Shown here: piece after piece, positions 1 through 64,000 of the stretch
How positions within the stretch are numbered: the stretch's first letter is position 1
Layout of the letters: each line of letters starts with the position of its first letter
From: Candidatus Kapaibacterium sp.
GTDB taxonomy: Bacteria > Bacteroidota > Ignavibacteria > Kapaibacteriales > UBA2268
Assembly: GCA_013414795.1 (NCBI GenBank)
Contig: CP058732.1
Coordinates: 2,331,737 to 2,395,736, forward strand
Length of the DNA stretch: 64,000 nt
Direction: 5' to 3'
Translations under genes and position numbers: made by a program
Notes under the pieces: model-generated
Databases searched by the model: none
The model's input: the letters and a program-made list of their open reading frames with translations, nothing else
Told to the model about the DNA's origin: nothing

Positions 1-381
1 CATAGTTTTGCTATATCTGGTGGAAAAGCCTTCTCCATTTTTTAAAGCAAGTTGGATTTCAGTCCGATAAAGATGATTGTCGAGTTTCGCTTCGTTCTTT
101 CTGGTTTCAATCAACACCAAGCCATTTGAATCAATTATTGTAAATCGGACATCTATCAAACTATCTATTTGAAATAAAATTTTTTTTAAATTTTTAATTT
201 CAGAAGTATCAAGTGGAGTTAAATTCTTTTCAATGACTTTCGTGAAACGAGATAGTTCTTGGATTTGAAAATCAATAAAAAACTTCTTGAAAGTTGCAAG
301 AGTTTGGTACAAAAGAACAATTGAGAAAATTGAAATAACCGCTATGATGGATGCAAAAACTATCGTAGAGTATCGTTTCAT
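1..381 (-). CDS. sensor histidine kinase, N-terminal part (truncated at window edge)
   Basis: Manual reverse translation from the ATG at 381-379 gives MKRYSTIVFASIIAVISIFSIVLLYQTLATFKKFF..., an N-terminal TM helix followed by a soluble region. The start overlaps the stop of the upstream OmpR-type regulator by 4 nt (ATGA). This is the classic RR-HK operon arrangement. The catalytic domains lie outside the window, so the call is positional. Confidence 0.4.
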   Translation of the reverse strand, partial: MKRYSTIVFASIIAVISIFSIVLLYQTLATFKKFFIDFQIQELSRFTKVIEKNLTPLDTSEIKNLKKILFQIDSLIDVRFTIIDSNGLVLIETRKNEAKLDNHLYRTEIQLALKNGEGFSTRYSKTM

Positions 382-1094
382 CAATCTTCTGTTATTTTAT
401 ATCCTACGCCTCGGACATTTTTGATGAAATTCCCTGCGGGTCCTAATTTTTCACGCAAATTTTTTATGTGGACATCGACAGTTCGGTCCAGAACACCTTT
501 TTCGCTCGACCCAAGTTCGTCGAGGATTGCTTCACGGGAGTATACCCATCCTTTTCTTTTTAACAGAAGCGTCAATATCTTGAATTCACTTGGAGTTAGG
601 TCAACTTTAACATTATCGACAAAAACTTCGAACTTCTTCAAATCGATTTTTAATATGTTGCCAAAAATGATGATGCTTGGTTGCTCTTCCTTTCTTTCTC
701 GTCGAAGAACTGCTTTTACCCGAGCAACTAATTCACGTGGTGAAAACGGCTTGGTTACGTAATCGTCGGCTCCAAGTTCCAAACCAAGCACTTTTTCCAT
801 TTCATCGCTTCTTGCGGTAAGAATTATTATTGGAATATGCTTAAAATTGTCATCTTTTTTCAAATTCTTGCAAACTTCCATTCCATCAGCATCTGGAAGC
901 ATTAGGTCGAGAATAATTAAATCGGGCAATTCGGTGTTCAAGTATCGATAGAAAGAAGAAATATCGTAAAATTCACGCACCTTGAAGTTGTGTTTTCGCA
1001 AGTGCAATGAAACAAGTTCCAAAATATCGCTTTCATCCTCGATAACAGCAATAGTCTGTTCGATTGCCGATTGTAGATTTTTCTTTGTTTCCAT
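381..1094 (-). CDS. OmpR/PhoB-family two-component response regulator
   Basis: N-terminal receiver domain (IEDESDI...LDLMLPDADG...ADDYVTKPF) and C-terminal winged-helix DNA-binding domain (LTPSEFKILTLL...VRGVGYKI). Confidence 0.85.
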   Translation of the reverse strand: METKKNLQSAIEQTIAVIEDESDILELVSLHLRKHNFKVREFYDISSFYRYLNTELPDLIILDLMLPDADGMEVCKNLKKDDNFKHIPIIILTARSDEMEKVLGLELGADDYVTKPFSPRELVARVKAVLRRERKEEQPSIIIFGNILKIDLKKFEVFVDNVKVDLTPSEFKILTLLLKRKGWVYSREAILDELGSSEKGVLDRTVDVHIKNLREKLGPAGNFIKNVRGVGYKITED

Positions 1095-1184
1095 AAAATC
1101 TTTTAGAAAAAAACAAAATTAACTGAATTATGTTAAGAATTTCTTAAGAGATTGAAATAGATAGAATTGAAATGGGGAAACTCA

Positions 1185-1769
1185 TTACTTGTTGACATCA
1201 ACATATTCTTTGGTCAATTGACCATTCGGAAGAACCATTGGATAATCGGGCACAATCAATCCATTTTTGATTTTGCGAAGTTTGTTTTGTATCAATGTCC
1301 GACGAAATGGGGAAATTCTTTCGAAAAACAATATTCCATTCAAATGGTCAATTTCGTGTTGCAAGACCCGAGCAAGTAAACCATTTGCAAACAGATTTTG
1401 CTCTTTTCCATTAATGTCCACAAATCGAAGTTGTATTTCGGTTGGTCGAACCACATCTTCCCTTAACTCGGGGACAGACAAACATCCCTCGTTGAATTCT
1501 TCCTCTTCATCGCTGAAAGCAAGAATTTCTGGGTTTAAATAGGCTTGTTTAGGATGTACCAACTTATCGTTTTCATCGTAAATATCTCCAACCACAAGTA
1601 AAGATACGGATTTCCCGACTTGGTTCGCAGCAAGTCCAATACCTTCGGCATATTGCATTGTTTCGAACATATCGTTGACAAGATTAACGATACCATCGTC
1701 GATGTTTTCGACTGGTTGTGTTTTTGTCTTCAAAATCGGATGAAACGCATTGTAAATTGGCAATATCAT
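1185..1769 (-). CDS. def: peptide deformylase
   Basis: The three Def motifs are present: GIGLAANQ, EGCLSVP and QHEIDHLNG. Confidence 0.9.
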   Translation of the reverse strand: MILPIYNAFHPILKTKTQPVENIDDGIVNLVNDMFETMQYAEGIGLAANQVGKSVSLLVVGDIYDENDKLVHPKQAYLNPEILAFSDEEEEFNEGCLSVPELREDVVRPTEIQLRFVDINGKEQNLFANGLLARVLQHEIDHLNGILFFERISPFRRTLIQNKLRKIKNGLIVPDYPMVLPNGQLTKEYVDVNK

Positions 1770-1819
1770 TTTTAAATGTACCTTTAAAAAATTATTAACG
1801 AAACTTAAAATTAATTATT

Positions 1820-2239
1820 TCAATTCTCTTTATCTTCAAAAGTTTTAGGCTCCCAATCGACTCCACCACAAGGAATATAGTCCTCGGAAATATGTTCGTC
1901 GTAGAGTTTGCACAATTGGCTTGTTTCATCAAAATGAATACATTGTCCGCAAAGTGTCGATTCGCTCACCTCCTTCAAATGTTCCTTGTAGAATTGGAAC
2001 TGCTTCCAGCCAGGATACGCAGCAAATAACCACAATAGAAGAAGCATTAACCACCAATACTTCCGATTGTCAATTATGCTCATAAATATAAAACTTGCAA
2101 AAATAATTATCGCACTTCGTAACAAAACACCCCAAACGATTGAACCAGTTGTAATAACTGGTACAACCTTACCATCTTCTTGATGTTCCAAGCCTATTCG
2201 GAACATCAAAATGTCCAGTATTTTATTCAATATTTCCAT
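1820..2239 (-). CDS. hypothetical small membrane protein with C-terminal Cys cluster
   Basis: Two hydrophobic helices followed by CGQC...C...CGG. No family recognised. Confidence 0.4.
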   Translation of the reverse strand: MEILNKILDILMFRIGLEHQEDGKVVPVITTGSIVWGVLLRSAIIIFASFIFMSIIDNRKYWWLMLLLLWLFAAYPGWKQFQFYKEHLKEVSESTLCGQCIHFDETSQLCKLYDEHISEDYIPCGGVDWEPKTFEDKEN

Positions 2240-2321
2240 TTTATTCCCAGTAACATATGCAAAACTAATAGAAGTTTACGAAAATTTCTTAATTTTGAAT
2301 TTTATTTATTTGGCAAGGCTT

Positions 2322-4394
2322 ATGAAAGTCAACCGATTTCTATTGTCTTGGGTTATAATTGTAGGAATATTTTTCATTTGTTCCAGTTCTTATTCACAGA
2401 AAAAAGCAAAAAATTCAAAACCAATTAAGAACGTTGAAGAAACAGTTATTGCAACAGTTGGTTCCGAAAATATTACTTTCGCCGACCTTGAAAAAGCATA
2501 TTCAAAAAATCTTGCCAAAAAGAATTCACCTCTTTATTCACTTCCCAAAGATAGTTTGATGGATTTTCTGAACCTTTACGTCCGATATCGACTAAAAGTA
2601 AACGATGCTTTGGCACGTGGTTTGGATAAAGATTCTGCAACGAGAGAAGAAATACGCAACAATCGTCGCTTGCTTGCCGAAACTTATTTCTTCGAAAAAG
2701 AATTGGTCAATCCCAATGTTGAAAAAATGCTCCGCTACAGAGATTGGGAAGCACAGATTTCATATATCTTTGTTCAATTTCCCGCCGACAATCCAGACAC
2801 GCTCCCTACATATAAACGAGCGATGAAATTAATAGATATGCTAAAAAACGGGGCAGATTTCGCCAAACTTGCAAAAGATTCTTCCAACGACCGTGAATCC
2901 GCCGAACGTGGTGGACTTGTCTTGAACTATTTCACTGGTGGGAAGGTTCAAAGGCAAATCGAAGACGCAGTTTTTTCCTTAAAACCTGGTGAGTTCTATC
3001 CTTACCCAATTAAGACTAAATTTGGATATTTCATCGTTAAATTAAACAAACTTCAACCAAGGGTAAAAGTTAAGGGTCGCCACATCCTTATTGCAATTAC
3101 TCCCGATAGAGATTCTACTTCTGCATTCAAAAAGGCGGACAGTTTATACAACCTCCTCAAGGCGGGCGTCGATTTCAGCATTCTTGCCGAGGAGAATTCG
3201 GACGACCCGCAATCTTCAATGCGTGGTGGAGATTTCGGTGGTTGGTATTCCCGTTCAGGCGGACTTGAACCTTCGGGGAAGTTTTTCACTTCTTCTTTCG
3301 AGGATGCACTTTTTAATTTGAAAGACGGGGAAATTTCACAACCCGTTCGCACAGAATATGGATTCCATATAATTCGCAGAGATTCAACAAGCAAATTTAA
3401 CAAAGACGAGGACCGAGAGGACTTGAAGCGAACCTATAAAAGACTTTATTTTGAAACAGACAAAAAAGAACTAATCGAAAAATTGCAAAAAAATTATGGA
3501 TTTTTTGTCAACGAAGGTATTTTAAGCAAACTTTTATCTTCTGTCGATACAACCAAAACAGTTTTGGACACTGCTTGGTTCAAAAGTATCCCAACAGATA
3601 TAAAAAATGAAGTACTCTTTGGTATTCTCAACAAGTTGTACACCGTTGGAGAATTTGTCAATATTCTCAAAAGTAAAAGTGAATTTAGAACTACGGCACT
3701 AACTCGGGCTGGCTTGCTAAATGCAATTGATAGAGTTGTTCGTCCAGTCGTTTTAGATAAAGCCACTGAAAACCTCGAAAGCCAAATTCCCGAATTTGCC
3801 TCAATTGTTAAAGAATTTAGTGATGGAATTTTGCTTTTCAAGGTTGAAGCACTTGAAGTTTGGGATAAGTTGAAATTCGACACGACATTTGCACGCCAAT
3901 ATTGGGAAAAGAACAAATCGAAATATAAGACCTATCCAGTTTACGATGTCCACGAAATTTATGTTATGAACGATTCACTCGCAAGGGTTATATACGAAAA
4001 ATTAACCAAAGAAGGAGCAAATTTCGAGGATTTGGCAGGTCAATACACACAAAGAGCAAACTTCCGAGAAAAGAAAGGATATTGGGGAAAAATCTCCACC
4101 AAGGACAATAACCTTGCACGAAAACTTCACGAAATGAATGCCCAAGAAGGAAGTATTATTGGTCCAATAAAATACGACGATGGTTTTTCCATAGTCAGAG
4201 TAAATAAATACGAACCCGAACGAGAGAAAACATTCGAGGAGGCAATTCCAGATTTTGCCACCGATGTACAAGAAATTTTGCAAAAGCAACTGCTGGAAAA
4301 TTGGCTCGCACAAGCCAAAAAGAGAATTCCAGTTAAAATCTACGAACAAAAACTTATGTCTGTTGTTAGTACCTTGAAAAAACAAAACAAATAA
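2322..4394 (+). CDS. SurA/PpiD-like peptidyl-prolyl cis-trans isomerase with multiple parvulin domains
   Basis: Parvulin (PpiC) signatures such as GGDFGGWYSRSG...EYGFHII and GGLVLNYFTGG...FGYFIVKL. An N-terminal signal or anchor follows the internal Met at 2322 (MKVNRFLLSWVIIVGIFF). The upstream ATG at 2211 would overlap the convergent gene. Confidence 0.8.
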   Translation: MKVNRFLLSWVIIVGIFFICSSSYSQKKAKNSKPIKNVEETVIATVGSENITFADLEKAYSKNLAKKNSPLYSLPKDSLMDFLNLYVRYRLKVNDALARGLDKDSATREEIRNNRRLLAETYFFEKELVNPNVEKMLRYRDWEAQISYIFVQFPADNPDTLPTYKRAMKLIDMLKNGADFAKLAKDSSNDRESAERGGLVLNYFTGGKVQRQIEDAVFSLKPGEFYPYPIKTKFGYFIVKLNKLQPRVKVKGRHILIAITPDRDSTSAFKKADSLYNLLKAGVDFSILAEENSDDPQSSMRGGDFGGWYSRSGGLEPSGKFFTSSFEDALFNLKDGEISQPVRTEYGFHIIRRDSTSKFNKDEDREDLKRTYKRLYFETDKKELIEKLQKNYGFFVNEGILSKLLSSVDTTKTVLDTAWFKSIPTDIKNEVLFGILNKLYTVGEFVNILKSKSEFRTTALTRAGLLNAIDRVVRPVVLDKATENLESQIPEFASIVKEFSDGILLFKVEALEVWDKLKFDTTFARQYWEKNKSKYKTYPVYDVHEIYVMNDSLARVIYEKLTKEGANFEDLAGQYTQRANFREKKGYWGKISTKDNNLARKLHEMNAQEGSIIGPIKYDDGFSIVRVNKYEPEREKTFEEAIPDFATDVQEILQKQLLENWLAQAKKRIPVKIYEQKLMSVVSTLKKQNK

Positions 4395-4402
4395 CTTTTA
4401 TA

Positions 4403-5686
4403 ATGAAGAAACCACTTTTATTGCTCTTTTTTGTCTTTTTCATTGTCACCAACGCATTTCCTCAAAACGTTGGTGAACCTTTAGACAAGATTGTCGCTAT
4501 TGTTGGCGACGAAATGATATTGCTTTCTGACGTAACTGCACAACTTCAAGTTCTTGCTCAACAAGACCCACGCATTGACCCAAACAACCCAACGACACAA
4601 AGACAAATACTCGACCAGTTGATAAACGAGAAATTGGTTCTAATTAAAGCCAAGGAGGATTCGATTACAGTAACAGACGAAGAAATCGACCAACAATGGG
4701 ATTTCCGATTGAAGGCTCTCATCCAACATTACGGTTCAGAGAAAAGAATCGAAGACATCTATGGGATGTCTATCCCAAGACTTAAATCCGAATACCGAGA
4801 CGAAATCCGAAAATTTCTTCTCACCGAGAAAATGAAAGAAAAAAAGTTTGGCAATATCAAAGTGAGCGAACGAGAGGTTAATGAATTCTACGAACTATAT
4901 AAGGATTCGCTTCCAACATTACCCGAGCAAGTGGAACTTTACCACATTGTGAAGAACCTCGTTGCACCAGAAGAGATTCGTCGGCAAAAGTTTGAACTTG
5001 CAAAGAAAGTTCGTGATTCCATCATTCAAACTGGGGATTTTGTTCGATTTGTAAAGTTGTATAGCGACGACATATCATCAGTAAACTCGGGCGGGGAACT
5101 TGGTTGGGTTCCACGAGGGAGATTTTTCCCAGAATTCGAACAAGCCGCATTCAATTTGCAATTGCGAGAAGTTTCGCCTCCAATTGAAACCCCTTTGGGA
5201 TTTCACATTATCCAACTTCTTGGAAAAAGCAAGGACTCCATACTCGTTCGTCACATTTTGTTTAAAATCACTCCAAGCGAAGAGGAAATTCTCAAAACAA
5301 AAAACACACTGGATTCTATCCGAACACTTTTCTATAAAGGGACGCCATTCGAAGAACTTGCCAAAAAGTTTTCTGACGAAACCGAAACATCTGGTGCTGG
5401 CGGGTTTCTTGGTCGATTTCCCATTGAGACGCTTCCAGAAAATATACGCAGCATTGTTGATACTTTGCAAGTTGGAGAAGTCTCTGCCCCAGTTCTTTAT
5501 AAAACACATCCTTACGAATCGTATCATATCATTTACAAAAAACGGGTAATTCCGCCGCACAAACCAACTCCTCAAACAGACTACCGAGAACTCGAACAAC
5601 TTTGCGTTACATACAAGCAAAACAAATTGTACCTTGAATGGATTAACGAACTTCGAAAGACAATTTATTGGGAAATTGTTCAATAA
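4403..5686 (+). CDS. SurA-like periplasmic chaperone/peptidyl-prolyl isomerase
   Basis: Signal peptide MKKPLLLLFFVFFIVTNAF, a SurA-N-like region, and two parvulin domains (GGELGWVPRGRFFPEFE...LGFHIIQL; GGFLGRFPIE...). Tandem with the preceding parvulin gene. Confidence 0.8.
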   Translation: MKKPLLLLFFVFFIVTNAFPQNVGEPLDKIVAIVGDEMILLSDVTAQLQVLAQQDPRIDPNNPTTQRQILDQLINEKLVLIKAKEDSITVTDEEIDQQWDFRLKALIQHYGSEKRIEDIYGMSIPRLKSEYRDEIRKFLLTEKMKEKKFGNIKVSEREVNEFYELYKDSLPTLPEQVELYHIVKNLVAPEEIRRQKFELAKKVRDSIIQTGDFVRFVKLYSDDISSVNSGGELGWVPRGRFFPEFEQAAFNLQLREVSPPIETPLGFHIIQLLGKSKDSILVRHILFKITPSEEEILKTKNTLDSIRTLFYKGTPFEELAKKFSDETETSGAGGFLGRFPIETLPENIRSIVDTLQVGEVSAPVLYKTHPYESYHIIYKKRVIPPHKPTPQTDYRELEQLCVTYKQNKLYLEWINELRKTIYWEIVQ

Positions 5687-5716
5687 AAGTTTTGCGTACA
5701 ACATCGGGCAAATATT

Positions 5717-6634
5717 TTGAACGAGTTAGGCAAAAGAATTTTAGTCGCAGTTATTGGTATTCCCATTACTTTATTGGTAATCTATGTTGGTGGAATTTTA
5801 TTCTTCTTTGTAATTCTTTTGCTTGCCAATCTGACGCTTTTTGAATTTTACAAACTTGCCAATCGTAAGAACATTAATCCATTCATTTTTGTTGGGCTCG
5901 CTTGCAATACTATTATTTTGATTTTCTATTACTTTATCCTACAAAATTCATTCGTTCTGAACAAATCTCTCTTCACAATCGTCTTGTTATTTTTCGTTGC
6001 TTTGCTACCAGCAACGCTTCTTTTCTTCCAAGTTTGGAACAAAAAACCAAATACTACGGTCAACGTCGCATACACAATTTTGGGGATTTTTTGGATTGCT
6101 TTTGTATTTTCGGCAATTCTTACAGTTCGATTCCTTCCAGATTATTTGAAACTTTTTGAAAAGGCAGAAGTTTTCAATTTAAACTATGACTTTTTAGGTC
6201 TTACCTTTCAAATCGACAACCTCTGGTCTGCAAAATTTTTTATTGTAATACTTGGAACAATTTGGCTTTGCGACACATTTGCATATTTTTTTGGAAGTGC
6301 TTTTGGTAAACACAAACTCGCCCCGACAACCAGCCCGAAAAAAAGTTGGGAAGGTGCAATTGCTGGTTTCATCGGTTCAATTATAAGTTTTTCGATATTA
6401 GATTGGCTATTCAAATTGAATTTTTCCTCTGGCTATCAATTACTTTTTGCTTCAATTGTGGGAATCATTGGTCAAATCGGCGACCTTGCAGAATCCAAAA
6501 TCAAGCGTGAGTACAATGTCAAGGACAGTTCCAATATCCTTCCTGGGCACGGCGGTTTCCTCGACCGACTCGACAGCATTATGTTCGTCTTTCCAGCAAC
6601 AATCTTGATAATTACTTTAATTGCTTTATTTTAA
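5717..6634 (+). CDS. cdsA: phosphatidate cytidylyltransferase
   Basis: Polytopic membrane protein with the CdsA C-terminal signature KSWEGAIAGFIGS...GHGGFLDRLDS. Confidence 0.85.
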   Translation: MNELGKRILVAVIGIPITLLVIYVGGILFFFVILLLANLTLFEFYKLANRKNINPFIFVGLACNTIILIFYYFILQNSFVLNKSLFTIVLLFFVALLPATLLFFQVWNKKPNTTVNVAYTILGIFWIAFVFSAILTVRFLPDYLKLFEKAEVFNLNYDFLGLTFQIDNLWSAKFFIVILGTIWLCDTFAYFFGSAFGKHKLAPTTSPKKSWEGAIAGFIGSIISFSILDWLFKLNFSSGYQLLFASIVGIIGQIGDLAESKIKREYNVKDSSNILPGHGGFLDRLDSIMFVFPATILIITLIALF

Positions 6635-6711
6635 AAATAATTTCGAAAAAATTTACAAAACAAAAGTAAATCATTCCTCTACTTTAAGTGTTTCTTACTT
6701 TAAAGATTTGG

Positions 6712-7416
6712 TTATTCGTTCTCGTTGCTTTTCTCTTCAACTTCTCGAATACGATAGCCTACTCCTCGTATACTTTGTATCAGTTGAGGAGCATTTGGGT
6801 CGGTTTCAATCTTCTCACGAAGTCTTTTAATGTATACATCAATAATGTTTGATTCTGGGTCGAAGGAATGTTTCCAAACGTGTTGCAAAATACTGCTTCG
6901 GCTAACAATTCTGTTCTTGTTGCGCATCAAATATTCTAAAAGTGCATATTCTTTGGTAGTCAATTCAATTTCTTTGCCGCCACGGTAGGCAAAATGGGTA
7001 ACTGTGTCGAGTATCAAATCGCCACATTGAAGTTTGGTAGATTTTTCTGGACCAGAACGACGCAAAATAGAACGCAAACGTGCAGTGAGTTCCTCGAAAC
7101 TAAAAGGCTTGGGCAAATAATCGTCTGCACCTAAATCGAGCCCCAAAACTCTATCCTCGGTGGCTCCCCGAGCAGTTAACATCATAATCGGAACGGAAAT
7201 TCCAGCGTTTCGCAATTCACGGACAATAGTGAAGCCATCGATTCCTGGCAACATAACATCGAGCAGAATAGCGTCGTAGTGATTGTTCATTGCAAGTTCC
7301 AAGCCCTTTTTACCATCGTTAGCAACTTCGACGATATACTTTTCCTCTTCCAAGCCGTGTTTAATAAAATTAGCAAGTTTTTTCTCGTCTTCGACAACAA
7401 GAATTCGCATACGCAA
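6712..7416 (-). CDS. OmpR-family response regulator (no adjacent kinase)
   Basis: Receiver domain (ILVVEDEKKLANF...LDVMLPGIDG...ADDYLPKPF) plus a winged-helix output (LTTKEYALLEYL...IRGVGYRI). It lies 17 nt downstream of the large T9SS cargo gene. Confidence 0.85.
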   Translation of the reverse strand: MRMRILVVEDEKKLANFIKHGLEEEKYIVEVANDGKKGLELAMNNHYDAILLDVMLPGIDGFTIVRELRNAGISVPIMMLTARGATEDRVLGLDLGADDYLPKPFSFEELTARLRSILRRSGPEKSTKLQCGDLILDTVTHFAYRGGKEIELTTKEYALLEYLMRNKNRIVSRSSILQHVWKHSFDPESNIIDVYIKRLREKIETDPNAPQLIQSIRGVGYRIREVEEKSNENE

Positions 7417-7433
7417 TCAAAAATTTAATATTA

Positions 7434-10343
7434 TTACTTTACGAAAATAGAAAAAATTTCTTTATCTCCGTTCGATGTTTCAAGCAAAATATAATATAAG
7501 CCAGGGTCGACAACTCGATTGTTAAAATTAGTTCCGTCCCAGAAAACACAATAATATGTTTCTCGGGTGCGTGGGGCATTTTCCAGCAAAGTTTTAACTA
7601 TTCGGTTGGCTTGGTCGACAATCTTGATAGTAACATCAGAATCTACTTTCAAAATGAAACTAACTTCCGCTTGTTCAGTGAACGGATTGAATGGATTTGG
7701 TGAGACTGCATTGATAATGCTTGGTTTACTAATGAATATTGTCGTGTCGGCGACAAGACACTCTTTGGAACAAACAAAACGAAAAGCAATCTTGTCGGGA
7801 AATGTTCTTTGTTGTTCAAATGAATAAACTCCACTTTTTGCATCCAAGTCAGCAATTTTTTTAAATGTAACACCGCCGTCGATTGAAAACAAGACTGAAA
7901 GCGTGTCGCAATTTGGAAGGACATTCCAACGAAAATATTTTGTGCAACACAAAGTATTCGAGGAATCGTATGTAATTGTAAACTGTTCTGGTTTAACCGA
8001 CTTCAAGACTACTGCCGAAGTGTCTTTGTAATCAAATCTTGAATAAATGGCTCTAAATGGCACCTTAGCACTCAGCATAGAAGAAGAATAATCAAAAATT
8101 GGCAAGCAAGGTAGAGTTATCAAACGGGTTTCGTTTGCTTGGGGTTTGAGAATAGTTAGAATATCAAACCATTGTTTACCGTCGATAGAGTATTGCAGTA
8201 ACAAAGTGTCCACGCATAGAGTCGAGAAACTAACGGTTGCATTCGTATAAACATCAATTTGTTGCAAGACTGCTTGGTCGAAAAAAACATTGGGAGCGTT
8301 AAATTGAAAAACACCAGTTGAGTCGAAAACTTGTGTAGCATCTAAAGAATTCTCAATGTACAATATACCAACTTGCCCAAGCAATTGACGACTAACACCG
8401 ATTTTTACCAAAGTGGTTTCTCTATCAATACGAACATTGTTCTGTAAAATGAAAGATTTAGAATATTGGTTTTGGTTGTTTACTCTTGGAACAAATCGAA
8501 CATTGACCGTGTTGTCAGTTTTGGATTTGGATTTAATTGTCAAAAATAGAGTATCGCCGAAGCAAAATTCTTTAATCGAGAATTCATCAAACCTTGGGTC
8601 GACAACTTCTATTAATTTTGGCAATGGGCTTCCAATTAAATAAAGATAATTATTAGTTACCACTACGATATCATTTTTCCCATCTCCATCAACATCAGAA
8701 ACGATTGCCTCCATTATTGTTTCATTTGGAAAATCCTTTATAAAAAGGGTATCGAATGGTTTCCCTAACTTAAAATCAAACGAGTTGTAATCACGCAACT
8801 GCACTATCAAAAGCCTTGAACCATCGACCAGAACAATTTCATCCTTCCCATTTGGTGCACCATCGATGTCATTCACCGAAGCCACCCAACCACTTATACT
8901 TGCAGTGCAGATAGTATCGAATGGAAAAAGAAAGGAGTTTGGTGGATTTGGCTTTGGAATCGGTTTCATTTCGTTATAACGAAGTACCAGCAACTTATTC
9001 CCAGCAACAGAGCCGAACTTTGAACTATATGTTACAATAATCTCTTTCCCAGGATTGTTTGGAAAGTATGGTGGAAAAGAATTTGCCGAGTTTCCATCTA
9101 CATTACCGACCGCAATAGACCACGAGTGGTTGTTTTTACCAACAAAAGAAGGCGAAATAAGATCTCCTGGTAAAGTTATCGCATTTCCATTGCCATCGAA
9201 TAGATGTAATCTTGCTTGACCAAATGAAGAATCTATTCCAAGATATTCTTCTGCAACGAGTAAATATAGAGAATCATTTGTTAACGAGTTGTTCAAAGTA
9301 ACAAAGAATGGACGAACTCTTGGTCTTTTACCGTTTCCGTCAAGTATTGAACTTAATTCCAATGGTTGAAACTTTTGGCGAATCTGATTATTCAAAAGGG
9401 TGTAACCAAGAAGGTAGCATTTCGTTGGGTTGGTTCTATCCAGCGAAATATTGCAAGGAACATTAACATCTGGACCCAAAGAAGCAAAGTTTGGCACAGC
9501 AACATAGAAATTTCCCCCTTCTTGAAAAATTGAGGGCGGAGTAATAGAAACTTCTGGTCCGACAGTTACCCGAAAAATTTGATTATCTGTAATATCTGGC
9601 ATTGGAAAAGTGTACAAAACATTGTTAGATGGAAAGACAGAAAATCCACGGAAGAATTCTGGTGTAGAAGGATTAGTGTCCTTCGCAATGGGATTGTAAA
9701 TATTTGTAGTGGAATAAACCAAAAAATCGCTTCCCAAGCGACGTGCAAAGAAAGGTTTCATAGAGCCGAAAACATTTGGCTTATATTGTCGCATATCAAG
9801 CACCAGCCTTTTAAGCAATGCAATCGTATCGGCTTTGGAATCATACCCAGCAATGTATGTATAAATCAATGTGTCCTTTGGGTTTTCAAACTCAATAGTC
9901 TCCAAACCAAGAACCAAAGTCGAAGTCGGATTGGGATAGTAAGTTGTCGACAAAGTATCGAACAAAACTGAAATATTTTTTACATATTGGAAACCAAATG
10001 TATTGGTTTTATGTGTGAATCCTTTACCATCTACAACAACAACTTTACCACCGACAACTGCAACAATTTCATTTGGAGCATAGGGGAAAGTATCATCAAT
10101 TTTGGCGGTGTCACGAATGATGTTCCCGACGAGGGCTTGAACGTCGCCAGCAATGGATTTATTTCGCCATTTAACAATGAATTGGCTTACATCTTGAGTA
10201 AAAGAAGGAATTTGTTGGTAACGAGTACCTTGTGCATTTCCATTTGGAAATAACCAGACAGCGGGACTTGTAGGAAATGTTTGTGAATAAGTTAGGTAAA
10301 AAGAACTGGCTAATAATAACCAAAAAAATATCTTTCGTATCAT
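7434..10343 (-). CDS. large secreted protein with FG-GAP/VCBS-like repeats and T9SS C-terminal sorting domain
   Basis: About 970 aa. The signal peptide follows the internal Met (MIRKIFFWLLLASSFYLTYSQ). It has integrin-like Asp-rich loops (VDGDGKNDIVVV, GAPNGKDEIVLVDG). The last roughly 90 aa (SPNPFNPFTEQAEVSFILKVDSDVTIKIVD...FWDGTNFNNRVVDPGLYYILLE...) match the Por/T9SS CTD pattern (FlgD-Ig-like). Confidence 0.7.
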   Translation of the reverse strand: MIRKIFFWLLLASSFYLTYSQTFPTSPAVWLFPNGNAQGTRYQQIPSFTQDVSQFIVKWRNKSIAGDVQALVGNIIRDTAKIDDTFPYAPNEIVAVVGGKVVVVDGKGFTHKTNTFGFQYVKNISVLFDTLSTTYYPNPTSTLVLGLETIEFENPKDTLIYTYIAGYDSKADTIALLKRLVLDMRQYKPNVFGSMKPFFARRLGSDFLVYSTTNIYNPIAKDTNPSTPEFFRGFSVFPSNNVLYTFPMPDITDNQIFRVTVGPEVSITPPSIFQEGGNFYVAVPNFASLGPDVNVPCNISLDRTNPTKCYLLGYTLLNNQIRQKFQPLELSSILDGNGKRPRVRPFFVTLNNSLTNDSLYLLVAEEYLGIDSSFGQARLHLFDGNGNAITLPGDLISPSFVGKNNHSWSIAVGNVDGNSANSFPPYFPNNPGKEIIVTYSSKFGSVAGNKLLVLRYNEMKPIPKPNPPNSFLFPFDTICTASISGWVASVNDIDGAPNGKDEIVLVDGSRLLIVQLRDYNSFDFKLGKPFDTLFIKDFPNETIMEAIVSDVDGDGKNDIVVVTNNYLYLIGSPLPKLIEVVDPRFDEFSIKEFCFGDTLFLTIKSKSKTDNTVNVRFVPRVNNQNQYSKSFILQNNVRIDRETTLVKIGVSRQLLGQVGILYIENSLDATQVFDSTGVFQFNAPNVFFDQAVLQQIDVYTNATVSFSTLCVDTLLLQYSIDGKQWFDILTILKPQANETRLITLPCLPIFDYSSSMLSAKVPFRAIYSRFDYKDTSAVVLKSVKPEQFTITYDSSNTLCCTKYFRWNVLPNCDTLSVLFSIDGGVTFKKIADLDAKSGVYSFEQQRTFPDKIAFRFVCSKECLVADTTIFISKPSIINAVSPNPFNPFTEQAEVSFILKVDSDVTIKIVDQANRIVKTLLENAPRTRETYYCVFWDGTNFNNRVVDPGLYYILLETSNGDKEIFSIFVK

Positions 10344-10453
10344 ATAGCCAACCATTTTAAAATATTTGGAAAATAATATACAAAACATCAAATGCAAAAT
10401 ACAAAAAAATTACATATACATAAATTGTACCAAACTCCTGGCGGGTACGATTA

Positions 10454-11353
10454 CTATTTTTTTCTTTTGTTCTTGGATTTATCTTTTTTGCGGAAACTTG
10501 GCTTGCCAGAAAATCTTTTATTATCTTTGCTTCTACTGGTTCTTTTCTTCCCTTTGGATTTTTCAATCTTTTTGCTCGGTGGAGCAATTTCAACTTTGGG
10601 TTCGAACAAGTTATCATCCTCAATTTCGTGAATAGGTGAACCATCGAAGCAAACGACAAATTCCCCTTTGAACTTCGTATTTTTAAAAATATTATACAAT
10701 TCCTTAAAAGTTCCGTAATGGTGGGTCTCGAAAGGCATTGTCAAATTGCACCCGATGTAGGCACGTCTGTCTGGCATAATCTGTGCAGCAGCCTCGAGCA
10801 AAGGAACAAGTCGGTATGGTGTTTCGAGAAGTACAACCGTCCGCTTCTCTGTGCTTAATCTTCGAAGTTGCAAAATTCGTTCTTCTTTCTTTCTACTTAA
10901 AAAGCCAGCATAGAGAAACTGGTCAATCGGAAAACCACTTCGAACCAAAGCAGTCATCAAACTCGAAACTCCTGGGATGACTTTTATGGGTATTTCTTTT
11001 TTCAAACAAGTTTGAACCAGAAGCAGACCTGGGTCGGCAAATACTGGCGTTCCACCATCACAAATCAAAGCAAGGTTTTTTCCTTTCTCTAACAATTCAA
11101 CAAGTTGTGGCGTCTTTATCATTTCGTTCTGTTCATTCAACAATTCCATTTTCTGCGAAAGATTGTATTTGTGAAGAGTTCTGGCACCAACCTTTGGCTC
11201 TTCACATACCACAATATCTACCGATTTCAAGACCTTCAACGCTCGTATGGTAATATCGTCATCGTTTCCAATGGGTGTCGAAACAATGTATAAAGTGCCA
11301 TACTTCTTTTCTTTTTGCTCTTTGTTTTGTAAATTTTCAGGGTTATGTTCCAT
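10454..11353 (-). CDS. rsmI: 16S rRNA (cytidine1402-2'-O)-methyltransferase RsmI with Lys-rich C-terminal extension
   Basis: Tetrapyrrole-methylase fold with RsmI motifs (LYIVSTPIGN, VVCEEPKVGARTLHKYNL, ALICDGGTPVFADPG, ETPYRL). The C-terminus continues in KSKGKKRTSRSKDNKRFSGKPSFRKKDKSKNKRKK. Confidence 0.8.
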   Translation of the reverse strand: MEHNPENLQNKEQKEKKYGTLYIVSTPIGNDDDITIRALKVLKSVDIVVCEEPKVGARTLHKYNLSQKMELLNEQNEMIKTPQLVELLEKGKNLALICDGGTPVFADPGLLLVQTCLKKEIPIKVIPGVSSLMTALVRSGFPIDQFLYAGFLSRKKEERILQLRRLSTEKRTVVLLETPYRLVPLLEAAAQIMPDRRAYIGCNLTMPFETHHYGTFKELYNIFKNTKFKGEFVVCFDGSPIHEIEDDNLFEPKVEIAPPSKKIEKSKGKKRTSRSKDNKRFSGKPSFRKKDKSKNKRKK

Positions 11354-12452
11354 TTTTCACATAAATTTTTGGTACTCTTTGAGAAACAGAAGTAATTACC
11401 TCGTAAACAATTGTATTGGAGCATCGGGCGAGTTCTTTACCGTCGATTTCTTCTTCACCTTGCTTACCAAGAATTACAACTTCATCGCCAATTTTCACAT
11501 TGTCGTTACCAACATCAACCATAATCTCATCCATACAAATACCGCCAACAACTTTGTATCTTTTGCCATTAATTAAGCAAAAGAAAGTGTCGGAGATTAA
11601 TCGTGAAAGCCCATCGCCATAACCAATTGGGACAGTTGCAATATGCGTATCGAATTCGGCTCGAAATCTTCTGCCATATCCCACGGTCTCTCCTTTGGAA
11701 ATTCTTCTTAATGAAATTACTTTCGAAAAAATTTCCATTACTGGCTTAAATTTATTTTCGGAAGATACACCATCGGGAATATATCCATAGAGAGCCAAGC
11801 CTGGTCGAACTGCATCTAAAAATGATTCTTTCGAAGTAAACAAAGCACCAGTGTTTGCGATATGGCGAATTTCGAACTCAAAACCAGCGGATTTTAATTG
11901 TTCCAAAACTTGGAGAAATTTATTCAATTGTTGCGAAGTGTATTCTCTATCAGATTCAGACGAAGCAAAATGCGACATTATCCCAATTGGATTTATATTC
12001 GGTAGACGAGAACAAGATTCCACCAATTCAAACGCTCGCTCTGGCAACACTCCATCACGTCCCATACCAGTATCGACGTAAAAGTGGATATTGGCAACTT
12101 TTCCTTTCGAACGGGCGTATTCAGATATTTTCTTTGCAACATAATAACTTTCAATGGCGTAGTCCAAATAATAATCCACCGAGGCTTCGATAGTAGCATC
12201 ATTTTCGGGGACAAGAACAAGAATTGGTACTTTAATACCAGCGTTCCTCAATTCTATGCCTTCATTCACAAAAGCAACGGCAAGATAATCAATACCAAAT
12301 TCTTCAAGATAGCGTGAGATTTCGATTAGACCGTGTCCATAGGCATTGGCTTTGACAACACCAATTAACTTCTTGTCGCCTATTATCTTCCTAATGTTAA
12401 GATAATTGTTGTAAAGATTATCTATGTTTATCCGAGCAAAAGTTGTCCTCAT
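11343..12452 (-). CDS. alr: alanine racemase
   Basis: PLP-lysine motif VVKANAYGHG, a typical length of 369 aa, and C-terminal beta-domain residues. Overlaps rsmI by 11 nt. Confidence 0.85.
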   Translation of the reverse strand: MRTTFARINIDNLYNNYLNIRKIIGDKKLIGVVKANAYGHGLIEISRYLEEFGIDYLAVAFVNEGIELRNAGIKVPILVLVPENDATIEASVDYYLDYAIESYYVAKKISEYARSKGKVANIHFYVDTGMGRDGVLPERAFELVESCSRLPNINPIGIMSHFASSESDREYTSQQLNKFLQVLEQLKSAGFEFEIRHIANTGALFTSKESFLDAVRPGLALYGYIPDGVSSENKFKPVMEIFSKVISLRRISKGETVGYGRRFRAEFDTHIATVPIGYGDGLSRLISDTFFCLINGKRYKVVGGICMDEIMVDVGNDNVKIGDEVVILGKQGEEEIDGKELARCSNTIVYEVITSVSQRVPKIYVKNGT

Positions 12453-12453
12453 A

Positions 12454-14265
12454 CTAATTCTTTACTCCGATGAAATTATCAATCTGACTAATCAATTCTG
12501 AAATTTTCTCTATCAAAAGCCCTTTATTTTTTTCTTTTTCTTGCAAGACCATTTTCAATTTCGTCAATTCTTCGTTTAAATTTCGATACTCGAGTATTTT
12601 TTCATTATAAAGAATTTCGATTTTTTCTTTATCCCTTAATGCTTTCAAATAATTATCCTGAACATCATTTTTTTCTTTATTTAAAGCAAAAATCTTTCTT
12701 TGCAAATCGATTTTTTCTTCGCTCATTTGTTTATTCAATTCTTTCAACTCTTTGTTTATTTGCCTCATTGAATTCACTTCACCTTGCAATTTGTAAAATT
12801 CGTTCTTATATTGCATTAATTCCCGCAAGTTTTCATCTTTTCGAAGCAATTCAGATTTAGTTTTTTGCAATTCCTCCTCGGCTAATTTCGCTTTTTCTCG
12901 AAGTTCAATCAATTCTGAATTAAGGCTCTCAACTTGTGTATTTAAATCATCTATCGTAGTGCGGTAAATTTCTAATTGTTCAATAAGTTCACCTTGTTTG
13001 GATTGTCTACTCTTCAACTCGGCGTAAATTTTTTCCAATTCATTTTTCAAATTTCGATTCTCTTCTTCCAAATTTCTCATTTTAATATTTTTTTCTTCCT
13101 CGTCTGCTTGGAACTCTTTTATCTGATTGTCAAGTTTGAATCTTTCCTTTTCTTTGTTAGTAAGTTCAGTTTCTAATCCAGCAATTCTGTTCTTGTGAAA
13201 AACAATTTCCTGCTCGAGTTCTTCGATTTTTTTGGCGTTCTGCACAAGAACATCGTCAATTCTACTCTTCAACCGAAGATTTTCTTCTTGCAATGAACTA
13301 ACCTCGAATGTCAAATCCTCAATCTTTGTTACTATTTGCTTTAAATAGTTTAAATAATCTGATAAATTTTTCCCATTTATTTCAAATCCTAAATTAGACA
13401 AAATTGGAGTGGAAAAGATTTTTCCAAAAGAATCAATTAATTCCTGTTCCTTTTTCCTAAAAGTTTCTATTTGCTCATTCAACATTTGTATCTGGCTTGA
13501 AAGATGTTCAATTTCACGCTCCTTTTCAATCTTTTGAACAGCAGTCCTTTCAAGATTCTTTTCGAGTTCACTCGATTCGGAAAGCAATTGTTCGTATTGT
13601 GCTTTCAAATTATCATAGTCAATGGATTTCACCCGAAAAGTTTCAATCTCTGTTTTGTATTGTTTTAATTGCTCATTTTGCTCGCTATTCACTTTTTGCA
13701 ACTCAATAATCTTTGCTTCTAAAATTGGCAACTTCTTTTCTTTTTCTTCGAGTTGGATAATAACGTTTTCAAGTTCTGCAATTTTTTCTTTATAAGACAT
13801 TATCTCATCGTTCAATTGATTTATTCGCAAATTTTTTTGAACAATATCTTCTTGTGCGTGTTTAAGTTGCTCTTCGAGTTCTTTCAACTTTTCGTCGCTT
13901 TCAGAATATCCAAACAAACTTCCCTCGAGAAATTCCTTTTGCTTTTTATACTCCTCGTAATACATTTGCAGAAAATTGTTTTCCTCACGGAGTTCGGAAA
14001 TTACAGACTCGTATTTCTGAATTATGTCGGGGGAATAATTTTCCTCAATTGTTTTTAACTTTTCTTCTAATTGTTCAACTTTCGTTTCGAAATCTTGGAC
14101 TTTTAGGCGAAGCGACTGATTTTCCTGCTTCAACGCTTCATTTATTTCAACTTGTTTTTGGTACTTTTCGACGAAACCACGAATTGCAGTCCAAAGATTT
14201 TCAATAACGATTTGAAGATTCTGGCTGGGTTTTAGACTTTTGTCTTCAAAATTAATCTGTTCCAT
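12454..14265 (-). CDS. 603-aa coiled-coil protein (E/K/L/Q/N-rich heptad repeats throughout), function unknown
   Basis: No TM segment, signal peptide or catalytic motif. Heptad-like periodicity runs from residue about 30 to the end. Its stop lies 1 nt from the alr start. Confidence 0.6.
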   Translation of the reverse strand: MEQINFEDKSLKPSQNLQIVIENLWTAIRGFVEKYQKQVEINEALKQENQSLRLKVQDFETKVEQLEEKLKTIEENYSPDIIQKYESVISELREENNFLQMYYEEYKKQKEFLEGSLFGYSESDEKLKELEEQLKHAQEDIVQKNLRINQLNDEIMSYKEKIAELENVIIQLEEKEKKLPILEAKIIELQKVNSEQNEQLKQYKTEIETFRVKSIDYDNLKAQYEQLLSESSELEKNLERTAVQKIEKEREIEHLSSQIQMLNEQIETFRKKEQELIDSFGKIFSTPILSNLGFEINGKNLSDYLNYLKQIVTKIEDLTFEVSSLQEENLRLKSRIDDVLVQNAKKIEELEQEIVFHKNRIAGLETELTNKEKERFKLDNQIKEFQADEEEKNIKMRNLEEENRNLKNELEKIYAELKSRQSKQGELIEQLEIYRTTIDDLNTQVESLNSELIELREKAKLAEEELQKTKSELLRKDENLRELMQYKNEFYKLQGEVNSMRQINKELKELNKQMSEEKIDLQRKIFALNKEKNDVQDNYLKALRDKEKIEILYNEKILEYRNLNEELTKLKMVLQEKEKNKGLLIEKISELISQIDNFIGVKN

Positions 14266-14295
14266 AGGTTCACAAAATTATTTTATAAAAACAAT

Positions 14296-16713
14296 TTAGA
14301 AAATTCGGAGTTCTCCGCCAACTTCCGATTTAACTTTTTCGACAATATTGTTCACCCAATCTTGAACTTCCTCGTCGGTCAGCGTTCTTTCGTCCGAATT
14401 GAAGAAAAGTGCAAACGCCAGATTCTTCTTGCCTTCCCCGATGTTTTTGCCTCTAAAAACATCAAACAGAGTAATTTCTCGAAGATACTCTCCAGCAGAG
14501 TTTCTAATTATATCAAACAACTTTTGCGAGGGCAAACTCTCATCGACAACGAATGCAAGGTCTCGGCGAACAACGGGAAAAGGCGAGATTCTTTCATATT
14601 GAGGAAGTTTTTGCTCAAATAAATAAATTTGCTCAAGATTTAAATAACCAACCAGTGCATCTTCCTCTACGTCGAATAATTTCTTAACAGTGTTGGAAAT
14701 GAAACCGAATTCACCTTCGATTTTGCCATTTATTTTGATAAAAGCGTGCTCGGGCTTGAACACTTTTGTTTCTGCAACTTCAAATGAAATTTCATAGTCC
14801 TGAACTTTGAAAGTGTGTAGAAAATGTTCAAAAATTCCCTTTAAGTCGTAAAAGTCCACCTTTCTGTTGTTCATTCCCCATTGAAATGGAAAAGCAAGAC
14901 CAGAAAGTCCAATGCAAAGAACCTCCCTTTCTTCTATTCCCTCGATGAATTTATTGGCTTTTGGATCCTTTCTAAACTCTTTCCCAATTTCGAACAATCT
15001 CAAATCTTTTTTGCCAACGTTCAAATTCAACTTCACGACTTCAAGCATCGACGGAAGAATGCTTGGTCGCATAATTGAATACTCTTCGCCAAGCGGATTT
15101 TCCAATTCTATGTACTCGCTTGAATTGAATATACCCATCTTTTTGGGATTATATAAATTCTGTGTTAAAATCTCAACAAAACCTCGTGCAATAAAGTAAT
15201 TTTTGACATCTTTTCGTATCGGTGGAATGTCGAGTTCTGTCTTGTATTTGTCGCCAGAAAAAGTTATAGAAAAACTTCTGTCCTCTGGGATTTTATCGTA
15301 ACCAAAGAAACGTGCAACTTCTTCTATTAAATCAATCTCTTGTTCTACATCAAATCTGTGCGATGGAACTTCGAACACAACTTTTCCCAATTTCTGGTCG
15401 GCAATCTTAAACCCAAGATGAACCAGATAGTTGACCATAGTTTCGTTGCTAATGTCTGCACCAATGACATTGCGTGCTCTTTCAAAGCGGAAAGAAACAA
15501 ATTTCCTGGGAATTTTATTGGGATAGACATCGATATTTCCAGATACAAGTTCCCCATTTCCAAGATATGCAATCAAGTTTGCCGCTCGGTTCAAAGCAAA
15601 AACAACATTGTCGTAATCGACCCCTCGCTCGAACCTATATGAAGATTCGCTCGAAAGCCCAAGTTTCTTCGATGTTCTCCTAATCGAGGCGGGATTGAAA
15701 AAAGCAGATTCCAAGAGAACATTTCGAGTATCCGATGTGATTTCACTATTTTCACCGCCCATAACTCCACCGATTGCAACGGGCTTCTCGCCATCACAAA
15801 TCATAAGCATAGAACTATCGAGTATGCGTTCTTTTCCATCAAGGGTTACGAATTTTTCGCCCTCGCTTGCTGTTCGAACAATAATTTTATTTAAAGCAAG
15901 TTTATCGAAATCGAATGCGTGGAGCGGCTGTCCCAACTCCATCATCACATAATTTGTAACATCGACAATGGAATTAATCGGACGCAAGCCTAACAAAATC
16001 AATTTGGATTTTAACCAACTTGGAGACTCGCCGACTTTTACATTTTTTATCAATTTTGCGGAGTATCTTGGACACTTTTCTGTATCCAATATTTCAACAG
16101 AAACAAATTGGGAAATATTAACATCTGAATTTTCCTTCATTTCGAAGAAAGGTATTCGCAATGGAATTTCAAAATATGCAGATAACTCGCGTGCTATACC
16201 AAGATGGCTAAGACAATCGCCACGATTCGGAGTAATACCAATTTCAAATACAACATCGTCGAGTCCAAAATATTCAGAAAACGGCTTGCCAACGGGTGCA
16301 CTTTCTTCAAGTACTAATATTTCATCTGCACAATCCCCAATTTCCAACTCATCTTCGCTACATATCATTCCGTTGGACCGATAACCCCGAATTACTGTTG
16401 GTTTTATTTCGAATTCCCCTTTGGGAATAATTGCCCCTGGCATAGCAAGAACTACTTTTTGCCCATTGGCAACGTTTGGTGCACCACAAACAACATCAAC
16501 TGTTTCCTTTCCGTTGTCAACCTTGCAAAAAGAAAGTTTTTCGGTTATTTTTTCGACAGATTTTACTTCTGCAACGAAAAAATTTCTGTACTTCTCTGCG
16601 AAATCAATAAACTCTTCAACTTCAAATCCAATAGAAGTCAAGACATTAGCAATATCTTTTGGATCCCGTTGCAAATCAATAAATTCATTCAATAACTTAA
16701 AAGAGATTCTCAT
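14296..16713 (-). CDS. pheT: phenylalanine--tRNA ligase beta subunit
   Basis: 805 aa with an N-terminal tRNA-binding domain, B3/B4 and B5 domains, and a C-terminal FDX-ACB domain (DLAFVVDESLP...EITLFDVFRG...LAFALFF). Confidence 0.9.
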   Translation of the reverse strand: MRISFKLLNEFIDLQRDPKDIANVLTSIGFEVEEFIDFAEKYRNFFVAEVKSVEKITEKLSFCKVDNGKETVDVVCGAPNVANGQKVVLAMPGAIIPKGEFEIKPTVIRGYRSNGMICSEDELEIGDCADEILVLEESAPVGKPFSEYFGLDDVVFEIGITPNRGDCLSHLGIARELSAYFEIPLRIPFFEMKENSDVNISQFVSVEILDTEKCPRYSAKLIKNVKVGESPSWLKSKLILLGLRPINSIVDVTNYVMMELGQPLHAFDFDKLALNKIIVRTASEGEKFVTLDGKERILDSSMLMICDGEKPVAIGGVMGGENSEITSDTRNVLLESAFFNPASIRRTSKKLGLSSESSYRFERGVDYDNVVFALNRAANLIAYLGNGELVSGNIDVYPNKIPRKFVSFRFERARNVIGADISNETMVNYLVHLGFKIADQKLGKVVFEVPSHRFDVEQEIDLIEEVARFFGYDKIPEDRSFSITFSGDKYKTELDIPPIRKDVKNYFIARGFVEILTQNLYNPKKMGIFNSSEYIELENPLGEEYSIMRPSILPSMLEVVKLNLNVGKKDLRLFEIGKEFRKDPKANKFIEGIEEREVLCIGLSGLAFPFQWGMNNRKVDFYDLKGIFEHFLHTFKVQDYEISFEVAETKVFKPEHAFIKINGKIEGEFGFISNTVKKLFDVEEDALVGYLNLEQIYLFEQKLPQYERISPFPVVRRDLAFVVDESLPSQKLFDIIRNSAGEYLREITLFDVFRGKNIGEGKKNLAFALFFNSDERTLTDEEVQDWVNNIVEKVKSEVGGELRIF

Positions 16714-16793
16714 ACTTGAACGATTTTAACTTGTTTAAAAATATGCAAATTAATCAAATTATAACCAAATTAAATGCATTGATTAATTAAATT

Positions 16794-16827
16794 AAAAAAA
16801 GGAGAGGTTGTAATTTACAACCCCTCC
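16794..16827 (-). terminator. rho-independent terminator (minus strand) downstream of the K/E-rich gene
   Basis: Hairpin ggagaggttgt/aattt/acaacccctcc (11-bp stem with one mismatch). On the minus strand it is followed by a 7-nt T run (plus-strand aaaaaaa at 16794-16800). Confidence 0.7.
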
Positions 16828-16855
16828 TAACCTTGTTCCATTAATATTTTAGGGA

Positions 16856-17167
16856 TTAGTTGCTTTTCTTTTCTTCTTTCTTTTCTTTCTTCACTTTCTT
16901 TGTGGCTTTCTTCTCTTCTTTGGACTTGGCTTCTTTCTTTTCTGCTTTCTTCTCTTCTTTCATTTCTTTCTTTTCTGCCTTCTTCTCTGTCTTTGCCTCT
17001 TTCTTTTCCATCTTCGGTTGTTCCTTCTCGGTCTTCATTTCTTGCTTTTTCTCAACTTTTGGCGAGGCTTTCTTTTCTTTCGATTTTTCTGCCGCGGGGG
17101 TTTGGGCGAAAACGCTTGTTGCAATAAATGCTATTGCAACAACTACTGCAATGATTGCTCTTTTCAT
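16856..17167 (-). CDS. secreted low-complexity Lys/Glu-rich protein (KEKK repeats)
   Basis: Start chosen at MKRAIIAVVVAIAFIATSVFAQ (signal peptide) with a GGAG RBS upstream. The mature part is almost entirely (E/K)-K-K-x repeats. The nucleotide sequence is ttctttc-type repeats, which explains the many spurious overlapping ORFs in other frames. Confidence 0.6.
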   Translation of the reverse strand: MKRAIIAVVVAIAFIATSVFAQTPAAEKSKEKKASPKVEKKQEMKTEKEQPKMEKKEAKTEKKAEKKEMKEEKKAEKKEAKSKEEKKATKKVKKEKKEEKKSN

Positions 17168-17306
17168 AAAGAACTCCAAAAAATGTTAAACATACGCCTT
17201 TTGGCGATACAAAATTACTATTTCAAAATATTCGTTATTCATTTTTTGAAAATTTTTTTAAAATTTTTTATTTTAAAATTTCTTCATTTGTCAAAAAATT
17301 TTTTAT

Positions 17307-18245
17307 ATGTCAAATTTTTTATACAAGTTTTCTATATTAATTATCGGAACAATTGTCTCGACCACTATCCCTCTTTACTCACAATGCGGTTGTTCCTCGA
17401 GCCAACAATTTCTTCCTCCACTCCACTGGCTTGGTTCAAGCGAAATTTCAATTTCCCAGAAAAAGCGCCTCCACCTCGATTTTATGTACAAATTCGCAAC
17501 GGGGAATAATTTGTACAAAGGCACCGAAATAGTTCCCTCCCAAACTGATTATAAATTTCACTTCATCGACTTTTTTTCTACTTATGGCTTGACAAACTAC
17601 ACATCAATAGACTTTTACCTCGACTATAACTTTCGGCTTCTTAATCAATATGGTTTCGATACCAAAGGCTACGGCTTCTCGAACGCTTCACTGGGGTTAA
17701 GACATACATTTTACGAAAGCGAGAACTCTGATTTGGTGATAAATGGTGGCTCTGGAATAAAAATTCCTTTGATGAAATTCAAACCAATAGAAGAGTATCC
17801 AATTATTTCGCAACCAACAAATGGCTCTTTTGGATTTTACGCTTTCGCATTGCTCCAAAAGTCAATTCCAAACATTTCCTTGAATCTTTTGTTGTATTCA
17901 AGATTTGATTACAACTTCAAAAACAATATTGATTACAAATTTGCCCCATCGATTTCCAGTTCACTTTTTCTTTCACGACGCTTTTCAACAAAGTTTGTAG
18001 CACTTGCCGAACTTCGCCACTCTTTTATGTTCCAAGATAAATATAAAGATACGACTTATCCGAACTCGGGGGCAAATTTGATTTTTTTAGTACCCAGATT
18101 AACTTTTATTTTCGATGAGATTAGCATTTCCCCGTATTTTGAACTCCCGATTTACCAAAATTACAAAGGAGAACAACTTGGAGCAAAATTTGCAATTGGT
18201 ATCAACTTTAATTATGTTTACAATTTTTCGAGACGAAAATTTTGA
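17307..18245 (+). CDS. predicted outer-membrane beta-barrel protein (hypothetical)
   Basis: Signal peptide MSNFLYKFSILIIGTIVSTTIPLYSQ, alternating aromatic and hydrophilic beta-strand patterns, and a C-terminal ...NFSRRKF with terminal Phe typical of OMPs. Confidence 0.5.
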   Translation: MSNFLYKFSILIIGTIVSTTIPLYSQCGCSSSQQFLPPLHWLGSSEISISQKKRLHLDFMYKFATGNNLYKGTEIVPSQTDYKFHFIDFFSTYGLTNYTSIDFYLDYNFRLLNQYGFDTKGYGFSNASLGLRHTFYESENSDLVINGGSGIKIPLMKFKPIEEYPIISQPTNGSFGFYAFALLQKSIPNISLNLLLYSRFDYNFKNNIDYKFAPSISSSLFLSRRFSTKFVALAELRHSFMFQDKYKDTTYPNSGANLIFLVPRLTFIFDEISISPYFELPIYQNYKGEQLGAKFAIGINFNYVYNFSRRKF

Positions 18246-18265
18246 ACAACTAAATTGGGGGCATT

Positions 18266-18745
18266 ATGAAAATCTTCTTTTCGTTTGCTTGCATAGTTAT
18301 TTCTTTGCTTTTCACTTTTCAACTTACCGCCCAAGACGGCAACCAAATTAAGATAAGAAAAGTAAAAAAGCAAAGCATCCGAAATGTCGACACCACCTCG
18401 AAAACTATTCAAATCCAGCAACTGAAAAATGAGGCAAAGGTCAAGATTCGCGAAGCCAAAGAGCGAGCAAAGGCAAAAATTCTTGAAGAAAAGGCAAAGT
18501 CGAAAGAAAGAATAAACTTAGCGAAAGAAAAAGCCCGACTTGAAGTCCAAAAGGCAAAGGAAAAAGCGAACAAAGAAGTTCAACAAGTAATCGAAAAAGA
18601 AAAAAAACATATGGAAAAGGTGAAAAAAGAAGCCAATTTAGAAGTCGATAAGGTTAGGAAAGAGTACAACCAGAAAATCCAAAAAATTCTACAAGAAAGC
18701 GCCAACCCAACAAAAAAGAAAAGCAAGGAAAAAGATAATCAGTGA
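18266..18745 (+). CDS. secreted Lys/Glu-rich coiled-coil protein (hypothetical)
   Basis: Signal peptide MKIFFSFACIVISLLFTFQLTAQ, then about 130 aa of K/E/A/Q heptads (KIREAKERAKAKILEEKAKSKE...). Confidence 0.55.
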   Translation: MKIFFSFACIVISLLFTFQLTAQDGNQIKIRKVKKQSIRNVDTTSKTIQIQQLKNEAKVKIREAKERAKAKILEEKAKSKERINLAKEKARLEVQKAKEKANKEVQQVIEKEKKHMEKVKKEANLEVDKVRKEYNQKIQKILQESANPTKKKSKEKDNQ

Positions 18746-18763
18746 CAAAACCTTGTCGATTTT

Positions 18764-19261
18764 TTGATGAACAAATTTGTCGAAAAAATACAGACCTTCG
18801 CTCGAAACAATTTATCTATTACAAAGCAAGAAACAATCTTTGTTGTTTTACTATTTCTTGCCCTTTTCATAGGATTATCGAACAAATTATTTAAATTTGA
18901 CAGCAACCAAAAAGCAACAGTTCAATTTATCCGCCGTTTGATAGACAGCATTGCCGAGGCGGAAAGAAAGACCTTCGTCGGAACGGATATTTATGGAAAT
19001 CCAATCGACACAAGTTTTGTCGATAAACCTTTTAAATCGGAATTCTCGAAACTCACCGAAAGTGATACAAATGTCAAAATCAATTTGAACACAGCCTCGC
19101 GCGTCGAATTGATGAGGTTGCCAGGCATTGGTGAAAAAACTGCCCAGCAAATAATCGAACTTCGCAAGCGTAAACCAATCCGAAAGAAAGAAGATTTGTT
19201 GGAAATCAAAGGAATTGGAAAGAAAAAACTTCAACGCATAGAAAAGTTCATATCTTTTTAA
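18764..19261 (+). CDS. comEA: ComEA-family helix-hairpin-helix DNA-binding competence protein
   Basis: N-terminal membrane anchor and a C-terminal HhH motif: INLNTASRVELMRLPGIGEKTAQQIIELR...LLEIKGIGKKKLQRI. Confidence 0.8.
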   Translation: MMNKFVEKIQTFARNNLSITKQETIFVVLLFLALFIGLSNKLFKFDSNQKATVQFIRRLIDSIAEAERKTFVGTDIYGNPIDTSFVDKPFKSEFSKLTESDTNVKINLNTASRVELMRLPGIGEKTAQQIIELRKRKPIRKKEDLLEIKGIGKKKLQRIEKFISF

Positions 19262-19295
19262 TTTGCATTTTCTTTTTTACAAAATTGAGGGAAGG

Positions 19296-20384
19296 ATGAA
19301 ACAAACTGTATTCAACCCAATTCATAAACAATTGGGTGCTAAAATGGTGGAATTCGCTGGCTTCGAAATGCCAATTCAATATCCGAAGGGAATCATCTAC
19401 GAACATCTCGCTGTACGAAAAAGCGTGGGTGTTTTCGATGTTACCCATATGGGCGAATTTGAAATTGTTGGTCCCGATGCATTAAACTTTGTGCAAAAAG
19501 TTACAACCAACGACGCAAGCAAACTTTTCCCAGGGAAAGTGCAATACTCTGCAATGTGTTATCATCACGGTGGAATTGTCGACGACCTTCTGGTTTACAA
19601 ACTTGATGAGAATAAATTTATGTTCGTTGTCAATGCTGCAAACATTGACAAAGATTATAATTGGTGCTTGGAAAACGCAAAAGATTTCAATGTAGAAGTA
19701 AAAAATATCAGCGATGAAATCAACTTACTTGCTGTGCAAGGTCCAAACTCATTGAAAACATTGCAAAAACTCACCGATGTTGACCTTGAAGAGATGAAAT
19801 ACTACACATTTACCAAGGGAAAACTTGCCGACATTGAAATGATAATATCCAGAACTGGCTACACTGGCGAACTTGGTTTCGAATTGTACTTCCGAGGCGA
19901 TTTTGATGTTGCAAAACAATTATGGGACGCAATTTTCGAGGCGGGCAAAGAATTCAACATCGAGCCCGTGGGTCTTGGCTGTCGAGACACTTTAAGGCTC
20001 GAAAAAGGATATTGTCTCTACGGAAACGATATAGACGAAACCACAAATCCCATTGAAGCGGGACTGGGTTGGATAACGAAATTGGAGAAAGGCAGTTTCA
20101 ATGGCTCCGATGTAATTGCAAAGGTAAAAGAGGAAGGACCAAAGAGAAAACTGGTTGGCTTTGTGGGTGAAACCGAGAAATTCATTCCAAGACACAATTA
20201 CAAGATATTCGCAAACGGAAAGGAAATCGGATTTGTAACAAGTGGAAACATTTCTCCAGTTTTGAATAAACCAATCGGTATGGGCTATGTTGCAACGGAG
20301 TATTCCAATCCAGACACAATAATTGAAATTGAATCACGCGGGAAATTGTTCCCGGCAAAAGTAGTCAAAATTCCATTTGTATAG
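19296..20384 (+). CDS. gcvT: glycine cleavage system T protein (aminomethyltransferase)
   Basis: [29 protein letters not shown]...[11 protein letters not shown] and a C-terminal barrel domain. A GGAAGG RBS precedes the ATG at 19296. Confidence 0.85.
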
Positions 20385-20494
20385 TAAAAATGCCAAAATC
20401 ATAACTTTACTAAAAGAAAATTCGAAAGGCTCTTTGTAAATCTTTTTGAGCTTAATTTATGATAATTAAATTCAGCAAAAAAACTCAATAGATA

Positions 20495-20524
20495 AATCGG
20501 GTTCCCAGCGTTGGGAACCCGATT
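20495..20524. terminator. perfect 13-bp hairpin between convergent gcvT and carboxylase operon
   Basis: aatcgggttccca gcg ttgggaacccgatt. No strong U run on either side. Probable bidirectional terminator or RNA-processing site. Confidence 0.5.
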
Positions 20525-20557
20525 GTAAAAAAGGAATTGTAAGTCTTCGTCAAATCG

Positions 20558-20896
20558 TTAATCAATCAAATCAAATTCAATTAAAACTTGGTCCTTTGCA
20601 ACAACTTCACCGGGTTTAACCAGAATTGATTTGATTTTGGCATTCACAGGCGAGAACACATCGTTTTTCATCTTCATCGCTTCCAAAACGAGCAATGGCT
20701 GTCCTTTCTTGACTTCATCCCCGGGATTTACATAAATTTTTTGGATTACACCAGGAATAAAAGCACGAAGTTTGGTCAAATCGGTCGGCTGATATTTCCG
20801 CCGTCGATGGTATTTTGTTGTTAGCTTTGTTAAATATTTTGAATCTTCAAGAACGAATTCAACTAAATCTTTTTTCTCTTCCATATTTATCTCCAT
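20558..20896 (-). CDS. small biotinyl-domain protein (biotin carboxyl carrier/gamma-subunit-like)
   Basis: C-terminal biotinylation motif LEAMKMKN in a biotinyl or lipoyl-attachment domain, about 108-112 aa long. The start ATG overlaps the carboxyltransferase stop (TAATG). Confidence 0.75.
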   Translation of the reverse strand: MEINMEEKKDLVEFVLEDSKYLTKLTTKYHRRRKYQPTDLTKLRAFIPGVIQKIYVNPGDEVKKGQPLLVLEAMKMKNDVFSPVNAKIKSILVKPGEVVAKDQVLIEFDLID

Positions 20897-22434
20897 TAGA
20901 ATGGCGGAATACCGTGTTTCTTTTTCAAATTTACTTCTTCTTTATTTCGAGAGATAAACAAAGAATGCAAAACATACTTTCGCGTTTCGTCTGGCTCGAT
21001 TACAGCATCTATATAACCATTCGAAGCAGCAACGAACGGGTTTGCAAATTTCTCGATATATTCTTGGACTTTCTGACGGCGGGTTTCTTCGGGATTGGGT
21101 GAGTTCGCAATTTCATTTTTAAAAATAATATTTGCGGCGCCCTCGGGTCCCATAACTGCAATTTCTGCCATTGGCCAAGCAAAGACGAAATCCGCACCCA
21201 GATGGCGAGAGCACATTGCAATGTAACCACCACCGTATGCTTTGCGCATAATAACCGTTATCTTCGGTACTGTTGCCTCGCTGTAAGCATAAAGAATTTT
21301 CGCACCGTGACGAATCACCCCGGCGTGCTCTTGGTCGACACCGGGAAGATAGCCGGGTATATCCACAAGTGTCAGCAAAGGAATGTTGAAAGCATCGCAA
21401 AAACGAATGAATCGAGCGGCTTTGTCGGAGGAATCCACATCCAAAACACCGGCAAGAACAAGCGGTTGGTTGGCAACGATGCCTATGGTTTCCCCATTCA
21501 TCCTTGCAAAACCAATTACAACATTGGGAGCAAAATATTGCATAACTTCAAAAAAGTCTGAATCATCGACAATTGCTTTAATTACGTCTCTAACATCGTA
21601 GGGTTGTCTGGGGTCTTCGGGAATAATGTCAGAAATCTTGTAACTTACTTTTGGAGGCTTTGGCGGAAACGGGTCTGCCTTTTTGCGGTTGTTCCAAGGA
21701 ATGAAAGTAACCAACTTTTTCACCTGTTCGAAGCATTCTTCTTCGGTTTCTGCGAAGAAATGTGCATTGCCGGCTATTTCTGCTTGGACACGGGCTCCGC
21801 CGAGTTCTTCCATCGAAATCTCTTCGCCAAGCACTGTTTTAATAACCTCGGGTCCAGTAATAAACATTTTAGAAATCTTATCGACAACAAAAACGAAATC
21901 GGTCAATGCTGGCGAATAGACCGCACCGCCAGCACAAGGTCCAAGTATAATAGAAATTTGTGGAACCACGCCAGATGCCTTTGTGTTTCTGTAAAATATT
22001 TCACCATAACCAGCAAGGGAATTGACTCCTTCTTGAATTCGCGCACCACCGCTATCATTGATACCAATTATTGGGATACCCAATTTAATTGCGTGGTCCA
22101 TAATCTTCGTAATCTTCCTTGCGTGGGCAAGCCCCAAAGAACCGCCGGCAACGGAAAAATCTTGTGCATAAATACATATCGGATGTCCCATTATACTTGC
22201 CGTGCCAGTAATCACGCCATCACGCGGGAGAAACTTTTTGTCCAAACCCAAATCTGTCGAGGCTTGCTTAACAAACATATCCCACTCGTGGAACGAGCCG
22301 GGGTCAACTATTCGTTCAATCCGTTCTCGTGGGGTTAATTTCCCTTGTTTTTGCTGCTTCTCTTTTGCAATTTTTTCACTTTCTACCACTTGCGATTTCT
22401 TCTTAAAGAAAAAATCGAAGAATTTTCTAAGCAT
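20896..22434 (-). CDS. acyl-CoA carboxyltransferase subunit (propionyl-CoA carboxylase beta / methylmalonyl-CoA decarboxylase alpha family)
   Basis: 512 aa, carboxyltransferase N and C halves. Motifs: GGARIQEG, MGPCAGGAVYSPALTDF, AYGGGYIAM.... Confidence 0.85.
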   Translation of the reverse strand: MLRKFFDFFFKKKSQVVESEKIAKEKQQKQGKLTPRERIERIVDPGSFHEWDMFVKQASTDLGLDKKFLPRDGVITGTASIMGHPICIYAQDFSVAGGSLGLAHARKITKIMDHAIKLGIPIIGINDSGGARIQEGVNSLAGYGEIFYRNTKASGVVPQISIILGPCAGGAVYSPALTDFVFVVDKISKMFITGPEVIKTVLGEEISMEELGGARVQAEIAGNAHFFAETEEECFEQVKKLVTFIPWNNRKKADPFPPKPPKVSYKISDIIPEDPRQPYDVRDVIKAIVDDSDFFEVMQYFAPNVVIGFARMNGETIGIVANQPLVLAGVLDVDSSDKAARFIRFCDAFNIPLLTLVDIPGYLPGVDQEHAGVIRHGAKILYAYSEATVPKITVIMRKAYGGGYIAMCSRHLGADFVFAWPMAEIAVMGPEGAANIIFKNEIANSPNPEETRRQKVQEYIEKFANPFVAASNGYIDAVIEPDETRKYVLHSLFISRNKEEVNLKKKHGIPPF

Positions 22435-22438
22435 AATT

Positions 22439-22735
22439 TCACCTAACTATTTTGAAACTTTCAATATGTTGGACTAATGGGTCGAGAGGATAATTTTCAA
22501 CATCCTCGGGCAACAAAATTCTAATTGTCTTTCGCCCGAATGCTCCCTTTATAGTGTACTCTCCTTTAACAATAACCTTAAAATAAGGTATATCGAACTC
22601 TTCGAAAAGAAGCAATTTCCCAAGTTTGCCAAGATGCTCAACAAAATCTTTTGTTATGGGAGCACTCAGCAGGAAGTCAACCGTATTGCTACTTTCGTAG
22701 CAATCATCAACTTTTTTTTGTTTAACTACTTTCAT
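22439..22735 (-). CDS. hypothetical protein (98 aa)
   Basis: No recognisable motif. Overlaps the upstream class-V aminotransferase gene by 4 nt, so it is part of the same operon. Confidence 0.4.
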   Translation of the reverse strand: MKVVKQKKVDDCYESSNTVDFLLSAPITKDFVEHLGKLGKLLLFEEFDIPYFKVIVKGEYTIKGAFGRKTIRILLPEDVENYPLDPLVQHIESFKIVR

Positions 22736-23877
22736 TTCCTCTTAGGAATTAAGGTTATTTTCCTCACAGCATCAATAAACTTATAGATTTCTTCCTCTGT
22801 TGTAAAATAAGAATGGCTTGCGCGCACGGTTCCCCAAGGTTCCACACCAAGATATGGTAAAAGCAAAGGAGCACAATGTAATCCCGTTCGTACCCAAATA
22901 TCAAACGAAGCCTCCAATACATAGCCAACTTCTTCGGGGACCATTCCTTTCACATTAAAGCAGAAATTAGAATAAGATGTATGCTCGGTTGGACTATAGA
23001 TTTCAATATCTGGATTGTCTCCAAGTTCATCAAAAAGTATTTGATATAATTTCTTTTTGTGTTCAATTATCTTATCCAAACCAGTTTGAAGTAAAAACTG
23101 CACCCCAGCATAGAGCGAAATAATACCCGGGGTATTCGGCGTTCCCGCTTCATAATGAATTGGCATTCCTTCGGGCTGCAAGAGTAATTCGCTTAGGATA
23201 CCAGTCCCGCCAACCTTGAGTGGCTTTGGCTCTATTCCTTTTTTTATGTACAACCCGCCAATTCCTTGAATTCCAAACAAAGACTTATGCCCGGTAAAAG
23301 CAAGCAAGTCGATATCCCAATTCTTGCAATCGATTGGGATTGCCCCCGCAGACTGCGAAGCATCTACGATGAAATATGCACCCGCAGAATGTGCAATTTT
23401 TGAAATTTCGGCAATATTCAATACTGCACCAGTAACATTTGAACAATGGTTAACAACAACTGCACGGGTATCGTCTCGGATTGCTTCGGCTATTTGTTCT
23501 GGATAAACATATCCATTTCTGTCGCATTCTACAACTGTTACTGTAATCTTACCTTCTTTTTCCAGCGTTTTCAAAGGGCGAATGACAGAGTTGTGTTCAA
23601 TTGCAGTAATAACCACATTTCCACCTTCAAGAGGCAAACCTTTGATTGCCAAATTCAATGCTTCGGTGCTTCCCGAAGTAAAAACAATTTGAAGTGGGTC
23701 TTCGATATTGAACAAATCGGCAAGGCGAGTGCGACAAAGATAAACAATATCATCGTCTTCACGCTCCAAGCCTGTACGCGAAGCGTGGACGAGCGGACCA
23801 CTGAAAGATGCCATTACAGCATCTTGAACTTCCTTTGGTTTTGGAAAACTTGTTGCAGCATTATTTAAATAAATCAT
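22732..23877 (-). CDS. aminotransferase class V / cysteine desulfurase family protein
   Basis: IYLNNAATSFPKP start and PLP-lysine motif FTGHKSLFG, about 380 aa. Confidence 0.75.
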   Translation of the reverse strand: MIYLNNAATSFPKPKEVQDAVMASFSGPLVHASRTGLEREDDDIVYLCRTRLADLFNIEDPLQIVFTSGSTEALNLAIKGLPLEGGNVVITAIEHNSVIRPLKTLEKEGKITVTVVECDRNGYVYPEQIAEAIRDDTRAVVVNHCSNVTGAVLNIAEISKIAHSAGAYFIVDASQSAGAIPIDCKNWDIDLLAFTGHKSLFGIQGIGGLYIKKGIEPKPLKVGGTGILSELLLQPEGMPIHYEAGTPNTPGIISLYAGVQFLLQTGLDKIIEHKKKLYQILFDELGDNPDIEIYSPTEHTSYSNFCFNVKGMVPEEVGYVLEASFDIWVRTGLHCAPLLLPYLGVEPWGTVRASHSYFTTEEEIYKFIDAVRKITLIPKRK

Positions 23878-23888
23878 AATCTATTGTT

Positions 23889-24908
23889 TTAAAATTGACT
23901 TAATACTCTCACATCGTTTGCATAAAACGTACGAATATCATCAATTCCCGTCAACAGCATAGCAACTCGCTCAATTCCTAATCCGAAAGCATAACCGGTG
24001 TATTCTTCGGGGTCGATTCCTCCCGCTTTCAAAACATTTGGGTGGACCATTCCACAGCCGGCAATTTCGAGCCAGCCTGTATACTTACAAACTCTACAAC
24101 CTTTTCCCTGGCAAAGGAAACAAGTTATATCCAATTCGGCGCTGGGTTCCGTGAATGGGAAAAAGGATGGACGAAAGCGAAAACGCAGATTTTCGCCAAA
24201 CATCCGACGCGAAAACTCAATCATTGTACCTTTAAGTTCGGCAAAAGTAACCTTATGATTAATGTACAGGCCTTCGATTTGATGAAATTCAGCCAAAGAA
24301 CGGGCGGAAATTGCCTCGTTGCGATAAACCCGACCTGGCATAATATATCGAATTGGTGGTTTGGTTGCGTGCATTATTCTGATTTGTACTGGGGATGTAT
24401 GCGTCCTTAAAAGCAGATTTTTGTCCGATTTGATGAAGAAAGTGTCTTGCATATCCCGCGCTGGATGGTCGGGCGGGAAATTCAAAGCATCGAAATTGTG
24501 GTAGCCGTCTTCGATATCTGGACCTTCGGCAACTTTGAACCCTAAACTAACGAAGACCTCGACCATCCTATCCATAGTTTGATAAATTGGGTGTCGATGG
24601 CCAATGTAATCAATTCGCCCGGGCAAAGTCAAGTCAATCTTTGGAACTTTTGTCTCTCTTTCGGCAATACTTTCGGAAAGTTCTTTAAAACGAGTTTCGG
24701 CATAATTACGAAGTTCATTAAGGAATTTTCCAACGATTGGCTTCTCCTCTTTGGGCAAATCTCTCATTCGGTCGAACAACTGCTGAATCTTGCCCTTCTT
24801 TACCAGGAAAATATTTCGAAACTTTTCTAAATCTTCTTTGGTGTGAAGATTTTCGATAAAAATTCTGATTTCTTCTTCTACTTTCTTTATTTCGTCTATC
24901 ATATCCAC
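23889..24908 (-). CDS. pheS: phenylalanine--tRNA ligase alpha subunit
   Basis: Class II aaRS motifs (FPFTEPSAELDI, GLGIERVAMLL) and an N-terminal coiled-coil arm. Confidence 0.9.
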   Translation of the reverse strand: MDMIDEIKKVEEEIRIFIENLHTKEDLEKFRNIFLVKKGKIQQLFDRMRDLPKEEKPIVGKFLNELRNYAETRFKELSESIAERETKVPKIDLTLPGRIDYIGHRHPIYQTMDRMVEVFVSLGFKVAEGPDIEDGYHNFDALNFPPDHPARDMQDTFFIKSDKNLLLRTHTSPVQIRIMHATKPPIRYIMPGRVYRNEAISARSLAEFHQIEGLYINHKVTFAELKGTMIEFSRRMFGENLRFRFRPSFFPFTEPSAELDITCFLCQGKGCRVCKYTGWLEIAGCGMVHPNVLKAGGIDPEEYTGYAFGLGIERVAMLLTGIDDIRTFYANDVRVLSQF

Positions 24909-24910
24909 AC

Positions 24911-24960
24911 AATATTAAAAACAAAAATAAGCGAAAGGAATAAAATTCGCTTTCGCTTAT
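24911..24960 (-). terminator. rho-independent terminator/attenuator between rplT and pheS
   Basis: Long hairpin ataagcgaaag(gaat-aaa-attc)g ctttcgcttat at 24927-24960. On the minus strand it is followed by ttttgttttt. It ends about 17 nt before the pheS ATG. Confidence 0.6.
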
Positions 24961-24986
24961 TGTATTTTTCGTCTACAACCCATAGA

Positions 24987-25334
24987 TTAATTCATAACAT
25001 ACTGGACTAATTTTGCAAAGTATTCGGGTTTGTTCATTGCGAAATCGGCAAGAATCTTGCGATTGATTTCAATGTTCTTCTTCTTCATCGCACCAATAAA
25101 TTTCGAATATGTGGTTCCATTCAAACGGCAAGCAGCATTGATTCGAACAATCCAGAGTCGACGAAAGTGCCTCTTCTTCAGTCTTCGATCACGATATTGG
25201 TATTGAAGAGCCTTTTCAATGTGATGTTTTGCAATAGTCCAGACGTTTTTTCTGCGTCCCCAAAAACCTTTGGCAAGTTTTAGGAACTTTTTCCTTTTTT
25301 CTCTTGATGCTACTTTGTTTACCGACCTAGGCAT
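24987..25334 (-). CDS. rplT: 50S ribosomal protein L20
   Basis: [30 protein letters not shown]..., typical L20 sequence and size. Confidence 0.92.
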
Positions 25335-25390
25335 AACCTCCTCCTTTTTTGTTAATGCTTAGGGGGAGCATCATCCCCTTTCGCAAAAAA

Positions 25391-25588
25391 TTAAGCAAGA
25401 CCTAACATTTTTTTAATTCTTGGAGCATCGCTTGGATGGACCAAGTCCTTTTTACGAAGATTTCTTTTTCGCTTTCGCTCTTTCTTTGTCAATATGTGGC
25501 TTCGATAAGCCTTCTCCCGCTTCAACTTTCCAGTTGCGGTAACTTTAAATCTTTTTTTTGCCGAGGACTTCGTTTTTAACTTTGGCAT
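25391..25588 (-). CDS. rpmI: 50S ribosomal protein L35
   Basis: [24 protein letters not shown]..., 65 aa basic protein. No infC precedes it in this window. Confidence 0.9.
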
Positions 25589-25652
25589 TTTTGTCCCTTA
25601 TTAAAATAAAGAGTTACAAAATTAAGAAAAAAGTTTAAAACAAAAAAATAAT

Positions 25653-26465
25653 TTATCTAATTAACATTAGCAGACTAATAGCCATTACAACCATACCCCC
25701 AACAAGTCCATAAATCGCAATGTGATGTTCGCCGAACTTTTCAGCAGTTGGCAATAATTCGTCCAGCGAAATAAACACCATAATTCCAGCAACCCCAGCA
25801 AACATTATCCCAAACAAAAATGGATTGAGAAAATTTCGCAAAAGAATGTACCCGACGATTGCACCAACTGGTTCGGCAAAACCAGACAAGAATGAATAGA
25901 CAAAAGCCTTTTTCCTATTTTGTGTGGCATAATAAATTGGAACGGAAACAACAATGCCTTCGGGTATGTTATGTATTGCGATAGCGATTGCTATACTTAC
26001 ACCAAGAAAAGGGTCGCTCAATGTTGCAAAGAAAGTTGCAAGTCCTTCGGGAAAATTATGTATCGTTATTGCAAAAGCAGAAAGAACGCCAGTTCGCAAC
26101 AATTTTCGGCTTTGGTTTATGTAGTTAACATCTTGTCTATTGATGACACCTATTTCGTGAGGGTTTTCAAAAGAGGGAACGAATCTGTCGATTATAGCAA
26201 TGAGAGCAACACCACCAAAAAAAGACAGTATCGTAAACAAGTATCCATTGAAATCCCCAGCAAGTGAAACAAGCGAATCCTTTGCCTTTGGAAACATTTC
26301 CACCATCGAGACATAAATCATCACCCCCGCAGAAAACCCAAGCGAACCAGAAAGGTATTTTGGGCTAAAGTCTTTCGAAAGAAAAGCAAGTAAACTTCCA
26401 ATACCAGTAGAAATTCCAGCAATGAAAGTTAACGCAAAAGCCAAAAGAACATTATTCTCTGTCAT
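25653..26465 (-). CDS. zupT: ZIP-family zinc transporter
   Basis: About 8 TM helices with metal-binding motifs IHNFPEGLA and HNIPEG. Confidence 0.8.
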   Translation of the reverse strand: MTENNVLLAFALTFIAGISTGIGSLLAFLSKDFSPKYLSGSLGFSAGVMIYVSMVEMFPKAKDSLVSLAGDFNGYLFTILSFFGGVALIAIIDRFVPSFENPHEIGVINRQDVNYINQSRKLLRTGVLSAFAITIHNFPEGLATFFATLSDPFLGVSIAIAIAIHNIPEGIVVSVPIYYATQNRKKAFVYSFLSGFAEPVGAIVGYILLRNFLNPFLFGIMFAGVAGIMVFISLDELLPTAEKFGEHHIAIYGLVGGMVVMAISLLMLIR

Positions 26466-26572
26466 AATTAACCGATTTTTTAAGAATTTTAGACGAACAA
26501 CACGAAATTTAGTTAAAATAACGAAAAACTAAAATTAAACTTACGCAAAATCGTAAAGATTTTTTTCAATTT

Positions 26573-27175
26573 TTGATTATTATGATTGAATACGTAACTT
26601 GTTTTTGTGCTTCAAGCAACCGAGTGGATAAATATTATTTGGAATCCGCCTACAACCTTGGTTCCATTTTAGCAAGAAATAGCAAGACTGTTATCTATGG
26701 CGGAGGAAAAGTTGGGCTAATGGGTAGCCTTGCACAAGGAGTGCTCGACAACGGCGGAAAAATCATCGGTGTAATTCCTAAATTTATGCAAAAGTATGAA
26801 CTTGGACACAACGGCATTACCAAACTCATCGAGGTCAATACAATACACGAACGTGAAGAATTGATGATTAACAAAGCAGATTGCATTGTCGCACTTCCTG
26901 GTGGGACTGGCACCTTCGAGGAACTTCTTCAAGCGCTCACCTGGAAACGCTTGAAATTAATTCCTACACCTATAATCATTGGCAATTTAAAAAATTACTA
27001 CAATCCTTTGATTCAACAATTAAACAAAGCAGTCGACGAAAATTTTATGCGAAATGAACATCGGAAACTATGGGATGTTGCAAACACGGTGGAAGAAATT
27101 TATGATATCATTCGATACTACGACTCGCACAATGAACAAATCAAGTTATTTGATGTACAACCAAATGTAACTTAA
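26573..27175 (+). CDS. LOG-family protein (cytokinin riboside 5'-monophosphate phosphoribohydrolase-like, TIGR00730-type)
   Basis: VFCASS..., GGGKVGLMG and PGGTGTFEEL motifs. Confidence 0.75.
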   Translation: MIIMIEYVTCFCASSNRVDKYYLESAYNLGSILARNSKTVIYGGGKVGLMGSLAQGVLDNGGKIIGVIPKFMQKYELGHNGITKLIEVNTIHEREELMINKADCIVALPGGTGTFEELLQALTWKRLKLIPTPIIIGNLKNYYNPLIQQLNKAVDENFMRNEHRKLWDVANTVEEIYDIIRYYDSHNEQIKLFDVQPNVT

Positions 27176-27218
27176 TCCAACCTTTTTCGTTAAATTACTA
27201 TTTGATTTTTTCTCGATT

Positions 27219-30005
27219 ATGCTGAAAAAACTTTCAAATAGTAGTTTCAAAATCTTGCTTATCCTTTTTGCAATTTCCCTTGTCGGATTTGGAATTTATT
27301 ATCAAGTTCAATCTATTTCACTTCCCACTGATGAAAATATATTTTCAGACCCACCTTCGAGGGTAATCAACACCGAACCAATTCTTGGTTTTCAAGAAAT
27401 AGAAAACCAAAGACTGGAAGATACAGTCCAACCAGGAAGTTTGATTGTTAACATTGACGGAATTGATATTATCGATACAAATGTTTTTAGATTTGCAATT
27501 AACAATGCTTCGGCTGTTTTAAAATTAAAGATTTTCGACAGGCAGAAAAATATCCTTCGCTCAGTCTTTGTTTCCAAAGACGCATTATTAAAAGGGAAAT
27601 TCGAGTACTTGAAATCCGCAGTTGTTATCTATTGGGTTAAATCTGGGGGTACGAGCGAGTCAGCCGGTTTAAAACCTGGCGACATTATTGTTTCTATTAA
27701 CAATCGAGAATTTGCAACTGCCCGTGAAGCCGACCAAATTCTAATCAAATCGAACCCCGAAAAACCATTGGTTTACAAAATACTACGTGGTGCCAAATTA
27801 ATCGAAAAAAAAGTACAACTTACCACTCTCAATATTACTTTTGACATTATTCTTCGCTATCTGATATTCGCAATATTCCTATTCTTTGCACTTTTCCTTG
27901 GATTGAAACATTCCGAAGCATTTCCAATCCGTCTTTTAAGTTGTTCCTTCTTGTTCATATCGATTATTTTCCTTTCGGTTTTTTCACGTACTGGAGAAAA
28001 CACATTTTTGGCTCGTTCCTGGTTTCTCATCTTCTGGTTTTCGTTAAGTTTTTCATTTGCCTTCTTTTCCCACTTTCTCCTTTATTTTCCAGTGGAGCAA
28101 AACAAACTTATTTCAAAAAAATTTGTCGTTGGAACGATATATCTTTTAACCGCATTGGTTTTTCTGTTTTTCATTTTCTTAACTAATTTAAAATCAAATT
28201 ACTTAATGAATTTGCTTTCAAATCTTGCTTTCGCACCAATTGTCGGCTATAGACTATTTTTAAATCTTGCCTTCAAAAAGCACTTAAATCCAGACCAAAG
28301 GAACATTTCCAAAGGACTTAAGAAATATTTCTGGTTTGTCATTGCAATTGTCATCGCATTTTTGCTATCGACTTACAAATTTCCTCAACTTACATATGAA
28401 ATTACTCTATTCTTTTACACTGCAATTGCATTTTTCCCAATTCTGTTGTTCTACTTGTTAAACAAATACAATTTCTACGGCTTTGCTTATCGAATTCGTC
28501 GAAATCTTTTGTACTTCGCCTCTCGGGGAGTTCTCGATTTTGTTTCTATTGCAATCATAATTTTTGGTCTGTATTTACTTAGCATCACTACAATTAAATT
28601 TCCTAACTTACATCTTGCTGGAACCAGAATCGAAGTTCTGAACCGACCTCTGCCACCAGAAAAAAATCTACAATACGAAAAGATAGCAATTATGCTTTTT
28701 TCTTTGGTTTTTATCAGCGTGATTATTCTATCAAGAAACAAAATAAATAAGTATTTGCACAAAAAGTTCCATAGAGCACGATTTGACTACAAAAAGACCG
28801 CAAACGACTTGTCCGAACTAATTATAAGAAATATCAATTTAAATGACTTAGCGAGAAATGTTATAAAAGAACTCGAAAACACAATGCTTTTAAAGAAAGC
28901 GGGGCTTTTAATTTTCCGAAATGATAAACTGTGCTGTATCGACTTTTTCAATGAAAACGATAATCTTTTGATTTCAAATATTGCGGACAATTTTCAATTA
29001 ATCCAGCAAGTGACAGCACAAGCAAGCACAATTCTTCCTATTGAAATTACTCCAGCAAAAATAAAGTCTGCTATAAAAGAAGGAAATTATCAATTTATCC
29101 AGCCAATCAGATACCAAAACAAAATCGTTGGCTGTTTGCTATTGGGAGAAAAACTCTCCGACACAAAATACTCCCAAGAAGATTTTGAATTCCTTGAAAT
29201 TATTGCCAAAAATATTGCCATCGCAATAGAAAACTCGTTCCTTGCAGAGGAACTTGCCAAACAAGAACGTTTGAAACAGGAGTTGGAAATTGCACAGCAA
29301 ATCCAATTGGCTTCATTGCCAAAAGAAATGCCCAAACTGAAGGATTTATCAATTTCTGCAATTACCATCCCAGCATATGAAGTCGGTGGGGACTTCTTCG
29401 ATTTTCTCCACAACGACGGAAGCCTAACTATCGTCGTTGGCGATGTAAGTGGAAAAGGGACTTCCGCTGCACTCTATATGTCCAAGTTTCAAGGAATTTT
29501 AAGAACTTTAAATGAATTCAATCTCCCTTTGAAAGATTTGGTCGCAAAAGCAAACGACTTACTAACCCAAAATATTGAAAAAAATTATTTCATCTCGGCA
29601 ATCCTCTGCCAATTCGACACCAAGAATTGCGTTGCCAATCTAATTCGTGCAGGACATCTCGGTTTATACTATTTCTCCATTTCAACTGGCAGGGTTCAAA
29701 AAATTTTGCCTCGTGGCTTGGTACTTGGTGTTTTTCAAGGAGACAAATTTTCCAGTACAATCGAAACAGAAACAATTCCATTTCAAAAAGGGGATTGCTT
29801 TGTTTTTGTCACCGATGGAGTCGTTGAAGAAATAGAGGAAAACAAGTTGGTATCGAAAGAACACCAACTCGTAGAAGTCATACAGCAAAATTATCAACTT
29901 GAAGCAAAAGCGTTGACAGAGAAAATACTGACAGAAGTTTGTTTCGCTTCACAAAACGATACATTATACGACGACTTGACAATTCTTGTTGTCAAACCGA
30001 CATAA
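27219..30005 (+). CDS. membrane-bound PDZ-GAF-PP2C (SpoIIE/RsbU-type) serine phosphatase
   Basis: 928 aa. N-terminal anchor, PDZ domain (GLKPGDIIVSINNREF), roughly 10 TM helices, a GAF-like region, and a C-terminal PPM domain (EVGGDFFDF...VVGDVSGKGTSAALYMS...FVTDGVVE). Confidence 0.75.
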   Translation: MLKKLSNSSFKILLILFAISLVGFGIYYQVQSISLPTDENIFSDPPSRVINTEPILGFQEIENQRLEDTVQPGSLIVNIDGIDIIDTNVFRFAINNASAVLKLKIFDRQKNILRSVFVSKDALLKGKFEYLKSAVVIYWVKSGGTSESAGLKPGDIIVSINNREFATAREADQILIKSNPEKPLVYKILRGAKLIEKKVQLTTLNITFDIILRYLIFAIFLFFALFLGLKHSEAFPIRLLSCSFLFISIIFLSVFSRTGENTFLARSWFLIFWFSLSFSFAFFSHFLLYFPVEQNKLISKKFVVGTIYLLTALVFLFFIFLTNLKSNYLMNLLSNLAFAPIVGYRLFLNLAFKKHLNPDQRNISKGLKKYFWFVIAIVIAFLLSTYKFPQLTYEITLFFYTAIAFFPILLFYLLNKYNFYGFAYRIRRNLLYFASRGVLDFVSIAIIIFGLYLLSITTIKFPNLHLAGTRIEVLNRPLPPEKNLQYEKIAIMLFSLVFISVIILSRNKINKYLHKKFHRARFDYKKTANDLSELIIRNINLNDLARNVIKELENTMLLKKAGLLIFRNDKLCCIDFFNENDNLLISNIADNFQLIQQVTAQASTILPIEITPAKIKSAIKEGNYQFIQPIRYQNKIVGCLLLGEKLSDTKYSQEDFEFLEIIAKNIAIAIENSFLAEELAKQERLKQELEIAQQIQLASLPKEMPKLKDLSISAITIPAYEVGGDFFDFLHNDGSLTIVVGDVSGKGTSAALYMSKFQGILRTLNEFNLPLKDLVAKANDLLTQNIEKNYFISAILCQFDTKNCVANLIRAGHLGLYYFSISTGRVQKILPRGLVLGVFQGDKFSSTIETETIPFQKGDCFVFVTDGVVEEIEENKLVSKEHQLVEVIQQNYQLEAKALTEKILTEVCFASQNDTLYDDLTILVVKPT

Positions 30006-30007
30006 AA

Positions 30008-30337
30008 ATGGAGAACAAAGACATTTACCAAAAAATTTTCGACATTGTACGCCAAATCCCTGTTGGCAAGGTTACTACCTATGGTCACATTGCAAGAGCA
30101 ATAGGAATAGGGATGTCAGCAAGAATGGTTGGATGGGCTTTAAACTCGCTTGCATTTCAACAGACAGATGTCCCAGCCCATAGAGTTGTCAATCGACGAG
30201 GGGAATTAACTGGAAGGAGGTATTTTCCCACTCCAAACTATATGAAAGAACTTTTGGTTTCGGAAGGAGTCTCGTTTATTGGCGATGCTGTGGATTTAAA
30301 CAAGCACCTTTGGATTCCAGAAATTTCCCAAAAATAA
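30008..30337 (+). CDS. alkyltransferase-like protein (MGMT/Ogt DNA-binding fold lacking the catalytic Cys)
   Basis: MENKDIYQKIFDIVRQIPVGKVTTYGHIA...PAHRVVN. The canonical PCHR motif carries Ala in place of Cys. The ATG at 30008 lies 2 nt after the phosphatase stop. Confidence 0.65.
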   Translation: MENKDIYQKIFDIVRQIPVGKVTTYGHIARAIGIGMSARMVGWALNSLAFQQTDVPAHRVVNRRGELTGRRYFPTPNYMKELLVSEGVSFIGDAVDLNKHLWIPEISQK

Positions 30338-30362
30338 AAAGGGGCTTCAAAGCCCCTCGACT
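30338..30362. terminator. bidirectional rho-independent terminator
   Basis: ggggctt caa agcccc hairpin. On the minus strand (clpC) it is followed by tttttattttt. Confidence 0.7.
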
Positions 30363-30379
30363 TAAAATCTTCAACAGTA

Positions 30380-32950
30380 TTAATTCATATCGGGATAGTC
30401 TTTATTGATACCACCTTCGACAGGATTGTCCTCGAAAAGAATATTATCCAACTTTATGTCGCTGATTTCTTCCTTAACAATTTCTGGTTCTACGAACTCA
30501 AATCTCAATTTTTTCTTTGAATCATCCAGATAGGCAACAATTTTACTTCCTCGTTTAACTCTGCCTGCAAGGAGTACTTCGGCAAGTTCATCTTCAACAT
30601 ACTGCATTAAAGCACGTTTCAAAGGACGAGCACCAAATTTTTCGTCGTAGCCTTTTTCGACAAGGAAGTCCTTTGCTTCCTGAGACAATTCCAAAGTAAG
30701 TTCCTGGTCTTTCAATCTCTTTCGAAGTTCTTCAAGTTGTATATCTATTATTTGATAAATATGTTCTTTGGTTAACTTTCGGAAGATTATGAAATCGTCG
30801 ATTCTGTTTATGAACTCTGGATTGAACAATCTCTTGACTGCCTCTTCAATCGAAGACTTGATTGTTTGGTATTCATCCTCATTTGTGGGTTCGACAAAAC
30901 CAAGTTTCGAGCCAATTTTCAAATCCCTTGTACCAACATTGGAAGTCATAATTATAATTGTATTTTTAAAGTCTACCCTTCTACCAAGCCCATCAGTAAG
31001 GATACCATCGTCAAAAACTTGTAAGAGAATATTAAACACATCGGGATGTGCTTTTTCAATTTCATCGAGCAATACAATGCTGTATGGTCTACGGCGAACT
31101 TTTTCCGTAAGTTGACCGCCTTCCTCGTAACCAACATATCCCGGAGGAGCACCAACAAGACGCGAAACTGTGAATTTCTCCATATACTCGCTCATATCGA
31201 TTCGAATAAGTGCATCTTCCGTATTAAACAAAACACGAGCAAGGGCTTTTGCCAATTCTGTCTTTCCTACACCAGTTGGTCCAAGGAACATAAACGAACC
31301 AATTGGGCGGCGTGGGTCTTTCAATCCAGCACGAGCCCGTCGTATAGCCTTTGAAAGATGGTCGATTGCTTCGTCTTGCCCGACAACCATCTTCTTCAAC
31401 TCATCGGGTAGTTTAAGGAGTTTTTCCGTTTCGCTTTCCGCTATCTTATTGACAGGGATTCCAGTCATCATAGCAACCACATCGGCAACATCATCTTCGG
31501 TGACGGGGAAATATGTTTCGCTCGATTTGATTTCCCACTCCAACTTTGCTTTCTCCAAGTCGGCTTGCAATTTCTTTTCAAGGTCGCGCAATCGAGCAGC
31601 CTCTTCGAAATTTTGACTTTTGACAACAAAGTTCTTTTGCCGACGAATTTCTTCTATTTGTTCTTCAAGTTCTATAATGTTCTTTGGAACGCTAATGTTT
31701 GCAAGATGAACTCTTGCCCCAGATTCATCCAAAACATCAATTGCTTTATCTGGGAAATATCTATCGGTGATATACCTATCTGAAAGCCTAACGCAAGCCT
31801 CTATTGCTTCGGGAGTATATTTGACATTGTGGTGTTCTTCATATCTGTCTTTAATTTTTTCCAATATTTCGCGAGTCTCTTCGGGTGTTGGTGGGTCTAT
31901 CAAAACTTTTTGAAATCTACGTTCGAGAGCTCCGTCCTTTTCGATGTATTGTCGATATTCATCCAGAGTAGTTGCGCCAATGCATTGGATTTCACCCCGC
32001 GAGAGAGCAGGTTTGAAGATATTGGAAGCATCGAGAGAACCAGAGGCACCGCCAGCCCCCACAATTGTGTGCAACTCATCGATGAAAAGAATGACGTCCT
32101 TGGCTCGTTCAAGTTCGTTCAAAAGTGCCTTCATTCGCTCTTCGAATTGACCTCGATATTTGGTCCCAGCAACAAGCGAAGCCAAATCCAAACTGACTAT
32201 TCGTTTATCGAGCAAAGTTCGTGGCACTTTTCGTTGTACAATACGCAAAGCAAGCCCTTCGACTATTGCAGTTTTTCCAACGCCAGGCTCACCAATCAAA
32301 ACTGGATTGTTCTTTTTGCGACGAGCAAGGATTTGCGAAACTCGCTGGATTTCCTTTTCTCGACCAATAACGGGGTCGAGTTTGTCTTCCATAGCAAGTT
32401 TCGTTAGGTCTCGTCCAAAATTATCTAAAACAGGTGTCTTAACTTTTTCCTTCATAGAAAACCTCGTTTGTTTAGAAGAAAAAGTAGAACCGTGTGGGGA
32501 TTGCTCGGAAGTTCGACCACTTAAGATATTTTCTAATTCGGTTCTAACTTTGTCGAAATTCACATTGAAATCTTCAAGTATTTTCGACGCTTGCGATTCT
32601 TTGTCTCTTAACATTGCAAGAAGAATGTGTTCAGTTCCAACAATATCATTTTTATACGCTCTTGCTTCGATTTCGCTTAACCGCAAAATCCGTTCCACTT
32701 GTTTGCTCAAAGGAAGAGTTTTGGTTGGGCTTCCGATGGAATGCCCTTTGAATTTATCTTCGATATGCTCGCTTAATTTTTGCAAGTCGACGCCAAGATT
32801 TTTGAGAATCTTGACAGCAATTCCTTCGCCTTCCCGTATCATTCCGAGCAGAATATGCTCGGTTCCAATATAATCATTGCCTAATTTCAAGGCTTCTTCT
32901 TGACTATATCGGAGTACGTCGTGAACTCTATTTGAAAATTGACTTCCCAT
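30380..32950 (-). CDS. clpC: ATP-dependent Clp protease ATP-binding subunit ClpC-type (Clp/Hsp100 AAA+ chaperone)
   Basis: Two Clp_N repeats, two Walker A boxes ([16 protein letters not shown]), and a short UVR-like middle domain ([15 protein letters not shown]), which fits ClpC rather than ClpB. Confidence 0.8.
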
Positions 32951-33006
32951 TACTCACATAAATATTGAATTCAATGAAAGAGACGAAGTGAATATTTTTT
33001 TATTTG

Positions 33007-33807
33007 TCAATCACCAAAATCGATCAGGAATTGCTTTTCGGATTTCGCTATCGAAATGATTCCCGAGAGGACAAGATTTTTCCGATAATACTTCCTCTCG
33101 TAGTTCCAATTTTGGTATTTGGTCTTAAAATACTCGAACCCACCACCAGTAAACACAATTGGAATTGTTTCTTCTCCAAATCTTTTTCTGCGGATTTCTT
33201 CCAAAATGTAAAGAAGTCCGCCCCAAATTGAATTCTGAATACCACTCGAAATGGCTCGCTCTGTGGAAATTTCCAGAAAATCATCAAAATCTTCATTAAT
33301 AAGTTTATTAACTTTCAACAACGATGTATTTGCCTGCAATGATTTCAGTTGTGTTTCTGGACCAGGAAAAATCAATCCGCCAACGAAATTTCGCTCCTCG
33401 TCGACGCAGTTAATTGTAACTGCTGTCCCAAAGTCTACTGTAATGAGTGGAGGAGCAAATTCTTCCATAGCCCCGATTATTCCAAGAATTCTATCAGTGC
33501 CTATCCAATGGTAATTGTATAGATTCAATTTTTTTTGCTTGAAAATTAAATCTTTGATATTATAAATGTATACATTTGGTTGTGATTTAAGAAAATCGAT
33601 TATAGAATTAGATTGTTCTATGTTAACACTTGAAAATAACACACGCAAAGGGGTTTTAATTTTCGAAAAGAAGAACTTTTCGAACTCTGTCAACAAATTT
33701 TGATTATATCGAAACGACTTGAACACATTTCGATAAAGAATTTTTGCCCGACTGTTTCCAAAGTCGATTGCAAGTGTTTGGTCTAAAAATTTATCCTTCG
33801 AGTTCAT
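33007..33807 (-). CDS. coaX: type III pantothenate kinase
   Basis: LAIDFGNSRAK (Bvg accessory factor fold), GTDRILGIIGA and FTGGGF motifs. Confidence 0.75.
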   Translation of the reverse strand: MNSKDKFLDQTLAIDFGNSRAKILYRNVFKSFRYNQNLLTEFEKFFFSKIKTPLRVLFSSVNIEQSNSIIDFLKSQPNVYIYNIKDLIFKQKKLNLYNYHWIGTDRILGIIGAMEEFAPPLITVDFGTAVTINCVDEERNFVGGLIFPGPETQLKSLQANTSLLKVNKLINEDFDDFLEISTERAISSGIQNSIWGGLLYILEEIRRKRFGEETIPIVFTGGGFEYFKTKYQNWNYERKYYRKNLVLSGIISIAKSEKQFLIDFGD

Positions 33808-34531
33808 ATCTTATTGAGTCCCCATCGCTTATCAACAATTTTTCATTATTGTTAGCAACCGCAATAAGTCTTCCAATTGAATCCATCCCTTCAACTTTGC
33901 AAAGTAGTTGACGATTGACAACAAAAATCTCTTTTCCAATGATATTCAACTTGTTTTTCCAAATTTGAAAAATTTCGTCTGGGAAAAGTTCCATCAACCT
34001 CTCGATTTCTGATATTAAATGATTCACTATATCCTCCACCTTGAAATCATATCCAAGCATTCGAAGAGAAATAGCGGTTTCGCTCAATTCTTTGGGAAAT
34101 TCTTTCTGATTTACATTTATGCCAATACCTAAAACAGTCGAAACACACAAATTCCCAACAAATTGGTGTTCTACAAGAACCCCAGAAATTTTCCGAAACT
34201 TGGAATCTTTCGTTTTAGCATAAATGTCGTTGGGATATTTTAAAGCATATTGGACAGTTGGAGTGATTTTTACCAAAGTATTGTATACTGCAAGAGCACC
34301 AAGCCCTTGAAAATATGCTACCTCCTCGAAGAGCCTTAAATTTGGATGTTTCACACCAAAAGAAAGGTAAACATTTTGTGCATATTCGCCCAGCCATTGA
34401 TTCTTGTTTCTTCCTCTGCCTTGAGTTTGAAAATCGGCAGTTACAACCACACAGTTGTGCTTCTGAAGAAGTTCCTTTGCGTAGTCGTTTGTTGATGTCA
34501 AACGTTCGAAATGATATCTTTGGTAAATCAT
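33791..34531 (-). CDS. birA: biotin--[acetyl-CoA-carboxylase] ligase
   Basis: QTQGRGRNKNQW motif (GRGRxGRxW). No N-terminal HTH, so class I. Overlaps coaX by 17 nt. Confidence 0.8.
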   Translation of the reverse strand: MIYQRYHFERLTSTNDYAKELLQKHNCVVVTADFQTQGRGRNKNQWLGEYAQNVYLSFGVKHPNLRLFEEVAYFQGLGALAVYNTLVKITPTVQYALKYPNDIYAKTKDSKFRKISGVLVEHQFVGNLCVSTVLGIGINVNQKEFPKELSETAISLRMLGYDFKVEDIVNHLISEIERLMELFPDEIFQIWKNKLNIIGKEIFVVNRQLLCKVEGMDSIGRLIAVANNNEKLLISDGDSIRYELEG

Positions 34532-35163
34532 TCTTCGCTATAATGTGCTATTGCTGATTGAATATCGAGTATCATTTTGTCCACAATCAACGAAAGTGCT
34601 TTCGAGAAACTTTTTGCAATTCTTGTGTATTCTCGCTCCTCGAAATCAATTCGTTGAGAGTATATTTGGGACAAAACAACAGGTTTATTTGTCGAAATTG
34701 GTTCATATTTTATAAGATTAATCTGAATCGAAACTTGCACCCAGTTTTTCTTTTTATCCTTCTTTTCTGCTAATGCTTTAAATTCCAATACCTTGCCTTC
34801 GAGAATGAAATTTGGAACAATAGCAGAGTTGAAAGAAGCCACTCCAAACTTGAATGCCTTCGAAAGGTTCATTCGAGAAAAAATGAAATTGTTAATTATA
34901 TCTGCGTAGTCCGAATTGAAACGATGATAGTTGAATTTCTGCACTGTTCCATCATCGAACCAAATCATCAATCGATTGTCGAAAAGTTCTTCGGGAACCG
35001 CAAAGTCTCGGATGACAAGAAAAGTTTCTATTTGAGCAATATTTTTAAAAGATAACAGCTCTTGGTTTAGGTAATAATAATTCGTTGGAATAAATGGTGT
35101 TCGAATAGAAAAACAGCCCGATAAGGCAACAGACAAAGTAATTGTTAAAAGTAATCTTTTCAT
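34528..35163 (-). CDS. hypothetical lipoprotein
   Basis: Lipobox LSGC after a signal peptide. Overlaps the birA start by 4 nt. Confidence 0.45.
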   Translation of the reverse strand: MKRLLLTITLSVALSGCFSIRTPFIPTNYYYLNQELLSFKNIAQIETFLVIRDFAVPEELFDNRLMIWFDDGTVQKFNYHRFNSDYADIINNFIFSRMNLSKAFKFGVASFNSAIVPNFILEGKVLEFKALAEKKDKKKNWVQVSIQINLIKYEPISTNKPVVLSQIYSQRIDFEEREYTRIAKSFSKALSLIVDKMILDIQSAIAHYSEE

Positions 35164-35251
35164 TTTCTTATATATAAATCATTACAAATTTACTAAATGT
35201 TATGAAAAACTCGTAATTTAGTTGTTTGTAAAATAAAGATAAGTTTCAATT

Positions 35252-35995
35252 TTGATATACTTTATTTCGGATGTTCATCTTGGTTACTATACTGGCAAGA
35301 AGAACAATGAAATTGAACACGTATTATTAAGTTTTTTGGATATAATTTCGACTAATTGCCAAGTTTTGGTCATCGTTGGCGATTTGTTCGACTTTTGGTT
35401 CGATTACAAAACTGTGATTCCCAAGCATTTTTTCCGAACGGTTGCAAAACTCGACGATTTGAAAAGAATGGGTAAAGAAATTATCTACTTAATGGGAAAT
35501 CACGATTTCGGTCACTTCCAATTCTTTAAAAAAGAATTGGGCATTGAGGTCATTGAAAATGATATTTCAATTGAATTCTTTGGGAAAAAGTTTTATATCT
35601 CACACGGTGATGGAAAAATCAAAAATGACCTTGGCTATTTGATTTTGAAACAAATTTTGCGGAACAAAATATCACGCTACTTTTTCAGATTTATTCATCC
35701 CGACTTGGGAATCTTTGTGGCAAAAAACTCCTCACGAAAAAGTAGAAAATACACCCACAACAGGTCGAAAAAGAACTTCGATTCATTATTCGACTTCGCA
35801 AAACAAAAAATTGACCAAGGGTATGACTTCGTGATTATGGGACATACGCACAAACCCGAAATCCGTTCCTATAAAGGGGGGTTTTACATTAATCTTGGGG
35901 ACTGGCTTTCGAAACCAATGGTTGGCATTTTCGATGGCTTTGAAATTAAACTAGTTCCAGTTGAAGAAATTATCAATTACAAAATAAAAGAATAA
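35252..35995 (+). CDS. lpxH: UDP-2,3-diacylglucosamine hydrolase-like metallophosphoesterase
   Basis: Calcineurin-like motifs DVHLG, GDLFDFW and GNHDF. Confidence 0.65.
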   Translation: MIYFISDVHLGYYTGKKNNEIEHVLLSFLDIISTNCQVLVIVGDLFDFWFDYKTVIPKHFFRTVAKLDDLKRMGKEIIYLMGNHDFGHFQFFKKELGIEVIENDISIEFFGKKFYISHGDGKIKNDLGYLILKQILRNKISRYFFRFIHPDLGIFVAKNSSRKSRKYTHNRSKKNFDSLFDFAKQKIDQGYDFVIMGHTHKPEIRSYKGGFYINLGDWLSKPMVGIFDGFEIKLVPVEEIINYKIKE

Positions 35996-35996
35996 T

Positions 35997-36512
35997 ATGG
36001 AAGCATTGGAAGCAATTTTCAACAGAAAAAGCGTAAGGCATTTCACTGGTGAAGATGTTCCGATGGAAAAGATTGAAATTCTCCTTCGAGCGGGTATGTC
36101 TGCTCCCTCTGCGGTTAATATGCAACCTTGGGAATTTGTAGTTATCACAAACAAAGAAACACTTTTGGCAATGGCGGACAACCTACCCTATGCCAAAATG
36201 CTTCAAAATGCTGGTGCTTGCATTGTTGTTTGTGCAATTCCAGCACTTGCCCACCGCAAATTGAAAGATTATGCCATAATCGACTGTTCGTGTGCAAGCC
36301 AAAATATTCTAATTGCCGCCGAAGCACTCGGTCTTGGGGCTGTGTGGACCGCCCTCTATCCAAACATCGATAGAATCGAGTTCGTGCGAAAGCAACTGGG
36401 TATTCCCAAAGATGTAATTCCCTTGAATGCAATTGCAATTGGAATACCAACGGGCGAAGACCAACCCAAAGACAAATTCAAACCCGAAAAAATTCATTTT
36501 GAAAAATGGTAA
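35997..36512 (+). CDS. nitroreductase-family protein
   Basis: RKSVRHF...PSAVNMQPWEFVVI, the FMN-binding nitroreductase fold. Confidence 0.75.
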   Translation: MEALEAIFNRKSVRHFTGEDVPMEKIEILLRAGMSAPSAVNMQPWEFVVITNKETLLAMADNLPYAKMLQNAGACIVVCAIPALAHRKLKDYAIIDCSCASQNILIAAEALGLGAVWTALYPNIDRIEFVRKQLGIPKDVIPLNAIAIGIPTGEDQPKDKFKPEKIHFEKW

Positions 36513-36525
36513 TTGAGTAGGAAAT

Positions 36526-37929
36526 ATGAAAAAATTAGTATTGTTCTTACTTTTGATTTGTTATCCGACTTTTGCCAGTGAAATTGATTTCACTGGCTGT
36601 TGGATTGGTAAAATCGATATCATTCGTCAAGAACTTGCAATTAAAATTTGCTTCGAAAACGATAGCACGGGGAAAATTCTTGGTAAAATTGACATTCCCC
36701 AGCAAAATGCATACAATCTGAACCTTTCGAATATCTCTTGTAACAAAGATTCAATTTCTTTCGATTTGATTATCAATGCTTTGAACATTGCCAAGTTTAA
36801 TGGAAAAATATTTAATCCAAATAGCGATACTTCGAAAATCAAGGGTAGTTTCAGACAGATGGGAATGGTCGGGAAATTTGAGTTGGAAAAGTATATAGAC
36901 GAGCCCGAACAAGTTTCGAAAGTTGATGTTTTCGAAGAAGAAGTTGAAATTCATAATGGAGAAGTCAAACTGGCAGGGACATTCACCCGCCCCAAAGAAG
37001 AAAAGCGCTATCCAGCAATCATTTTAATTTCTGGCAGTGGACTTCAAAATCGGGATGAAGAAATTTACGGATTCAAAATTTTCGAAAAGATTTCCAACGA
37101 ACTTGTTAAAACTGGCTTTGCAACATTACGAATGGACGACCGAGGCGTTGGTGGTTCGACAACTATTGCGGGGAGAAGCCCGACAACTTTCGATTTTGCT
37201 TCCGATGTCGAGCAAATGATAAGTTTTCTGAAAAATCGCAAAGATGTCGACACAAACCGTATTGGCTTGCTTGGTCATAGCGAAGGTGCCATTGTTGCTT
37301 TTATTGTTTCTGCGAAAAATAAAAATGTAAAGTTCGTTATTAGTATGGCTGGACCAACAATTCGTGGGGATAGTTTAATCCTTGAGCAAATTAAAATACA
37401 AATGAAGAACCAGAACGCACCCGATTCCTTGATTAGAGAAACTCTTCAAGACCAGAATGAAATATATAACATAATTAGAAAAACAAAAGATTTCGAGCGA
37501 GCCAAAGAAATTTTGCGAAAACAAGCAAAAAAACAAATGGAATTTTATCCCGAAGAAGTTTCTTCACAAATATCCAATACATTAATCGAACGGAATATAC
37601 AGATGCAGATTGAGTCGATGCGGTCTGAATGGTTCGAAACTTTCATCAATCTCGACCCAATAGATTATTTGAAGCAAATCGAATGTCCTGTCCTTTTGGT
37701 ATTTGCTGAAAAGGACCAGCAAGTACCTGCGGAAATGAATATTCTTCGATTACGCAAACTTTTGAAGAAAAAGAATTTCACAATCAAAACAATAGCGAAT
37801 GCCAACCATTTGTTTCAAAAATGCAAAAGCGGACAAATGTTCGAGTACTCAATTTTACCTAAAAAGTTTGCACCCCAATTCACGGAAACCTTGAAGGACT
37901 GGTTGAAGACTAATGTACTTGCAAAATAG
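36526..37929 (+). CDS. secreted alpha/beta-hydrolase family protein
   Basis: Signal peptide, a C-terminal alpha/beta-hydrolase with nucleophile elbow GHSEG, and an N-terminal domain of unknown type. Confidence 0.6.
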   Translation: MKKLVLFLLLICYPTFASEIDFTGCWIGKIDIIRQELAIKICFENDSTGKILGKIDIPQQNAYNLNLSNISCNKDSISFDLIINALNIAKFNGKIFNPNSDTSKIKGSFRQMGMVGKFELEKYIDEPEQVSKVDVFEEEVEIHNGEVKLAGTFTRPKEEKRYPAIILISGSGLQNRDEEIYGFKIFEKISNELVKTGFATLRMDDRGVGGSTTIAGRSPTTFDFASDVEQMISFLKNRKDVDTNRIGLLGHSEGAIVAFIVSAKNKNVKFVISMAGPTIRGDSLILEQIKIQMKNQNAPDSLIRETLQDQNEIYNIIRKTKDFERAKEILRKQAKKQMEFYPEEVSSQISNTLIERNIQMQIESMRSEWFETFINLDPIDYLKQIECPVLLVFAEKDQQVPAEMNILRLRKLLKKKNFTIKTIANANHLFQKCKSGQMFEYSILPKKFAPQFTETLKDWLKTNVLAK

Positions 37930-37936
37930 CCAGAAT

Positions 37937-39010
37937 ATGAAGGAAATAAAACTAATCCAAATTTCAAAGGAATTCAACAATCGCAAAGTTCTTGAAGATA
38001 TTTCCTTCGAAGCAAACGAAGAGGAATTCGTAGTTTTGGTTGGTCCATCTGGTTGCGGAAAAACCACTATCTTGCGTATCATTGCTGGATTGGAGTCGCC
38101 AACGAGTGGAAAAATCTACTTCAACGACAGTCTCTGGAACGAAGTTCCGCCAGGGGAACGAAAAGTTGGTATGGTATTCCAAAACTATGCACTCTATCCA
38201 CATTTTTCTGTATTCGAAAATTTAGCATTTCCTTTGAAAGTGCAAAAGGTCGATAAATCAACAATTGCCGAAAAAGTTAGAAAAGTTGCAGAAATGCTGA
38301 ATCTCACGGAAAAATTGAACAACAAACCGAAGGAACTTTCTGGAGGCGAGCGTCAACGAGTTGCACTTGGTCGGGCAATTATTCGGGAGCCGAATGTTTT
38401 CCTTTTCGACGAGCCATTGTCAAATCTGGATGCAAAATTGCGTGTTCTGATGCGTGCTGAAATCGTCAATCTGTGCAAAAAGTTGAAAACTCCTTCAATC
38501 TACGTAACGCACGACCAGATTGAAGCATTAACAATGGGAAGCAAAATCGTAGTTTTAAATCAAGGTAAAATTCAACAAGTTGGGACACCAAATGAAATTT
38601 ACTATAGACCAGCAAACACTTTCGTTGCAACTTTTATTGGCACGCCACAAATGAACTTGTTCCAAGGGTTTATCCAAGAAGGAAAATTCTTTGAAAAGAA
38701 CGGTCTTTTCCAATTCTCTTTAAAACAGTTTAACAATTATTCGGGAAATTTGATTATTGGAATAAGACCAGAAGATATTTATCTTACAAGTAGGGAAACT
38801 TCAATCATAAACACGACTGTGAAAGCAACAGAATATATTGGCTACGAAACTCTTGTTTACTTCGAACATCAAGACAAGTTGTATTCAATTATTTTAGACA
38901 AGAACCATAACTCACCAAGAGAGGGAGAACAGATTAACCTTGCATTTAAAACCGATTTCTTGCATTTCTTCGACAAAGAGGGAAAGCGTATTGAACTTGA
39001 TACAAATTAA
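37937..39010 (+). CDS. ABC transporter ATP-binding protein, MalK/UgpC-type with C-terminal TOBE domain (no adjacent permease)
   Basis: Walker A GPSGCGKTT, signature LSGGERQRVALGRA, Walker B LFDEPLSNLD, and a C-terminal transport-associated OB fold. Confidence 0.85.
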   Translation: MKEIKLIQISKEFNNRKVLEDISFEANEEEFVVLVGPSGCGKTTILRIIAGLESPTSGKIYFNDSLWNEVPPGERKVGMVFQNYALYPHFSVFENLAFPLKVQKVDKSTIAEKVRKVAEMLNLTEKLNNKPKELSGGERQRVALGRAIIREPNVFLFDEPLSNLDAKLRVLMRAEIVNLCKKLKTPSIYVTHDQIEALTMGSKIVVLNQGKIQQVGTPNEIYYRPANTFVATFIGTPQMNLFQGFIQEGKFFEKNGLFQFSLKQFNNYSGNLIIGIRPEDIYLTSRETSIINTTVKATEYIGYETLVYFEHQDKLYSIILDKNHNSPREGEQINLAFKTDFLHFFDKEGKRIELDTN

Positions 39011-39036
39011 GTTTTTAAAAAATAAAAGGTAGCAAA

Positions 39037-39492
39037 ATGAAACCGAAAATATTCATTTTGTTCTTTCTCATAATAGGATTAGCATTTGGTTGCTCCTTCA
39101 GAAAATTCAATAAAGAAATCATTTACACCGAAAACTCACCGAAGCCAATTGGTCCTTACAGTCAGGCTGTAAAAGTTGGAAAATTTGTTTTTGTTTCTGG
39201 GCAAATTGGAATTAATCCAGCGGACGGGACAATTCCGCAAGACGTTGAACAACAATTTCATCAAGTGATGAAAAACATCGAAAATATTCTAAAGGAGGCT
39301 GGAACAGATTTATCCCAAGTTGTAAAAGTTACTATATATTTAAAAGATTTGTCCGACTTTGCAAAAATCAACAGTCTTTACAGCCAATATTTCGTAGATA
39401 AATTCCCTGCAAGGGAAACAGTAGAAGTTTCAGGTCTTCCACGTGACGCAAAAATTGAAATTTCTGTTATTGCTATTACAAAAAAGAGATAA
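39037..39492 (+). CDS. RidA/YjgF-family protein with lipoprotein-type signal peptide
   Basis: The N-terminus MKPKIFILFFLIIGLAFGCSF has an LAFGC lipobox. The rest is RidA (PIGPYSQAV...VSGQIG...RETVEVSGLP). Confidence 0.7.
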   Translation: MKPKIFILFFLIIGLAFGCSFRKFNKEIIYTENSPKPIGPYSQAVKVGKFVFVSGQIGINPADGTIPQDVEQQFHQVMKNIENILKEAGTDLSQVVKVTIYLKDLSDFAKINSLYSQYFVDKFPARETVEVSGLPRDAKIEISVIAITKKR

Positions 39493-39497
39493 ACTTG

Positions 39498-41216
39498 CTA
39501 CATCCTGGTTGGGGCTGAAACACCTAAAATTTTCAACCCGTTTCGCAGTATTCTTTGAGTAACTTTGGCAAGTTTGAAACGAGCAGAGAGAATTGGTTCT
39601 TCCGATCCAATTATTCTACATTCGTGATAAAAAGTATGGAATGCAGTTGCAACGTCGTAGAGATAATCAGCAAGAATTTGTGGCTCGAATTTTTCAGCGG
39701 AAACTTCAACAACTTCGGGGAAACGCCTTTGCAACTTAATCAAGTTAATTTCTTCGGGTTTTGAAATGCATTCAGTTGTTACTTTGGGATTAAATTCAAT
39801 TCCACGCTCCTTTGCAGTATCAAATATCGAACAAATTCTTGCGTGGGCATACTGCAAGTAGAAGACTGGGTTCTTTTCGCTTTGTTCACGTGCAAGATTT
39901 AGGTCGAATTCAAGATGGGAAGAAACACTTCGCATCACAAAGAAAAAGCGAACGACGTCGGCTCCAACTTCATCTATCAACTCATCAAGAGTGTAACTTC
40001 TTCCACTTCTTTTCGACATTTTAACTTGAACCCCGTTTTCAGTCAATGTTACAAACTGGTGGAAAACCACCTTGACTTTCGAAGTATCGAAACCAAGTGC
40101 TTTCAGTCCAGCAAGAACATCGGGCACAGTAGCAATATGGTCGGAACCAAGAACATCTACAATCAAATCAAAGTTACGAAGGAATTTTTCTCGATGGTAA
40201 GCAATATCTGGCAAACGGTATGTAGGTTCACCAGTTGATTTAACTATCACACGGTCTTCTGAAAGTCCAAGTTTAGACAAAGCGAGCCAAACCGCCCCAT
40301 CTTTGTCGTAAACCAAGCCCTTTTCTCTTAAAATATTAATTACATCTTCAATCTTTCCATCTTTATAAAGCGAATCCTCGTTAAAAAACACATCGTGATG
40401 AATGTTTAATTTTTCCAGTGTGGAACGAATTTTTTCGAAGCACCATTTCTCGCCATAAGTTTTACAAAAATCAATGTTCTCTGGGATTTCTTCATAGTAT
40501 GTCTTACCAAATTTTTCCGCAATTTCGTTTGCAATTTCTTTGATGTAGTCCCCGTGGTATCCGTCTTCTGGGAAAGGATAATCATTATCTCCAAGGATTT
40601 GACGATAGCGAGCGAAAATCGACCGAGCAAGGTTCTGCATTTGCCGTCCAGCATTATTGAAGTAATACTCACGGGTTACATCATAACCAAGCCATTGGTA
40701 CAAAGTGGCAATGCTATCTCCAATGCAAGCATTCCTTCCGTGTCCTAAATGGAGCAGTCCCGTGGGATTAGCACTAACATACTCCACATTGACTTTTTGC
40801 CCCAACCCTTTATTGCCTTTTCCAAAATCTTCTCCGACTTGGAACATTCGGTCCAACTCAAGAGCAAAGAAGTTTTTCGAAAGTTTTATATTAATGAAAC
40901 CAGGTCCATCGATAGAAATTTTTTCTACAAGATTTGAATCCAGTTTTAAATTTTGCACTATGCTTTCGGCTATTTCTCTTGGATTCCTTTTTAGTTCTTT
41001 TGCAAGAATCAATGCAATGCTGGTAGCAAAATCGCCAAACTCTTCGTTTCTTGGTTGCTCGAAGCGAAGTCTATTTTCGAAATCCAAAGAAAACACACTT
41101 TTCAAAACTTCAAGGAAGGCATTGACTAAAAAATTAGGCACCATACTCTGTTGCTCCAATTTGTTCCAATTCTGCAAGCAACTTGGTTTTGTCTCGAACA
41201 GCAACCATTCGACCAC
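39498..41216 (-). CDS. argS: arginine--tRNA ligase
   Basis: HIGH motif NPTGLLHLGHGRN, KMSKS variant MSKRSG, and a DALR anticodon-binding C-terminus. The true start may be the internal Met at about 41144, given the overlap with rsfS. Confidence 0.85.
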   Translation of the reverse strand: MVEWLLFETKPSCLQNWNKLEQQSMVPNFLVNAFLEVLKSVFSLDFENRLRFEQPRNEEFGDFATSIALILAKELKRNPREIAESIVQNLKLDSNLVEKISIDGPGFINIKLSKNFFALELDRMFQVGEDFGKGNKGLGQKVNVEYVSANPTGLLHLGHGRNACIGDSIATLYQWLGYDVTREYYFNNAGRQMQNLARSIFARYRQILGDNDYPFPEDGYHGDYIKEIANEIAEKFGKTYYEEIPENIDFCKTYGEKWCFEKIRSTLEKLNIHHDVFFNEDSLYKDGKIEDVINILREKGLVYDKDGAVWLALSKLGLSEDRVIVKSTGEPTYRLPDIAYHREKFLRNFDLIVDVLGSDHIATVPDVLAGLKALGFDTSKVKVVFHQFVTLTENGVQVKMSKRSGRSYTLDELIDEVGADVVRFFFVMRSVSSHLEFDLNLAREQSEKNPVFYLQYAHARICSIFDTAKERGIEFNPKVTTECISKPEEINLIKLQRRFPEVVEVSAEKFEPQILADYLYDVATAFHTFYHECRIIGSEEPILSARFKLAKVTQRILRNGLKILGVSAPTRM

Positions 41217-41589
41217 TTTCGCTCAATTTGTAAAAGTTGCCGTCGCTCCACAAACGCTCTATGTTGTAAAATTTGCGTGCTTGATGGTAAAAAATATGAA
41301 AAACTACTTCGAAGAAATCCAGCAAAATCCAATAAGAAGAATTATAACCTTCAATTCTTGGTTTACGCACTTTTTCTTTTTTGCAACGCAATTCAACTTC
41401 CTCGACAATTGCACGCATTTGAACATCAGAATCGCAAGAGCAAAGGACAAAGTAATCGGCTGGTGCAGTTTCAATTTCGGTCAAATCGATTAAAACAATA
41501 TCCTTCGCCAATTTGTCCATTGCAACTTTTGAACACCATTTCGCCAACTCTTTGCTATTTTTGTTTCGACTTTTCAAAGCCCTTCCCAT
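41134..41589 (-). CDS. rsfS: ribosomal silencing factor RsfS (Iojap/DUF143)
   Basis: DIVLIDLTEIETAPADYFVLCS...WILLDFFEVVFHIF...FYNIERLW. It has an unusual roughly 35-aa C-terminal extension that overlaps the annotated argS start. Confidence 0.65.
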   Translation of the reverse strand: MGRALKSRNKNSKELAKWCSKVAMDKLAKDIVLIDLTEIETAPADYFVLCSCDSDVQMRAIVEEVELRCKKEKVRKPRIEGYNSSYWILLDFFEVVFHIFYHQARKFYNIERLWSDGNFYKLSESGRMVAVRDKTKLLAELEQIGATEYGA

Positions 41590-41612
41590 AATTACAAACT
41601 TTTATCGACGAA

Positions 41613-42062
41613 TTAATTTTTAAATGGTTTTAACAACTTGAAGTCGGAACCCAAAATGATAACTAAATCGAACTTTTGGTTTTCGTCCGTTTTAATCGAA
41701 TCTGGCAAATAGTCAATCAATTTAGCAACATAATTCGCAAATTGGATTGACCCAGGTTTCGATATTAATACACTTTTGTTAAGAGGCTTGTCATAATTTT
41801 GAGTGCTGATTTTATTTATTTCAAAACTGTTTAAAAATAACTTCATCTCTTTTGCAAGTCCATAAACATTTGTTGAGTTATAAATAGATATCGTTCCATC
41901 CAATTGGATAACCTTTTCTTCTGGTTTTGTGTCTGATGTCGAATTTTCAAGCCAAATGTTTTTCAAAGAAAATGAAACAATGAAAAACAATATTAAACAC
42001 AGACCCAAAAAAATTATTGAAAAAACAAAAATTTTATTTATTTTGCTTATCATAAAGTACAA
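41613..42062 (-). CDS. membrane-anchored LytR_C-domain protein
   Basis: N-terminal TM helix and a C-terminal LytR_C-like pattern (VLISKPGSIQFANYVAKLI...FDLVIILGSDF). Confidence 0.5.
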   Translation of the reverse strand: MYFMISKINKIFVFSIIFLGLCLILFFIVSFSLKNIWLENSTSDTKPEEKVIQLDGTISIYNSTNVYGLAKEMKLFLNSFEINKISTQNYDKPLNKSVLISKPGSIQFANYVAKLIDYLPDSIKTDENQKFDLVIILGSDFKLLKPFKN

Positions 42063-42094
42063 AAATAAGCAATATTAACATCTGAAGATGAAGT

Positions 42095-43402
42095 ATGGGT
42101 AAGAAAGAATTATTCGGAACGATATTGAACCCAACCAAAAATGGAAGCGTCGAATTGATAAAAAATGGCTTTGTCGAATTCGACGAGAAAACAGGCAAAA
42201 TCCTTAAAGTTGGCAAAACGAACAGCAAAACCGTAAAATCTACTGAAAATGTGTTCATCATTCCTGGGATGGTGGATTTACATAGTCACATTCCTCAACT
42301 GCCTGGCGTTGGAAAGAATGCCGATGAACTTTTGCCTTGGTTGAAAAATCACATCTTTCCCTTGGAAGTTCGTTTTAGCCAACTTGATTACGCAGAAAAA
42401 GTCTCCCGTTTCTTTTTCAAAGAAGCCTTGCGATTTGGAACAACAACGATTGTTGCCTACGCCTCGGTTCACAAAGAAGCCACCGACGTTGCCTTCGAGG
42501 TTGCCAAAGAAATTGGCATTCGTGCCTTTATTGGAAAAGTAATGATGGATAGGGATATGAAACGCTATCCCGAAGAGTTGCCCTTGATGTCACGAAATAT
42601 TAAAGATTCTATTGACCTCGCCAAGAAATGGCACAATTCCAATCAAGGTCGTCTTCAATATATTTTCACGCCTCGCTTTGCTGCTTCTTGCACAATGAAA
42701 CTTCTTGAAAAGACTGCAAAAGTGGCAAAAGAAGGCGGTTTTTACATCCAAACACACCTTGCAGAAAACCAAAGCGAGGTGAAATTTATTAAGTCGCTCT
42801 TTGAAAGGGAACGCCATCGTGTCCCAACAAACACACATATCTTCAAAAAAAGCGATATACTCGGCGAGAAAACGCTTCTTGCCCATTGCCTTTACCTTTC
42901 CCCACCAGAATTGCAGTTAATTAAGGAAAGCGGCTCGAAAATAATTCATTGCCCAACTTCAAACATATTCCTTCAAAGCGGATTTATGCCTTACCGTAGA
43001 TACGAAACCTATGAAATACCAATAGGATTGGGTACTGACGTCGCTGGTGGCTATACACTTTCAATGTTCAATTGTATGCGTGATGCAATCGAAACTTCAA
43101 AAATTGTAAATCTTTTGAACGACAATCGACCCTATCCAATACTTCAACCAACAGAAGTTTTTTGGGTATCAACTCTGGGCGGAGCAAAAATTCTACAGCT
43201 TGACGAAAAGATTGGTTCAATTGAGGAAAACAAAGACGCAGACCTAGTTGTAATCAAAGCAAAACCTTCGTTTTCTTTCTACTGCAATATGGACGACGCA
43301 AACAGTATCTTACAAAATTTTATCTATTTACCAACAACATACAACATCGAAAAGGTCTTTATTGCTGGCAAGGAAATAGACTTGAATTACGAACAAAATT
43401 AG
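42095..43402 (+). CDS. amidohydrolase-superfamily deaminase (guanine deaminase-like)
   Basis: Metal-binding HxH (VDLHSHIPQ) and downstream QTHLAENQSEV, typical of guanine or cytosine-type deaminases. Confidence 0.55.
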   Translation: MGKKELFGTILNPTKNGSVELIKNGFVEFDEKTGKILKVGKTNSKTVKSTENVFIIPGMVDLHSHIPQLPGVGKNADELLPWLKNHIFPLEVRFSQLDYAEKVSRFFFKEALRFGTTTIVAYASVHKEATDVAFEVAKEIGIRAFIGKVMMDRDMKRYPEELPLMSRNIKDSIDLAKKWHNSNQGRLQYIFTPRFAASCTMKLLEKTAKVAKEGGFYIQTHLAENQSEVKFIKSLFERERHRVPTNTHIFKKSDILGEKTLLAHCLYLSPPELQLIKESGSKIIHCPTSNIFLQSGFMPYRRYETYEIPIGLGTDVAGGYTLSMFNCMRDAIETSKIVNLLNDNRPYPILQPTEVFWVSTLGGAKILQLDEKIGSIEENKDADLVVIKAKPSFSFYCNMDDANSILQNFIYLPTTYNIEKVFIAGKEIDLNYEQN

Positions 43403-43435
43403 TTGCAACCGATTTGCTCCGTCTTGAACAACACT

Positions 43436-44176
43436 TTAAAGCAGTTTAGAAAGACTTGAAATTCCGATTGGTTCAATCGAAAGAAACGCTTCTGCATATT
43501 TAACACCTACAAGAGTACCAAAATAGCGAGCCCGTGCTTCAAGTTCAACGAAAAAATCAGGTCGAGAGAGTCTTGTGGTTGGTTCGTTTGGATTTGATTT
43601 ACCTTCAACAAAAACTTGCGAGACATAGCATTTTATTGCTTGTAATTTTGTTTCGTAAACATCGGTTATATCAACATAAAAGCTCGGTTCTTTCGGGAAT
43701 TGATAACTTTGCATATAACAATACATTTTCCTAATTCGCCAGGGTTCCTGGGGAATTCCATCCTCGAATGTTTGAAGCTTCCGAAGCCCACTTAAAAACA
43801 TTGCTCGACGGACAATCGAGTTCAAAGCCTCGTGGTCGGGATGGCGTTCGAAATTTGCACTAAAAAGAACCATTTTGGGACGATACTTGCGTAATACTCT
43901 TATTGTTTCAAGAATAGTCTCTTTGGTGGGGGAAGTAAAGCCATCGGGCAATTTAAGATTCTCTCGAAACTTTATCCCAAGTACTTTTTTTGCTTCTTCT
44001 GCTTCTTTCAATCTATCCTCGGGAGTACCCCTTGTTCCAAGTTCCCCAAGCGACATATCCACAACTGCAACCGAATACCCCTCGCGGACGAACTTTGCAA
44101 TTGTTCCGCCGCAAGCAATTTCTATGTCGTCCGGGTGCGACCCGAAAGCAAGCAAATCAACTTCGTATCCGTCCAT
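43436..44176 (-). CDS. PIG-L/LmbE-family N-acetylglucosaminyl deacetylase (BshB-like)
   Basis: LAFGSHPDDIEIACGG...HPDH motifs. Confidence 0.7.
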   Translation of the reverse strand: MDGYEVDLLAFGSHPDDIEIACGGTIAKFVREGYSVAVVDMSLGELGTRGTPEDRLKEAEEAKKVLGIKFRENLKLPDGFTSPTKETILETIRVLRKYRPKMVLFSANFERHPDHEALNSIVRRAMFLSGLRKLQTFEDGIPQEPWRIRKMYCYMQSYQFPKEPSFYVDITDVYETKLQAIKCYVSQVFVEGKSNPNEPTTRLSRPDFFVELEARARYFGTLVGVKYAEAFLSIEPIGISSLSKLL

Positions 44177-44177
44177 T

Positions 44178-44621
44178 TTAGCGACCAGTAAGTGAGTGGA
44201 TTTTTTCTACACGACGCTCGTGGCGTCCACCTTCAAATTGCTCATTTATAAAAGCAATGGCTATTTCTTTTGCTAATTCCAGTGGTATTAAACGAGCACC
44301 AAAAGTTAGAAGATTTGCATTGTTGTGCTGTCGGGCAAGTCGAGCCATTTCCACGCTACAACAATTTGCAGCGCGCACGCCAGCCACCTTGTTCGCTACA
44401 ATACTCATTCCAATTCCACTGCCGCAAATTAAAATCCCAAAATTATGCTCGCCACTCGCAATGCTTAAAGCAAGCGGAAAAGCGTAATCGGGATAATCAC
44501 ACGATTCGGGAGTAAAACAGCCGAAGTCGGTAACTTCGTAACCGACCTCGGCAAGATAATTTTTTATTTGTTCCTTGTACTCGAAACCAGCGTGGTCGGA
44601 ACCAATTGCAATTTTCATCAC
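44178..44621 (-). CDS. rpiB: ribose-5-phosphate isomerase B
   Basis: MKIAIGSDHAGFEYK...GILICGSGIGMSIVANK. Confidence 0.85.
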   Translation of the reverse strand: MMKIAIGSDHAGFEYKEQIKNYLAEVGYEVTDFGCFTPESCDYPDYAFPLALSIASGEHNFGILICGSGIGMSIVANKVAGVRAANCCSVEMARLARQHNNANLLTFGARLIPLELAKEIAIAFINEQFEGGRHERRVEKIHSLTGR

Positions 44622-44625
44622 CGCC

Positions 44626-45180
44626 TCAAATCACAATTTCAGTCATTGGTGTATGATACTCTTCTTGTCGAGGCGTTGGGGAAACATTTTTTCCAAAGTT
44701 GAACAAATCGGGTTTATGTTTTTTCTCGATTTTTTCTTGTATCACCATTAATGCTTTAATCAATGCTTCTGGACGCGGTGGGCACCCCGCTACATAGACA
44801 TCAACGGGTAAAAATTGGTCTATTCCTTGTACTACTGAATAGCTTCGAAACATTCCCCCGGTCGAAGTACAAACGCCCATAGCAACAACCCACTTGGGGT
44901 CGGGCATTTGGTCGTATATTTTACGAACGACCCAAGACATTTTGTATGTAACAGTGCCAGCAACAATAAGCAAATCGGACTGACGCGGAGTCATTCGAAA
45001 AACTTCGGAGCCGAAACGAGCAACATCGAAGCGGGGCGAGGCGAAAGCCATCATTTCAATAGCACAGCAAGAAATTCCTAAAGGCATTGGCCAGACGGAA
45101 TTTTTCTGTGCCCACTTCAAAACGGCCTCGACGGAAGTAGTTAGAAATCCATCTCGGCCTAATAATTTATCTAATCCCAT
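44626..45180 (-). CDS. nuoB: NADH-quinone oxidoreductase subunit B
   Basis: Fe-S (N2) Cys pattern: [16 protein letters not shown]. Confidence 0.9.
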
Positions 45181-45527
45181 TGCAATCCTCCTTTTTTAAG
45201 TTCATAATAATAACCAGCGAAAAGTATAACAATAAAAATAATCATAGCCCAAAAACCGGCTGAATCGAGCCAGTTGAAACTCACAGCCCAAGGATATAGG
45301 AAAACTACTTCGATATCGAACACAATAAAACTCATTGCAATCAGATAGAACTTAACGGAAAACCTTTCTCGCGCAGTTCTGAAAGGAATCATTCCACTTT
45401 CATAAGTGGTAATTTTTTCACGCGTTACACGCCGAGCGCCCATCCATTCGGATAAAATCATAAAGACAAAGGCAATTGCAAAGCCAAAAAGAACCATCAA
45501 AATCAAAGGAATATAACTTGTTAACAT
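45171..45527 (-). CDS. nuoA: NADH-quinone oxidoreductase subunit A
   Basis: 118 aa, three TM helices, typical NuoA/ND3 sequence (YESGM...[12 protein letters not shown]). Confidence 0.85.
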
Positions 45528-45663
45528 ATATCAACCAAAAAAAGCAAATTTAACAAAGAGCCAAATAATACACAAAAAAGAAAAACGAAAGATTTTATAA
45601 AAATTGTATTTCAAAGTCCATTTTGACATTTCATAAAAATTTATTAATTTGCATTTTGTAAGT

Positions 45664-45738
45664 GGGCGGATAGCTCAGCTGGTATAGAGCGCCTGCCTTA
45701 CAAGCAGGAGGTCGGGAGTTCGAGTCTCTCTTCGCCCA
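45664..45738 (+). tRNA. tRNA-Val (anticodon TAC)
   Basis: Cloverleaf: acceptor gggcgga/ttcgccc, D-arm gctc-agctggta-gagc, anticodon loop cuUACaa, T-arm gggag-ttcgagt-ctctc. Confidence 0.85.
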
Positions 45739-45747
45739 CGATAGGTT

Positions 45748-45833
45748 GCAGAAGTGGCGGAACTGGCAGACGCGCTGGACTCAAAATCCAGTGGGCTTAA
45801 AAACCCGTGCGGGTTCGACTCCCGCCTTCTGCA
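45748..45833 (+). tRNA. tRNA-Leu (anticodon CAA)
   Basis: Acceptor gcagaag/cttctgc, anticodon stem ctgga/tccag with loop cuCAAaa, a long variable arm (ggg...ccc), and T-arm gcggg-ttcgact-cccgc. 86 nt. Confidence 0.85.
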
Positions 45834-45978
45834 CTTCGATATTATGCCAATTCTCTTTCCTTTACTTCCTTGACATCCAACTTGGTTACTTTCAATGCAC
45901 ACAAATTCAAAATCTTCCAATTAAAGTTACTCTTTCTGATGAAAATAATGATTTTTTTGTTAATTTTGTATTTTGGTT

Positions 45979-46052
45979 GCACCCGTAGCTCAATTGGATA
46001 GAGCATCTGACTACGGATCAGAAGGTTGGGGGTTCGAGTCCCTCCGGGTGTG
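45979..46052 (+). tRNA. tRNA-Arg (anticodon ACG)
   Basis: Acceptor gcacccg/cgggtgt (G1-U72), D-arm gctc-aattggata-gagc, anticodon loop cuACGga, T-arm ggggg-ttcgagt-ccctc. Confidence 0.8.
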
Positions 46053-46060
46053 CAAAGCCT

Positions 46061-46134
46061 GCACCCGTAGCTCAGCTGGATAGAGCATCAGATTCCGGAT
46101 CTGAGGGTCGTGGGTTCGAATCCCGCCGGGTGTG
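46061..46134 (+). tRNA. tRNA-Arg (anticodon CCG)
   Basis: Same scaffold as the preceding tRNA, with anticodon loop uuCCGga and T-arm gtggg-ttcgaat-cccgc. Confidence 0.8.
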
Positions 46135-46158
46135 CTTCATTTTTTGAAGCACTTTAAT
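46132..46158 (+). terminator. terminator hairpin after the tRNA cluster
   Basis: gtgcttca ttttt tgaagcac (8-bp stem) followed by tttaatt. It overlaps the tRNA 3' end and sits at the convergence point with recX. Confidence 0.55.
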
Positions 46159-46801
46159 TGTCGTACTCCTCGTTACCTGGCAATTCCTCGACGACTTTGT
46201 TTATCATCTCCCAAGAAAAGCCCTTGGAATAAAGATATTGAGCAACTTTCTGGACGGGGTTATCTTTGTTCATTCGTACCAACTGTTGAAACTTTTTCAA
46301 TGCAAGATTCATCGCATTTTCAAATTCCTGGCTATCAACTTGTAAATCTCTCAAAACTTCATCAATTACATCCTTGCTCAATCCTTTTTGAAAAAGATTG
46401 TTTTTAATTCGAAGGAGGCTATATTTTTTTTGTTTGAGGGCAAATTGTAAATAATCTTTCGCAAATTTTTTGTCGTCGAGGTAACCAAAATCCTCTAAAA
46501 ATTCAATGGCTTTTTGAATCTCGCTCTCGGTGTAATGCTTCTGCTTTAATTTTTGCTCAACTTCAAACTTTGTACGCTGTTTGTAGGATACAAAATTTAA
46601 TGCGATGTTTTTTGCTTCAATTATTCTTTGTTCTTTTAGAATATCAGTGAGTAAATTCGTATCTAATTTTTTACCTTTGGAAAGCTTATACTTTGCAACC
46701 AAATCAATTGCAAAATCAAACTTTTCACCGTTATCAAACTCAACCGAACAAATGTCCCTTCGACCTTTTTTGGAGATAGATTTAACAACAACAGAACTCA
46801 T
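46154..46801 (-). CDS. recX: recombination regulator RecX
   Basis: Three-helix repeat protein immediately downstream of recA, overlapping it by 4 nt, with the typical RecX repeat pattern. Confidence 0.75.
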
Positions 46802-47832
46802 TTCAAGGGTGGAAGATTTAACACTTCGCGTACTTTGGCTTCGAGGGTACGGTACACCTCTGGATTTTCAAGCAAATATTTTCTCAAACCTTCGCGGCCT
46901 TGAATTCGCTCCTCGTTTAAAGAGAACCAAGAGCCGGCTTTGACAATTAAATCGCTATTTATTGCAATTTCGATTATATCATTGACTTTTGAAATTCCTT
47001 CGTTGTACAGTATATCGAACTCAACTTCTTTAAATGGAGGAGCAACTTTGTTTTTAACAATTTTGGCTCGCACTCGATTTCCAATAATTTCCTGACCATC
47101 TTTTATGACATCTTTTCGACGAAGATCGATTCTTACAGAGGCATAGAATTTCAATGCATTTCCACCGGTTGTAGTTTCTGGGTTCCCGAACATAACTCCA
47201 AGTCGGCTACGTAATTGATTTGTGAAAATCACGCAGGTGTTCGATTTAGCAATAACTGCATTCAATTTCCTCATTGCTTGCGACATAAGTCTTGCTTGAA
47301 CACCCATCTGCGGGTCGCCCATATCTCCTTCGATTTCAACCCGAGGCGTCAACGCAGCAACAGAATCTATAACTATCACATCGATAGCATTGCTTCGGGC
47401 AAGAGTTTCGACAATTTCAAGTGCTTGCTCGCCAAACTCGGGTTGCGAAAGCAACAATGTACTAAGGTCGACTCCTAATTTTTGGGCATAATTCACATCG
47501 AGCGCGTGCTCAGTGTCGACGAATGCGGCTAACCCCCCCGCTTTTTGGGCTTCGGCTATAATTTGCAAACAAACTGTTGTTTTGCCAGACGACTCCGGTC
47601 CGAAAATTTCCGTAATACGACCTCTTGGCACACCGCCAATGCCAATTGCTGCATCGAGCGAAAGACACCCAGTTGAGATTGCATCGACTTGGACAACATT
47701 TGTATCGCTTAGACGCATAATCGAACCTTTGCCAAATTGCCGTTCGATTTGGTCAATTGCAAGTTTAACTGCTTTCAATTTTTCTTCCACAATCTTGGAA
47801 GTGTCTGGTTTTTGTTCTTTTGTTTGTGCCAT
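46798..47832 (-). CDS. recA: recombinase A
   Basis: Walker [10 protein letters not shown] and the highly conserved RecA core (ALDPVYA-like, IDSVAAL). Confidence 0.95.
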
Positions 47833-47944
47833 ATTTATACCAAATAAAATTACTTTTTGCGTTTCTATAATTTACCAAAATATCAAAAATTAGCAAATTT
47901 CTATATACAAATTTTGTCAAATATATTTGTTATTTTAGAATGGT

Positions 47945-48517
47945 ATGGAAACTGGTGTTTTTCTGATAGTTGCTGTATTCGTTGCATTTGCATTGGGGCT
48001 CGATGCTTTTTCGGTCGCAGTTAGCGCCGGAGTGTTTTACAAAAAGGCTACACCCAAACAAAAATTTCGCCTAACATTCCACTTCGGACTTTTCCAATTT
48101 ATTATGCCTTTGATTGGCTGGGTTGTTGGAGAAGAGACAATTGGTATTTTGCAAGACTACGACCATTGGGTTGCTTTCATTATTTTGTCTTTGCTCGGTG
48201 TTAAAATCATTTATGAATCTCAAAAAAGCAAAAAGAAAGTGCAAACAGATATTTCGCGTGGTTTGAAACTTGTTGGATTGTCGATTGCAACAAGTTTGGA
48301 TGCTTTTGCTGTTGGGTTTAGCCTTTCATTGATTGATGGTCAGATATTGTTTATGTCGATAATTATTGGTGCTGTTGCTGCCGCGATGACCTACATTGGA
48401 ATTTTGATTGGAGAACGGCTTTCGATTCGTTTCGAAAAATACGCTGGAATTGTTGGCGGAACGATTCTTATTTTAATTGGAATTCAAATTGTATTAAATC
48501 ATATTGGGGTGGTATAA
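47945..48517 (+). CDS. mntP: manganese efflux pump MntP
   Basis: Two DUF204 repeats with GLDAFSVAVSAG and SLDAFAVGFS, six TM helices. Confidence 0.8.
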   Translation: METGVFLIVAVFVAFALGLDAFSVAVSAGVFYKKATPKQKFRLTFHFGLFQFIMPLIGWVVGEETIGILQDYDHWVAFIILSLLGVKIIYESQKSKKKVQTDISRGLKLVGLSIATSLDAFAVGFSLSLIDGQILFMSIIIGAVAAAMTYIGILIGERLSIRFEKYAGIVGGTILILIGIQIVLNHIGVV

Positions 48518-49774
48518 ATGAAAAGGATTGGTGTTTATATGTTTGTATTGTTTACATTTATTGTAAACCAAACTTCCTTTTCTACCCCCGAGGCGTATAA
48601 AAACGTTCTTTCCAAAACTGGAACCTACGAAATTGCTAATATCGCTGTGAAAGAGATTATACCCAAATTCAAATTTCTTCTTTCGACCATACCAGATAGC
48701 ATATGGATTGAGTACGAAACGAAATACGATTCGGTTAAACTCTCAATGAAAATCGAAGAGCAAATACAAAAGTTTATCTCATCGGAAAATATTTCTTCCT
48801 ATGAAACGCTTGCAAACGAGTTAATGAAAAATTATCGTAGCGTTGATATTCCCGCTTTCGAGTACTTTCAAAGCAAAATGGATTCAATTCAACTACTTAT
48901 TACCCGTTTGGATACCCTTGAAAATTATCTACGAAACGAGAACTCTTCTAAATTTTTGCCTTTTGAAATTTTTATCCAAGATGTAGACAGCACTAACAAT
49001 TTAGAGTTAAAAATTTATTCCGAGGAAAGCAAAGATACTATACTTATTACCCCAAATAACCTCCAAGATTTATTTTCATATTTATTAAGTTCGTTTATAA
49101 GCAAAGATTCTGCTTTGCTTAAAAATGCAAATTTGATTAATAGAGAATTCCTTACGAATCTAAAAAATTCTATTTCGTTTGTGGATTCAATGAATAAAAT
49201 ACTGTACTCGATGTTAAATTCTGATTCCTTTATTAAGAGTAAAATTTTATTCCGCGACTCATTATTCAAAATAACATTGGATAGTCTTGACGAAATAATT
49301 TCTGAAAGTCAAAAATATTTAGAAAATTCCACGAAGTATTATAAACTTTTCCAAGAATATTTGGACAAAAGTTTAGGAATTTGGAAAAACTATTTTGAAT
49401 TGTACACAAAATATTGGGACGAACTTTTGAAACAAAAAGGAAAAAAAGACAAGGAAATTGAGAAAAAATATCAAAAGAAAATGAAAGAATTGGAAAAAAA
49501 GATGAAGCAACTGGAAAATGAATACAGACGTAAATTCAAAGAACTTGAAGGAACATATAATTCATCGACAAAAAGAAATAATCTGGGAAAAATGCGACAG
49601 AACGAAACATTCGATACCAAAAGTACGATTACTTTACCAGAACTTAAACAGTTGGTTGAAAATCACTACAAGTTTGTAAACAGTTTAATCGTATTGAAGA
49701 AACAAATTGAAATGGAAATTTTAAAAGACTTAAAAGAAAAAGGATATATTGTTGTCGAAGTACCACAAAATTGA
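48518..49774 (+). CDS. hypothetical secreted protein with Lys/Glu-rich coiled-coil C-terminal region
   Basis: Signal peptide MKRIGVYMFVLFTFIVNQTSFS. Its ATG directly abuts the mntP stop (TAAATG). No recognisable catalytic motif. Confidence 0.45.
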   Translation: MKRIGVYMFVLFTFIVNQTSFSTPEAYKNVLSKTGTYEIANIAVKEIIPKFKFLLSTIPDSIWIEYETKYDSVKLSMKIEEQIQKFISSENISSYETLANELMKNYRSVDIPAFEYFQSKMDSIQLLITRLDTLENYLRNENSSKFLPFEIFIQDVDSTNNLELKIYSEESKDTILITPNNLQDLFSYLLSSFISKDSALLKNANLINREFLTNLKNSISFVDSMNKILYSMLNSDSFIKSKILFRDSLFKITLDSLDEIISESQKYLENSTKYYKLFQEYLDKSLGIWKNYFELYTKYWDELLKQKGKKDKEIEKKYQKKMKELEKKMKQLENEYRRKFKELEGTYNSSTKRNNLGKMRQNETFDTKSTITLPELKQLVENHYKFVNSLIVLKKQIEMEILKDLKEKGYIVVEVPQN

Positions 49775-50994
49775 GAATTGCTATGGAAAAAGACCCTGCG
49801 ATGCAAATCCAGGATTACTGGGTATTTGGTGAGTACGGAGGCGTTAACCCATCGATTGAAGATGCCTCCACTTTTACCTTCCTATCAGCAGAAAAGATGC
49901 AAGAACTCTTTCAACACGAAGTTGAAGGATGTTTCCTCTATTCGCGGCATTTAAACCCAACTGTTCACTACCTTGCACAATCTCTTGCTTTACTCGAAGG
50001 AACCGAGTACGCCCAGATTACTGCTTCTGGTATGGCTGCAATAAGCTGTGCTATTCTTCAAATTTGCTCTTCTGGCGACGAAATCATTTCAAGTCGTACA
50101 ATTTACGGCGGGACTTACGCTTTGTTCAAAAACTTCTTCCCAAAATTCAACATTACTACCCATTTTGTTAATATTCTGGATATTGACGCTATCAAAAAGA
50201 AAATCACCCCACGCACAAAGGTACTTTACACAGAAAGTATTAGCAATCCTTTGCTCGAAGTTGCAAATATCCCCGAATTGAGTAAACTTGCAAAAGAGCA
50301 CAATTTGACCTTGATTGTCGACAACACATTTAGTCCGATGATTTTGCAACCACACAAGCACGGAGCCGACATCGTTGTCCATAGTTTAACAAAGTTCATC
50401 AATGGGGCAAGCGATTGCGTTGGCGGTGCGATTTGTGCTCGGCACGACTTTGTAACAAGTTTGAAAGATGTCCATTCTGGCGCGGCGATGCTTCTTGGAC
50501 CGACGATGGACTCAATTCGTGCTGCTGGAATTTTGAAGAATTTGAGAACTTTACACATAAGAATAAAGCAGCATAGCAAAAACGCACAATTTATTGCCGA
50601 AAAATTGCAAGAACTTGGCTTCCGCGTATTTTATCCTGGCTTACCCAACCATCCACAACACGAACTTATGAAGCAGTTGATGAACCAAGAATACGGCTTC
50701 GGAGGAATGCTTACATTCGATTGCAAATCACCAGAAAATGCAAATTCTTTAATGCTAAAAATGCAAGAAAACAAAGTTGGCTACTTTGCTGTTAGCCTTG
50801 GTTTTTATAAAACTTTGTTCAGTGCTCCGGGATTAAGTACTTCGAGCGAAATTCCGCCAGAAGAACAGGAACAGATCGGGCTATCTCCCGGCTTGGTTCG
50901 AATGTCTGTTGGCTTGGATAATCACATTGAAGAAACCTGGGAGCGTATTGTAAAGTCAATCAAGGAAGTATGTCCAAATATGATTCTTGCTTAG
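49771..50994 (+). CDS. Cys/Met-metabolism PLP-dependent enzyme (methionine gamma-lyase / cystathionine beta-lyase family)
   Basis: The gamma-family fold with PLP-lysine motif SLTKFINGASD, about 400 aa. Overlaps the upstream gene by 4 nt. Confidence 0.7.
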   Translation: MRIAMEKDPAMQIQDYWVFGEYGGVNPSIEDASTFTFLSAEKMQELFQHEVEGCFLYSRHLNPTVHYLAQSLALLEGTEYAQITASGMAAISCAILQICSSGDEIISSRTIYGGTYALFKNFFPKFNITTHFVNILDIDAIKKKITPRTKVLYTESISNPLLEVANIPELSKLAKEHNLTLIVDNTFSPMILQPHKHGADIVVHSLTKFINGASDCVGGAICARHDFVTSLKDVHSGAAMLLGPTMDSIRAAGILKNLRTLHIRIKQHSKNAQFIAEKLQELGFRVFYPGLPNHPQHELMKQLMNQEYGFGGMLTFDCKSPENANSLMLKMQENKVGYFAVSLGFYKTLFSAPGLSTSSEIPPEEQEQIGLSPGLVRMSVGLDNHIEETWERIVKSIKEVCPNMILA

Positions 50995-51010
50995 TGTCGA
51001 AAGCATCAGA

Positions 51011-51715
51011 ATGGATATTATTATCGAGGCAAAAGGTTTAAAGAAAACATTCGAAAAGGATAAAAAAGGAAAAGTCGAAGTAATTCGCGGCGTTGATTTA
51101 AATGTTGTCCGTGGAGAGTATCTTTGCATAATGGGACCATCGGGCGTGGGCAAAACTACGCTTCTCTATATTTTAAGTTCATTGGACAAACCCGACGAGG
51201 GCTCTGTTCTTTACTTTATAAACGGAACTTCTTTTGAGATTTTTAATAAAACCAACGATGAACTTGCTCGATTGCGAAACCAAAAAATTGGTTTTATATT
51301 CCAATTTCATCATCTTCTACCGGAATTTACAGCAATTGAAAATGTTGCTCTACCAGCAATCATCGGGGGAGTGAAGGAAAAAGTTGCATTTACCAAAGCC
51401 AAACAATTGTTAATTGACTTGGGACTTGAAGGGCAAATAAACAACAAGCCATCTGAACTTTCGGGCGGTGAACAACAAAGAGTTGCGATAGCACGTGCTT
51501 TAATTAACAATCCAGAAATTGTTTTTGCCGACGAACCCACTGGAAATCTGGATACCAACACTGCGAGAACTGTGTTAAATCTTATGGCTTCTTTCCAAAA
51601 AAAGTTAGGAATTACTTTTATCGTAGCAACACACAGCAATGAGGTAGCCAATTACGGCGACAGAATTGCTTTTATGAAAGATGGAAAAATTGTTGAAATA
51701 AGGGGGAGGGCATAG
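51011..51715 (+). CDS. ABC transporter ATP-binding protein, LolD/MacB-type (no adjacent permease)
   Basis: Walker A GPSGVGKTT, signature LSGGEQQRVAIARAL, Walker B VFADEPTGNLD. Confidence 0.85.
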   Translation: MDIIIEAKGLKKTFEKDKKGKVEVIRGVDLNVVRGEYLCIMGPSGVGKTTLLYILSSLDKPDEGSVLYFINGTSFEIFNKTNDELARLRNQKIGFIFQFHHLLPEFTAIENVALPAIIGGVKEKVAFTKAKQLLIDLGLEGQINNKPSELSGGEQQRVAIARALINNPEIVFADEPTGNLDTNTARTVLNLMASFQKKLGITFIVATHSNEVANYGDRIAFMKDGKIVEIRGRA

Positions 51716-51762
51716 ATTTATACTTAATTTTGTACTTCTTGTTGTGTTAAATTTTTGTTAAG

Positions 51763-52935
51763 ATGCGAAAAAAAATTTTGTTGGTGCTTCACCGTATACC
51801 CTATCCCCCAGTAGGTGGTGACAACATTACTAATTTTAATACTGTAAAGATACTAAATAAGTATTTCGACTTGGACATAGTCGTTGTTACCTACGAGGAT
51901 TACTCGAAAGAAGCCGAAGAGTTTTTAAAAAACCATTCTATTTCTTGTAAAATTTTTAAATACCCACTATGGAAATGTAAACAAAACGCTTTAAAAACAT
52001 TACTCAATTTCAAACCATTCCAAGTAAACTTTTTCTATTTTAAGGAAGTACAAAAGTATATCAATTCAATCGTCGACGATGCAGATTTGATTTTTGCTGG
52101 AATCATTCGAATTGCTGATTATCTATACCACTTCGGCAAACCAAAAATTTTAAATATGGCAGACAGCATTGGTTTAAATTACAAATATTCATATCGAAGA
52201 ACCAAATCGCTTTTTTGGAAAATTTTTTATTTCCTTGAATATCCCCTAATGCTTCGATACGAAAGGAAAATGATTGAAAAGTTCGACCGAACACTAATGT
52301 TTAATCAAAGAGAAATAGAATATTTCAGTTCATCAAAGATAATCAAAATTCCACAAGGGGTAAAGCCCGAGTTGCTAACCTATGAGAAAGAAGACCCGCA
52401 ATACAAAAATTACATTTCCTACTTTGGAAAGATGAATTACCGCCCGAATGTTGATGCAGTTCTATGGTTCGTCCACAATGTCTTTCCCTACTTACCCCAA
52501 GAGTTATATTTCCAAATTATAGGTGCCAACCCAGTCCCAGAAATTATGGAATTGCAAAACTTCTCACCAAGAATAAAAGTTTTGGGATTTGTTGAAGACC
52601 CATATCTTCTTTTGAAATCGAGCCTTTGTACAGTAGCCCCAATGCAAACTGGCGGTGGAATTCAAAACAAGATACTCGAAACTATGGCTCTTGGAACAAT
52701 CGTTATCACAACACCCTATTCTGCATTTCCTATTGCAAGCAAAGAAGACAACGCCTTATTGATAGCCGAAAAGCCAGAGGAGTGGATTTCTTTAATTAAT
52801 GACATTTATAAAACGCCAGACAAGTATCAAAATATTAAACAGAATTCCAGAGAATACATAAAATCACATTTCACATTCGAAAAGTTTGAAGAAAAACTGC
52901 TCGATGTCATCGAAGAAGTAATATCAAAAAAATAA
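51763..52935 (+). CDS. glycosyltransferase family 4 (GT-B, group 1)
   Basis: C-terminal GT1 motif GGIQNKILETMALGTIVITT and an N-terminal GT4-like domain. Confidence 0.7.
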   Translation: MRKKILLVLHRIPYPPVGGDNITNFNTVKILNKYFDLDIVVVTYEDYSKEAEEFLKNHSISCKIFKYPLWKCKQNALKTLLNFKPFQVNFFYFKEVQKYINSIVDDADLIFAGIIRIADYLYHFGKPKILNMADSIGLNYKYSYRRTKSLFWKIFYFLEYPLMLRYERKMIEKFDRTLMFNQREIEYFSSSKIIKIPQGVKPELLTYEKEDPQYKNYISYFGKMNYRPNVDAVLWFVHNVFPYLPQELYFQIIGANPVPEIMELQNFSPRIKVLGFVEDPYLLLKSSLCTVAPMQTGGGIQNKILETMALGTIVITTPYSAFPIASKEDNALLIAEKPEEWISLINDIYKTPDKYQNIKQNSREYIKSHFTFEKFEEKLLDVIEEVISKK

Positions 52936-52956
52936 AAAAGGGGGCTTTTTGCCCCC
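52934..52956 (-). terminator. rho-independent terminator (serves icd on minus strand; also closes the GT4 gene)
   Basis: gggggc ttttt gccccc hairpin preceded by aaaaaa on the plus strand, which is the U run for the minus-strand transcript. Confidence 0.7.
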
Positions 52957-52991
52957 AGGATTACAACAAGATTACAAGATGAAACAGTTTA

Positions 52992-54263
52992 CTATTCATC
53001 CATATTTTCAATAATTGCAGAGCCAAACTCCGAAGTTTTCAACAAAGTCGCACCTTCCATCAAACGATGGAAATCATAAGTAACCCTCTTTTGTTTAATT
53101 GTTCGTTCCAAGCCTTTTATAATCAAATCGGCAGCCTCTTGCCAGCCCATATATTCCAACATCATAACACCCGAAAGAATTACCGAGCCGGGGTTAACTT
53201 TGTCTTGGTTTGCGTAGCGAGGAGCAGTTCCGTGCGTGGCTTCAAAGATTGCGTGGCCAGTGACGAAGTTAATGTTTGCCCCGGGTGCAATTCCAATTCC
53301 ACCGACGACGGCAGCGGCTGCGTCGGAAATGTAGTCTCCGTTTAGGTTCAAAGTGCAAATCACAGAATACTCATTGGGTCGAGTAAGAATTTGTTGCAAG
53401 AAGGCATCAGCGATGAAATCTTTAACGAGCAGTTTGCCTTTGGCAAGTTCTTCGGCTTGGATACGGTTTGCTTCTTCCTCGCCTTTTTCGGCTTTAATCT
53501 GGTCGTATTGCCTCCAAGTGAAAACTTTGTCGCCAAATTCTTGTTCTGCAACGTCGTAGCCCCAATTCTTAAACGCACCTTCGGTGAATTTCATAATATT
53601 GCCTTTGTGTACGAATGTTACCGAGGGTAGTTTGCGTTTAAGAGCATACTCTATTGCAGCACGTGCAATTCGCTTGGAACCTTCTTCCGAAACTGGTTTT
53701 ATACCAATGGAGGATGTCTCTGGGAAACGAATTTTGGTAACTCCCATTTCTTCTTGTAGAAATTTTATAACTTTTTTAACCTCGGGAGTTCCTGCCATCC
53801 ATTCTATTCCAGCATAAATATCCTCTGAATTTTCACGGAAAATTACCATATTCATTAGTTCTGGTCTTTTCACCGGGGAAGGAACACCTTCGAAATACCG
53901 CACTGGACGCAAGCAAACATACAAATCGAGAAGTTGACGCAAAGCCACATTTAACGAACGAATTCCGCCGCCGACTGGGGTTGTCAACGGTCCTTTTATT
54001 CCGACTATGTACTCTTTAAATGTGTCAAGAGTTTCTTGCGGAAGCCATTCGCCTTTCAAATTATAGGCTTTTTCGCCGGCATAAACTTCGAGCCAATGAA
54101 TTTTCCTTTTTCCTTTATATGCTTTCTCGACAGCAGCATCAAACACTCGGACGCTTGCCCGCCAGATATCCGGACCAGTGCCATCGCCCTCGATAAATGG
54201 AATAATTGGCTCGTCGGGAACTACAAGTTTCCCGTTCTGCATTGTAATTTTTGAACCAGCCAT
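52992..54263 (-). CDS. icd: NADP-dependent isocitrate dehydrogenase
   Basis: Prokaryotic-type IDH with [15 protein letters not shown]... and [12 protein letters not shown]. Start placed at MAGSKIT (ATG at 54263). Confidence 0.85.
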
Positions 54264-54505
54264 TTTTAAACTCAAATTATTATACAAACGAAATTGCAAT
54301 TTACTAAATAATAATTTCTAACAAAGATAAAAACTTAACTGTTAAGCAACTTATTGAATACAAAAATTTTTTAATTTTTCTATTTTTGAGCAATTTCATT
54401 ATTTAACAATCATCTGGAAGTAAATCAAAATTGAAATACAGTTTGTATTTGTTTTTAAAAAGTGATAATTTAAATATTTTCTTATTTAAACAAAAAGAAT
54501 TTGTT

Positions 54506-56008
54506 ATGATAAAGAAAATTCTGGTCGCCAACCGCAGCGAAATTGCTTGCAGAGTAATCAAAGCCTGCAAAGAACTTGGAATTAAAACCGTTGCGGTATA
54601 TTCCGATATCGATAAACACGCACTCCACACACTTCTTGCAGACGAGTCTGTTTACATAGGGGAATCGCCACCATTGAAATCCTATTTGAATATGGAAGCA
54701 ATAATTGAAGCAGCGAAGAAAACAAATTGCGATGCAATACATCCGGGTTATGGCTTTCTTTCGGAACGAGCCGAATTCAACCGTATGGTTCGCGACGCAG
54801 GGTTAATTTTCATCGGCTCCTCGCCCGAGTCAATGGAATTGCTGGGTTCGAAAGTTCGCTCGCGAATAACAATGATGGAATCTGGTGTTCCCGTTATTCC
54901 CGGAATGAAATCTGCCTGCAAAGATATTTCTATCTTTGTCGCCGAGGCACAAAAACTCGGCTATCCAGTCCTGGTTAAAGCGTCCGACGGCGGCGGTGGA
55001 AAAGGAATGAGAATTGTCCATTCTGAAAACGAATTGGAAGACGCTGTGAACTCGGCAATGCGAGAATCTATCTCGGCATTCAAAAGCGATGCAATTTATC
55101 TGGAAAAATATATTGAATCACCACGACATATCGAGTTCCAAGTCGCTGCGGATAACTACGGAAATGCTGTTTATCTTTTCGAGAGGGAATGCTCAATCCA
55201 ACGCAGACACCAAAAAATAATTGAAGAAACCCCATCTGTTGCCCTCGACCCAGAGTTGCGAAAAAGAATGGGCGAAGCCGCGGTCCGAGCCATTAAAGCC
55301 GCGGGTTACACCAATTTAGGAACAGTAGAGTTTCTTTTGGACAAAAACAAAAACTTTTACTTCCTCGAAGTAAATGCTCGCATTCAAGTCGAACATCCAA
55401 TAACGGAACTAACAACTGGCGTGGATTTGGTTAAACTGCAAATACATATAGCCAACGGTGGGGAATTGCCATTCCGACAAGAGGATTTGGAGCAAAAAGG
55501 TCACGCAATCGAGTGCCGAATTTACGCCGAAGATGCTGAAAACAATTTCTTACCATCAAGCGGAAAGATACTTTACTTGCGGGAACCAACCGGACCTGGA
55601 ATTCGCTTCGACTCTGGTATTTACATTGGTTCGGAAGTTCCTATTTTCTACGACCCGATACTTGCGAAGTTAATCGTTTGGGGCAAAGATAGAGAAGAGG
55701 CAAGGTTGAGAATGATAAATGCATTGAAAAACACAGTGATACTTGGAACAAAAACATCAATTGGTTTTATGATAAAAGTGCTTGAGCATTCGGAATGGAT
55801 TGCTGGTAGAACATACACGAACTTTATCGAAGAGCATTTTGGAAAAAGTTACACAGCCAACGAGGAACTATTGAAATTTGCTCTTGCTGGTGCATTTTAC
55901 TCATTCAGGAACCAAAAGAAAATGGTTGTTTCTTCGAAAACCAAAGAAGAAATTCCATCTCCTTGGCAAACTCTTGGACGTTGGGAAATTGCAATGAGCA
56001 AACATTAG
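54506..56008 (+). CDS. biotin carboxylase subunit of a biotin-dependent carboxylase (AccC-like, ~500 aa with C-terminal extension)
   Basis: MIKKILVANRSEIACRVIKACKELGI..., ATP-grasp, and a biotin-carboxylase C domain. Start at the ATG at 54506. Confidence 0.85.
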   Translation: MIKKILVANRSEIACRVIKACKELGIKTVAVYSDIDKHALHTLLADESVYIGESPPLKSYLNMEAIIEAAKKTNCDAIHPGYGFLSERAEFNRMVRDAGLIFIGSSPESMELLGSKVRSRITMMESGVPVIPGMKSACKDISIFVAEAQKLGYPVLVKASDGGGGKGMRIVHSENELEDAVNSAMRESISAFKSDAIYLEKYIESPRHIEFQVAADNYGNAVYLFERECSIQRRHQKIIEETPSVALDPELRKRMGEAAVRAIKAAGYTNLGTVEFLLDKNKNFYFLEVNARIQVEHPITELTTGVDLVKLQIHIANGGELPFRQEDLEQKGHAIECRIYAEDAENNFLPSSGKILYLREPTGPGIRFDSGIYIGSEVPIFYDPILAKLIVWGKDREEARLRMINALKNTVILGTKTSIGFMIKVLEHSEWIAGRTYTNFIEEHFGKSYTANEELLKFALAGAFYSFRNQKKMVVSSKTKEEIPSPWQTLGRWEIAMSKH

Positions 56009-56016
56009 GAGGATTT

Positions 56017-56508
56017 ATGAAACTATCCTACAAAGGAAAAATATTGGATGTAGAATCTGAAAATGGTTTACTTAAAGTCGATGGAACAACAACACCAGTC
56101 GAAATCGAAAAATGCTCTGAAAATATTTTGAAAATTAAATTAGACGGGTTCGAACGCACTGTCTACATCGCAAACGACAACAAATATGCATATGTTTTTA
56201 TTGATGGCGAACAATACACTTTCCAACAAATTGACGAGTCAATCGAAATCGATGAAACGAGAGCCGAAACTGTTAAAAACGAGGAGCAAATAAAACCACC
56301 GATGCCCGGAAGCGTTGTAAAATTGCTTGTTCAGCAAGGGCAAAGCGTTGAAGAAGGAGCCCCAATCATTGTTGTCGAAGCAATGAAGATGGAAATCACT
56401 CTCTACTCCTCAATAAGTGGCGTTGTTACCGAAATCAATGTAGAGCCGGGGCAACAAGTCGACTCCGACAAAACACTGGTTGTTATCAAACGAAATGAAA
56501 ATGCTTAA
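56017..56508 (+). CDS. biotin carboxyl carrier protein
   Basis: An AGGAGG RBS precedes the ATG at 56017. C-terminal biotinyl domain with VVEAMKMEI. Confidence 0.8.
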   Translation: MKLSYKGKILDVESENGLLKVDGTTTPVEIEKCSENILKIKLDGFERTVYIANDNKYAYVFIDGEQYTFQQIDESIEIDETRAETVKNEEQIKPPMPGSVVKLLVQQGQSVEEGAPIIVVEAMKMEITLYSSISGVVTEINVEPGQQVDSDKTLVVIKRNENA

Positions 56509-56543
56509 TTTTGTTTTTTGTCAAATAAAAAGAATTCAAGATT

Positions 56544-57785
56544 ATGAAAATTCACGAGTATCAAGCAAAGGAACTATTGAGAAAATTTAATGTTCCAGTA
56601 CCTTTCGGTCGCCCAGTTTTTACAAGCGAAGAGGCGGGAAGAATTGCATATAATGAATTTGAAACGCAAGGCAAAAATCTGGTGGTTGTAAAAGCCCAGG
56701 TTTTTGCTGGTGGACGTGGAAAAGGCATAGTCTACGACCCGGAAACAAACCAGCCAATGATGCTTTTCGACAAGGAAGTTCGTGGAGTAAACGTTGTAAC
56801 CGGCGATAACATTGCCGACAAAGTTTACCAATATGCTGTAAAGATGCTTGGGAAAAAACTCGTAACTGTACAAACTGGCGAGGCGGGAACGATTATTCGA
56901 AAAATTTACCTCGAAGAAGGTTCTTCGATTGCAAAAGAGTTCTATGCTGGAATCGTACTCGACCGTAATGTTGGCAGAAACACAATTATGGTTTCGACCG
57001 AGGGTGGTGTTGAAATCGAAAAAGTTGCCGAGGAATCGCCAGAAAAGATTTTAAAAGAATGGATTAATCCGGCGATTGGTTTTCAAGCCTACCAGGCACG
57101 AAGGCTTGCCTTTGGATTGGGACTTTCTGGGGAAGCCTTCAAAAGTTTCATTTACTTCATAACACAACTCGTCAAAGCATACGAGGAACTTGATTGCAGC
57201 CTTCTCGAAATAAATCCATTGGTATTGACAACCGATGGCAAAATGATTGCACTCGACGCTAAAATCAATTTTGACGATAATGCTTTGTTCCGCCATCCAG
57301 AGTATGCAGAACTACGCGATATCGCCGAAGAAGACCCACTCGAAGTCGAGGCATCGAAATACGACTTGAACTATATCAAACTCGACGGCAACGTTGGCTG
57401 TATGGTAAATGGCGCCGGTCTTGCAATGGCAACAATGGATTTGATACAACTTTCCGGCGGGAAACCAGCGAACTTCCTCGATGTTGGCGGAGGGGCAAAC
57501 GTCGAAAGAATTTCCAATGCATTTCGAATTATGGTTTCCGACCCAAATGTAAAAGCGGTTTTAATAAACATTTTCGGCGGCATTGTTCGTTGCGATAAGG
57601 TTGCAAACGGTATAGTTGAAGCATTAAAAAATGTCGATGTAAAAGTTCCAGTGATTGTTCGTCTCGACGGTACTAATGCCGAGGAAGGTTTGAATATCCT
57701 TCGAAATTCACCATTGCAATTCCGAGTTGCTCGAACATTTGAGGAAGCAGCAAAAACCGTTACGGAAGTAGTTCGAAGTTTGTAA
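56544..57785 (+). CDS. sucC: succinate--CoA ligase (ADP-forming) beta subunit-family protein
   Basis: MKIHEYQAKELLRKF..., ATP-grasp, and a C-terminal CoA-ligase domain (GNVGCMVNGAGLAMATMD, NIFGGIVRCD). No alpha-subunit gene follows. Confidence 0.75.
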   Translation: MKIHEYQAKELLRKFNVPVPFGRPVFTSEEAGRIAYNEFETQGKNLVVVKAQVFAGGRGKGIVYDPETNQPMMLFDKEVRGVNVVTGDNIADKVYQYAVKMLGKKLVTVQTGEAGTIIRKIYLEEGSSIAKEFYAGIVLDRNVGRNTIMVSTEGGVEIEKVAEESPEKILKEWINPAIGFQAYQARRLAFGLGLSGEAFKSFIYFITQLVKAYEELDCSLLEINPLVLTTDGKMIALDAKINFDDNALFRHPEYAELRDIAEEDPLEVEASKYDLNYIKLDGNVGCMVNGAGLAMATMDLIQLSGGKPANFLDVGGGANVERISNAFRIMVSDPNVKAVLINIFGGIVRCDKVANGIVEALKNVDVKVPVIVRLDGTNAEEGLNILRNSPLQFRVARTFEEAAKTVTEVVRSL

Positions 57786-57817
57786 TAAACTGGAATATTT
57801 TTGATAAAAAAATTCAT

Positions 57818-59479
57818 TTGAAAATGAGAGCAAAAAATTTTTCTTTGCTTGCTCTTTTCTTTTTTATCACATTTCAATTATCCTCGCAATACAAAATCGA
57901 ATGGGCAAAATGCTTTGGCGGTAAAGATTTAGACGAGCCCACCCATCTTGCAAAAAGTTACGATGGCGGTTACTTTATTGTTGGCTTAACCGCCTCTGGC
58001 GATGGAGACGTAAAAGGGAAAAAGGTGCCAGGAAAATATACTGATTATGACGCTTGGATTTTGCATATCGATTCAATTGGTAATATCGTATCGCAAAAAT
58101 GTTTAGGTGGTTCAGATTGGGACGGAGCAAATTGCATTGTTCAAACAAAAGACAGTTGCTATTTGATTGGTGCTTGGAGCTCATCCACTGACTATGATGT
58201 TTCGAAACCTCAACAAGTTCAAGATTTGTGGTTCATCAAACTTGACAGAGGTGGAAATATTATTTGGAAAAAAACTTATGGCGGACGTGGTTACGAACAG
58301 CCCAAATCAATTCTTGTGCTTGAAGACGGAAACTTTTTGATAACTGGTTATAGTTCTTCAACACAAGGCGAATTCGTGAATAAATATGGCTCATTCGACT
58401 TATTTGTAATCAAATTAGATACTTCTGGCGAAATCAAAAAAATAAAATTCTATGGTGGAACACACAATGACAAAGGCAATTTCATAATGCAAACCTCAGA
58501 TGGTGGTTTCCTCGTTGTTGGTTCGACTAGCTCCAACGATGGTGATGTAGTAGGTTGGCATCCTGGCTACACCGACACTGGATATCCATTAGAGGATTTT
58601 TGGGTATTGAAACTCGACCAAGACTTAAACCTACAATGGCAAAAACCTCTTGGGGGTAGCAATCCCGACGTTGCACACTCTGCTGTTGAAACACCCGACA
58701 ATGGTTTTATCGTTGTTGGAGAAACATCTTCGAACAACGGAGATGTTCAAGGATTAAAAGGTAATCAAAACATCTGGCTTGTCAAATTAAGTTCGTCTGG
58801 TGAAATCAAATGGAGTAAGTGTTACGGCGGAAGTTTTGTAGACTTTGCAACTAACATTGTCAAAGATTTTGATGGAAATTATCTTGTTCTTGGACATTCT
58901 GCTTCAAATGACAATGATGTGATTAATAACAATGGCGGTATGGACGTTTGGCTTTTCAAAATAAATTTAAACGGAGAGGTGCTTTGGTCGCAATGCTTTG
59001 GTGGTTCAAGTACCGATATGTCCAGTTCGCTTTTGCAACTTGACAATGGCGAACTTCTGCTTGCTTGTAGTTCGTCGTCCAAAGATGGTGACGTTTCTGG
59101 TTGGCATCAAGGATACAACCCCGATGCGGGATATCCGAATCCCGATTTTTGGATTGTAAAATTGAAGCCTTCTGCATCCGTTGTGGACAATTCTTTCCAA
59201 AGCAATTATTCCACAAATTTGGAGATATATCCAAACCCCAGCAATTCTTTTTGCACTTTCATACTTAAGTATTCTGGTCAAATAGTTCTAAATGATTTTG
59301 ACTATGAAATTATCGACTCGTTCGGACAAAGTTTGCTAAAATCTAATAATTTTGAGTTAGAAGCACATCAAATTAAATTCTTTTGGCATCCCGAAAATAC
59401 TGTCCAATCGGGCGTTTACTTCGTTAAAGTAAATTTGGGGGGCAAAGTTCTCGTTAAACCTTTTGTTCATATTCATTAG
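57818..59479 (+). CDS. secreted repeat protein with T9SS C-terminal sorting domain
   Basis: Signal peptide. At least six tandem 55-60-aa modules (consensus ...YGG...D....I....DGGYL.VG.TSS.DGDV.G...), delta-60/SBBP-like beta-propeller repeats. C-terminus [15 protein letters not shown]...VYFVKV. Confidence 0.65.
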
Positions 59480-59546
59480 TTACGAAGGAAAAAACTCAAT
59501 TTTTTTAAACAATTGTCGTTTGAATATTTTTATAATTGAGGATAGA

Positions 59547-60011
59547 ATGGGAAAAGTTGTTGAAGGAATTTTAGACGCAACTGGCAAAAAGTTTGCAATC
59601 GTTGTCTCCCGTTGGAACCAATTCATCGTTGGCAAAATGTTGGAAGGTGCTTTGGATGCATTAAAAAGACACAAAGCCAGCGAAGAAAACATTACCATCG
59701 TCTACTGTCCTGGCTCGTTCGAAATTCCACTTGTCTGCAAGCGATTGGCACTATCTAAACAATATGATGCAATTATTGCTCTTGGGGCTGTAATTCGTGG
59801 TGCAACACCACATTTCGACTATATTGCCAACGAAGTTGCAAAGGGAATTGCACAAGTTAACCTCGAAACTGGTGTACCAGTTGTGTTTGGTGTGCTAACG
59901 ACAGATACCATCGAACAAGCAATAGAGCGTGCTGGAAGCAAAAGCGGCAATAAAGGATTCGACGCAGCAGTCGCAGCAATAGAAATGGTTTCCCTTTTCG
60001 ATAAAATTTAG
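59547..60011 (+). CDS. ribH: 6,7-dimethyl-8-ribityllumazine synthase
   Basis: [20 protein letters not shown]...[23 protein letters not shown] precedes the ATG at 59547. Confidence 0.9.
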
Positions 60012-60016
60012 TAGAA

Positions 60017-62275
60017 ATGGAAAAAAAATCGTTTCTTGCTCCTGGTGTGCTCTTCTTGATTTTGCATTTCGTCGTCTTTGCCCAATCGCCCATTACACTA
60101 ACTAAATGGAAAGTTTACACATCGCAAGTGAATATTCTTTCAGCAGACACAGACAAAGACGGTAATATCTGGTGTGCTTCGAACGGCGGGGTTTTCCATT
60201 TTAACCCCAAAAATTTCTCTGAATACGAAAGTTTCAATTCGCTCAACGGTTTGTATTCAATTGACACAAAATTCTTGACATACCATCCAAACACTGATGA
60301 AATCTATGTTGGGACTTATGACGGTGTTTTAAGTGTTTACAGTCCAAATGGTGGTTGGAAAAATCTCCTCGACATAAAAAATTCACAATTCACTAATGTT
60401 GAAATTAATCAAATCTTGTTTAACGATACCATTGCATACATAGTTGGCGGATTCGGTTTAACAACTTTTGACATTCGCCATAAAGTGTTCTTGAAAACAC
60501 CCTCTCGATTGGGGAATTTTCCATCTGGGACACGGTGTCGTCACAGTTTGATATTTAACAACTATCTCTGGGTTGCCACAGAACTTGGAATTGCACGCAT
60601 CCGTTTAGGAGAAAAAATCACCAACCCCGTCGCTTGGGAAAATCTTGCTGAAAACAGTGGATTGCAAAACCCCAATATTTTCTTTCTATCCGAAGAAAAC
60701 GGCTATTTGTTCGCATTTTCACAGAATACAATCTATCGATATGAAGATTCAACTTTTAAAACTTACCTCCAACTTGAATCCTACGAAAAGATTGTATCTG
60801 TCCAATCATTTAAAGGAAAAATTTATTTTGCTACTGAATTTTTTATTAGTAGTCTGAATTCTGAAAGAGTATACTTCTTTAGCGAATCTCCACTGAACGC
60901 AAAAATCAATGGATTTTTGTTCCTTAATGAATCACAAGTGGCTATCTTTTTAAACAAAAGTGGTTTGGTAATAAAAAACTTAAACAACGGCAAATTGGAA
61001 TATTTTCTGCCAAAAACCCCTATATCCAATCAATTTAGATATTTCGATATCGACGCCTATGGCGGTTTTTGGTCTGCAACAAATCCCGACCCAAGTGGTG
61101 AAGGTTTAATGTTTATGAAAGATGGAAAATGGACAAATTTTGCCACTTTTTTGAATCCATCAATTAAAACAAATAATTTCATCAAAGTCACTTGCGTTGG
61201 CGACACTGCTTTTGTTAGTTCCTGGGGGGATGGGCTTTACGCAATTTATCCCAAAGCGGATACATTCGTAATCAACAAATTCGACAACCAGAACAGCCCT
61301 CTTACTGGTATACCAAACAATCCGAATTACGTAGTCGTCCAACAAAGTGCATACGAAAAGCGTAAGTCTTTGCTTTGGATTGTGAATTACTCCGATGCCA
61401 AAATGGGCTATTTGCTCATTGCAAAAGATAAGGACGGAAAGTTCTACGGCTTCATACCCACTCCTATGCGAAAGTATCACAACATCGTTATAGATGAGTT
61501 TGGAACCAAATGGATTTCCTCTTCCGACGGAACTGGCTTCTACTATTTCAACGAGCGTGGCACTCTTGAAGATTCAACCGATGACGTAGTGGGCAATCTG
61601 GCTTGGAACATCTATCTCCCTTCAAACACAATCTATTCAATGGCTTACGACCTTAATGGTTTCATATGGTGTGGAACTGGAAATGGTATTTTCCTTGTTC
61701 TAAACCCTGGAGCAGTCCTCAACAACAGTAATCCAGTTATCAAAAAACTCAAAATGCTCGAAGATTATGCAATCAATTGCATTCACATTGATGCTTTGAA
61801 TTATAAGTGGATTGCTACAAACAAAGGTGTTTTTGTTGTTTCTCCCGATGGCTCTGAAATTCTCTTAAATTTGACAAAAGAAAATTCGCCTTTACTATCG
61901 AACGAGGTGCTTTACATTAATTCCAATCCATACACTGGCGAGTTTTACTTCGGCACCACAAAAGGACTTGCCATTGCCTCTTCGATGAACGTTCTCCCAG
62001 CAGAAAAATACGACATTGCAGTTTTCCCGCAACCATTTCGATTGCCAAAAGACCAACAACTACTAATCGATGGCCTTGCCTCCGAAAGTGAAATCAAAAT
62101 ATTAACAATTGATGGCGAAATTGTTCGCACACTCTCAACTAACAGCAGACGAACATTCTGGGACGGCAAGGATTACAATGGAAATTTCGTTTCGACTGGT
62201 ATCTACCTTCTTGTTGCAAAGTCCCTAACTAACCGAGAATCGGCGGTTTTCAAAATTGCTGTTATCAAAGAATAA
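60017..62275 (+). CDS. secreted beta-propeller-like protein with T9SS C-terminal sorting domain
   Basis: Signal peptide MEKKSFLAPGVLFLILHFVVFAQ, Y/W-rich propeller-like body, and a C-terminal FlgD-Ig/T9SS-CTD pattern (VFPQPF...ILTIDGEIVRTL...FWDGKDYNGNFVSTGIYLL). Confidence 0.6.
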   Translation: MEKKSFLAPGVLFLILHFVVFAQSPITLTKWKVYTSQVNILSADTDKDGNIWCASNGGVFHFNPKNFSEYESFNSLNGLYSIDTKFLTYHPNTDEIYVGTYDGVLSVYSPNGGWKNLLDIKNSQFTNVEINQILFNDTIAYIVGGFGLTTFDIRHKVFLKTPSRLGNFPSGTRCRHSLIFNNYLWVATELGIARIRLGEKITNPVAWENLAENSGLQNPNIFFLSEENGYLFAFSQNTIYRYEDSTFKTYLQLESYEKIVSVQSFKGKIYFATEFFISSLNSERVYFFSESPLNAKINGFLFLNESQVAIFLNKSGLVIKNLNNGKLEYFLPKTPISNQFRYFDIDAYGGFWSATNPDPSGEGLMFMKDGKWTNFATFLNPSIKTNNFIKVTCVGDTAFVSSWGDGLYAIYPKADTFVINKFDNQNSPLTGIPNNPNYVVVQQSAYEKRKSLLWIVNYSDAKMGYLLIAKDKDGKFYGFIPTPMRKYHNIVIDEFGTKWISSSDGTGFYYFNERGTLEDSTDDVVGNLAWNIYLPSNTIYSMAYDLNGFIWCGTGNGIFLVLNPGAVLNNSNPVIKKLKMLEDYAINCIHIDALNYKWIATNKGVFVVSPDGSEILLNLTKENSPLLSNEVLYINSNPYTGEFYFGTTKGLAIASSMNVLPAEKYDIAVFPQPFRLPKDQQLLIDGLASESEIKILTIDGEIVRTLSTNSRRTFWDGKDYNGNFVSTGIYLLVAKSLTNRESAVFKIAVIKE

Positions 62276-62276
62276 A

Positions 62277-63818
62277 ATGATTTCGGGCAAAAAAGCACTT
62301 TTCCTTTCGATTATTCTTATTGTCAACTTTTTGCTCTGGTTCAAATCATTCTCGTTAGATTTTTACAACGACGACTACCAAATTCTTTCCTTTGCACAAG
62401 AAAATTTTTCCAAAAATCCACTCAAAGTATTCACTTCTCAAGATGTTTCCAATTTCTACTTCCGTCCCCTACCAAATTTGTTGCATACAACGACTCTGGT
62501 GCTTTTTGGGTACAACCCATTACCGTTTCGTATACTGAACTTCCTCTTGTACCTGGCTCTTGTTTATACTCTATATTTCTTTCTCCTTCGGTTAACCTCG
62601 AACGAAACTCTTACTTTCTGTTCCACGCTCCTTTTTGCCTTGTTGCCTTCGCACGACCTCTTTCTCGTCTGGATTGCCTCGATTGGCGACATCCTTGCTT
62701 CCTTGTTCATCTTGCTTTCTTTTTACTTTCTCCTTTTTGGTTCCAACAAAAATGCTTTGGCTTTTGCTCTATTTTTTTTCTTTCTCTCTGGTCTGTCCAA
62801 AGAAAGCACCATCCTTGCTCCGTTCCTATCCATTGCTCTATCCTTCATCTTTACCGACAGAAAGACTATTTTACGACGCTACACTGTCTTTACGCTTCTT
62901 GTTCTTATCTTTCTCTTTGCCTATCGCCATTTAGTTTTAGATATAAACATCCTTCAATCGCCAAATGCCCAAAATTTTTCGCCAGGTTCATTACTAAATA
63001 TCTTTGTCTATCCATTTGTAATTGTTGTGCCAACATTTGCATCCACAATAGAAAATCCTTTGGGATTAATTCTTAATTTCATTTTTCTTTTAGCAACTCT
63101 TTCTCTGCTCGTTCTTTTTATATTTCACAAAAGGGAAAAAAACTTAAAGGCGATATACTTGGGCTTGCTTTGGTATGTGTTCTTCGTCCTGCCAGCAGTA
63201 CCCTTGTTTATGCGATGGTATTCATTACTTCCGTCTTTGGGCTTGCTTTTTGTCGCAACCGAATTCCTTAAGCAAATCAAAACCAAAACAATGCTCGTTT
63301 TCTTGGTGCCATTGTTTCTTATTCTTTCTGTTGTCGACTACTACTCCGTTTCTGGTTGGAAGAAGGCTAATTCCTTTGCACAAAATATTTTAAACGAAAT
63401 CGCTGATTTGGATACAAAAGGCAAGGACAAAATGCTACTGTGGTTTTTCCCCCAGTATTACAACAATTATCCAATTCTTCGCTCTGGCGTCCAGCAAGCA
63501 ATCAATTTCCATCGCAAAGCAAAACTCAACGAAGTGCTATTACCAATATCCATTGCATTCAAAGAAACCACAAGGATTGAGTTTCAATCCCCAATCAAGG
63601 ACACTTTCACTTTTAAAATTTATAATGCCAAAGTTTTTCTCTCGTTTCGCAATGAAAAATTCGACAGCACTGCAACTGCGGACAACGACTACTACTTTTT
63701 AAGCATTAGCAAGCAAAACCCGTTCGAATATCACATTTGTCTATATTTCCACAAAACTAAGCCCGAATATGCCAATTTCTTTTTCAATGGCAAAAAGTTT
63801 ATTCTGCTCGAAAAGTAA
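62277..63818 (+). CDS. polytopic membrane protein, putative GT-C-fold glycosyltransferase (ArnT/PMT-like)
   Basis: About 12 predicted TM helices. N-terminal loop FYNDDYQILSF, DD-containing like the GT39/GT83 catalytic loops, and a C-terminal soluble domain. Confidence 0.45.
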   Translation: MISGKKALFLSIILIVNFLLWFKSFSLDFYNDDYQILSFAQENFSKNPLKVFTSQDVSNFYFRPLPNLLHTTTLVLFGYNPLPFRILNFLLYLALVYTLYFFLLRLTSNETLTFCSTLLFALLPSHDLFLVWIASIGDILASLFILLSFYFLLFGSNKNALAFALFFFFLSGLSKESTILAPFLSIALSFIFTDRKTILRRYTVFTLLVLIFLFAYRHLVLDINILQSPNAQNFSPGSLLNIFVYPFVIVVPTFASTIENPLGLILNFIFLLATLSLLVLFIFHKREKNLKAIYLGLLWYVFFVLPAVPLFMRWYSLLPSLGLLFVATEFLKQIKTKTMLVFLVPLFLILSVVDYYSVSGWKKANSFAQNILNEIADLDTKGKDKMLLWFFPQYYNNYPILRSGVQQAINFHRKAKLNEVLLPISIAFKETTRIEFQSPIKDTFTFKIYNAKVFLSFRNEKFDSTATADNDYYFLSISKQNPFEYHICLYFHKTKPEYANFFFNGKKFILLEK

Positions 63819-64000
63819 ATCCTCTTAATTTACTACCAAAATCGTTCCAGTTCGATTTGTTCCAACGGAGCATGAAACGAAGTAAACCCCTGGCGGAAGT
63901 TTGCTTTTGGGAGACCAAAACAATTCCCCCGAATAGTTGTTCTTCTTGACCAAAGTGAATTCACTCTCGTTTGAAACCTTTTCCCCAAGAATGTTATAAA
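63815..64000 (-). CDS. C-terminal end of a T9SS-sorted protein (gene continues beyond window)
   Basis: Manual reverse translation gives ...YNILGEKVSNESEFTLVKKNNYSGELFWSPKSKLPPGVYFVSCSVGTNRTGTILVVN*, which matches the T9SS CTD consensus. The stop overlaps the stop of the convergent upstream gene. Confidence 0.55.

Follow-up and report, generated by a model that had tools for sequence, protein, structure and literature searches.

To our knowledge, only two coiled-coil proteins that partner ZapA have been characterised, ZapB and ZauP, and each comes from Proteobacteria. ZapB binds ZapA, not FtsZ, and bridges to MatP. The slot directly 5' of zapA is the usual place of small coiled-coil ZapA partners, and in Caulobacter it is that of ZauP. 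The ZauP gene shares an operon with zapA; its product, a small coiled coil, binds ZapA and not FtsZ, reaches the Z-ring via ZapA, and is the functional homologue of Escherichia coli ZapB (PMC7858052, PMC7188993). Members of this class are defined by their binding to ZapA and not FtsZ, and by a midcell localisation that depends on ZapA (PMC7858052, PMC7188993). The zauP-zapA arrangement is recognised by a coiled-coil gene that lies directly 5' of zapA and shares its strand (PMC7858052). Here we compare with these systems a coiled-coil protein, termed X, encoded in a 64-kb window (the whole stretch of DNA that was analysed) from Candidatus Kapaibacterium.

The gene for X occupies positions 12454..14265 of the minus strand, stop codon included, and begins with ATG. 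The ORF of about 600 residues proposed by a sequence-only reading of this DNA is real; the ORF call, heptad periodicity and an AlphaFold2 model all describe a 603-aa coiled-coil protein. X is acidic (net charge -30) and dominated by E (17.6%), L (12.8%), K (12.6%), I (8.6%), Q (7.8%) and N (7.8%). Its hydrophobic periodicity is maximal at 3.5 residues, with a windowed power of 0.875 versus 0.217 +/- 0.046 in 500 shuffles (z=14), and the heptad-register score exceeds the shuffles' 99th percentile at 48% of residues. The AlphaFold2 model, built with 6 homologues, is all-helical (approximately 94% helix, mean pLDDT 71.6) and contains no globular domain. It comprises helices at residues 15-76, 79-115, 121-284, 287-291, 301-351 and 367-602, with breaks at 116-120, 285-300 and 352-366, and pLDDT falls below 50 at 345-351 and 356-366. 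The heptad-repeat character described by the sequence-only reading is borne out; its description of the repeats as almost uninterrupted is slightly generous in view of the three helix breaks. The same reading was also correct that X has no transmembrane segment, the maximal Kyte-Doolittle mean over 19 residues being 0.92. X likewise does not resemble EzrA, as it lacks this membrane anchor and no EzrA family appears among its Pfam and NCBIfam matches at E<=1. No family in either database matches X at its own cut-off, and a precomputed hit, PF24161, corresponds to CCDC39 and was rejected as a generic coiled coil.

Within the window the gene order is pheT, X, alr, rsmI, all on the minus strand and tightly spaced. 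The three neighbours are each identified above the curated cut-off: pheT at 14296..16713 (TIGR00472, 846 bits), alr at 11343..12452 (TIGR00492, 358 bits) and rsmI at 10454..11353 (TIGR00096, 190 bits). A 30-nt spacer (14266..14295, minus strand) without a terminator separates pheT from X. The proximity of X to alr and the overlap of alr with rsmI that had been noted earlier both hold: the TAG stop of X spans 12456-12454, a single base follows, and the alr ATG begins at 12452, 1 nt past the stop, while alr and rsmI overlap by 11 nt. Scans of the pheT/X, X/alr and alr/rsmI junctions revealed no terminator-like site, the weak candidates all falling within coding sequence. An intrinsic-terminator-like hairpin (16800..16828, minus strand; 13-bp stem with 6 G-C pairs, followed by a T-run) is found just upstream of pheT, and may bound the pheT-X-alr-rsmI transcription unit. 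It is plausible that the four genes form a single putative transcription unit, and X today probably shares a transcript with its three neighbours.

Database searches indicate that X belongs to a small, unannotated coiled-coil family, whose named members are all labelled "hypothetical protein" and come from Candidatus Kapaibacterium/Kapabacteria. A word-indexed search with the full protein and alignment A1 recovered 6 true relatives or clusters among 5.8 billion proteins, a low yield explained by generic coiled coils swamping the candidate list; repeated with a 60-residue N-terminal alignment, it returned a single fragment. An exhaustive HMM search added further relatives. Pairwise BLAST E-values are not informative here, because coiled-coil decoys match one another at 1e-15 to 1e-40. 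In profile-profile comparison, the best of 75 generic coiled-coil controls reached an hhalign E-value of 3.5e-9 over 110-200 central columns. Against this background P0026 (578 aa) aligns with the X profile at E=2.2e-13 over 514 columns (11-594 versus 12-571), an end-to-end alignment, and is a robust homologue. The alignment of P0058 (396 aa) starts at residue 6 of both sequences and takes in the head motif; its E-value of 2.5e-7 lies, by score alone, inside the decoy range. Similarity scores between coiled coils are inflated. P0021 (445 aa) is a further member from Kapabacteria. Two other candidates, P0007 and P0008, were rejected as phage coiled-coil proteins adjoining portal and fibre genes.

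Family members range from 396 to 603 aa, and both termini are kept throughout. At the N-terminus, alignment A1 defines a head motif, KPSxxhQxhhxNLWxAIxxFVxKY, within residues 10-45 (14131..14238, minus strand), in which P13, N23, L24, W25, I28, F31, V32, K34, Y35 and Q38 are invariant. This motif also occurs in P0012, P0021 and P0058, and partially in P0026; hhalign places the head of X in register with both P0026 and P0058. The C-terminal block (residues 416-603; 12457..13020, minus strand), which has invariant columns in the same alignment, contains YRTTIDDL, QYKNEFYKLQGE, EEKIxLQRKIFxLNKEKN and QIDNFI. A C-terminal HMM detects P0026 (44.5 bits) and P0021 (31.8 bits), in each case precisely at the C-terminus, versus 24.4 bits for the best generic coiled-coil decoy, and the counterpart of the X block EEKIDLQRKIFALNKEKN in P0026 is QEKIDQENKIFTLLKEKN. 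Between these ends lies a coiled-coil rod (residues 46-415; 13021..14130, minus strand) whose length differs among family members. P0012, for example, has 430 aa and matches X at 6-280 and 406-603 only, its residues 245-429 aligning to positions 418-602 of the X profile. The rod of X also carries a clade-specific motif, LEQEIVFHKNRIAGLExELTxKEK (residues 350-373; 13147..13218, minus strand), with L350, E353, I354, H357, K358, R360, I361, G363, L364 and E365 invariant in alignment A1. This motif is present in P0011 and missing from P0012, P0021 and P0026, and part of it (352-366) is modelled by AlphaFold2 as non-helical with low confidence. We also considered X as two fused ZauP-like units; the best internal match of the head scores 59, below the 66-76 typical of rod-rod matches, and thus gives no evidence of internal duplication.

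The gene neighbourhood of the family combines a constant upstream gene with a changing downstream one. The order pheT-X-alr-rsmI recurs in 11 further loci, of which 10 are distinct and in which pheT is at least 54% identical; across these loci the stop codon of X is separated from the start codon of alr by 1-23 nt, with X identity down to 32%. Their outer flanks vary, so the four-gene block itself is the thing maintained. The alr adjacency stops at the edge of this one clade. In P0026 the coiled-coil gene lies directly upstream of a ZapA gene (PF05164) and RNase Y; the P0058 locus reads pheT-ORF-P0058-zapA-rny, and that of P0021 reads pheT-coiled coil-methyltransferase. In metagenome loci where pheT is 42-45% identical, the slot after pheT is filled by a gene for a coiled-coil protein, 112, 405 or 599 aa long. 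The 112-aa (locus L017) and 405-aa genes are followed by ZapA (E-values of 2.5e-7 to 9e-16, which pass the Pfam cut-off) and then RNase Y, and the 599-aa gene by a TnpB-like gene. The three proteins score hhalign probabilities of 1-54% against the full-length X profile, which is not significant. With a C-terminal 65-residue HMM, the 405-aa proteins are hits 1 and 3, exactly at their C-termini; with the N-terminal HMM, the 112-aa protein reaches 13.2 bits, in register and no better than coiled-coil decoys. All three are best described as positional equivalents rather than proven homologues, the 405-aa proteins being backed by the terminus-anchored HMM hits only. A coiled-coil gene directly 5' of zapA and on its strand is found for P0026, P0058 and the positional equivalents in L014, L015, L017 and L018. 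X and the 11 other alr-linked loci have no same-strand zapA directly downstream, and none was found in the 64-kb window or the flanks of the alr-linked loci. The coiled-coil gene follows pheT by 15-52 nt where the two directly adjoin, and pheT is upstream in every locus that extends far enough, except L093, where a dubious called ORF intervenes, and L092, where the 220 nt available upstream contain no pheT. The zapA-rny gap of related loci was searched for 6S RNA, and none was found. Separately, ORFs of 110-120 aa after pheT in approximately 60 distant loci, considered as zapA followed by 6S RNA and ygfA, proved to be MerR-family genes followed by rimP, nusA and infB.

As distant homologues and equivalents carry zapA-rny or a methyltransferase downstream, pheT is the conserved neighbour of the X family, zapA is likely its ancestral downstream partner, and the alr adjacency is a clade-specific, derived rearrangement. 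The functional signal in this context is zapA, which encodes a Z-ring protein, and not a peptidoglycan-precursor enzyme. X is, most likely, an undescribed and unusually large accessory protein of the Z-ring rather than an organiser of a cell-wall enzyme. More specifically, we propose with a probability of roughly 55% that it is a rod-expanded analogue of ZauP and ZapB, an assignment drawn by analogy from gene context and at two removes.

X and ZauP of Caulobacter crescentus are alike in being cytoplasmic, coiled coil throughout and without a catalytic domain, and P0026, P0058 and the 112- and 405-aa genes are located directly 5' of zapA, as in the zauP-zapA operon. They differ in that alr, not zapA, lies downstream of X, and in their hosts, Proteobacteria versus Kapabacteria and Bacteroidota-like lineages; the two are likened by context and description. 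ZapB is also a coiled coil, and the two conserved ends of X joined by a rod may follow the same logic as ZapB bridging. E. coli zapB does not adjoin zapA. ZauP/ZapB-type partners are small (approximately 80-110 aa). X, at 603 aa, exceeds ZapB (81 aa) or ZauP in length by a factor of 5-7, and its family spans 396-603 aa. X has no match to Pfam ZapB PF06005 (gathering score 31.5 bits) at E<=1, the 112-aa positional equivalent scores 13.8 bits (E=0.084) against the same profile, and hhalign detects no homology between the X family and E. coli ZapB (probability 4.5% with the full profile, 33% with the N-terminal profile). By sequence, X is not a member of the ZapB family.

The deeper-branching family members fill the slot directly 5' of zapA, with pheT before them and rny after zapA. 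Under our proposal X, a lineage-specific member of the family, would assemble into long coiled-coil dimers or oligomers. FtsZ filaments are decorated by ZapA tetramers, on which one conserved end of X would dock, most plausibly the N-terminal end with its KPS..NLW head. The opposite end, formed by the C-terminal 190 residues, may self-associate or bind a second partner, and the variable rod of approximately 200-410 residues would set the span between them, up to approximately 80 nm for a single straight rod. In this way X would, like ZapB and ZauP, make the Z-ring more stable or anchor something to it. In the Kapaibacterium clade of the window, alr-rsmI would have taken the place of zapA-rny downstream of X.

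One alternative is that X is a generic filament-forming CCRP of the crescentin/FilP kind with a role in shape or polarity, the zapA neighbourhood of its relatives being a historical accident; we consider this unlikely. X shares with crescentin, FilP, Scy and CCRPs the form of a long, cytoplasmic, segmented coiled-coil rod without an enzymatic domain, its breaks at 116-120, 285-300 and 352-366 are linker-like, and the persistence of pheT demonstrates that a conserved neighbour here need not reflect function. However, the alignment to Pfam Filament (PF00038) at X 179-416 is weak (E=0.32, 11 bits versus a cut-off of 40), and the periodicity of X is that of a canonical heptad (power 0.875 at 3.5 versus 0.445 at 3.67), whereas FilP/Scy-type proteins have hendecad (3.64-3.67) or 51-residue repeats. 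Moreover, the neighbourhood of the family suggests a tie to zapA and not to determinants of cell shape, with the coiled-coil gene directly 5' of zapA as in the zauP-zapA signature (PMC7858052). The earlier suggestion of crescentin/FilP/CCRP membership is therefore not upheld.

Quite improbable, in our view, is that X is a cytoskeletal or scaffolding organiser of cell-wall synthesis functionally coupled to alr, for example by placing D-Ala or precursor supply. The close X-alr junction does persist in 11 further loci where X has diverged to 32% and pheT to 54% identity, and the four-gene block is retained between differing flanks. The adjacency that the sequence-only reading proposed to look for in relatives is thus real within the clade, but it gives way to zapA-rny or a methyltransferase in all more distant homologues and equivalents. 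In addition, rsmI and pheT share the block yet play no part in the cell wall, so belonging to this operon is no guide to function. X has no identifiable feature for interaction with alanine racemase, and its clade-specific central motifs do not go hand in hand with a neighbouring alr, as they are missing from the alr-linked P0012. Co-expression of X with alr is no evidence for a physical link to alanine racemase. A cell-division scaffold is better supported than the alr-linked organiser originally envisaged, which draws on derived gene order only.

We give little credence to a more elaborate history, in which a ZapA-partner-type coiled coil of approximately 110 aa grew to 400-600 aa in Kapabacteria and related Bacteroidota-like lineages, and in one clade moved off zapA and became fixed with alr. 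X might in that case serve as a long spacer or ruler that physically connects the Z-ring to peptidoglycan-precursor supply, the chromosome or another target, or might have taken over the role of ZapA after zapA loss. We consider it extremely improbable that X is all or part of a chromosome-organising protein of the SMC/Rad50/MukB type, a reading that the lack of ATPase head motifs already all but refutes. The NCBIfam models SMC_prok_B, SMC_prok_A, ASRP and Rad50 do align to its coiled coil (E 1e-15 to 1e-7), and its best Foldseek matches are Rad50 and SMC arms, but the NCBIfam scores are 30-54 bits versus cut-offs of 567-1087 bits and the Foldseek TM-scores are 0.1-0.3. X has no Walker A motif, head or hinge domain, no split ATPase head domains adjoin its gene, and a PDB profile search gives only unrelated coiled coils. 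SMC and Rad50 are returned because the helical composition of their arms resembles that of X, and the earlier view of X as a long cytoplasmic coiled-coil protein stands, with no known family assigned to it.

If X is indeed a rod-expanded analogue of ZauP and ZapB, the module of ZapA plus a coiled-coil protein would reach another major bacterial group, Kapabacteria and related Bacteroidota-like lineages, and dozens of proteins annotated as "hypothetical protein" would gain a name. The length of the partner's rod would be very plastic in evolution, from 112 to 603 aa, which would yield testable predictions on Z-ring architecture. These data also urge caution in context-based annotation: the tight X-alr junction resembles functional coupling, yet is a recent rearrangement, and it is the older context, zapA, that bears the functional signal for the X family.

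The gene under study, X (12454..14265 (-)), opens with ATG and encodes 603 aa, matching the sequence-only reading in coordinates, strand and length. Upstream lies pheT (14296..16713 (-); TIGR00472, 846 bits), ending 30 nt before X, and downstream lie alr (11343..12452 (-); TIGR00492, 358 bits) and rsmI (10454..11353 (-); TIGR00096, 190 bits), all above their curated cut-offs. The reported abutment of X on alr is borne out: one base separates the TAG stop (12456-12454) from the alr ATG (12452), and alr and rsmI overlap by 11 nt. From pheT through rsmI, no gene junction carries a terminator-like site, the weak candidates listed all falling within coding sequence. This agrees with the single minus-strand unit claimed for pheT, X, alr and rsmI, and on such sequence evidence one transcript is plausible. 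Just upstream of pheT, between it and a small K/E-rich ORF, sits a hairpin of strong terminator character (16828..16800 (-); stem of 13 bp and a T-run), so pheT appears to start its own unit; pheS does not adjoin pheT in the window.

Several features of the surrounding sequence were also recorded. The RsmI C-terminus (10454..10620 (-)) is a Lys/Arg-rich tail of ~55 residues (…PPSKKIEKSKGKKRTSRSKDNKRFSGKPSFRKKDKSKNKRKK) beyond the TIGR00096 match (residues 21-243); RsmI of relatives is 266-296 aa, so tail length varies. After rsmI comes a 987-aa secreted-looking protein (7434..10397 (-)) with a weak C-terminal FlgD-Ig-like match (E about 1e-3, below cut-off). It is syntenic in related loci L001, L002 and L006 (971-972 aa; ~1063-1092 aa in L005, mechanically called), where a response regulator follows. 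Beyond pheT, two small ORFs rich in Lys and Glu, each with a hydrophobic N-terminus (16856..17179 (-), 18266..18745 (+)), flank a 312-aa ORF (17307..18245 (+)), which has no Pfam match and whose conserved N-terminal motif, QCGCSSSQQF(L/F)PPLHW, recurs in L005 and L006. The window's Rfam matches are confined to a cluster of four tRNA genes (45664..46134 (+)).

X is a coiled coil. Its composition is dominated by E (17.6%), L (12.8%), K (12.6%), I (8.6%), Q (7.8%) and N (7.8%), with a net charge of -30. Its hydrophobic periodicity has a sharp peak at 3.5 residues (windowed power 0.875, against 0.217 +/- 0.046 in 500 shuffles; z=14), above the power at 3.67 residues (0.445), and 48% of residues have a heptad-register score above the 99th percentile of shuffles. 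An AlphaFold2 model built with a six-sequence alignment (mean pLDDT 71.6) places helices at 15-76, 79-115, 121-284, 287-291, 301-351 and 367-602, interrupted at 116-120, 285-300 and 352-366. X lacks both a hydrophobic segment (maximum Kyte-Doolittle 0.92) and a Walker A motif, and no Pfam or NCBIfam family reaches cut-off; its description as an undescribed long cytoplasmic coiled coil was right. SMC, Rad50 and ASRP models score 30-54 bits on the rod, where their cut-offs are 567-1087 bits, and Pfam Filament gives E=0.32 (11 bits; cut-off 40). Against all PDB sequences, the profile found seven unrelated coiled coils at E 6e-6 or worse, and Foldseek with the X model returned Rad50 and SMC arms at TM-scores of 0.1-0.3. 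Across Pfam, NCBIfam, PDB and Foldseek, the confident SMC-like assignment that the sequence-only reading had named as fatal to its proposal did not emerge, since nothing reaches cut-off and the matches are to generic coiled coils only.

X belongs to a narrow family whose named members are all annotated as hypothetical proteins of Candidatus Kapaibacterium/Kapabacteria. A word-indexed search of 5.8 billion proteins yielded six clusters at 100-32% identity, the identical one being among those named, and a scan of GTDB species genomes three loci, two titled Kapaibacterium or Kapaibacteriota. An exhaustive HMM search of 1.84 billion representatives returned, among hundreds of generic coiled-coil matches, P0011 (577 aa, E=5e-110), P0012 (430 aa, 1e-73), P0021 (445 aa, 1.5e-15), P0026 (578 aa, 9e-12) and P0058 (396 aa, 3.6e-8). 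Because coiled-coil scores are inflated, the family profile was compared by hhalign with 75 HMM matches of similar length. P0011, P0012, P0021 and P0026 (E of 6e-69, 3e-43, 2e-17 and 2e-13) each align from N- to C-terminus over at least 418 columns; the best generic coiled coil reached 3.5e-9 over 110-200 central columns. A C-terminal HMM likewise finds P0026 (44.5 bits) and P0021 (31.8 bits) at their exact C-termini, with the best decoy at 24.4 bits. P0058 scores inside the decoy range (2.5e-7) and is the only such match aligned residue 6 to residue 6 with the head motif. That conserved N-terminal head (KPSxxhQxhhxNLWxxI, then FVxKY in the X clade) is followed by a rod of variable length (~200 to 410 residues) and a conserved C-terminal block of ~190 residues (YRTTIDDL, QYKNEFYKLQGE, EEKIxLQRKIFxLNKEKN and a terminal QIDNFI). 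A nearly invariant clade-specific motif (residues 350-373, EIVFHKNRIAGLE), common to the X clade and P0011 and absent from P0012, P0021 and P0026, falls in a part of the model that is non-helical and of low confidence.

Gene context gives the decisive evidence. The order pheT-X-alr-rsmI is found in the window and at loci L001, L002, L003, L004, L005, L006, L012, L013, L091 (which carries the 430-aa form), L095/L096 and L098, with X-alr gaps of 1-23 nt, pheT identities down to 54% and variable flanking genes. zapA and rny are both absent from the window's 64 kb and from the sequence flanking every alr-linked locus. Pairwise comparison of genomes in this clade shows X diverging fastest (32-69% identity), ahead of pheT (54-74%), alr (56-76%) and rsmI (78-92%). 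L001 and L006 encode the same X protein (P0003); L006 (CAZGCT010000004.1) is titled 'uncultured Hyphomicrobiales bacterium', a label that looks wrong given this protein and the contig's Kapaibacterium synteny. At L007 (4678..6519) the X homologue is in two ORFs on a contig of 2.8x coverage, which probably reflects a frameshift in the assembly and not a pseudogene.

More distant family members have other neighbours. P0021, from "Candidatus Kapabacteria bacterium", lies in the order pheT-P0021-methyltransferase-YdjM; P0026 is followed immediately by ZapA (PF05164) and then RNase Y, and in two assemblies the order is pheT-(dubious 283-aa ORF)-P0058-ZapA-RNase Y. In an independent scan of metagenome contigs with the window's pheT, loci with 42-45% identical pheT carry a coiled-coil gene 16-35 nt after it, encoding 112 aa (L017), 405 aa (L014, L015, L018) or 599 aa (L016). 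In all but L016, ZapA (Pfam E 2.5e-7 to 9e-16, above cut-off) and then RNase Y (RNase_Y_N, KH and HD domains) follow; at L016 a TnpB/Cas12f-like gene (PF07282; 9501..10877 (-)) occupies the position of zapA in its sister loci. A 65-residue C-terminal HMM ranks the 405-aa proteins first and third, matched exactly at their C-termini, and the full-length profile gives no significant match to the 112-, 405- or 599-aa proteins. These are treated as positional equivalents, the homology claim resting on P0026. A non-coding gap of 346-612 nt separates zapA from rny in all zapA-linked loci (L014 9985..10330; L017 9179..9535; L092 2461..2836; L093 9618..10229); it has no Rfam match, 6S RNA included, and might be a long rny leader. 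At ~60 metagenome loci (in L019-L089) with 37-40% identical pheT, a MerR-family gene of ~115 aa (e.g. L051 8451..8807), rimP, nusA and infB follow; in Caulobacter, ZauP's DNA-binding partner ZapT is likewise MerR-family (PMC7188993).

pheT is the constant neighbour of the X family, zapA-rny is likely the ancestral downstream neighbour, and alr-rsmI is a derived arrangement in one Kapaibacterium clade. The X-alr adjacency is conserved only in close relatives (pheT at least 54% identical) and replaced by zapA in more distant ones; loss of the adjacency in relatives was the second refuting condition that the sequence-only reading had set, and the proposed functional coupling to alanine racemase is weakly founded. 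A coiled-coil gene placed immediately before zapA is the hallmark of the Caulobacter zauP-zapA operon; ZauP binds ZapA, not FtsZ, reaches the Z-ring via ZapA, oligomerises, bridges to the terminus-binding protein ZapT, and is considered the functional homologue of E. coli ZapB (PMC7858052, PMC7188993). By sequence X is not a member of the ZapB family: it has no Pfam match, and hhalign against the E. coli ZapB sequence itself gives a probability of 4.5-33%. The analogy with ZauP makes a scaffold at the Z-ring the most likely role of X. From the observed family relationship and gene contexts we infer each mechanistic step: ZapA would be the docking site for one of the two conserved ends, the opposite end would self-associate or bind another partner, and the rod would set the span between them, some ~80 nm if straight (~560 helical residues at 0.15 nm/residue). 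Our literature search found no ZapA-upstream coiled-coil protein described in Bacteroidota or Kapabacteria. X, with its putative function, is not categorically new; as a putative, much enlarged variant of the ZapA-associated coiled-coil partners, in a phylum without a described example, it should be of moderate interest to cell-division specialists.

Follow-up and report, generated by a model that had tools for sequence, protein, structure and literature searches.

In propionyl-CoA carboxylase (PCC) and MCC holoenzymes, the BT domain and the BCCP constitute the part that touches the beta core, and the biotin carboxylase (BC) and carboxyltransferase (CT) sites of PCC-type holoenzymes lie roughly 55 Å apart. 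The 1.3S subunit of transcarboxylase possesses a flexible linker that lets biotin visit two active sites, and the plant BADC proteins provide a precedent for carrier-like regulators. In actinobacteria, shared BC subunits serve several CTs (PMC4347857). The methylmalonyl-CoA decarboxylase (MMD) genes of Xylanibacter are distributed over two loci with one mmdC each (PMC11575231), and the Thermotogales are devoid of any BC (PMC3199775). An aspartate at the position of D422 in S. coelicolor PccB is conserved among propionyl-CoA-carboxylating enzymes (PMC7835884); in the portion of that article citing Diacovich 2004, a D-to-I exchange in PccB-type enzymes is described as increasing acetyl-CoA use. 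Literature searches returned no relevant work on MMD or PCC in Kapabacteria or Ignavibacterium.

The window analyzed here is a stretch of 64,000 nucleotides from the genome of Candidatus Kapaibacterium sp. CH6, and it includes the following features.

22434..20896, minus strand: carboxyltransferase gene, 512 aa, PccB/MmdA/12S family, here termed class A
20558..20884, minus strand: small biotin carrier gene (mini-carrier), 108-aa form
20896..20558, minus strand: carrier open reading frame from the overlapping ATG, 112 aa
20674..20672, minus strand: predicted biotinyl-lysine codon in LEAMKMKN, K75 of the 112-aa frame and K71 of the 108-aa form
20495..20524, minus strand: hairpin with a 13-bp stem, 7 G-C pairs and a weak T-tail
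22439..22735, minus strand: orf98, a 98-aa protein with no Pfam or NCBIfam match
54506..56008, plus strand: biotin carboxylase, 500 aa, with Biotin_carb_N, CPSase_L_D2 and Biotin_carb_C domains
56017..56508, plus strand: second carrier, 163 aa, PF00364 with E 3e-17
33791..34531, minus strand: biotin protein ligase family gene, PF03099 with E 1.4e-12
33007-33807: type III pantothenate kinase gene, neighboring the biotin protein ligase family gene

Profile searches of all ORFs in the window identified one CT, one BC and two biotinyl proteins, and detected neither 5S/PycB-like nor epimerase genes. Pfam scans and precomputed labels, covering nearly all ORFs of at least 150 aa, revealed no OAD_beta (PF03977) in the window. 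The original prediction that the BC at 54506 is the only one in the window is thereby upheld, and no BC, OadB/MmdB or 5S gene is adjacent to the CT-carrier pair. The two carriers that it had called different (20558-20884 and 56017-56508) do share the biotinyl domain alone, at 37% identity. Its description of a dispersed enzyme set is accurate in that CT and BC are 32 kb apart, but the arrangement is not random. Since the second carrier directly follows the BC and is predicted to combine a BT-like domain with a BCCP, the genes fall into two complementary modules, namely the CT with the mini-carrier and the BC with the BT-type carrier. Altogether, the two loci may constitute a split acyl-CoA carboxylase, in which the CT pair works with the BC encoded 32 kb away; we favor this reading tentatively, with slightly less than even confidence.

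The BC scores 623 bits against NF006367, over the cut-off of 597, and is of the acyl-CoA-carboxylase type, in which the BC precedes the carrier. The genes icd and sucC border the BC-carrier pair, which has no CT beside it. The AF2 model of the second carrier (pLDDT 75) predicts a BT-like N-terminal domain of eight strands, joined through a disordered linker to a biotinyl domain, and the full-length Foldseek matches of this carrier are the BT and BCCP portions of MCC, PCC and ACC. As holoenzyme components, the window thus encodes a BC and a predicted BT-like/BCCP protein without a CT of their own. The biotin protein ligase family gene would modify both carriers; in a related locus (L006), biotin protein ligase and pantothenate kinase genes follow the CT-carrier pair at a distance of 2 kb.

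On the minus strand, the junction between the CT and mini-carrier genes reads CCATTCTAATGGAGATAAATATGGAA, where the CT stop codon TAA shares bases with an ATG. The TAATG overlap noted in the original prediction is therefore present, but the 112-aa product that it implied is probably not the real one. The carrier probably starts 12 nt further downstream, leaving an 11-nt spacer. This start is favored because the second ATG (20884) coincides with the start position in 22 homologues (alignment A1), a GGAG box is located 6 nt upstream of it, and public gene calls give a carrier of 108 aa. Spacers in related loci measure 2-10 nt, and 11 nt is tight enough for coupled translation to be still possible. 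The hairpin begins 33 nt past the carrier stop, with convergent genes on either side, and is likely the transcript end. In a promoter scan, sigma-70 sites were not more numerous in the operon than in shuffled controls. Upstream, orf98 starts in an ATGA overlap with a cysteine-desulfurase-family gene and ends 4 nt ahead of the CT start. Its conservation, together with the cysteine-desulfurase-family gene, is limited to loci of the Kapabacteria type (L006 and L111). We considered orf98 as an MmdD/OadG or epsilon-like subunit and rejected this assignment, as it has no transmembrane segment and no family or OAD_gamma match; it likewise has no similarity to a 99-aa ORF of Thermotoga, and the accessory-subunit reading was dropped. 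orf98 is treated here as operon context rather than as an enzyme component.

The assignment of the CT to the PccB/MmdA family was confirmed by the PF01039 (Carboxyl_trans) profile, which spans residues 26-508 and profile positions 1-491 of 493 with E 1.1e-191. The two-lobed carboxyl-transferase domain is thus full-length, as in PccB/AccD5-type proteins, and by homology the CT would form a hexameric core. Its GPCAGGAVYSPA and YGGGY motifs align with G182/G183 and G419/A420 of PccB, the oxyanion-hole glycine motifs. The best matches in PDB are 1VRG (715 bits), PccB 1XNW (600 bits) and 12S 1ON3 (585 bits). The profile classification called for by the original prediction gives a PF01039 member for which the best NCBIfam model, TIGR01117 (mmdA), scores 765.8 bits, under its cut-off of 998.8. 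In the motif RKAYGGGYIAM, the CT carries Ile where S. coelicolor PccB has D422, and it thus lacks the Asp of a strict PCC beta subunit. Ile occupies this position in all 84 class A CTs among the matches listed, while Asp was found in 18 CTs from BC-linked clusters; MmdA-type CTs have I or C, not D. An Ile-type pocket suggests relaxed specificity, for both acetyl- and propionyl-CoA, instead of a strict propionyl-CoA carboxylase.

The small protein is a genuine biotinyl carrier, as originally proposed: its PF00364 match has E 1.3e-16, and in alignment A1 the elements FIPG and LEAMKM are invariant and the carrier N-terminus is conserved. The biotinyl lysine and its surrounding residues are identical in all 23 aligned homologues. 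In the AF2 model (pLDDT 88 overall and 93-97 in the biotinyl domain), an N-terminal beta-hairpin, a short helix and a short conserved basic linker precede the biotinyl domain, which superposes on P. horikoshii BCCP with 0.8 Å rmsd. Both the motif and the modeled fold point to a domain competent for biotinylation. The linker comprises ~10-20 conserved basic residues (KRKxYxPxDP, pLDDT ~72) and is not of the flexible Ala/Pro type. A 1.3S/MmdC-type carrier combines an N-terminal anchor with a long flexible Ala/Pro/Gly-rich linker; the mini-carrier has the hairpin, but its linker is short. Family models also scored low, with 40.8 bits for NF047903 (MmdC, cut-off 200) and 38.9 bits for TIGR00531 (AccB, cut-off 115.2), which likewise does not reach its cut-off on the 163-aa carrier (35.7 bits). 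The nearest relatives of the mini-carrier beyond its own family come from BC-containing clusters and are carriers of 160-180 aa (E 1e-13 to 1e-10), while 148-aa MmdC-type carriers rank behind them (E about 1e-9). In Foldseek searches, the full-length mini-carrier aligned with the last PT/BT hairpin and the BCCP of PC and PCC-alpha.

Among the matches listed, the CT gene is immediately upstream of the carrier gene in 112 of 113 related loci, a pairing far above chance. The CT and its ~105-residue carrier form a widely conserved stand-alone two-gene module that is not special to the CH6 genome. The module is present in Kapabacteria, Ignavibacteria, Bacteroidia, Acidobacteriota and Aminicenantes, is frequent among anaerobic Bacteroidia, and comprises at least 104 clusters at 50% identity. 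The gap between the two genes does not exceed ~115 nt across the class A loci listed. Recurrent neighbors are housekeeping genes alone (among them GTPase EngB-like, IspE, RsmH and FtsI). In the 762 kb of flanks surveyed around 132 related loci, among the matches listed, there was no BC or epimerase gene and a single 5S-like gene, which is chance level; the partner of the module is therefore not inferable from gene neighborhood.

The strict pairing bears on whether the mini-carrier takes part in catalysis at all. It could be a redundant or regulatory protein that fills the biotin site of the CT or buffers carboxybiotin, leaving catalysis to the BC, the BT-type carrier and the CT, which would already make a complete enzyme. 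A short, conserved and structured tether seems poorly suited to a BC-CT swing of ~55 Å, in agreement with such a role. However, none of the 23 aligned homologues deviates at the biotinyl lysine or its context, and this invariance and the 112 of 113 paired loci among the matches listed indicate strong selection on a catalytically used carrier. We regard a redundant or regulatory role as very improbable.

Alternatively, the pair might supply the soluble components of a Na+-translocating (methyl)malonyl-CoA decarboxylase. Its CT would pass the carboxyl group of (methyl)malonyl-CoA on to the mini-carrier, and a membrane OadB/MmdB encoded at another site would decarboxylate carboxybiotin and pump Na+. 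The original prediction took the lack of an adjacent mmdB as an argument against a decarboxylase, and this argument fails. MMD genes of Bacteroidales are split over two loci (PMC11575231), and the Thermotoga relative likewise has a CT and a carrier without an adjacent beta subunit. None was found next to the CT or carrier in the MMD-type loci L059, L062, L090 and L211, and a distant mmdB appears to be normal, as judged from the split Xylanibacter genes (PMC11575231) and loci L059 and L090. The mmdA model is the best NCBIfam match of the CT (766 bits), and MmdA-type CTs also have I or C at the specificity position. Moreover, Thermotoga, the source of the closest solved homologue, belongs to the lineage from which BC is missing altogether (PMC3199775), and has an operon of a CT, a 99-aa transmembrane protein that matches OAD_gamma weakly (E 0.007) and a carrier. 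The frequent occurrence of class A pairs in anaerobic Bacteroidia would also be consistent with a decarboxylase. On the other hand, the CT score is under the mmdA cut-off of 999, OAD_beta was not detected in a survey covering nearly all window ORFs of at least 150 aa, and the CT and carrier genes have no OadG/MmdD-like anchor gene between them or next to them, whereas the examined decarboxylase-type loci have one. The 11-nt gap has no room for the small ORF found at this place in L211, L062 and L090, and the class A gaps (up to ~115 nt in the loci listed) leave no space for an anchor gene. A long Ala/Pro or charged linker, as in carriers of the MmdC and 1.3S types, is also missing from the mini-carrier. 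Finally, Bacteroidales have separate mce-mmdA-x-mmdC loci, whose CTs score only ~565-575 bits against the window CT, which argues that class A is a different paralogue. A decarboxylase is thus unlikely, though a serious alternative.

Another reading treats the pair as the 12S and 1.3S-like part of an ATP-independent transcarboxylase, with a PycB/OadA/5S-like subunit lacking a biotin domain encoded elsewhere. Carboxyl groups would then be shuttled between oxaloacetate/pyruvate and (methyl)malonyl-CoA/acyl-CoA. The carrier resembles 1.3S in size and layout, with an N-terminal anchoring segment and a biotinyl domain. Among NCBIfam models, it fits best to the C-terminus of pyruvate carboxylase subunit B, starting from residue 14, and its best Foldseek matches are the PT hairpin and BCCP of pyruvate carboxylases. 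In Firmicutes loci L040 and L076, a CT, a small carrier and a 5S-like gene are clustered, and the L076 CT scores 672 bits against the window CT, above PCC- or MMD-type CTs. A divergent BCCP-less PycB-like gene is located 3.3 kb away from one class A pair (L108), and Chlorobi are reported to have divergent PCT proteins of unknown function (PMC3199775). Against these points, the window contains no 5S/PycB-like gene, the single 5S-like co-occurrence in the 132 loci listed is at chance level, and the carrier has no flexible linker. We therefore consider a transcarboxylase rather unlikely. More broadly, it is possible, if improbable, that the class A module represents an uncharacterized class of enzymes that work without a BC in the FCB group and Acidobacteriota. 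A transcarboxylase with a BCCP-less PycB-like subunit, as at L108, would be one example; it could produce malonyl- or methylmalonyl-CoA from oxaloacetate without ATP, and the mini-carrier hairpin might complete a PT/BT-like domain of the partner in trans. A literature search yielded no relevant work on ATP-free malonyl-CoA synthesis via transcarboxylation.

Several lines of evidence favor the split acyl-CoA carboxylase. Biotin-dependent enzyme genes in the window amount to a single CT, a single BC and two carriers, and the BC, accompanied by a predicted BT-type carrier, has no CT nearby. A matching layout occurs in an independent Ignavibacteriales MAG, where one contig (L012) has a class A pair and another (L063) a stand-alone BC with a long carrier. 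Relatives of the mini-carrier in BC-containing clusters are closer than those of the MmdC type, and an OadG/MmdD-like anchor between CT and carrier, present in decarboxylase-type loci, is missing from class A loci. The Ile at the D422 position, combined with the effect of the D-to-I exchange on acetyl-CoA use, also fits, as does the actinobacterial precedent of a common BC for several CTs (PMC4347857). How the modules associate, in which direction the enzyme works, which substrate it uses and what the second carrier does are inferred as follows. The CT and mini-carrier would be the carboxyl-transfer half of a biotin-dependent enzyme, reversibly exchanging a carboxyl group between carboxybiotin on the mini-carrier and a short acyl-CoA, so that acetyl- or propionyl-CoA would be converted to malonyl- or methylmalonyl-CoA. 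Carboxybiotin would most likely be supplied by the ATP-dependent BC (54506-56008), and the carrier with the BT-like domain (56017-56508) may dock the BC side onto the PccB-type core.

Other observations speak against the split carboxylase. Across the 132 loci listed, with their 762 kb of flanks, no class A pair has a BC linked to it, so the evidence for pairing with the BC is co-occurrence, in the window and in one MAG. An Asp-type PccB elsewhere in the 2.66-Mb genome could be the true partner of the BC. The nearest solved relative, 1VRG of T. maritima, comes from a BC-less lineage and lies in a decarboxylase-like operon, and the best NCBIfam model is mmdA, albeit under its cut-off. The need for a second, short-tethered carrier beside the BT-type one is also left unexplained.

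Public annotations of the pair read 'acyl-CoA carboxylase beta' and 'acetyl-CoA carboxylase BCCP' (or 'hypothetical'). As far as sequence comparison can tell, the pair lacks features that define PCC, MMD and transcarboxylase, respectively. Since the module occurs in environmentally abundant lineages (Kapabacteria, Ignavibacteria and Bacteroidia), the choice between carboxylation, decarboxylation and transcarboxylation bears on how the metabolism of propionate, succinate and fatty acids is reconstructed for many MAGs. The window also offers a natural case of a single CT core that possibly works with two different carriers. If the enzyme is a plain split carboxylase, the gain is better annotation only.

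Compared with known systems, the pair shares a 12S-type CT (585 bits to 1ON3) and a separate carrier of ~100-125 aa with an N-terminal anchoring segment with the Propionibacterium transcarboxylase (12S, 5S, 1.3S). It differs in that no 5S gene is present in the window, nor beyond chance in the related loci listed, and in its short, conserved linker, which is not Ala/Pro/Gly-rich. In the MMD pump of Veillonella and Propionigenium (MmdABCDE), a PccB-family CT alpha subunit is followed by a small carrier, as here; however, the window has no OadB/MmdB, no OadG/MmdD-like anchor and no long linker, and the CT is under the mmdA cut-off. Xylanibacter ruminicola shows the same logic of dispersed genes with one carrier copy per catalytic module (PMC11575231), and Bacteroidales have an mce-mmdA-mmdC locus besides the class A pair. 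The T. maritima TM0716-type CT (1VRG, operon L211) is the nearest solved structure (715 bits) and has the same Ile. As here, the Thermotoga operon places a small carrier after the CT without an adjacent BC or beta subunit, but a gene for a transmembrane protein with a weak OAD_gamma match separates the two, and the carrier, at 137 aa, differs in its N-terminus and in having a long linker of charged residues.

The three-subunit acyl-CoA carboxylases of the archaeal/Bacteroidota type (class B; for example L039, L048 and L057) comprise a BC of ~500 aa, a carrier of ~165 aa and a PccB-type CT. The same three protein families are found in the window, where the BC and the 163-aa carrier are of the same type and in the same order, and the CT shares the fold and the conserved GPCAGGAVYSPA and GG motifs. 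Class B clusters keep the three genes side by side, and their CT usually has Asp (18 cases), whereas here the CT lies 32 kb away and has Ile, scores only ~550-610 bits against class B CTs, and there is a second carrier of unrelated length. When the L057 CT was used as a query, the best 120 matches all belonged to Zixibacteria, Gemmatimonadota or Acidobacteriota. Actinobacterial carboxylases use one BC-BCCP alpha subunit (AccA3) for several CT beta subunits (PMC4347857), and the split carboxylase proposed here would similarly join in trans a BC and a CT encoded at separate loci. In contrast, the actinobacterial carrier is fused to the BC and the CTs are accompanied by an epsilon subunit, whereas the CT described here has its own predicted biotinylated carrier.

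The original prediction of a carboxyltransferase (CT) gene paired with one for a small biotinyl protein was real and largely right in its description, and both domains were confirmed among the features of the region:

22732-23877, minus strand: gene of the TIGR01977 cysteine desulfurase family (NCBIfam)
22439-22735, minus strand: 98-aa protein of unknown function, overlapping the desulfurase gene by ATGA and ending 4 nt before the CT gene
22434..20896, minus strand: CT, 512 aa, full-length carboxyl-transferase (PF01039, E = 1.1e-191)
end at 20558, minus strand: ORF of the small biotinyl protein (PF00364, E = 1.3e-16; motif LEAMKMKN)
20674..20672, minus strand: predicted biotinyl-lysine codon, within LEAMKMKN
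20524..20495, minus strand: hairpin with a 13-bp stem in the sequence 3' of the carrier gene

At the junction the minus strand reads ...TTC TAA TGG AGA TAA ATA TGG..., and the CT stop codon TAA does overlap an ATG, as had been claimed. However, the likely start of the carrier (the mini-carrier) is the second ATG, at 20884, which is the start position in all 22 aligned homologues, has GGAG 6 nt on its 5' side and agrees with the 108 aa of public gene calls. Since all three favour this codon, the spacer is probably 11 nt; related loci have spacers of 2-10 nt. The protein accessions are QLH54737.1 and QLH54738.1 (contig of 2.66 Mb). Upstream on the same strand lie rpmI, rplT, pheS, the desulfurase-family gene and the 98-aa ORF, with gaps of -4 to 78 nt, so the pair is the tail of a housekeeping gene string. 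The 98-aa protein, which has no Pfam or NCBIfam match and no transmembrane segment, is a possible desulfurase partner. Kapabacteria-type loci L006 and L111 keep the string from desulfurase to carrier, whereas other lineages do not.

Related loci were sampled by context look-ups, a scan of species-representative genomes and a metagenome scan with a class-specific DNA pattern, both scans giving samples among the matches listed; ORFs were called in the collected loci and searched with the window's proteins. Mini-carrier homologues of 101-115 aa occur in Kapabacteria, Ignavibacteria, Bacteroidia, Cyclobacteriaceae, Acidobacteriota and Aminicenantes. They have no Ala/Pro-rich linker, and their alignment shows a conserved N-terminus (consensus xIDDTxYxTxLTxKFxKRKxYxPxDP) and an invariant FIPG...LEAMKM, which upholds the predicted biotinyl-lysine context. 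Of the best 150 hits to the family profile, taken at the 50%-identity level, at least 104 are near-full-length representatives with a single domain. Among the sampled loci, 113 non-redundant carrier genes have 400 nt or more of sequence on their 5' side, and 112 of them directly follow a CT gene; the CTs of these pairs (class A) score ~690-930 bits against the window CT. The only recurrent neighbours of the sampled pairs are housekeeping genes, and their 762 kb of flanking DNA contains no biotin carboxylase (BC) and no epimerase gene. The window's pair is no anomaly of its genome: it belongs to a sub-class of biotin-enzyme genes that is widespread and routinely annotated, yet apparently uncharacterised. 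A purely regulatory or redundant mini-carrier is improbable, given that its biotinyl lysine is invariant and its pairing with a CT strict.

The window's pair fails defining features of strict propionyl-CoA carboxylase (PCC), methylmalonyl-CoA decarboxylase (MMD) and transcarboxylase. The best NCBIfam model for the window CT is mmdA, at 766 bits below its cut-off of 999, and the nearest solved structure is T. maritima 'PccB' 1VRG (715 bits). The protein is about equidistant from S. coelicolor PccB (600 bits), Ruegeria PCC-beta (591), the 12S transcarboxylase subunit (585) and others. One half-reaction is common to PccB, PCC-beta and 12S-type enzymes, so carboxylase, decarboxylase and transcarboxylase are not separable by CT sequence alone. 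The equivalent of S. coelicolor PccB D422 is Ile in all 84 full-length class A CTs (RKAYGGGYIAM in the window), Asp in 18 CTs of BC-linked clusters (Flavobacteriia, locus L057, Gemmatimonadaceae and others), and Ile or Cys in MmdA-type, Firmicutes and Bacteroidales class B CTs. Class B, from the same scans, is a three-gene cluster of CT, BC and a 160-180-aa carrier, its CTs scoring 550-610 bits against the window CT. Asp is conserved at this position in propionyl-CoA-carboxylating enzymes (PMC7835884), and D-to-I changes, as Diacovich et al. 2004 are cited there, move PccB-type enzymes toward acetyl-CoA, the residue not being the sole determinant. With Ile in place of Asp, class A CTs are, judged by this motif, not canonical PCC beta subunits.

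The mini-carrier fails both the AccB (39 bits, cut-off 115) and MmdC (41 bits, cut-off 200) models; in NCBIfam, the C-terminus of pyruvate carboxylase subunit B matches it over the longest stretch, starting at residue 14. In its predicted structure (pLDDT 88), a beta-hairpin at residues 11-24 and a short helix are followed by ~10 further residues that lead into a standard biotinyl domain, and Foldseek aligned the mini-carrier over its full length with the 'last PT/BT hairpin + BCCP' of pyruvate carboxylases and PCC-alpha. The PycB-like N-terminal match would suit a transcarboxylase with a BCCP-less PycB-like subunit encoded elsewhere, as would the class D clusters of Firmicutes (CT, a 125-aa carrier with Ala/Pro linker and a 5S-like gene) and a PycB-like gene near the pair in L108, a Bacteroidota metagenome contig. 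We regard this as unlikely because linkage to 5S-like genes is not above chance: the L108 gene, 3.3 kb from the pair, is the only one in the 762 kb of sampled flanks, the chance expectation for a single-copy gene. It encodes (5263-6990, plus strand) a divergent PycB/OadA/5S-like carboxyltransferase of 575 aa with a charged, helical C-terminus and no biotinyl domain; a protein of this type needs a separate biotin carrier.

Further features of the window are:

54506-56008, plus strand: BC, 500 aa (profile search)
56017-56508, plus strand: second carrier, 163 aa, with a biotinyl domain, 8 nt from BC
34531..33791, minus strand: biotin protein ligase family gene
7434-10397, minus strand: ORF of 987 aa
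48518-49774, plus strand: ORF of 418 aa
62256-63818, plus strand: ORF of 520 aa
34528-35163, minus strand: ORF of 211 aa

The profile search, which covered every ORF of the window, detected a single CT, a single BC and two biotinyl proteins (20558-20884 and 56017-56508), in agreement with the predicted sole BC at 54506 and two different carriers, and no 5S/PycB-like or epimerase gene. No Na+-pump beta subunit was found in the window, as predicted: Pfam scans and precomputed labels for nearly all window ORFs of at least 150 aa gave no OAD_beta, HMGL-like/PYC_OADA or methylmalonyl-CoA mutase. A type III pantothenate kinase gene adjoins the ligase gene (block 33007-34531, minus strand). In L006 (10290-11814) the same block, accompanied by nitroreductase, phosphoesterase and ClpB, is found 2 kb downstream of the pair, versus 11 kb from it in the window, which points to local rearrangement. 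For the last four ORFs listed, Pfam gave no match at E <= 1e-3 to 1e-5. A protein with a T9SS C-terminal sorting domain and one with a PorZ-like N-terminal beta-propeller (57818-59479 and 60017-62275, plus strand) indicate a type IX secretion system in the CH6 Kapabacteria genome. Lys/Glu-rich low-complexity proteins with KEKK repeats and signal-peptide-like N-termini are encoded at 16856-17179 (minus strand) and 18266-18745 (plus strand); a long antisense ORF over the former is a repeat artefact.

The BC and 163-aa carrier genes are flanked by icd (minus strand) and sucC, with no CT there. The two carriers have only the biotinyl domain in common (37% identity). In the model of the 163-aa protein (pLDDT 75, moderate), residues 2-71 form eight beta strands, followed by a disordered linker and then the biotinyl domain, and Foldseek matched it over its full length to MCC, PCC and eukaryotic ACC in their BT + BCCP region; its N-terminal 71 residues are predicted to form an eight-stranded BT-like domain. 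In MCC/PCC/ACC-type holoenzymes the BT domain anchors the alpha subunit on the PccB-type beta core, so this BC-linked carrier is predicted to dock on a PccB-type CT. The model suggests that BT function in three-subunit acyl-CoA carboxylases is carried by the 'BCCP' subunit. The best-supported reading, with a little under an even chance of being right, is an inferred pairing of the two modules in which the class A CT and the distant BC form a split acyl-CoA carboxylase. BC would use ATP and bicarbonate to carboxylate biotin bound to a carrier, and the CT would pass the carboxyl group to acetyl- or propionyl-CoA. This is supported by a BC and BT-carrier pair without a CT of its own, by the class A CT being the only PccB-type CT in 64 kb, and by the same two separate modules in an unrelated Ignavibacteriales MAG (L012, L063). 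Actinobacteria offer an established case of one BC serving several separately encoded CTs (PMC4347857). The split carboxylase leaves the CT's own short-tethered carrier unexplained.

A Na+-pumping decarboxylase with mmdB elsewhere is unlikely, although three observations make it plausible. In Thermotoga sp. SG1 (L211, 7001-9243) the operon runs from a 1VRG-type CT through a 99-aa transmembrane protein that weakly matches OAD_gamma to a 137-aa carrier with a long linker, with no adjacent beta subunit. Thermotogales are reported to have no BC at all (PMC3199775), which also makes the PDB name 'propionyl-CoA carboxylase beta' for 1VRG doubtful. Against a decarboxylase, an OAD_gamma-like anchor was never seen in the sampled class A loci, a flexible linker is missing from the mini-carrier, and Bacteroidales have mmdA as a separate paralogue. 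The latter belongs to class C, mce-mmdA-(small ORF)-mmdC, with CTs at ~565-575 bits against the window CT. Three such loci (L059, L062 and L090) have no adjacent mmdB, a layout that agrees with the two-locus MMD organisation of Xylanibacter ruminicola. There the true MMD genes occupy two loci, and each locus has an mmdC (PMC11575231), which speaks for the decarboxylase.

What the first reader, a model, noticed from the sequence alone, without database searches (positions are those of the whole stretch)
27219..30337. PDZ-polytopic-GAF-PP2C phosphatase co-transcribed with an alkyltransferase-like protein
The 928-aa protein combines a periplasmic PDZ domain, about 10 TM helices, a cytoplasmic GAF-like domain and a SpoIIE/RsbU-type PP2C domain. 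This is an envelope-sensing Ser/Thr phosphatase. No partner-switching genes (STAS, anti-sigma) are nearby. Instead a small ATL/MGMT-fold gene starts 2 nt after its stop. Coupling of an envelope signalling phosphatase with a DNA-alkylation damage sensor is not a described arrangement.
Basis: partly seen in the sequence, partly recalled or inferred. Interest (0 to 1): 0.55.

Follow-up and report, generated by a model that had tools for sequence, protein, structure and literature searches.

The report
Membrane PDZ-GAF phosphatase with passenger ATL gene
A membrane-bound signalling phosphatase and a small DNA-damage-flagging protein really are packed into one conserved three-gene operon in a group of Kapaibacterium-like bacteria, but relatives that lost the phosphatase kept the other two genes, so the pairing looks like shared transcription, not a new signalling-to-repair pathway.

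Summary
Window 27219..30005 (+) encodes a 928-aa protein with one TM helix, two periplasmic PDZ-like domains, nine more TM helices, a GAF domain, a long helical linker and an RsbU/SpoIIE-type PP2C domain. An ATG at 30008, 2 nt after its stop, opens a 109-aa Cys-less (PAHRV) alkyltransferase-like (ATL) gene. No STAS, RsbW or sigma genes were found among 48 window ORFs.

The adjacency is not unique. It is part of a cassette, LOG (26582..27175) – phosphatase – ATL. All nine lineages with an intact orthologue of at least 40% identity have it, even where both flanks differ, and the junction runs from +2 to −17 nt.

The evidence argues against obligate functional coupling:
- The phosphatase decayed to a frameshifted pseudogene in two species and was cleanly deleted in a third. 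LOG and ATL stayed intact and adjacent in all three.
- Fifteen full-length orthologues at 28–34% identity, from a family of at least 200 clusters, have no ATL or LOG nearby.
- ATL orthologues outside the clade sit behind PFK or beside NUDIX.

Best reading: a clade-specific operon of independently acting genes. The phosphatase is an uncharacterised variant of sensor-linked PPM phosphatases, and its substrate is encoded elsewhere.

The parts
26582..27175 (+). LOG / TIGR00730-family gene (197 aa from the ATG at 26582; the ORF listing starts it at a TTG at 26573). First gene of the conserved cassette.
   Evidence: Pfam Lysine_decarbox E 3.8e-38 and LDcluster4. NCBIfam TIGR00730, 156 bits against a cut-off of 96. 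The GGGxxGLMG and PGGTGTFEE motifs are visible in the sequence. Orthologues are 197 aa and lie upstream of the phosphatase in every cassette locus.
27219..30005 (+). 928-aa tandem-PDZ / 10-TM / GAF / PP2C phosphatase gene.
27237..27314 (+). TM helix 1 (residues 7-32), running N-in to out.
   Evidence: AF2 helix. Hydropathy peak 2.17 and a K-rich N-terminus, MLKKLS.
27336..27575 (+). PDZ-like domain 1 (residues 40-119). Degenerate and not detected by Pfam.
   Evidence: Profile A3 against PDB sequences hits the DegQ/DegP PDZ and the RseP-homologue tandem PDZ at E 3e-6 to 3e-4. The AF2 model shows a beta-rich fold here.
27600..27815 (+). PDZ domain 2 (residues 128-199).
27840..28769 (+). Nine-helix membrane domain (residues 208-517). 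It carries the conserved motif HFLLYFPVEQ (285-294) and a short outside hairpin, KFPNLH..GTRIEVLNRPLPPEKN (460-483).
   Evidence: AF2 helices, hydropathy and invariant columns H285, Y289, P291, P462, G468, E472 and E487. No Pfam family matches this part.
28788..29168 (+). Cytoplasmic GAF domain (residues 524-650).
29175..29315 (+). Long helical linker (residues 653-699) between GAF and PP2C.
   Evidence: A single AF2 helix. This is the most conserved stretch of the family, EELAxQERxKxELEIAQxIQ. It has the same position as the coiled-coil linker of RsbU, RsbP and RsbZ (PMC12143880).
29346..29999 (+). PP2C/PPM catalytic domain (residues 710-927), RsbU/SpoIIE type.
30008..30337 (+). 109-aa alkyltransferase-like (ATL) gene with Y25, R39 and P56-A57-H58-R59-V60. 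Last gene of the cassette.
30339..30358 (.). GC-rich hairpin between the ATL gene and the convergent clpB gene (30380..32950, -). It has a T-run on the minus strand and an A-run before it on the plus strand. It is the likely end of both transcripts.
   Evidence: Terminator-like site found; sequence.

Best explanation
The locus is a same-strand, three-gene operon, LOG - phosphatase - ATL. It arose in one clade of Kapaibacterium-like Bacteroidota and is inherited as a block, but its three products most likely act independently.

The phosphatase (inferred mechanism): it is a membrane-embedded RsbU/SpoIIE-type PPM phosphatase.
- Its two periplasmic PDZ domains probably bind exposed C-terminal or unfolded peptides of envelope proteins, as the PDZ domains of DegS, DegP and RseP do.
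- The signal would pass through the nine-helix membrane domain to the cytoplasmic GAF domain and the 45-residue helical linker.
- The linker would then control dimerisation and metal loading of the PP2C domain. This is the linker mechanism shown for RsbU and proposed for GAF-linked PPM phosphatases.
- The active enzyme would dephosphorylate a phospho-Ser/Thr protein encoded elsewhere in the genome.

The ATL (inferred from family membership): it is a standard Cys-less single-domain alkyltransferase-like protein that flags O6-alkylguanine for nucleotide excision repair. It is transcribed, and probably translationally coupled, as the last gene of whatever operon it sits in.

Shown here: the domain architecture, active-site conservation, operon geometry, conservation of the cassette, and independent losses of the phosphatase.
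Inferred: the ligand, the signalling route, the substrate, and the independence of function.
For: Architecture.

The linker mechanism is described as general for GAF, PAS, REC and HAMP-linked PPM phosphatases (PMC12143880).

Operon geometry:
- The LOG-phosphatase gap is 43 nt and the phosphatase-ATL gap is 2 nt.
- No plus-strand terminator-like site lies at either junction. The only strong hairpin follows the ATL gene.

Cassette conservation in nine lineages with an intact phosphatase (40-59% identity to the window protein):
- Window, L001, L002, L161, L163, L164, L165, L171 and L174.
- Junctions range from +2 nt to a 17-nt overlap.
- Flanks differ on one or both sides in L001, L002, L163, L164, L165 and L171.

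Independence of the three genes:
- L168 and L172 are two species (86% nucleotide identity in LOG). Both carry multi-frameshifted phosphatase remnants between intact LOG and ATL genes.
- L167 has LOG followed by ATL after 26 nt, with no phosphatase. It nests among cassette-bearing lineages in NJ trees.
- Fifteen full-length orthologues at 28-34% identity, each with at least 1.6 kb of downstream sequence, have no ATL, no LOG and no shared neighbour.
- The PDZ-membrane module occurs in at least 209 clusters at 50% identity. All ten sampled have the same PDZ...SpoIIE architecture.
- ATL orthologues outside the clade overlap the end of a PFK gene (L173) or sit 4 nt from a divergent NUDIX gene (L169, L170).
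Against: - The cassette survived rearrangement of both flanks in several lineages, and its junction is tight or overlapping. That pattern is what selection for co-expression produces, so some functional link cannot be excluded.
- No lineage was found with an intact close orthologue (40% identity or more) that lacks the ATL.
- No substrate, STAS protein or kinase was identified, so the phosphatase's pathway is unknown.
- The NJ trees rest on about 300 aligned residues and have no support values.
- Whether the L167 genome carries the phosphatase elsewhere is unknown.
Confidence: 0.62

Rival explanations
1. True functional coupling. The phosphatase controls the ATL (or LOG) protein, for example by dephosphorylating it or by sequestering and releasing it as a non-STAS partner. 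Envelope stress would then tune alkylation-damage handling.
For: - The adjacency is conserved in all nine lineages with an intact close orthologue, with junctions from +2 to -17 nt.
- No canonical partner-switching genes lie nearby.
Against: - The ATL and LOG genes stay intact after phosphatase decay (L168, L172) or deletion (L167).
- The ATL is far more conserved (68-85% identity) than the phosphatase (40-59%). It belongs to a broad orthologous family that sits next to unrelated genes elsewhere.
- Distant phosphatase orthologues never have an ATL neighbour.
- No ATL phosphorylation is mentioned in the ATL review (PMC10779285).
Confidence: 0.08
2. LOG and ATL are the functional pair, forming a modified-purine handling module. 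LOG would cleave damaged nucleoside monophosphates while the ATL flags O6-alkylguanine in DNA. The phosphatase would be an unrelated gene that came to lie between them.
For: - LOG and ATL remain adjacent and intact whenever the phosphatase is lost (L167, L168, L172).
- In two other Kapaibacterium-like genomes the ATL sits 4 nt from a NUDIX hydrolase gene, another nucleotide-processing enzyme.
Against: - Only one clade shows LOG near the ATL.
- L173 has the ATL behind PFK, with no nucleotide enzyme nearby.
- The pseudogene lineage branches first in the trees, so the ancestral state of the clade already had the phosphatase between the two genes.
- Retention of LOG-ATL adjacency after a deletion is the default outcome and needs no selection.
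- LOG activity on alkylated nucleotides is speculation.
Confidence: 0.15
3. The adjacency is a chance juxtaposition peculiar to this genome.
For: None found.
Against: The cassette is present in nine intact and two decayed lineages from independent assemblies.
Confidence: 0.01

Closest known systems
RsbU / RsbP / RsbZ-type PPM phosphatases (general stress response, partner switching)
   Same: - Conserved metal-binding Asp motifs.
- A sensor domain joined to the catalytic domain by a long helical linker. C. difficile RsbZ also uses GAF domains (PMC12143880).
   Different: - Integral membrane protein with a periplasmic tandem PDZ.
- No RsbV/STAS, RsbW or sigma-factor gene in the 48 window ORFs scanned.
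- Substrate unknown.
Bacillus subtilis SpoIIE
   Different: SpoIIE has no PDZ or GAF domain, and its linker lacks the RsbU-type helix. No similarity of the membrane parts was detected here, though it was not specifically tested. The organism is a Gram-negative-type Bacteroidota without sporulation genes nearby.
Pseudomonas aeruginosa SiaA (membrane-anchored PP2C of the SiaABCD module)
   Different: SiaA has a HAMP domain and no PDZ or GAF. It is encoded with its kinase and substrate (own knowledge). No such genes flank this locus.
PDZ-based envelope-stress sensors DegS, DegP/DegQ and RseP
   Same: Periplasmic PDZ domains. The first domain's profile hits the DegQ PDZ and the tandem PDZ of the A. 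aeolicus RseP homologue. NCBIfam gives weak PDZ-region hits to the DegP, DegS and HtrA models.
   Different: The output is a cytoplasmic phosphatase, not a protease. There is no protease domain or HExxH motif. Peptide binding was not tested.
Alkyltransferase-like proteins (S. pombe Atl1, E. coli Atl/YbaZ, V. parahaemolyticus vpAtl)
   Same: Single MGMT C-terminal-type domain with no N-terminal domain. HTH with Arg finger (R39) and Tyr (Y25). No acceptor Cys. Atl1 E 2.8e-16 and vpAtl E 2.6e-10. Family features follow PMC10779285.
   Different: The acceptor position is Ala, not the more usual Trp. Close orthologues carry Cys or Phe at that position.
LOG / TIGR00730 family (cytokinin riboside 5'-monophosphate phosphoribohydrolase-like)
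   Same: Passes the TIGR00730 cut-off (156 vs 96 bits) and the Pfam Lysine_decarbox cut-off.
   Different: Well below the equivalog cut-off for the cytokinin-activating enzyme (103 vs 300 bits). Substrate unknown.

Membership tests
PPM/PP2C phosphatase, SpoIIE/RsbU subfamily (PF07228) | Sequence match to the family profile above the curated threshold. | tested here: met
   128.3 bits against a cut-off of 25, residues 733-926 covering profile positions 2-190 of 192.
PPM/PP2C phosphatase, SpoIIE/RsbU subfamily (PF07228) | PP2C fold. | tested here: met
   [not shown]
PPM/PP2C phosphatase, SpoIIE/RsbU subfamily (PF07228) | Metal-coordinating Asp residues in the conserved motifs. | tested here: met
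   D725 (EVGGDFFD), D742 (GDVSGKG), D866 (TDGV) and D918/D919 (DDLT) are invariant in 12 orthologues. Assignment of these motifs to metal binding rests on my knowledge of RsbU and SpoIIE.
PPM/PP2C phosphatase, SpoIIE/RsbU subfamily (PF07228) | Mn2+/Mg2+-dependent phosphoserine/threonine phosphatase activity. | not testable with these tools
   Needs an enzyme assay.
Partner-switching module (RsbU-RsbV-RsbW / SpoIIE-SpoIIAA-SpoIIAB) | A STAS-domain substrate and an anti-sigma kinase encoded with the phosphatase or known in the genome. | tested here: not met
   No STAS, HATPase_c_2 or sigma-factor domain in 48 window ORFs. No conserved neighbour in 18 distant orthologue loci. The rest of the genome could not be searched.
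PDZ domain | Profile match above threshold. | tested here: met
   Domain 2: PDZ_6 40.9 bits (cut-off 27), PDZ_2 35.7 (27) and PDZ 27.5 (23.2). Domain 1 is supported only by the orthologue profile against PDB PDZ sequences, E 3e-6.
PDZ domain | Periplasmic location and binding of peptide C-termini. | not testable with these tools
   Location is inferred from the 10-TM topology and the charge distribution. Binding was not tested.
GAF domain | Profile match or GAF fold. | tested here: met
   [not shown]
GAF domain | Small-molecule ligand (cyclic nucleotide, haem, bilin or other). | not tested
   Pocket residues were not analysed.
Alkyltransferase-like (ATL) protein | MGMT C-terminal-type DNA-binding domain only, with no N-terminal domain. 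| tested here: met
   109 aa. DNA_binding_1 covers residues 6-88. The protein aligns end to end with the 116-aa Atl1.
Alkyltransferase-like (ATL) protein | HTH with Arg finger and the conserved Tyr used for base flipping. | tested here: met
   Y25 and R39 align with Atl1 Y25 and R39. The feature list comes from PMC10779285.
Alkyltransferase-like (ATL) protein | Acceptor Cys of PCHRV replaced by another residue. | tested here: met
   PAHRV (A57). Of the 120 closest homologues, 43 keep Cys, so the orthologous group as a whole is mixed ATL and Cys-bearing.
Alkyltransferase-like (ATL) protein | Binds O6-alkylguanine DNA and recruits UvrA/UvrC. | not testable with these tools
   Biochemical property.
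LOG / TIGR00730 | Profile match above threshold and the PGGxGTxxE motif. | tested here: met
   TIGR00730 156 bits against a cut-off of 96.35. PGGTGTFEE is read at about 26898-26924.
Operon (co-transcription of LOG, phosphatase and ATL) | Same strand, short or overlapping junctions, no internal terminator, and conserved order across genomes. | tested here: met
   Gaps of 43 and 2 nt. No plus-strand terminator-like site at either junction. The order is conserved in nine lineages. Transcription itself was not tested.

The most novel reading that the evidence does not exclude
LOG - phosphatase - ATL could be a functional purine-centred stress cassette. LOG would make or destroy a nucleobase-derived ligand that the phosphatase's GAF domain reads together with the periplasmic PDZ input. 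The ATL, or LOG itself, would be a non-STAS target or partner of the phosphatase. This would link envelope stress to handling of alkylated purines.
Probability: 0.07. Interest if true: 0.7.

Novelty: new variant of a known kind. Interest (0 to 1): 0.3.

Why it matters
- The phosphatase family (tandem periplasmic PDZ, polytopic membrane domain, GAF, PP2C) has at least 200 clusters at 50% identity. These occur in Bacteroidota, including Ignavibacteria- and Kapaibacterium-like lineages, and in some Acidobacteriota bins. No paper in the searchable library describes it.
- It would be a route by which PDZ-sensed envelope signals reach Ser/Thr phospho-signalling instead of regulated proteolysis.
- The ATL adjacency is a useful cautionary case. 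A tightly packed operon, conserved across rearranged flanks, still shows independent gene loss. Conserved adjacency within one clade should therefore not be read as functional coupling.

Tried and rejected
- Foldseek against afdb50 was not available on the machine.
- An Rfam scan of 24000..34000 at E up to 0.1 found nothing, so no riboswitch or leader is evident.
- The sigma-70 promoter scan gave 15 sites against 11.7 expected. That is not informative, and Bacteroidota promoters are not covered by the scan.
- All-against-all clustering of neighbours of 18 distant orthologue loci found no shared neighbour gene.
- Literature searches for PDZ+GAF+SpoIIE and for ATL gene neighbourhoods found no description.
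- I considered that the broken phosphatase in L168 was an assembly error. I rejected this because a second species (L172, a different data source) is also broken at different points, while all flanking genes are intact.
- I considered a link between the acceptor residue (Ala vs Cys) and presence of the phosphatase. I rejected this because Cys forms (P0033, P0036) also follow intact phosphatase genes.
- A multimer model of the phosphatase with the ATL could not be run with the tools.
Full report
**Observation**

The window has about 38% G+C. The 109-aa protein encoded at 30008..30337 is 100% identical to an NCBI protein from a 'Candidatus Kapaibacterium sp.' MAG. That genus belongs to the Bacteroidota.

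ORF 27219..30005 (+) encodes 928 aa. Its TAA stop ends at 30005 and an ATG follows at 30008. Both start codons are supported by orthologues that align from residue 1.

**Anatomy of the large protein**

Pfam finds SpoIIE/PP2C at residues 733-926 (E 4e-37) and PDZ at 128-201, both above threshold. It finds only a sub-threshold fragment of GAF at 622-672.

An AlphaFold2 model built on 12 orthologues has a mean pLDDT of 81. It shows these elements in order:
- a TM helix (7-32)
- a beta-rich domain (40-119)
- the PDZ domain (128-199)
- nine further TM helices (208-517), with a short hairpin (464-473) before the last one
- an alpha/beta domain (524-650)
- one long helix (653-699)
- the PP2C domain (710-927)

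Hydropathy and charge distribution fit a topology with the N-terminus inside, the PDZ region outside and GAF-PP2C inside.

The GAF assignment is confirmed three ways:
- The orthologue profile of residues 518-705 matches GAF structure 3o5y at E 2e-9 across the domain, plus the DevS, Nlh1 and phytochrome GAFs.
- Distant family members pass the Pfam GAF thresholds.

The first beta-rich domain is a degenerate second PDZ. Its profile hits the DegQ/DegP PDZs and the tandem PDZ of an RseP homologue at E 3e-6 to 3e-4.

The membrane part matches no Pfam family. It carries strongly conserved motifs: HFLLYFPVEQ and the outside hairpin.

**The small protein**

It has a DNA_binding_1 domain (E 3e-22). The best solved relatives are S. 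pombe Atl1 (E 2.8e-16) and V. parahaemolyticus Atl. Tyr25 and Arg39 are conserved, and Ala57 replaces the acceptor Cys (PAHRV). These are the features that define ATLs in the review PMC10779285.

Among the 120 closest homologues the motif is PAHRV in 69, PCHRV or PCHRI in 43 and PFHRV in 7.

**Surroundings**

Upstream on the same strand, after a 43-nt gap, lies a LOG/TIGR00730 gene (26582..27175). Downstream lies a convergent clpB (30380..32950), separated from the ATL gene by a GC-rich hairpin (30339-30358).

Forty-eight window ORFs were scanned with Pfam. They are housekeeping genes (pheS/pheT, rplT, recA/recX, argS, SurA-like PPIases, two OmpR-type response regulators and others). None has a STAS, RsbW-type or sigma-factor domain. 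No Rfam element lies nearby.

**Is the adjacency conserved?**

Only 12 full-length homologues were found by the word-indexed search. Their contexts, together with the genome and metagenome scans, give a clear picture.

Every intact orthologue of at least 40% identity whose context could be read has the order LOG - phosphatase - ATL. These are the window, L001, L002, L161/L162, L163, L164, L165/L166, L171 and L174. The phosphatase-ATL junction is +1 or +2 nt in six of them. It is an overlap of 8, 14 or 17 nt in the other three.

Flanks vary:
- The window, L161 and L174 have clpB downstream.
- L163 has a SIS-domain gene downstream, and L164 has small unknown genes followed by methylmalonyl-CoA mutase.
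- L165 has an M48 peptidase upstream and a different block downstream.
- L171 has SpoVR upstream and a methyltransferase downstream.

The conserved unit is a three-gene cassette.

**Is the adjacency functional?**

Four observations argue that it is not obligatory.

1. ATL-centred look-ups found L168 and L172. These are two species (86% nucleotide identity in LOG) from different data sources. In both, the space between intact LOG and ATL genes holds only phosphatase remnants, spread over several reading frames with different break points.
2. In L167, LOG is followed by the ATL gene after 26 nt with no phosphatase at all. In NJ trees of ATL and of LOG+ATL, L167 nests among cassette-bearing lineages and the pseudogene lineage branches first. 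These trees are short and have no support values. The ancestor of the clade therefore probably had the cassette, and the phosphatase was lost at least twice while both neighbours stayed under selection.
3. Fifteen full-length orthologues at 28-34% identity (L003-L010, L081-L086, L093), plus three shorter relatives at 24-28%, have no ATL or LOG within their flanks. All 15 have at least 1.6 kb of downstream sequence. They share no neighbour at all. An exhaustive HMMER search with the PDZ-membrane half finds 209 clusters at E up to 1e-10, nearly all 900-970 aa long. All ten sampled have PDZ plus SpoIIE. The architecture is thus a sizeable family, and only one small branch of it carries the ATL neighbour.
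4. ATL orthologues at 57-66% identity in other Kapaibacterium-like genomes lie behind a PFK gene with an overlapping start (L173) or 4 nt from a divergent NUDIX gene (L169, L170). The ATL looks like a small gene that rides on whatever transcript is available.

**Mechanism**

For the phosphatase I commit to the following model.
- The periplasmic tandem PDZ senses exposed peptide termini of envelope proteins. This is by analogy with DegS, DegP and RseP and was not tested here.
- The signal passes through the membrane domain to the GAF domain and the long helical linker.
- The linker controls dimerisation and activation of the PP2C domain. This mechanism was shown for RsbU and proposed as general for GAF-linked PPM phosphatases (PMC12143880).
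- The substrate is a phosphoprotein encoded elsewhere.

The ATL most likely works as other ATLs do, flagging O6-alkylguanine for excision repair (PMC10779285). LOG is a nucleotide N-glycosidase-type enzyme of unknown substrate.

Rival readings are kept at low probability. They are direct control of the ATL or LOG by the phosphatase, and a LOG-ATL purine-damage pair with the phosphatase as an insertion.

**Comparison and novelty**

The protein is a member of the SpoIIE/RsbU PPM family by sequence, fold and active-site motifs. It cannot be filed as part of a partner-switching module, because the defining partners were sought nearby and not found.

A PDZ input to a PPM phosphatase is not described in any paper I could find. 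I therefore rate it a new variant of a known kind. The ATL is an ordinary Ala-type ATL. The phosphatase-ATL 'coupling' is a clade-limited operon arrangement and not a new system.

**Verdict**

- The functional interpretation is only partly supported.
- Interest is modest at 0.3. It rests mainly on the uncharacterised phosphatase family and the clean example of independent loss within a conserved operon.

Noticed in passing
window 30008..30337 and homologues P0016-P0135: Within this tight family of single-domain MGMT-fold proteins, the acceptor residue switches among Ala (69), Cys (43) and Phe (7) in the 120 closest homologues. 'ATL' and potentially active Cys forms are therefore interleaved among close relatives.
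   Followed up: partly
L168:3500-5990 and L172:3640-5860: The phosphatase gene between intact LOG and ATL genes is broken into pieces in several reading frames in two related species. The remnants have diverged beyond megablast detection, while LOG stays 86% identical at the nucleotide level.
   Followed up: yes
L167:5375-6360: LOG is followed directly by the ATL gene (26-nt gap), with no trace of the phosphatase. This ATL has a Cys acceptor and a 10-residue N-terminal extension.
   Followed up: partly
L173:4994-6336; L169 and L170:5355-6315: Outside the cassette clade the ATL gene overlaps the end of a phosphofructokinase gene (L173). In L169 and L170 it lies 4 nt from a divergently transcribed NUDIX hydrolase gene.
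   Followed up: no
L088:5842-10880: Two tandem paralogues (838 and 841 aa) of a shorter version of the PDZ-membrane-GAF-PP2C protein lie head to tail with overlapping stop and start.
   Followed up: no
window 28071..28100 and 28596..28667 (residues 285-294 and 460-483): The membrane domain carries two very conserved motifs, HFLLYFPVEQ and KFPNLH..GTRIEVLNRPLPPEKN (a predicted outside beta-hairpin). No Pfam family covers them. They could be a ligand site or a PDZ docking site.
   Followed up: no
window 7434..10397 (-), 12454..14265 (-), 48518..49774 (+): Three large ORFs (987, 603 and 418 aa) have no Pfam match at E up to 1e-5.
   Followed up: no
window 17307..20384 (+) and L165:8469-11622: A four-gene block lies 7 kb upstream of the cassette in the window but directly downstream of it in L165/L166. 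It consists of a 312-aa unknown, a 159-aa unknown, a ComEA-like HHH protein and, in L165, a GCV_T-family gene (the matching 373-aa window ORF was not scanned). This illustrates local rearrangement around the cassette.
   Followed up: partly
window 2211..5686 (+): Two adjacent parvulin-type PPIase genes. One is 727 aa with several rotamase domains; the other is SurA-like and 427 aa. Both are envelope-folding factors, encoded 21 kb from the PDZ phosphatase.
   Followed up: no
L001 record title: The closest genome-collection locus (54% identity, full cassette plus the ZIP and L20 genes) is labelled 'uncultured Hyphomicrobiales bacterium'. This is probably a mis-binned or mislabelled contig, given its synteny with the Kapaibacterium-like window.
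   Followed up: no
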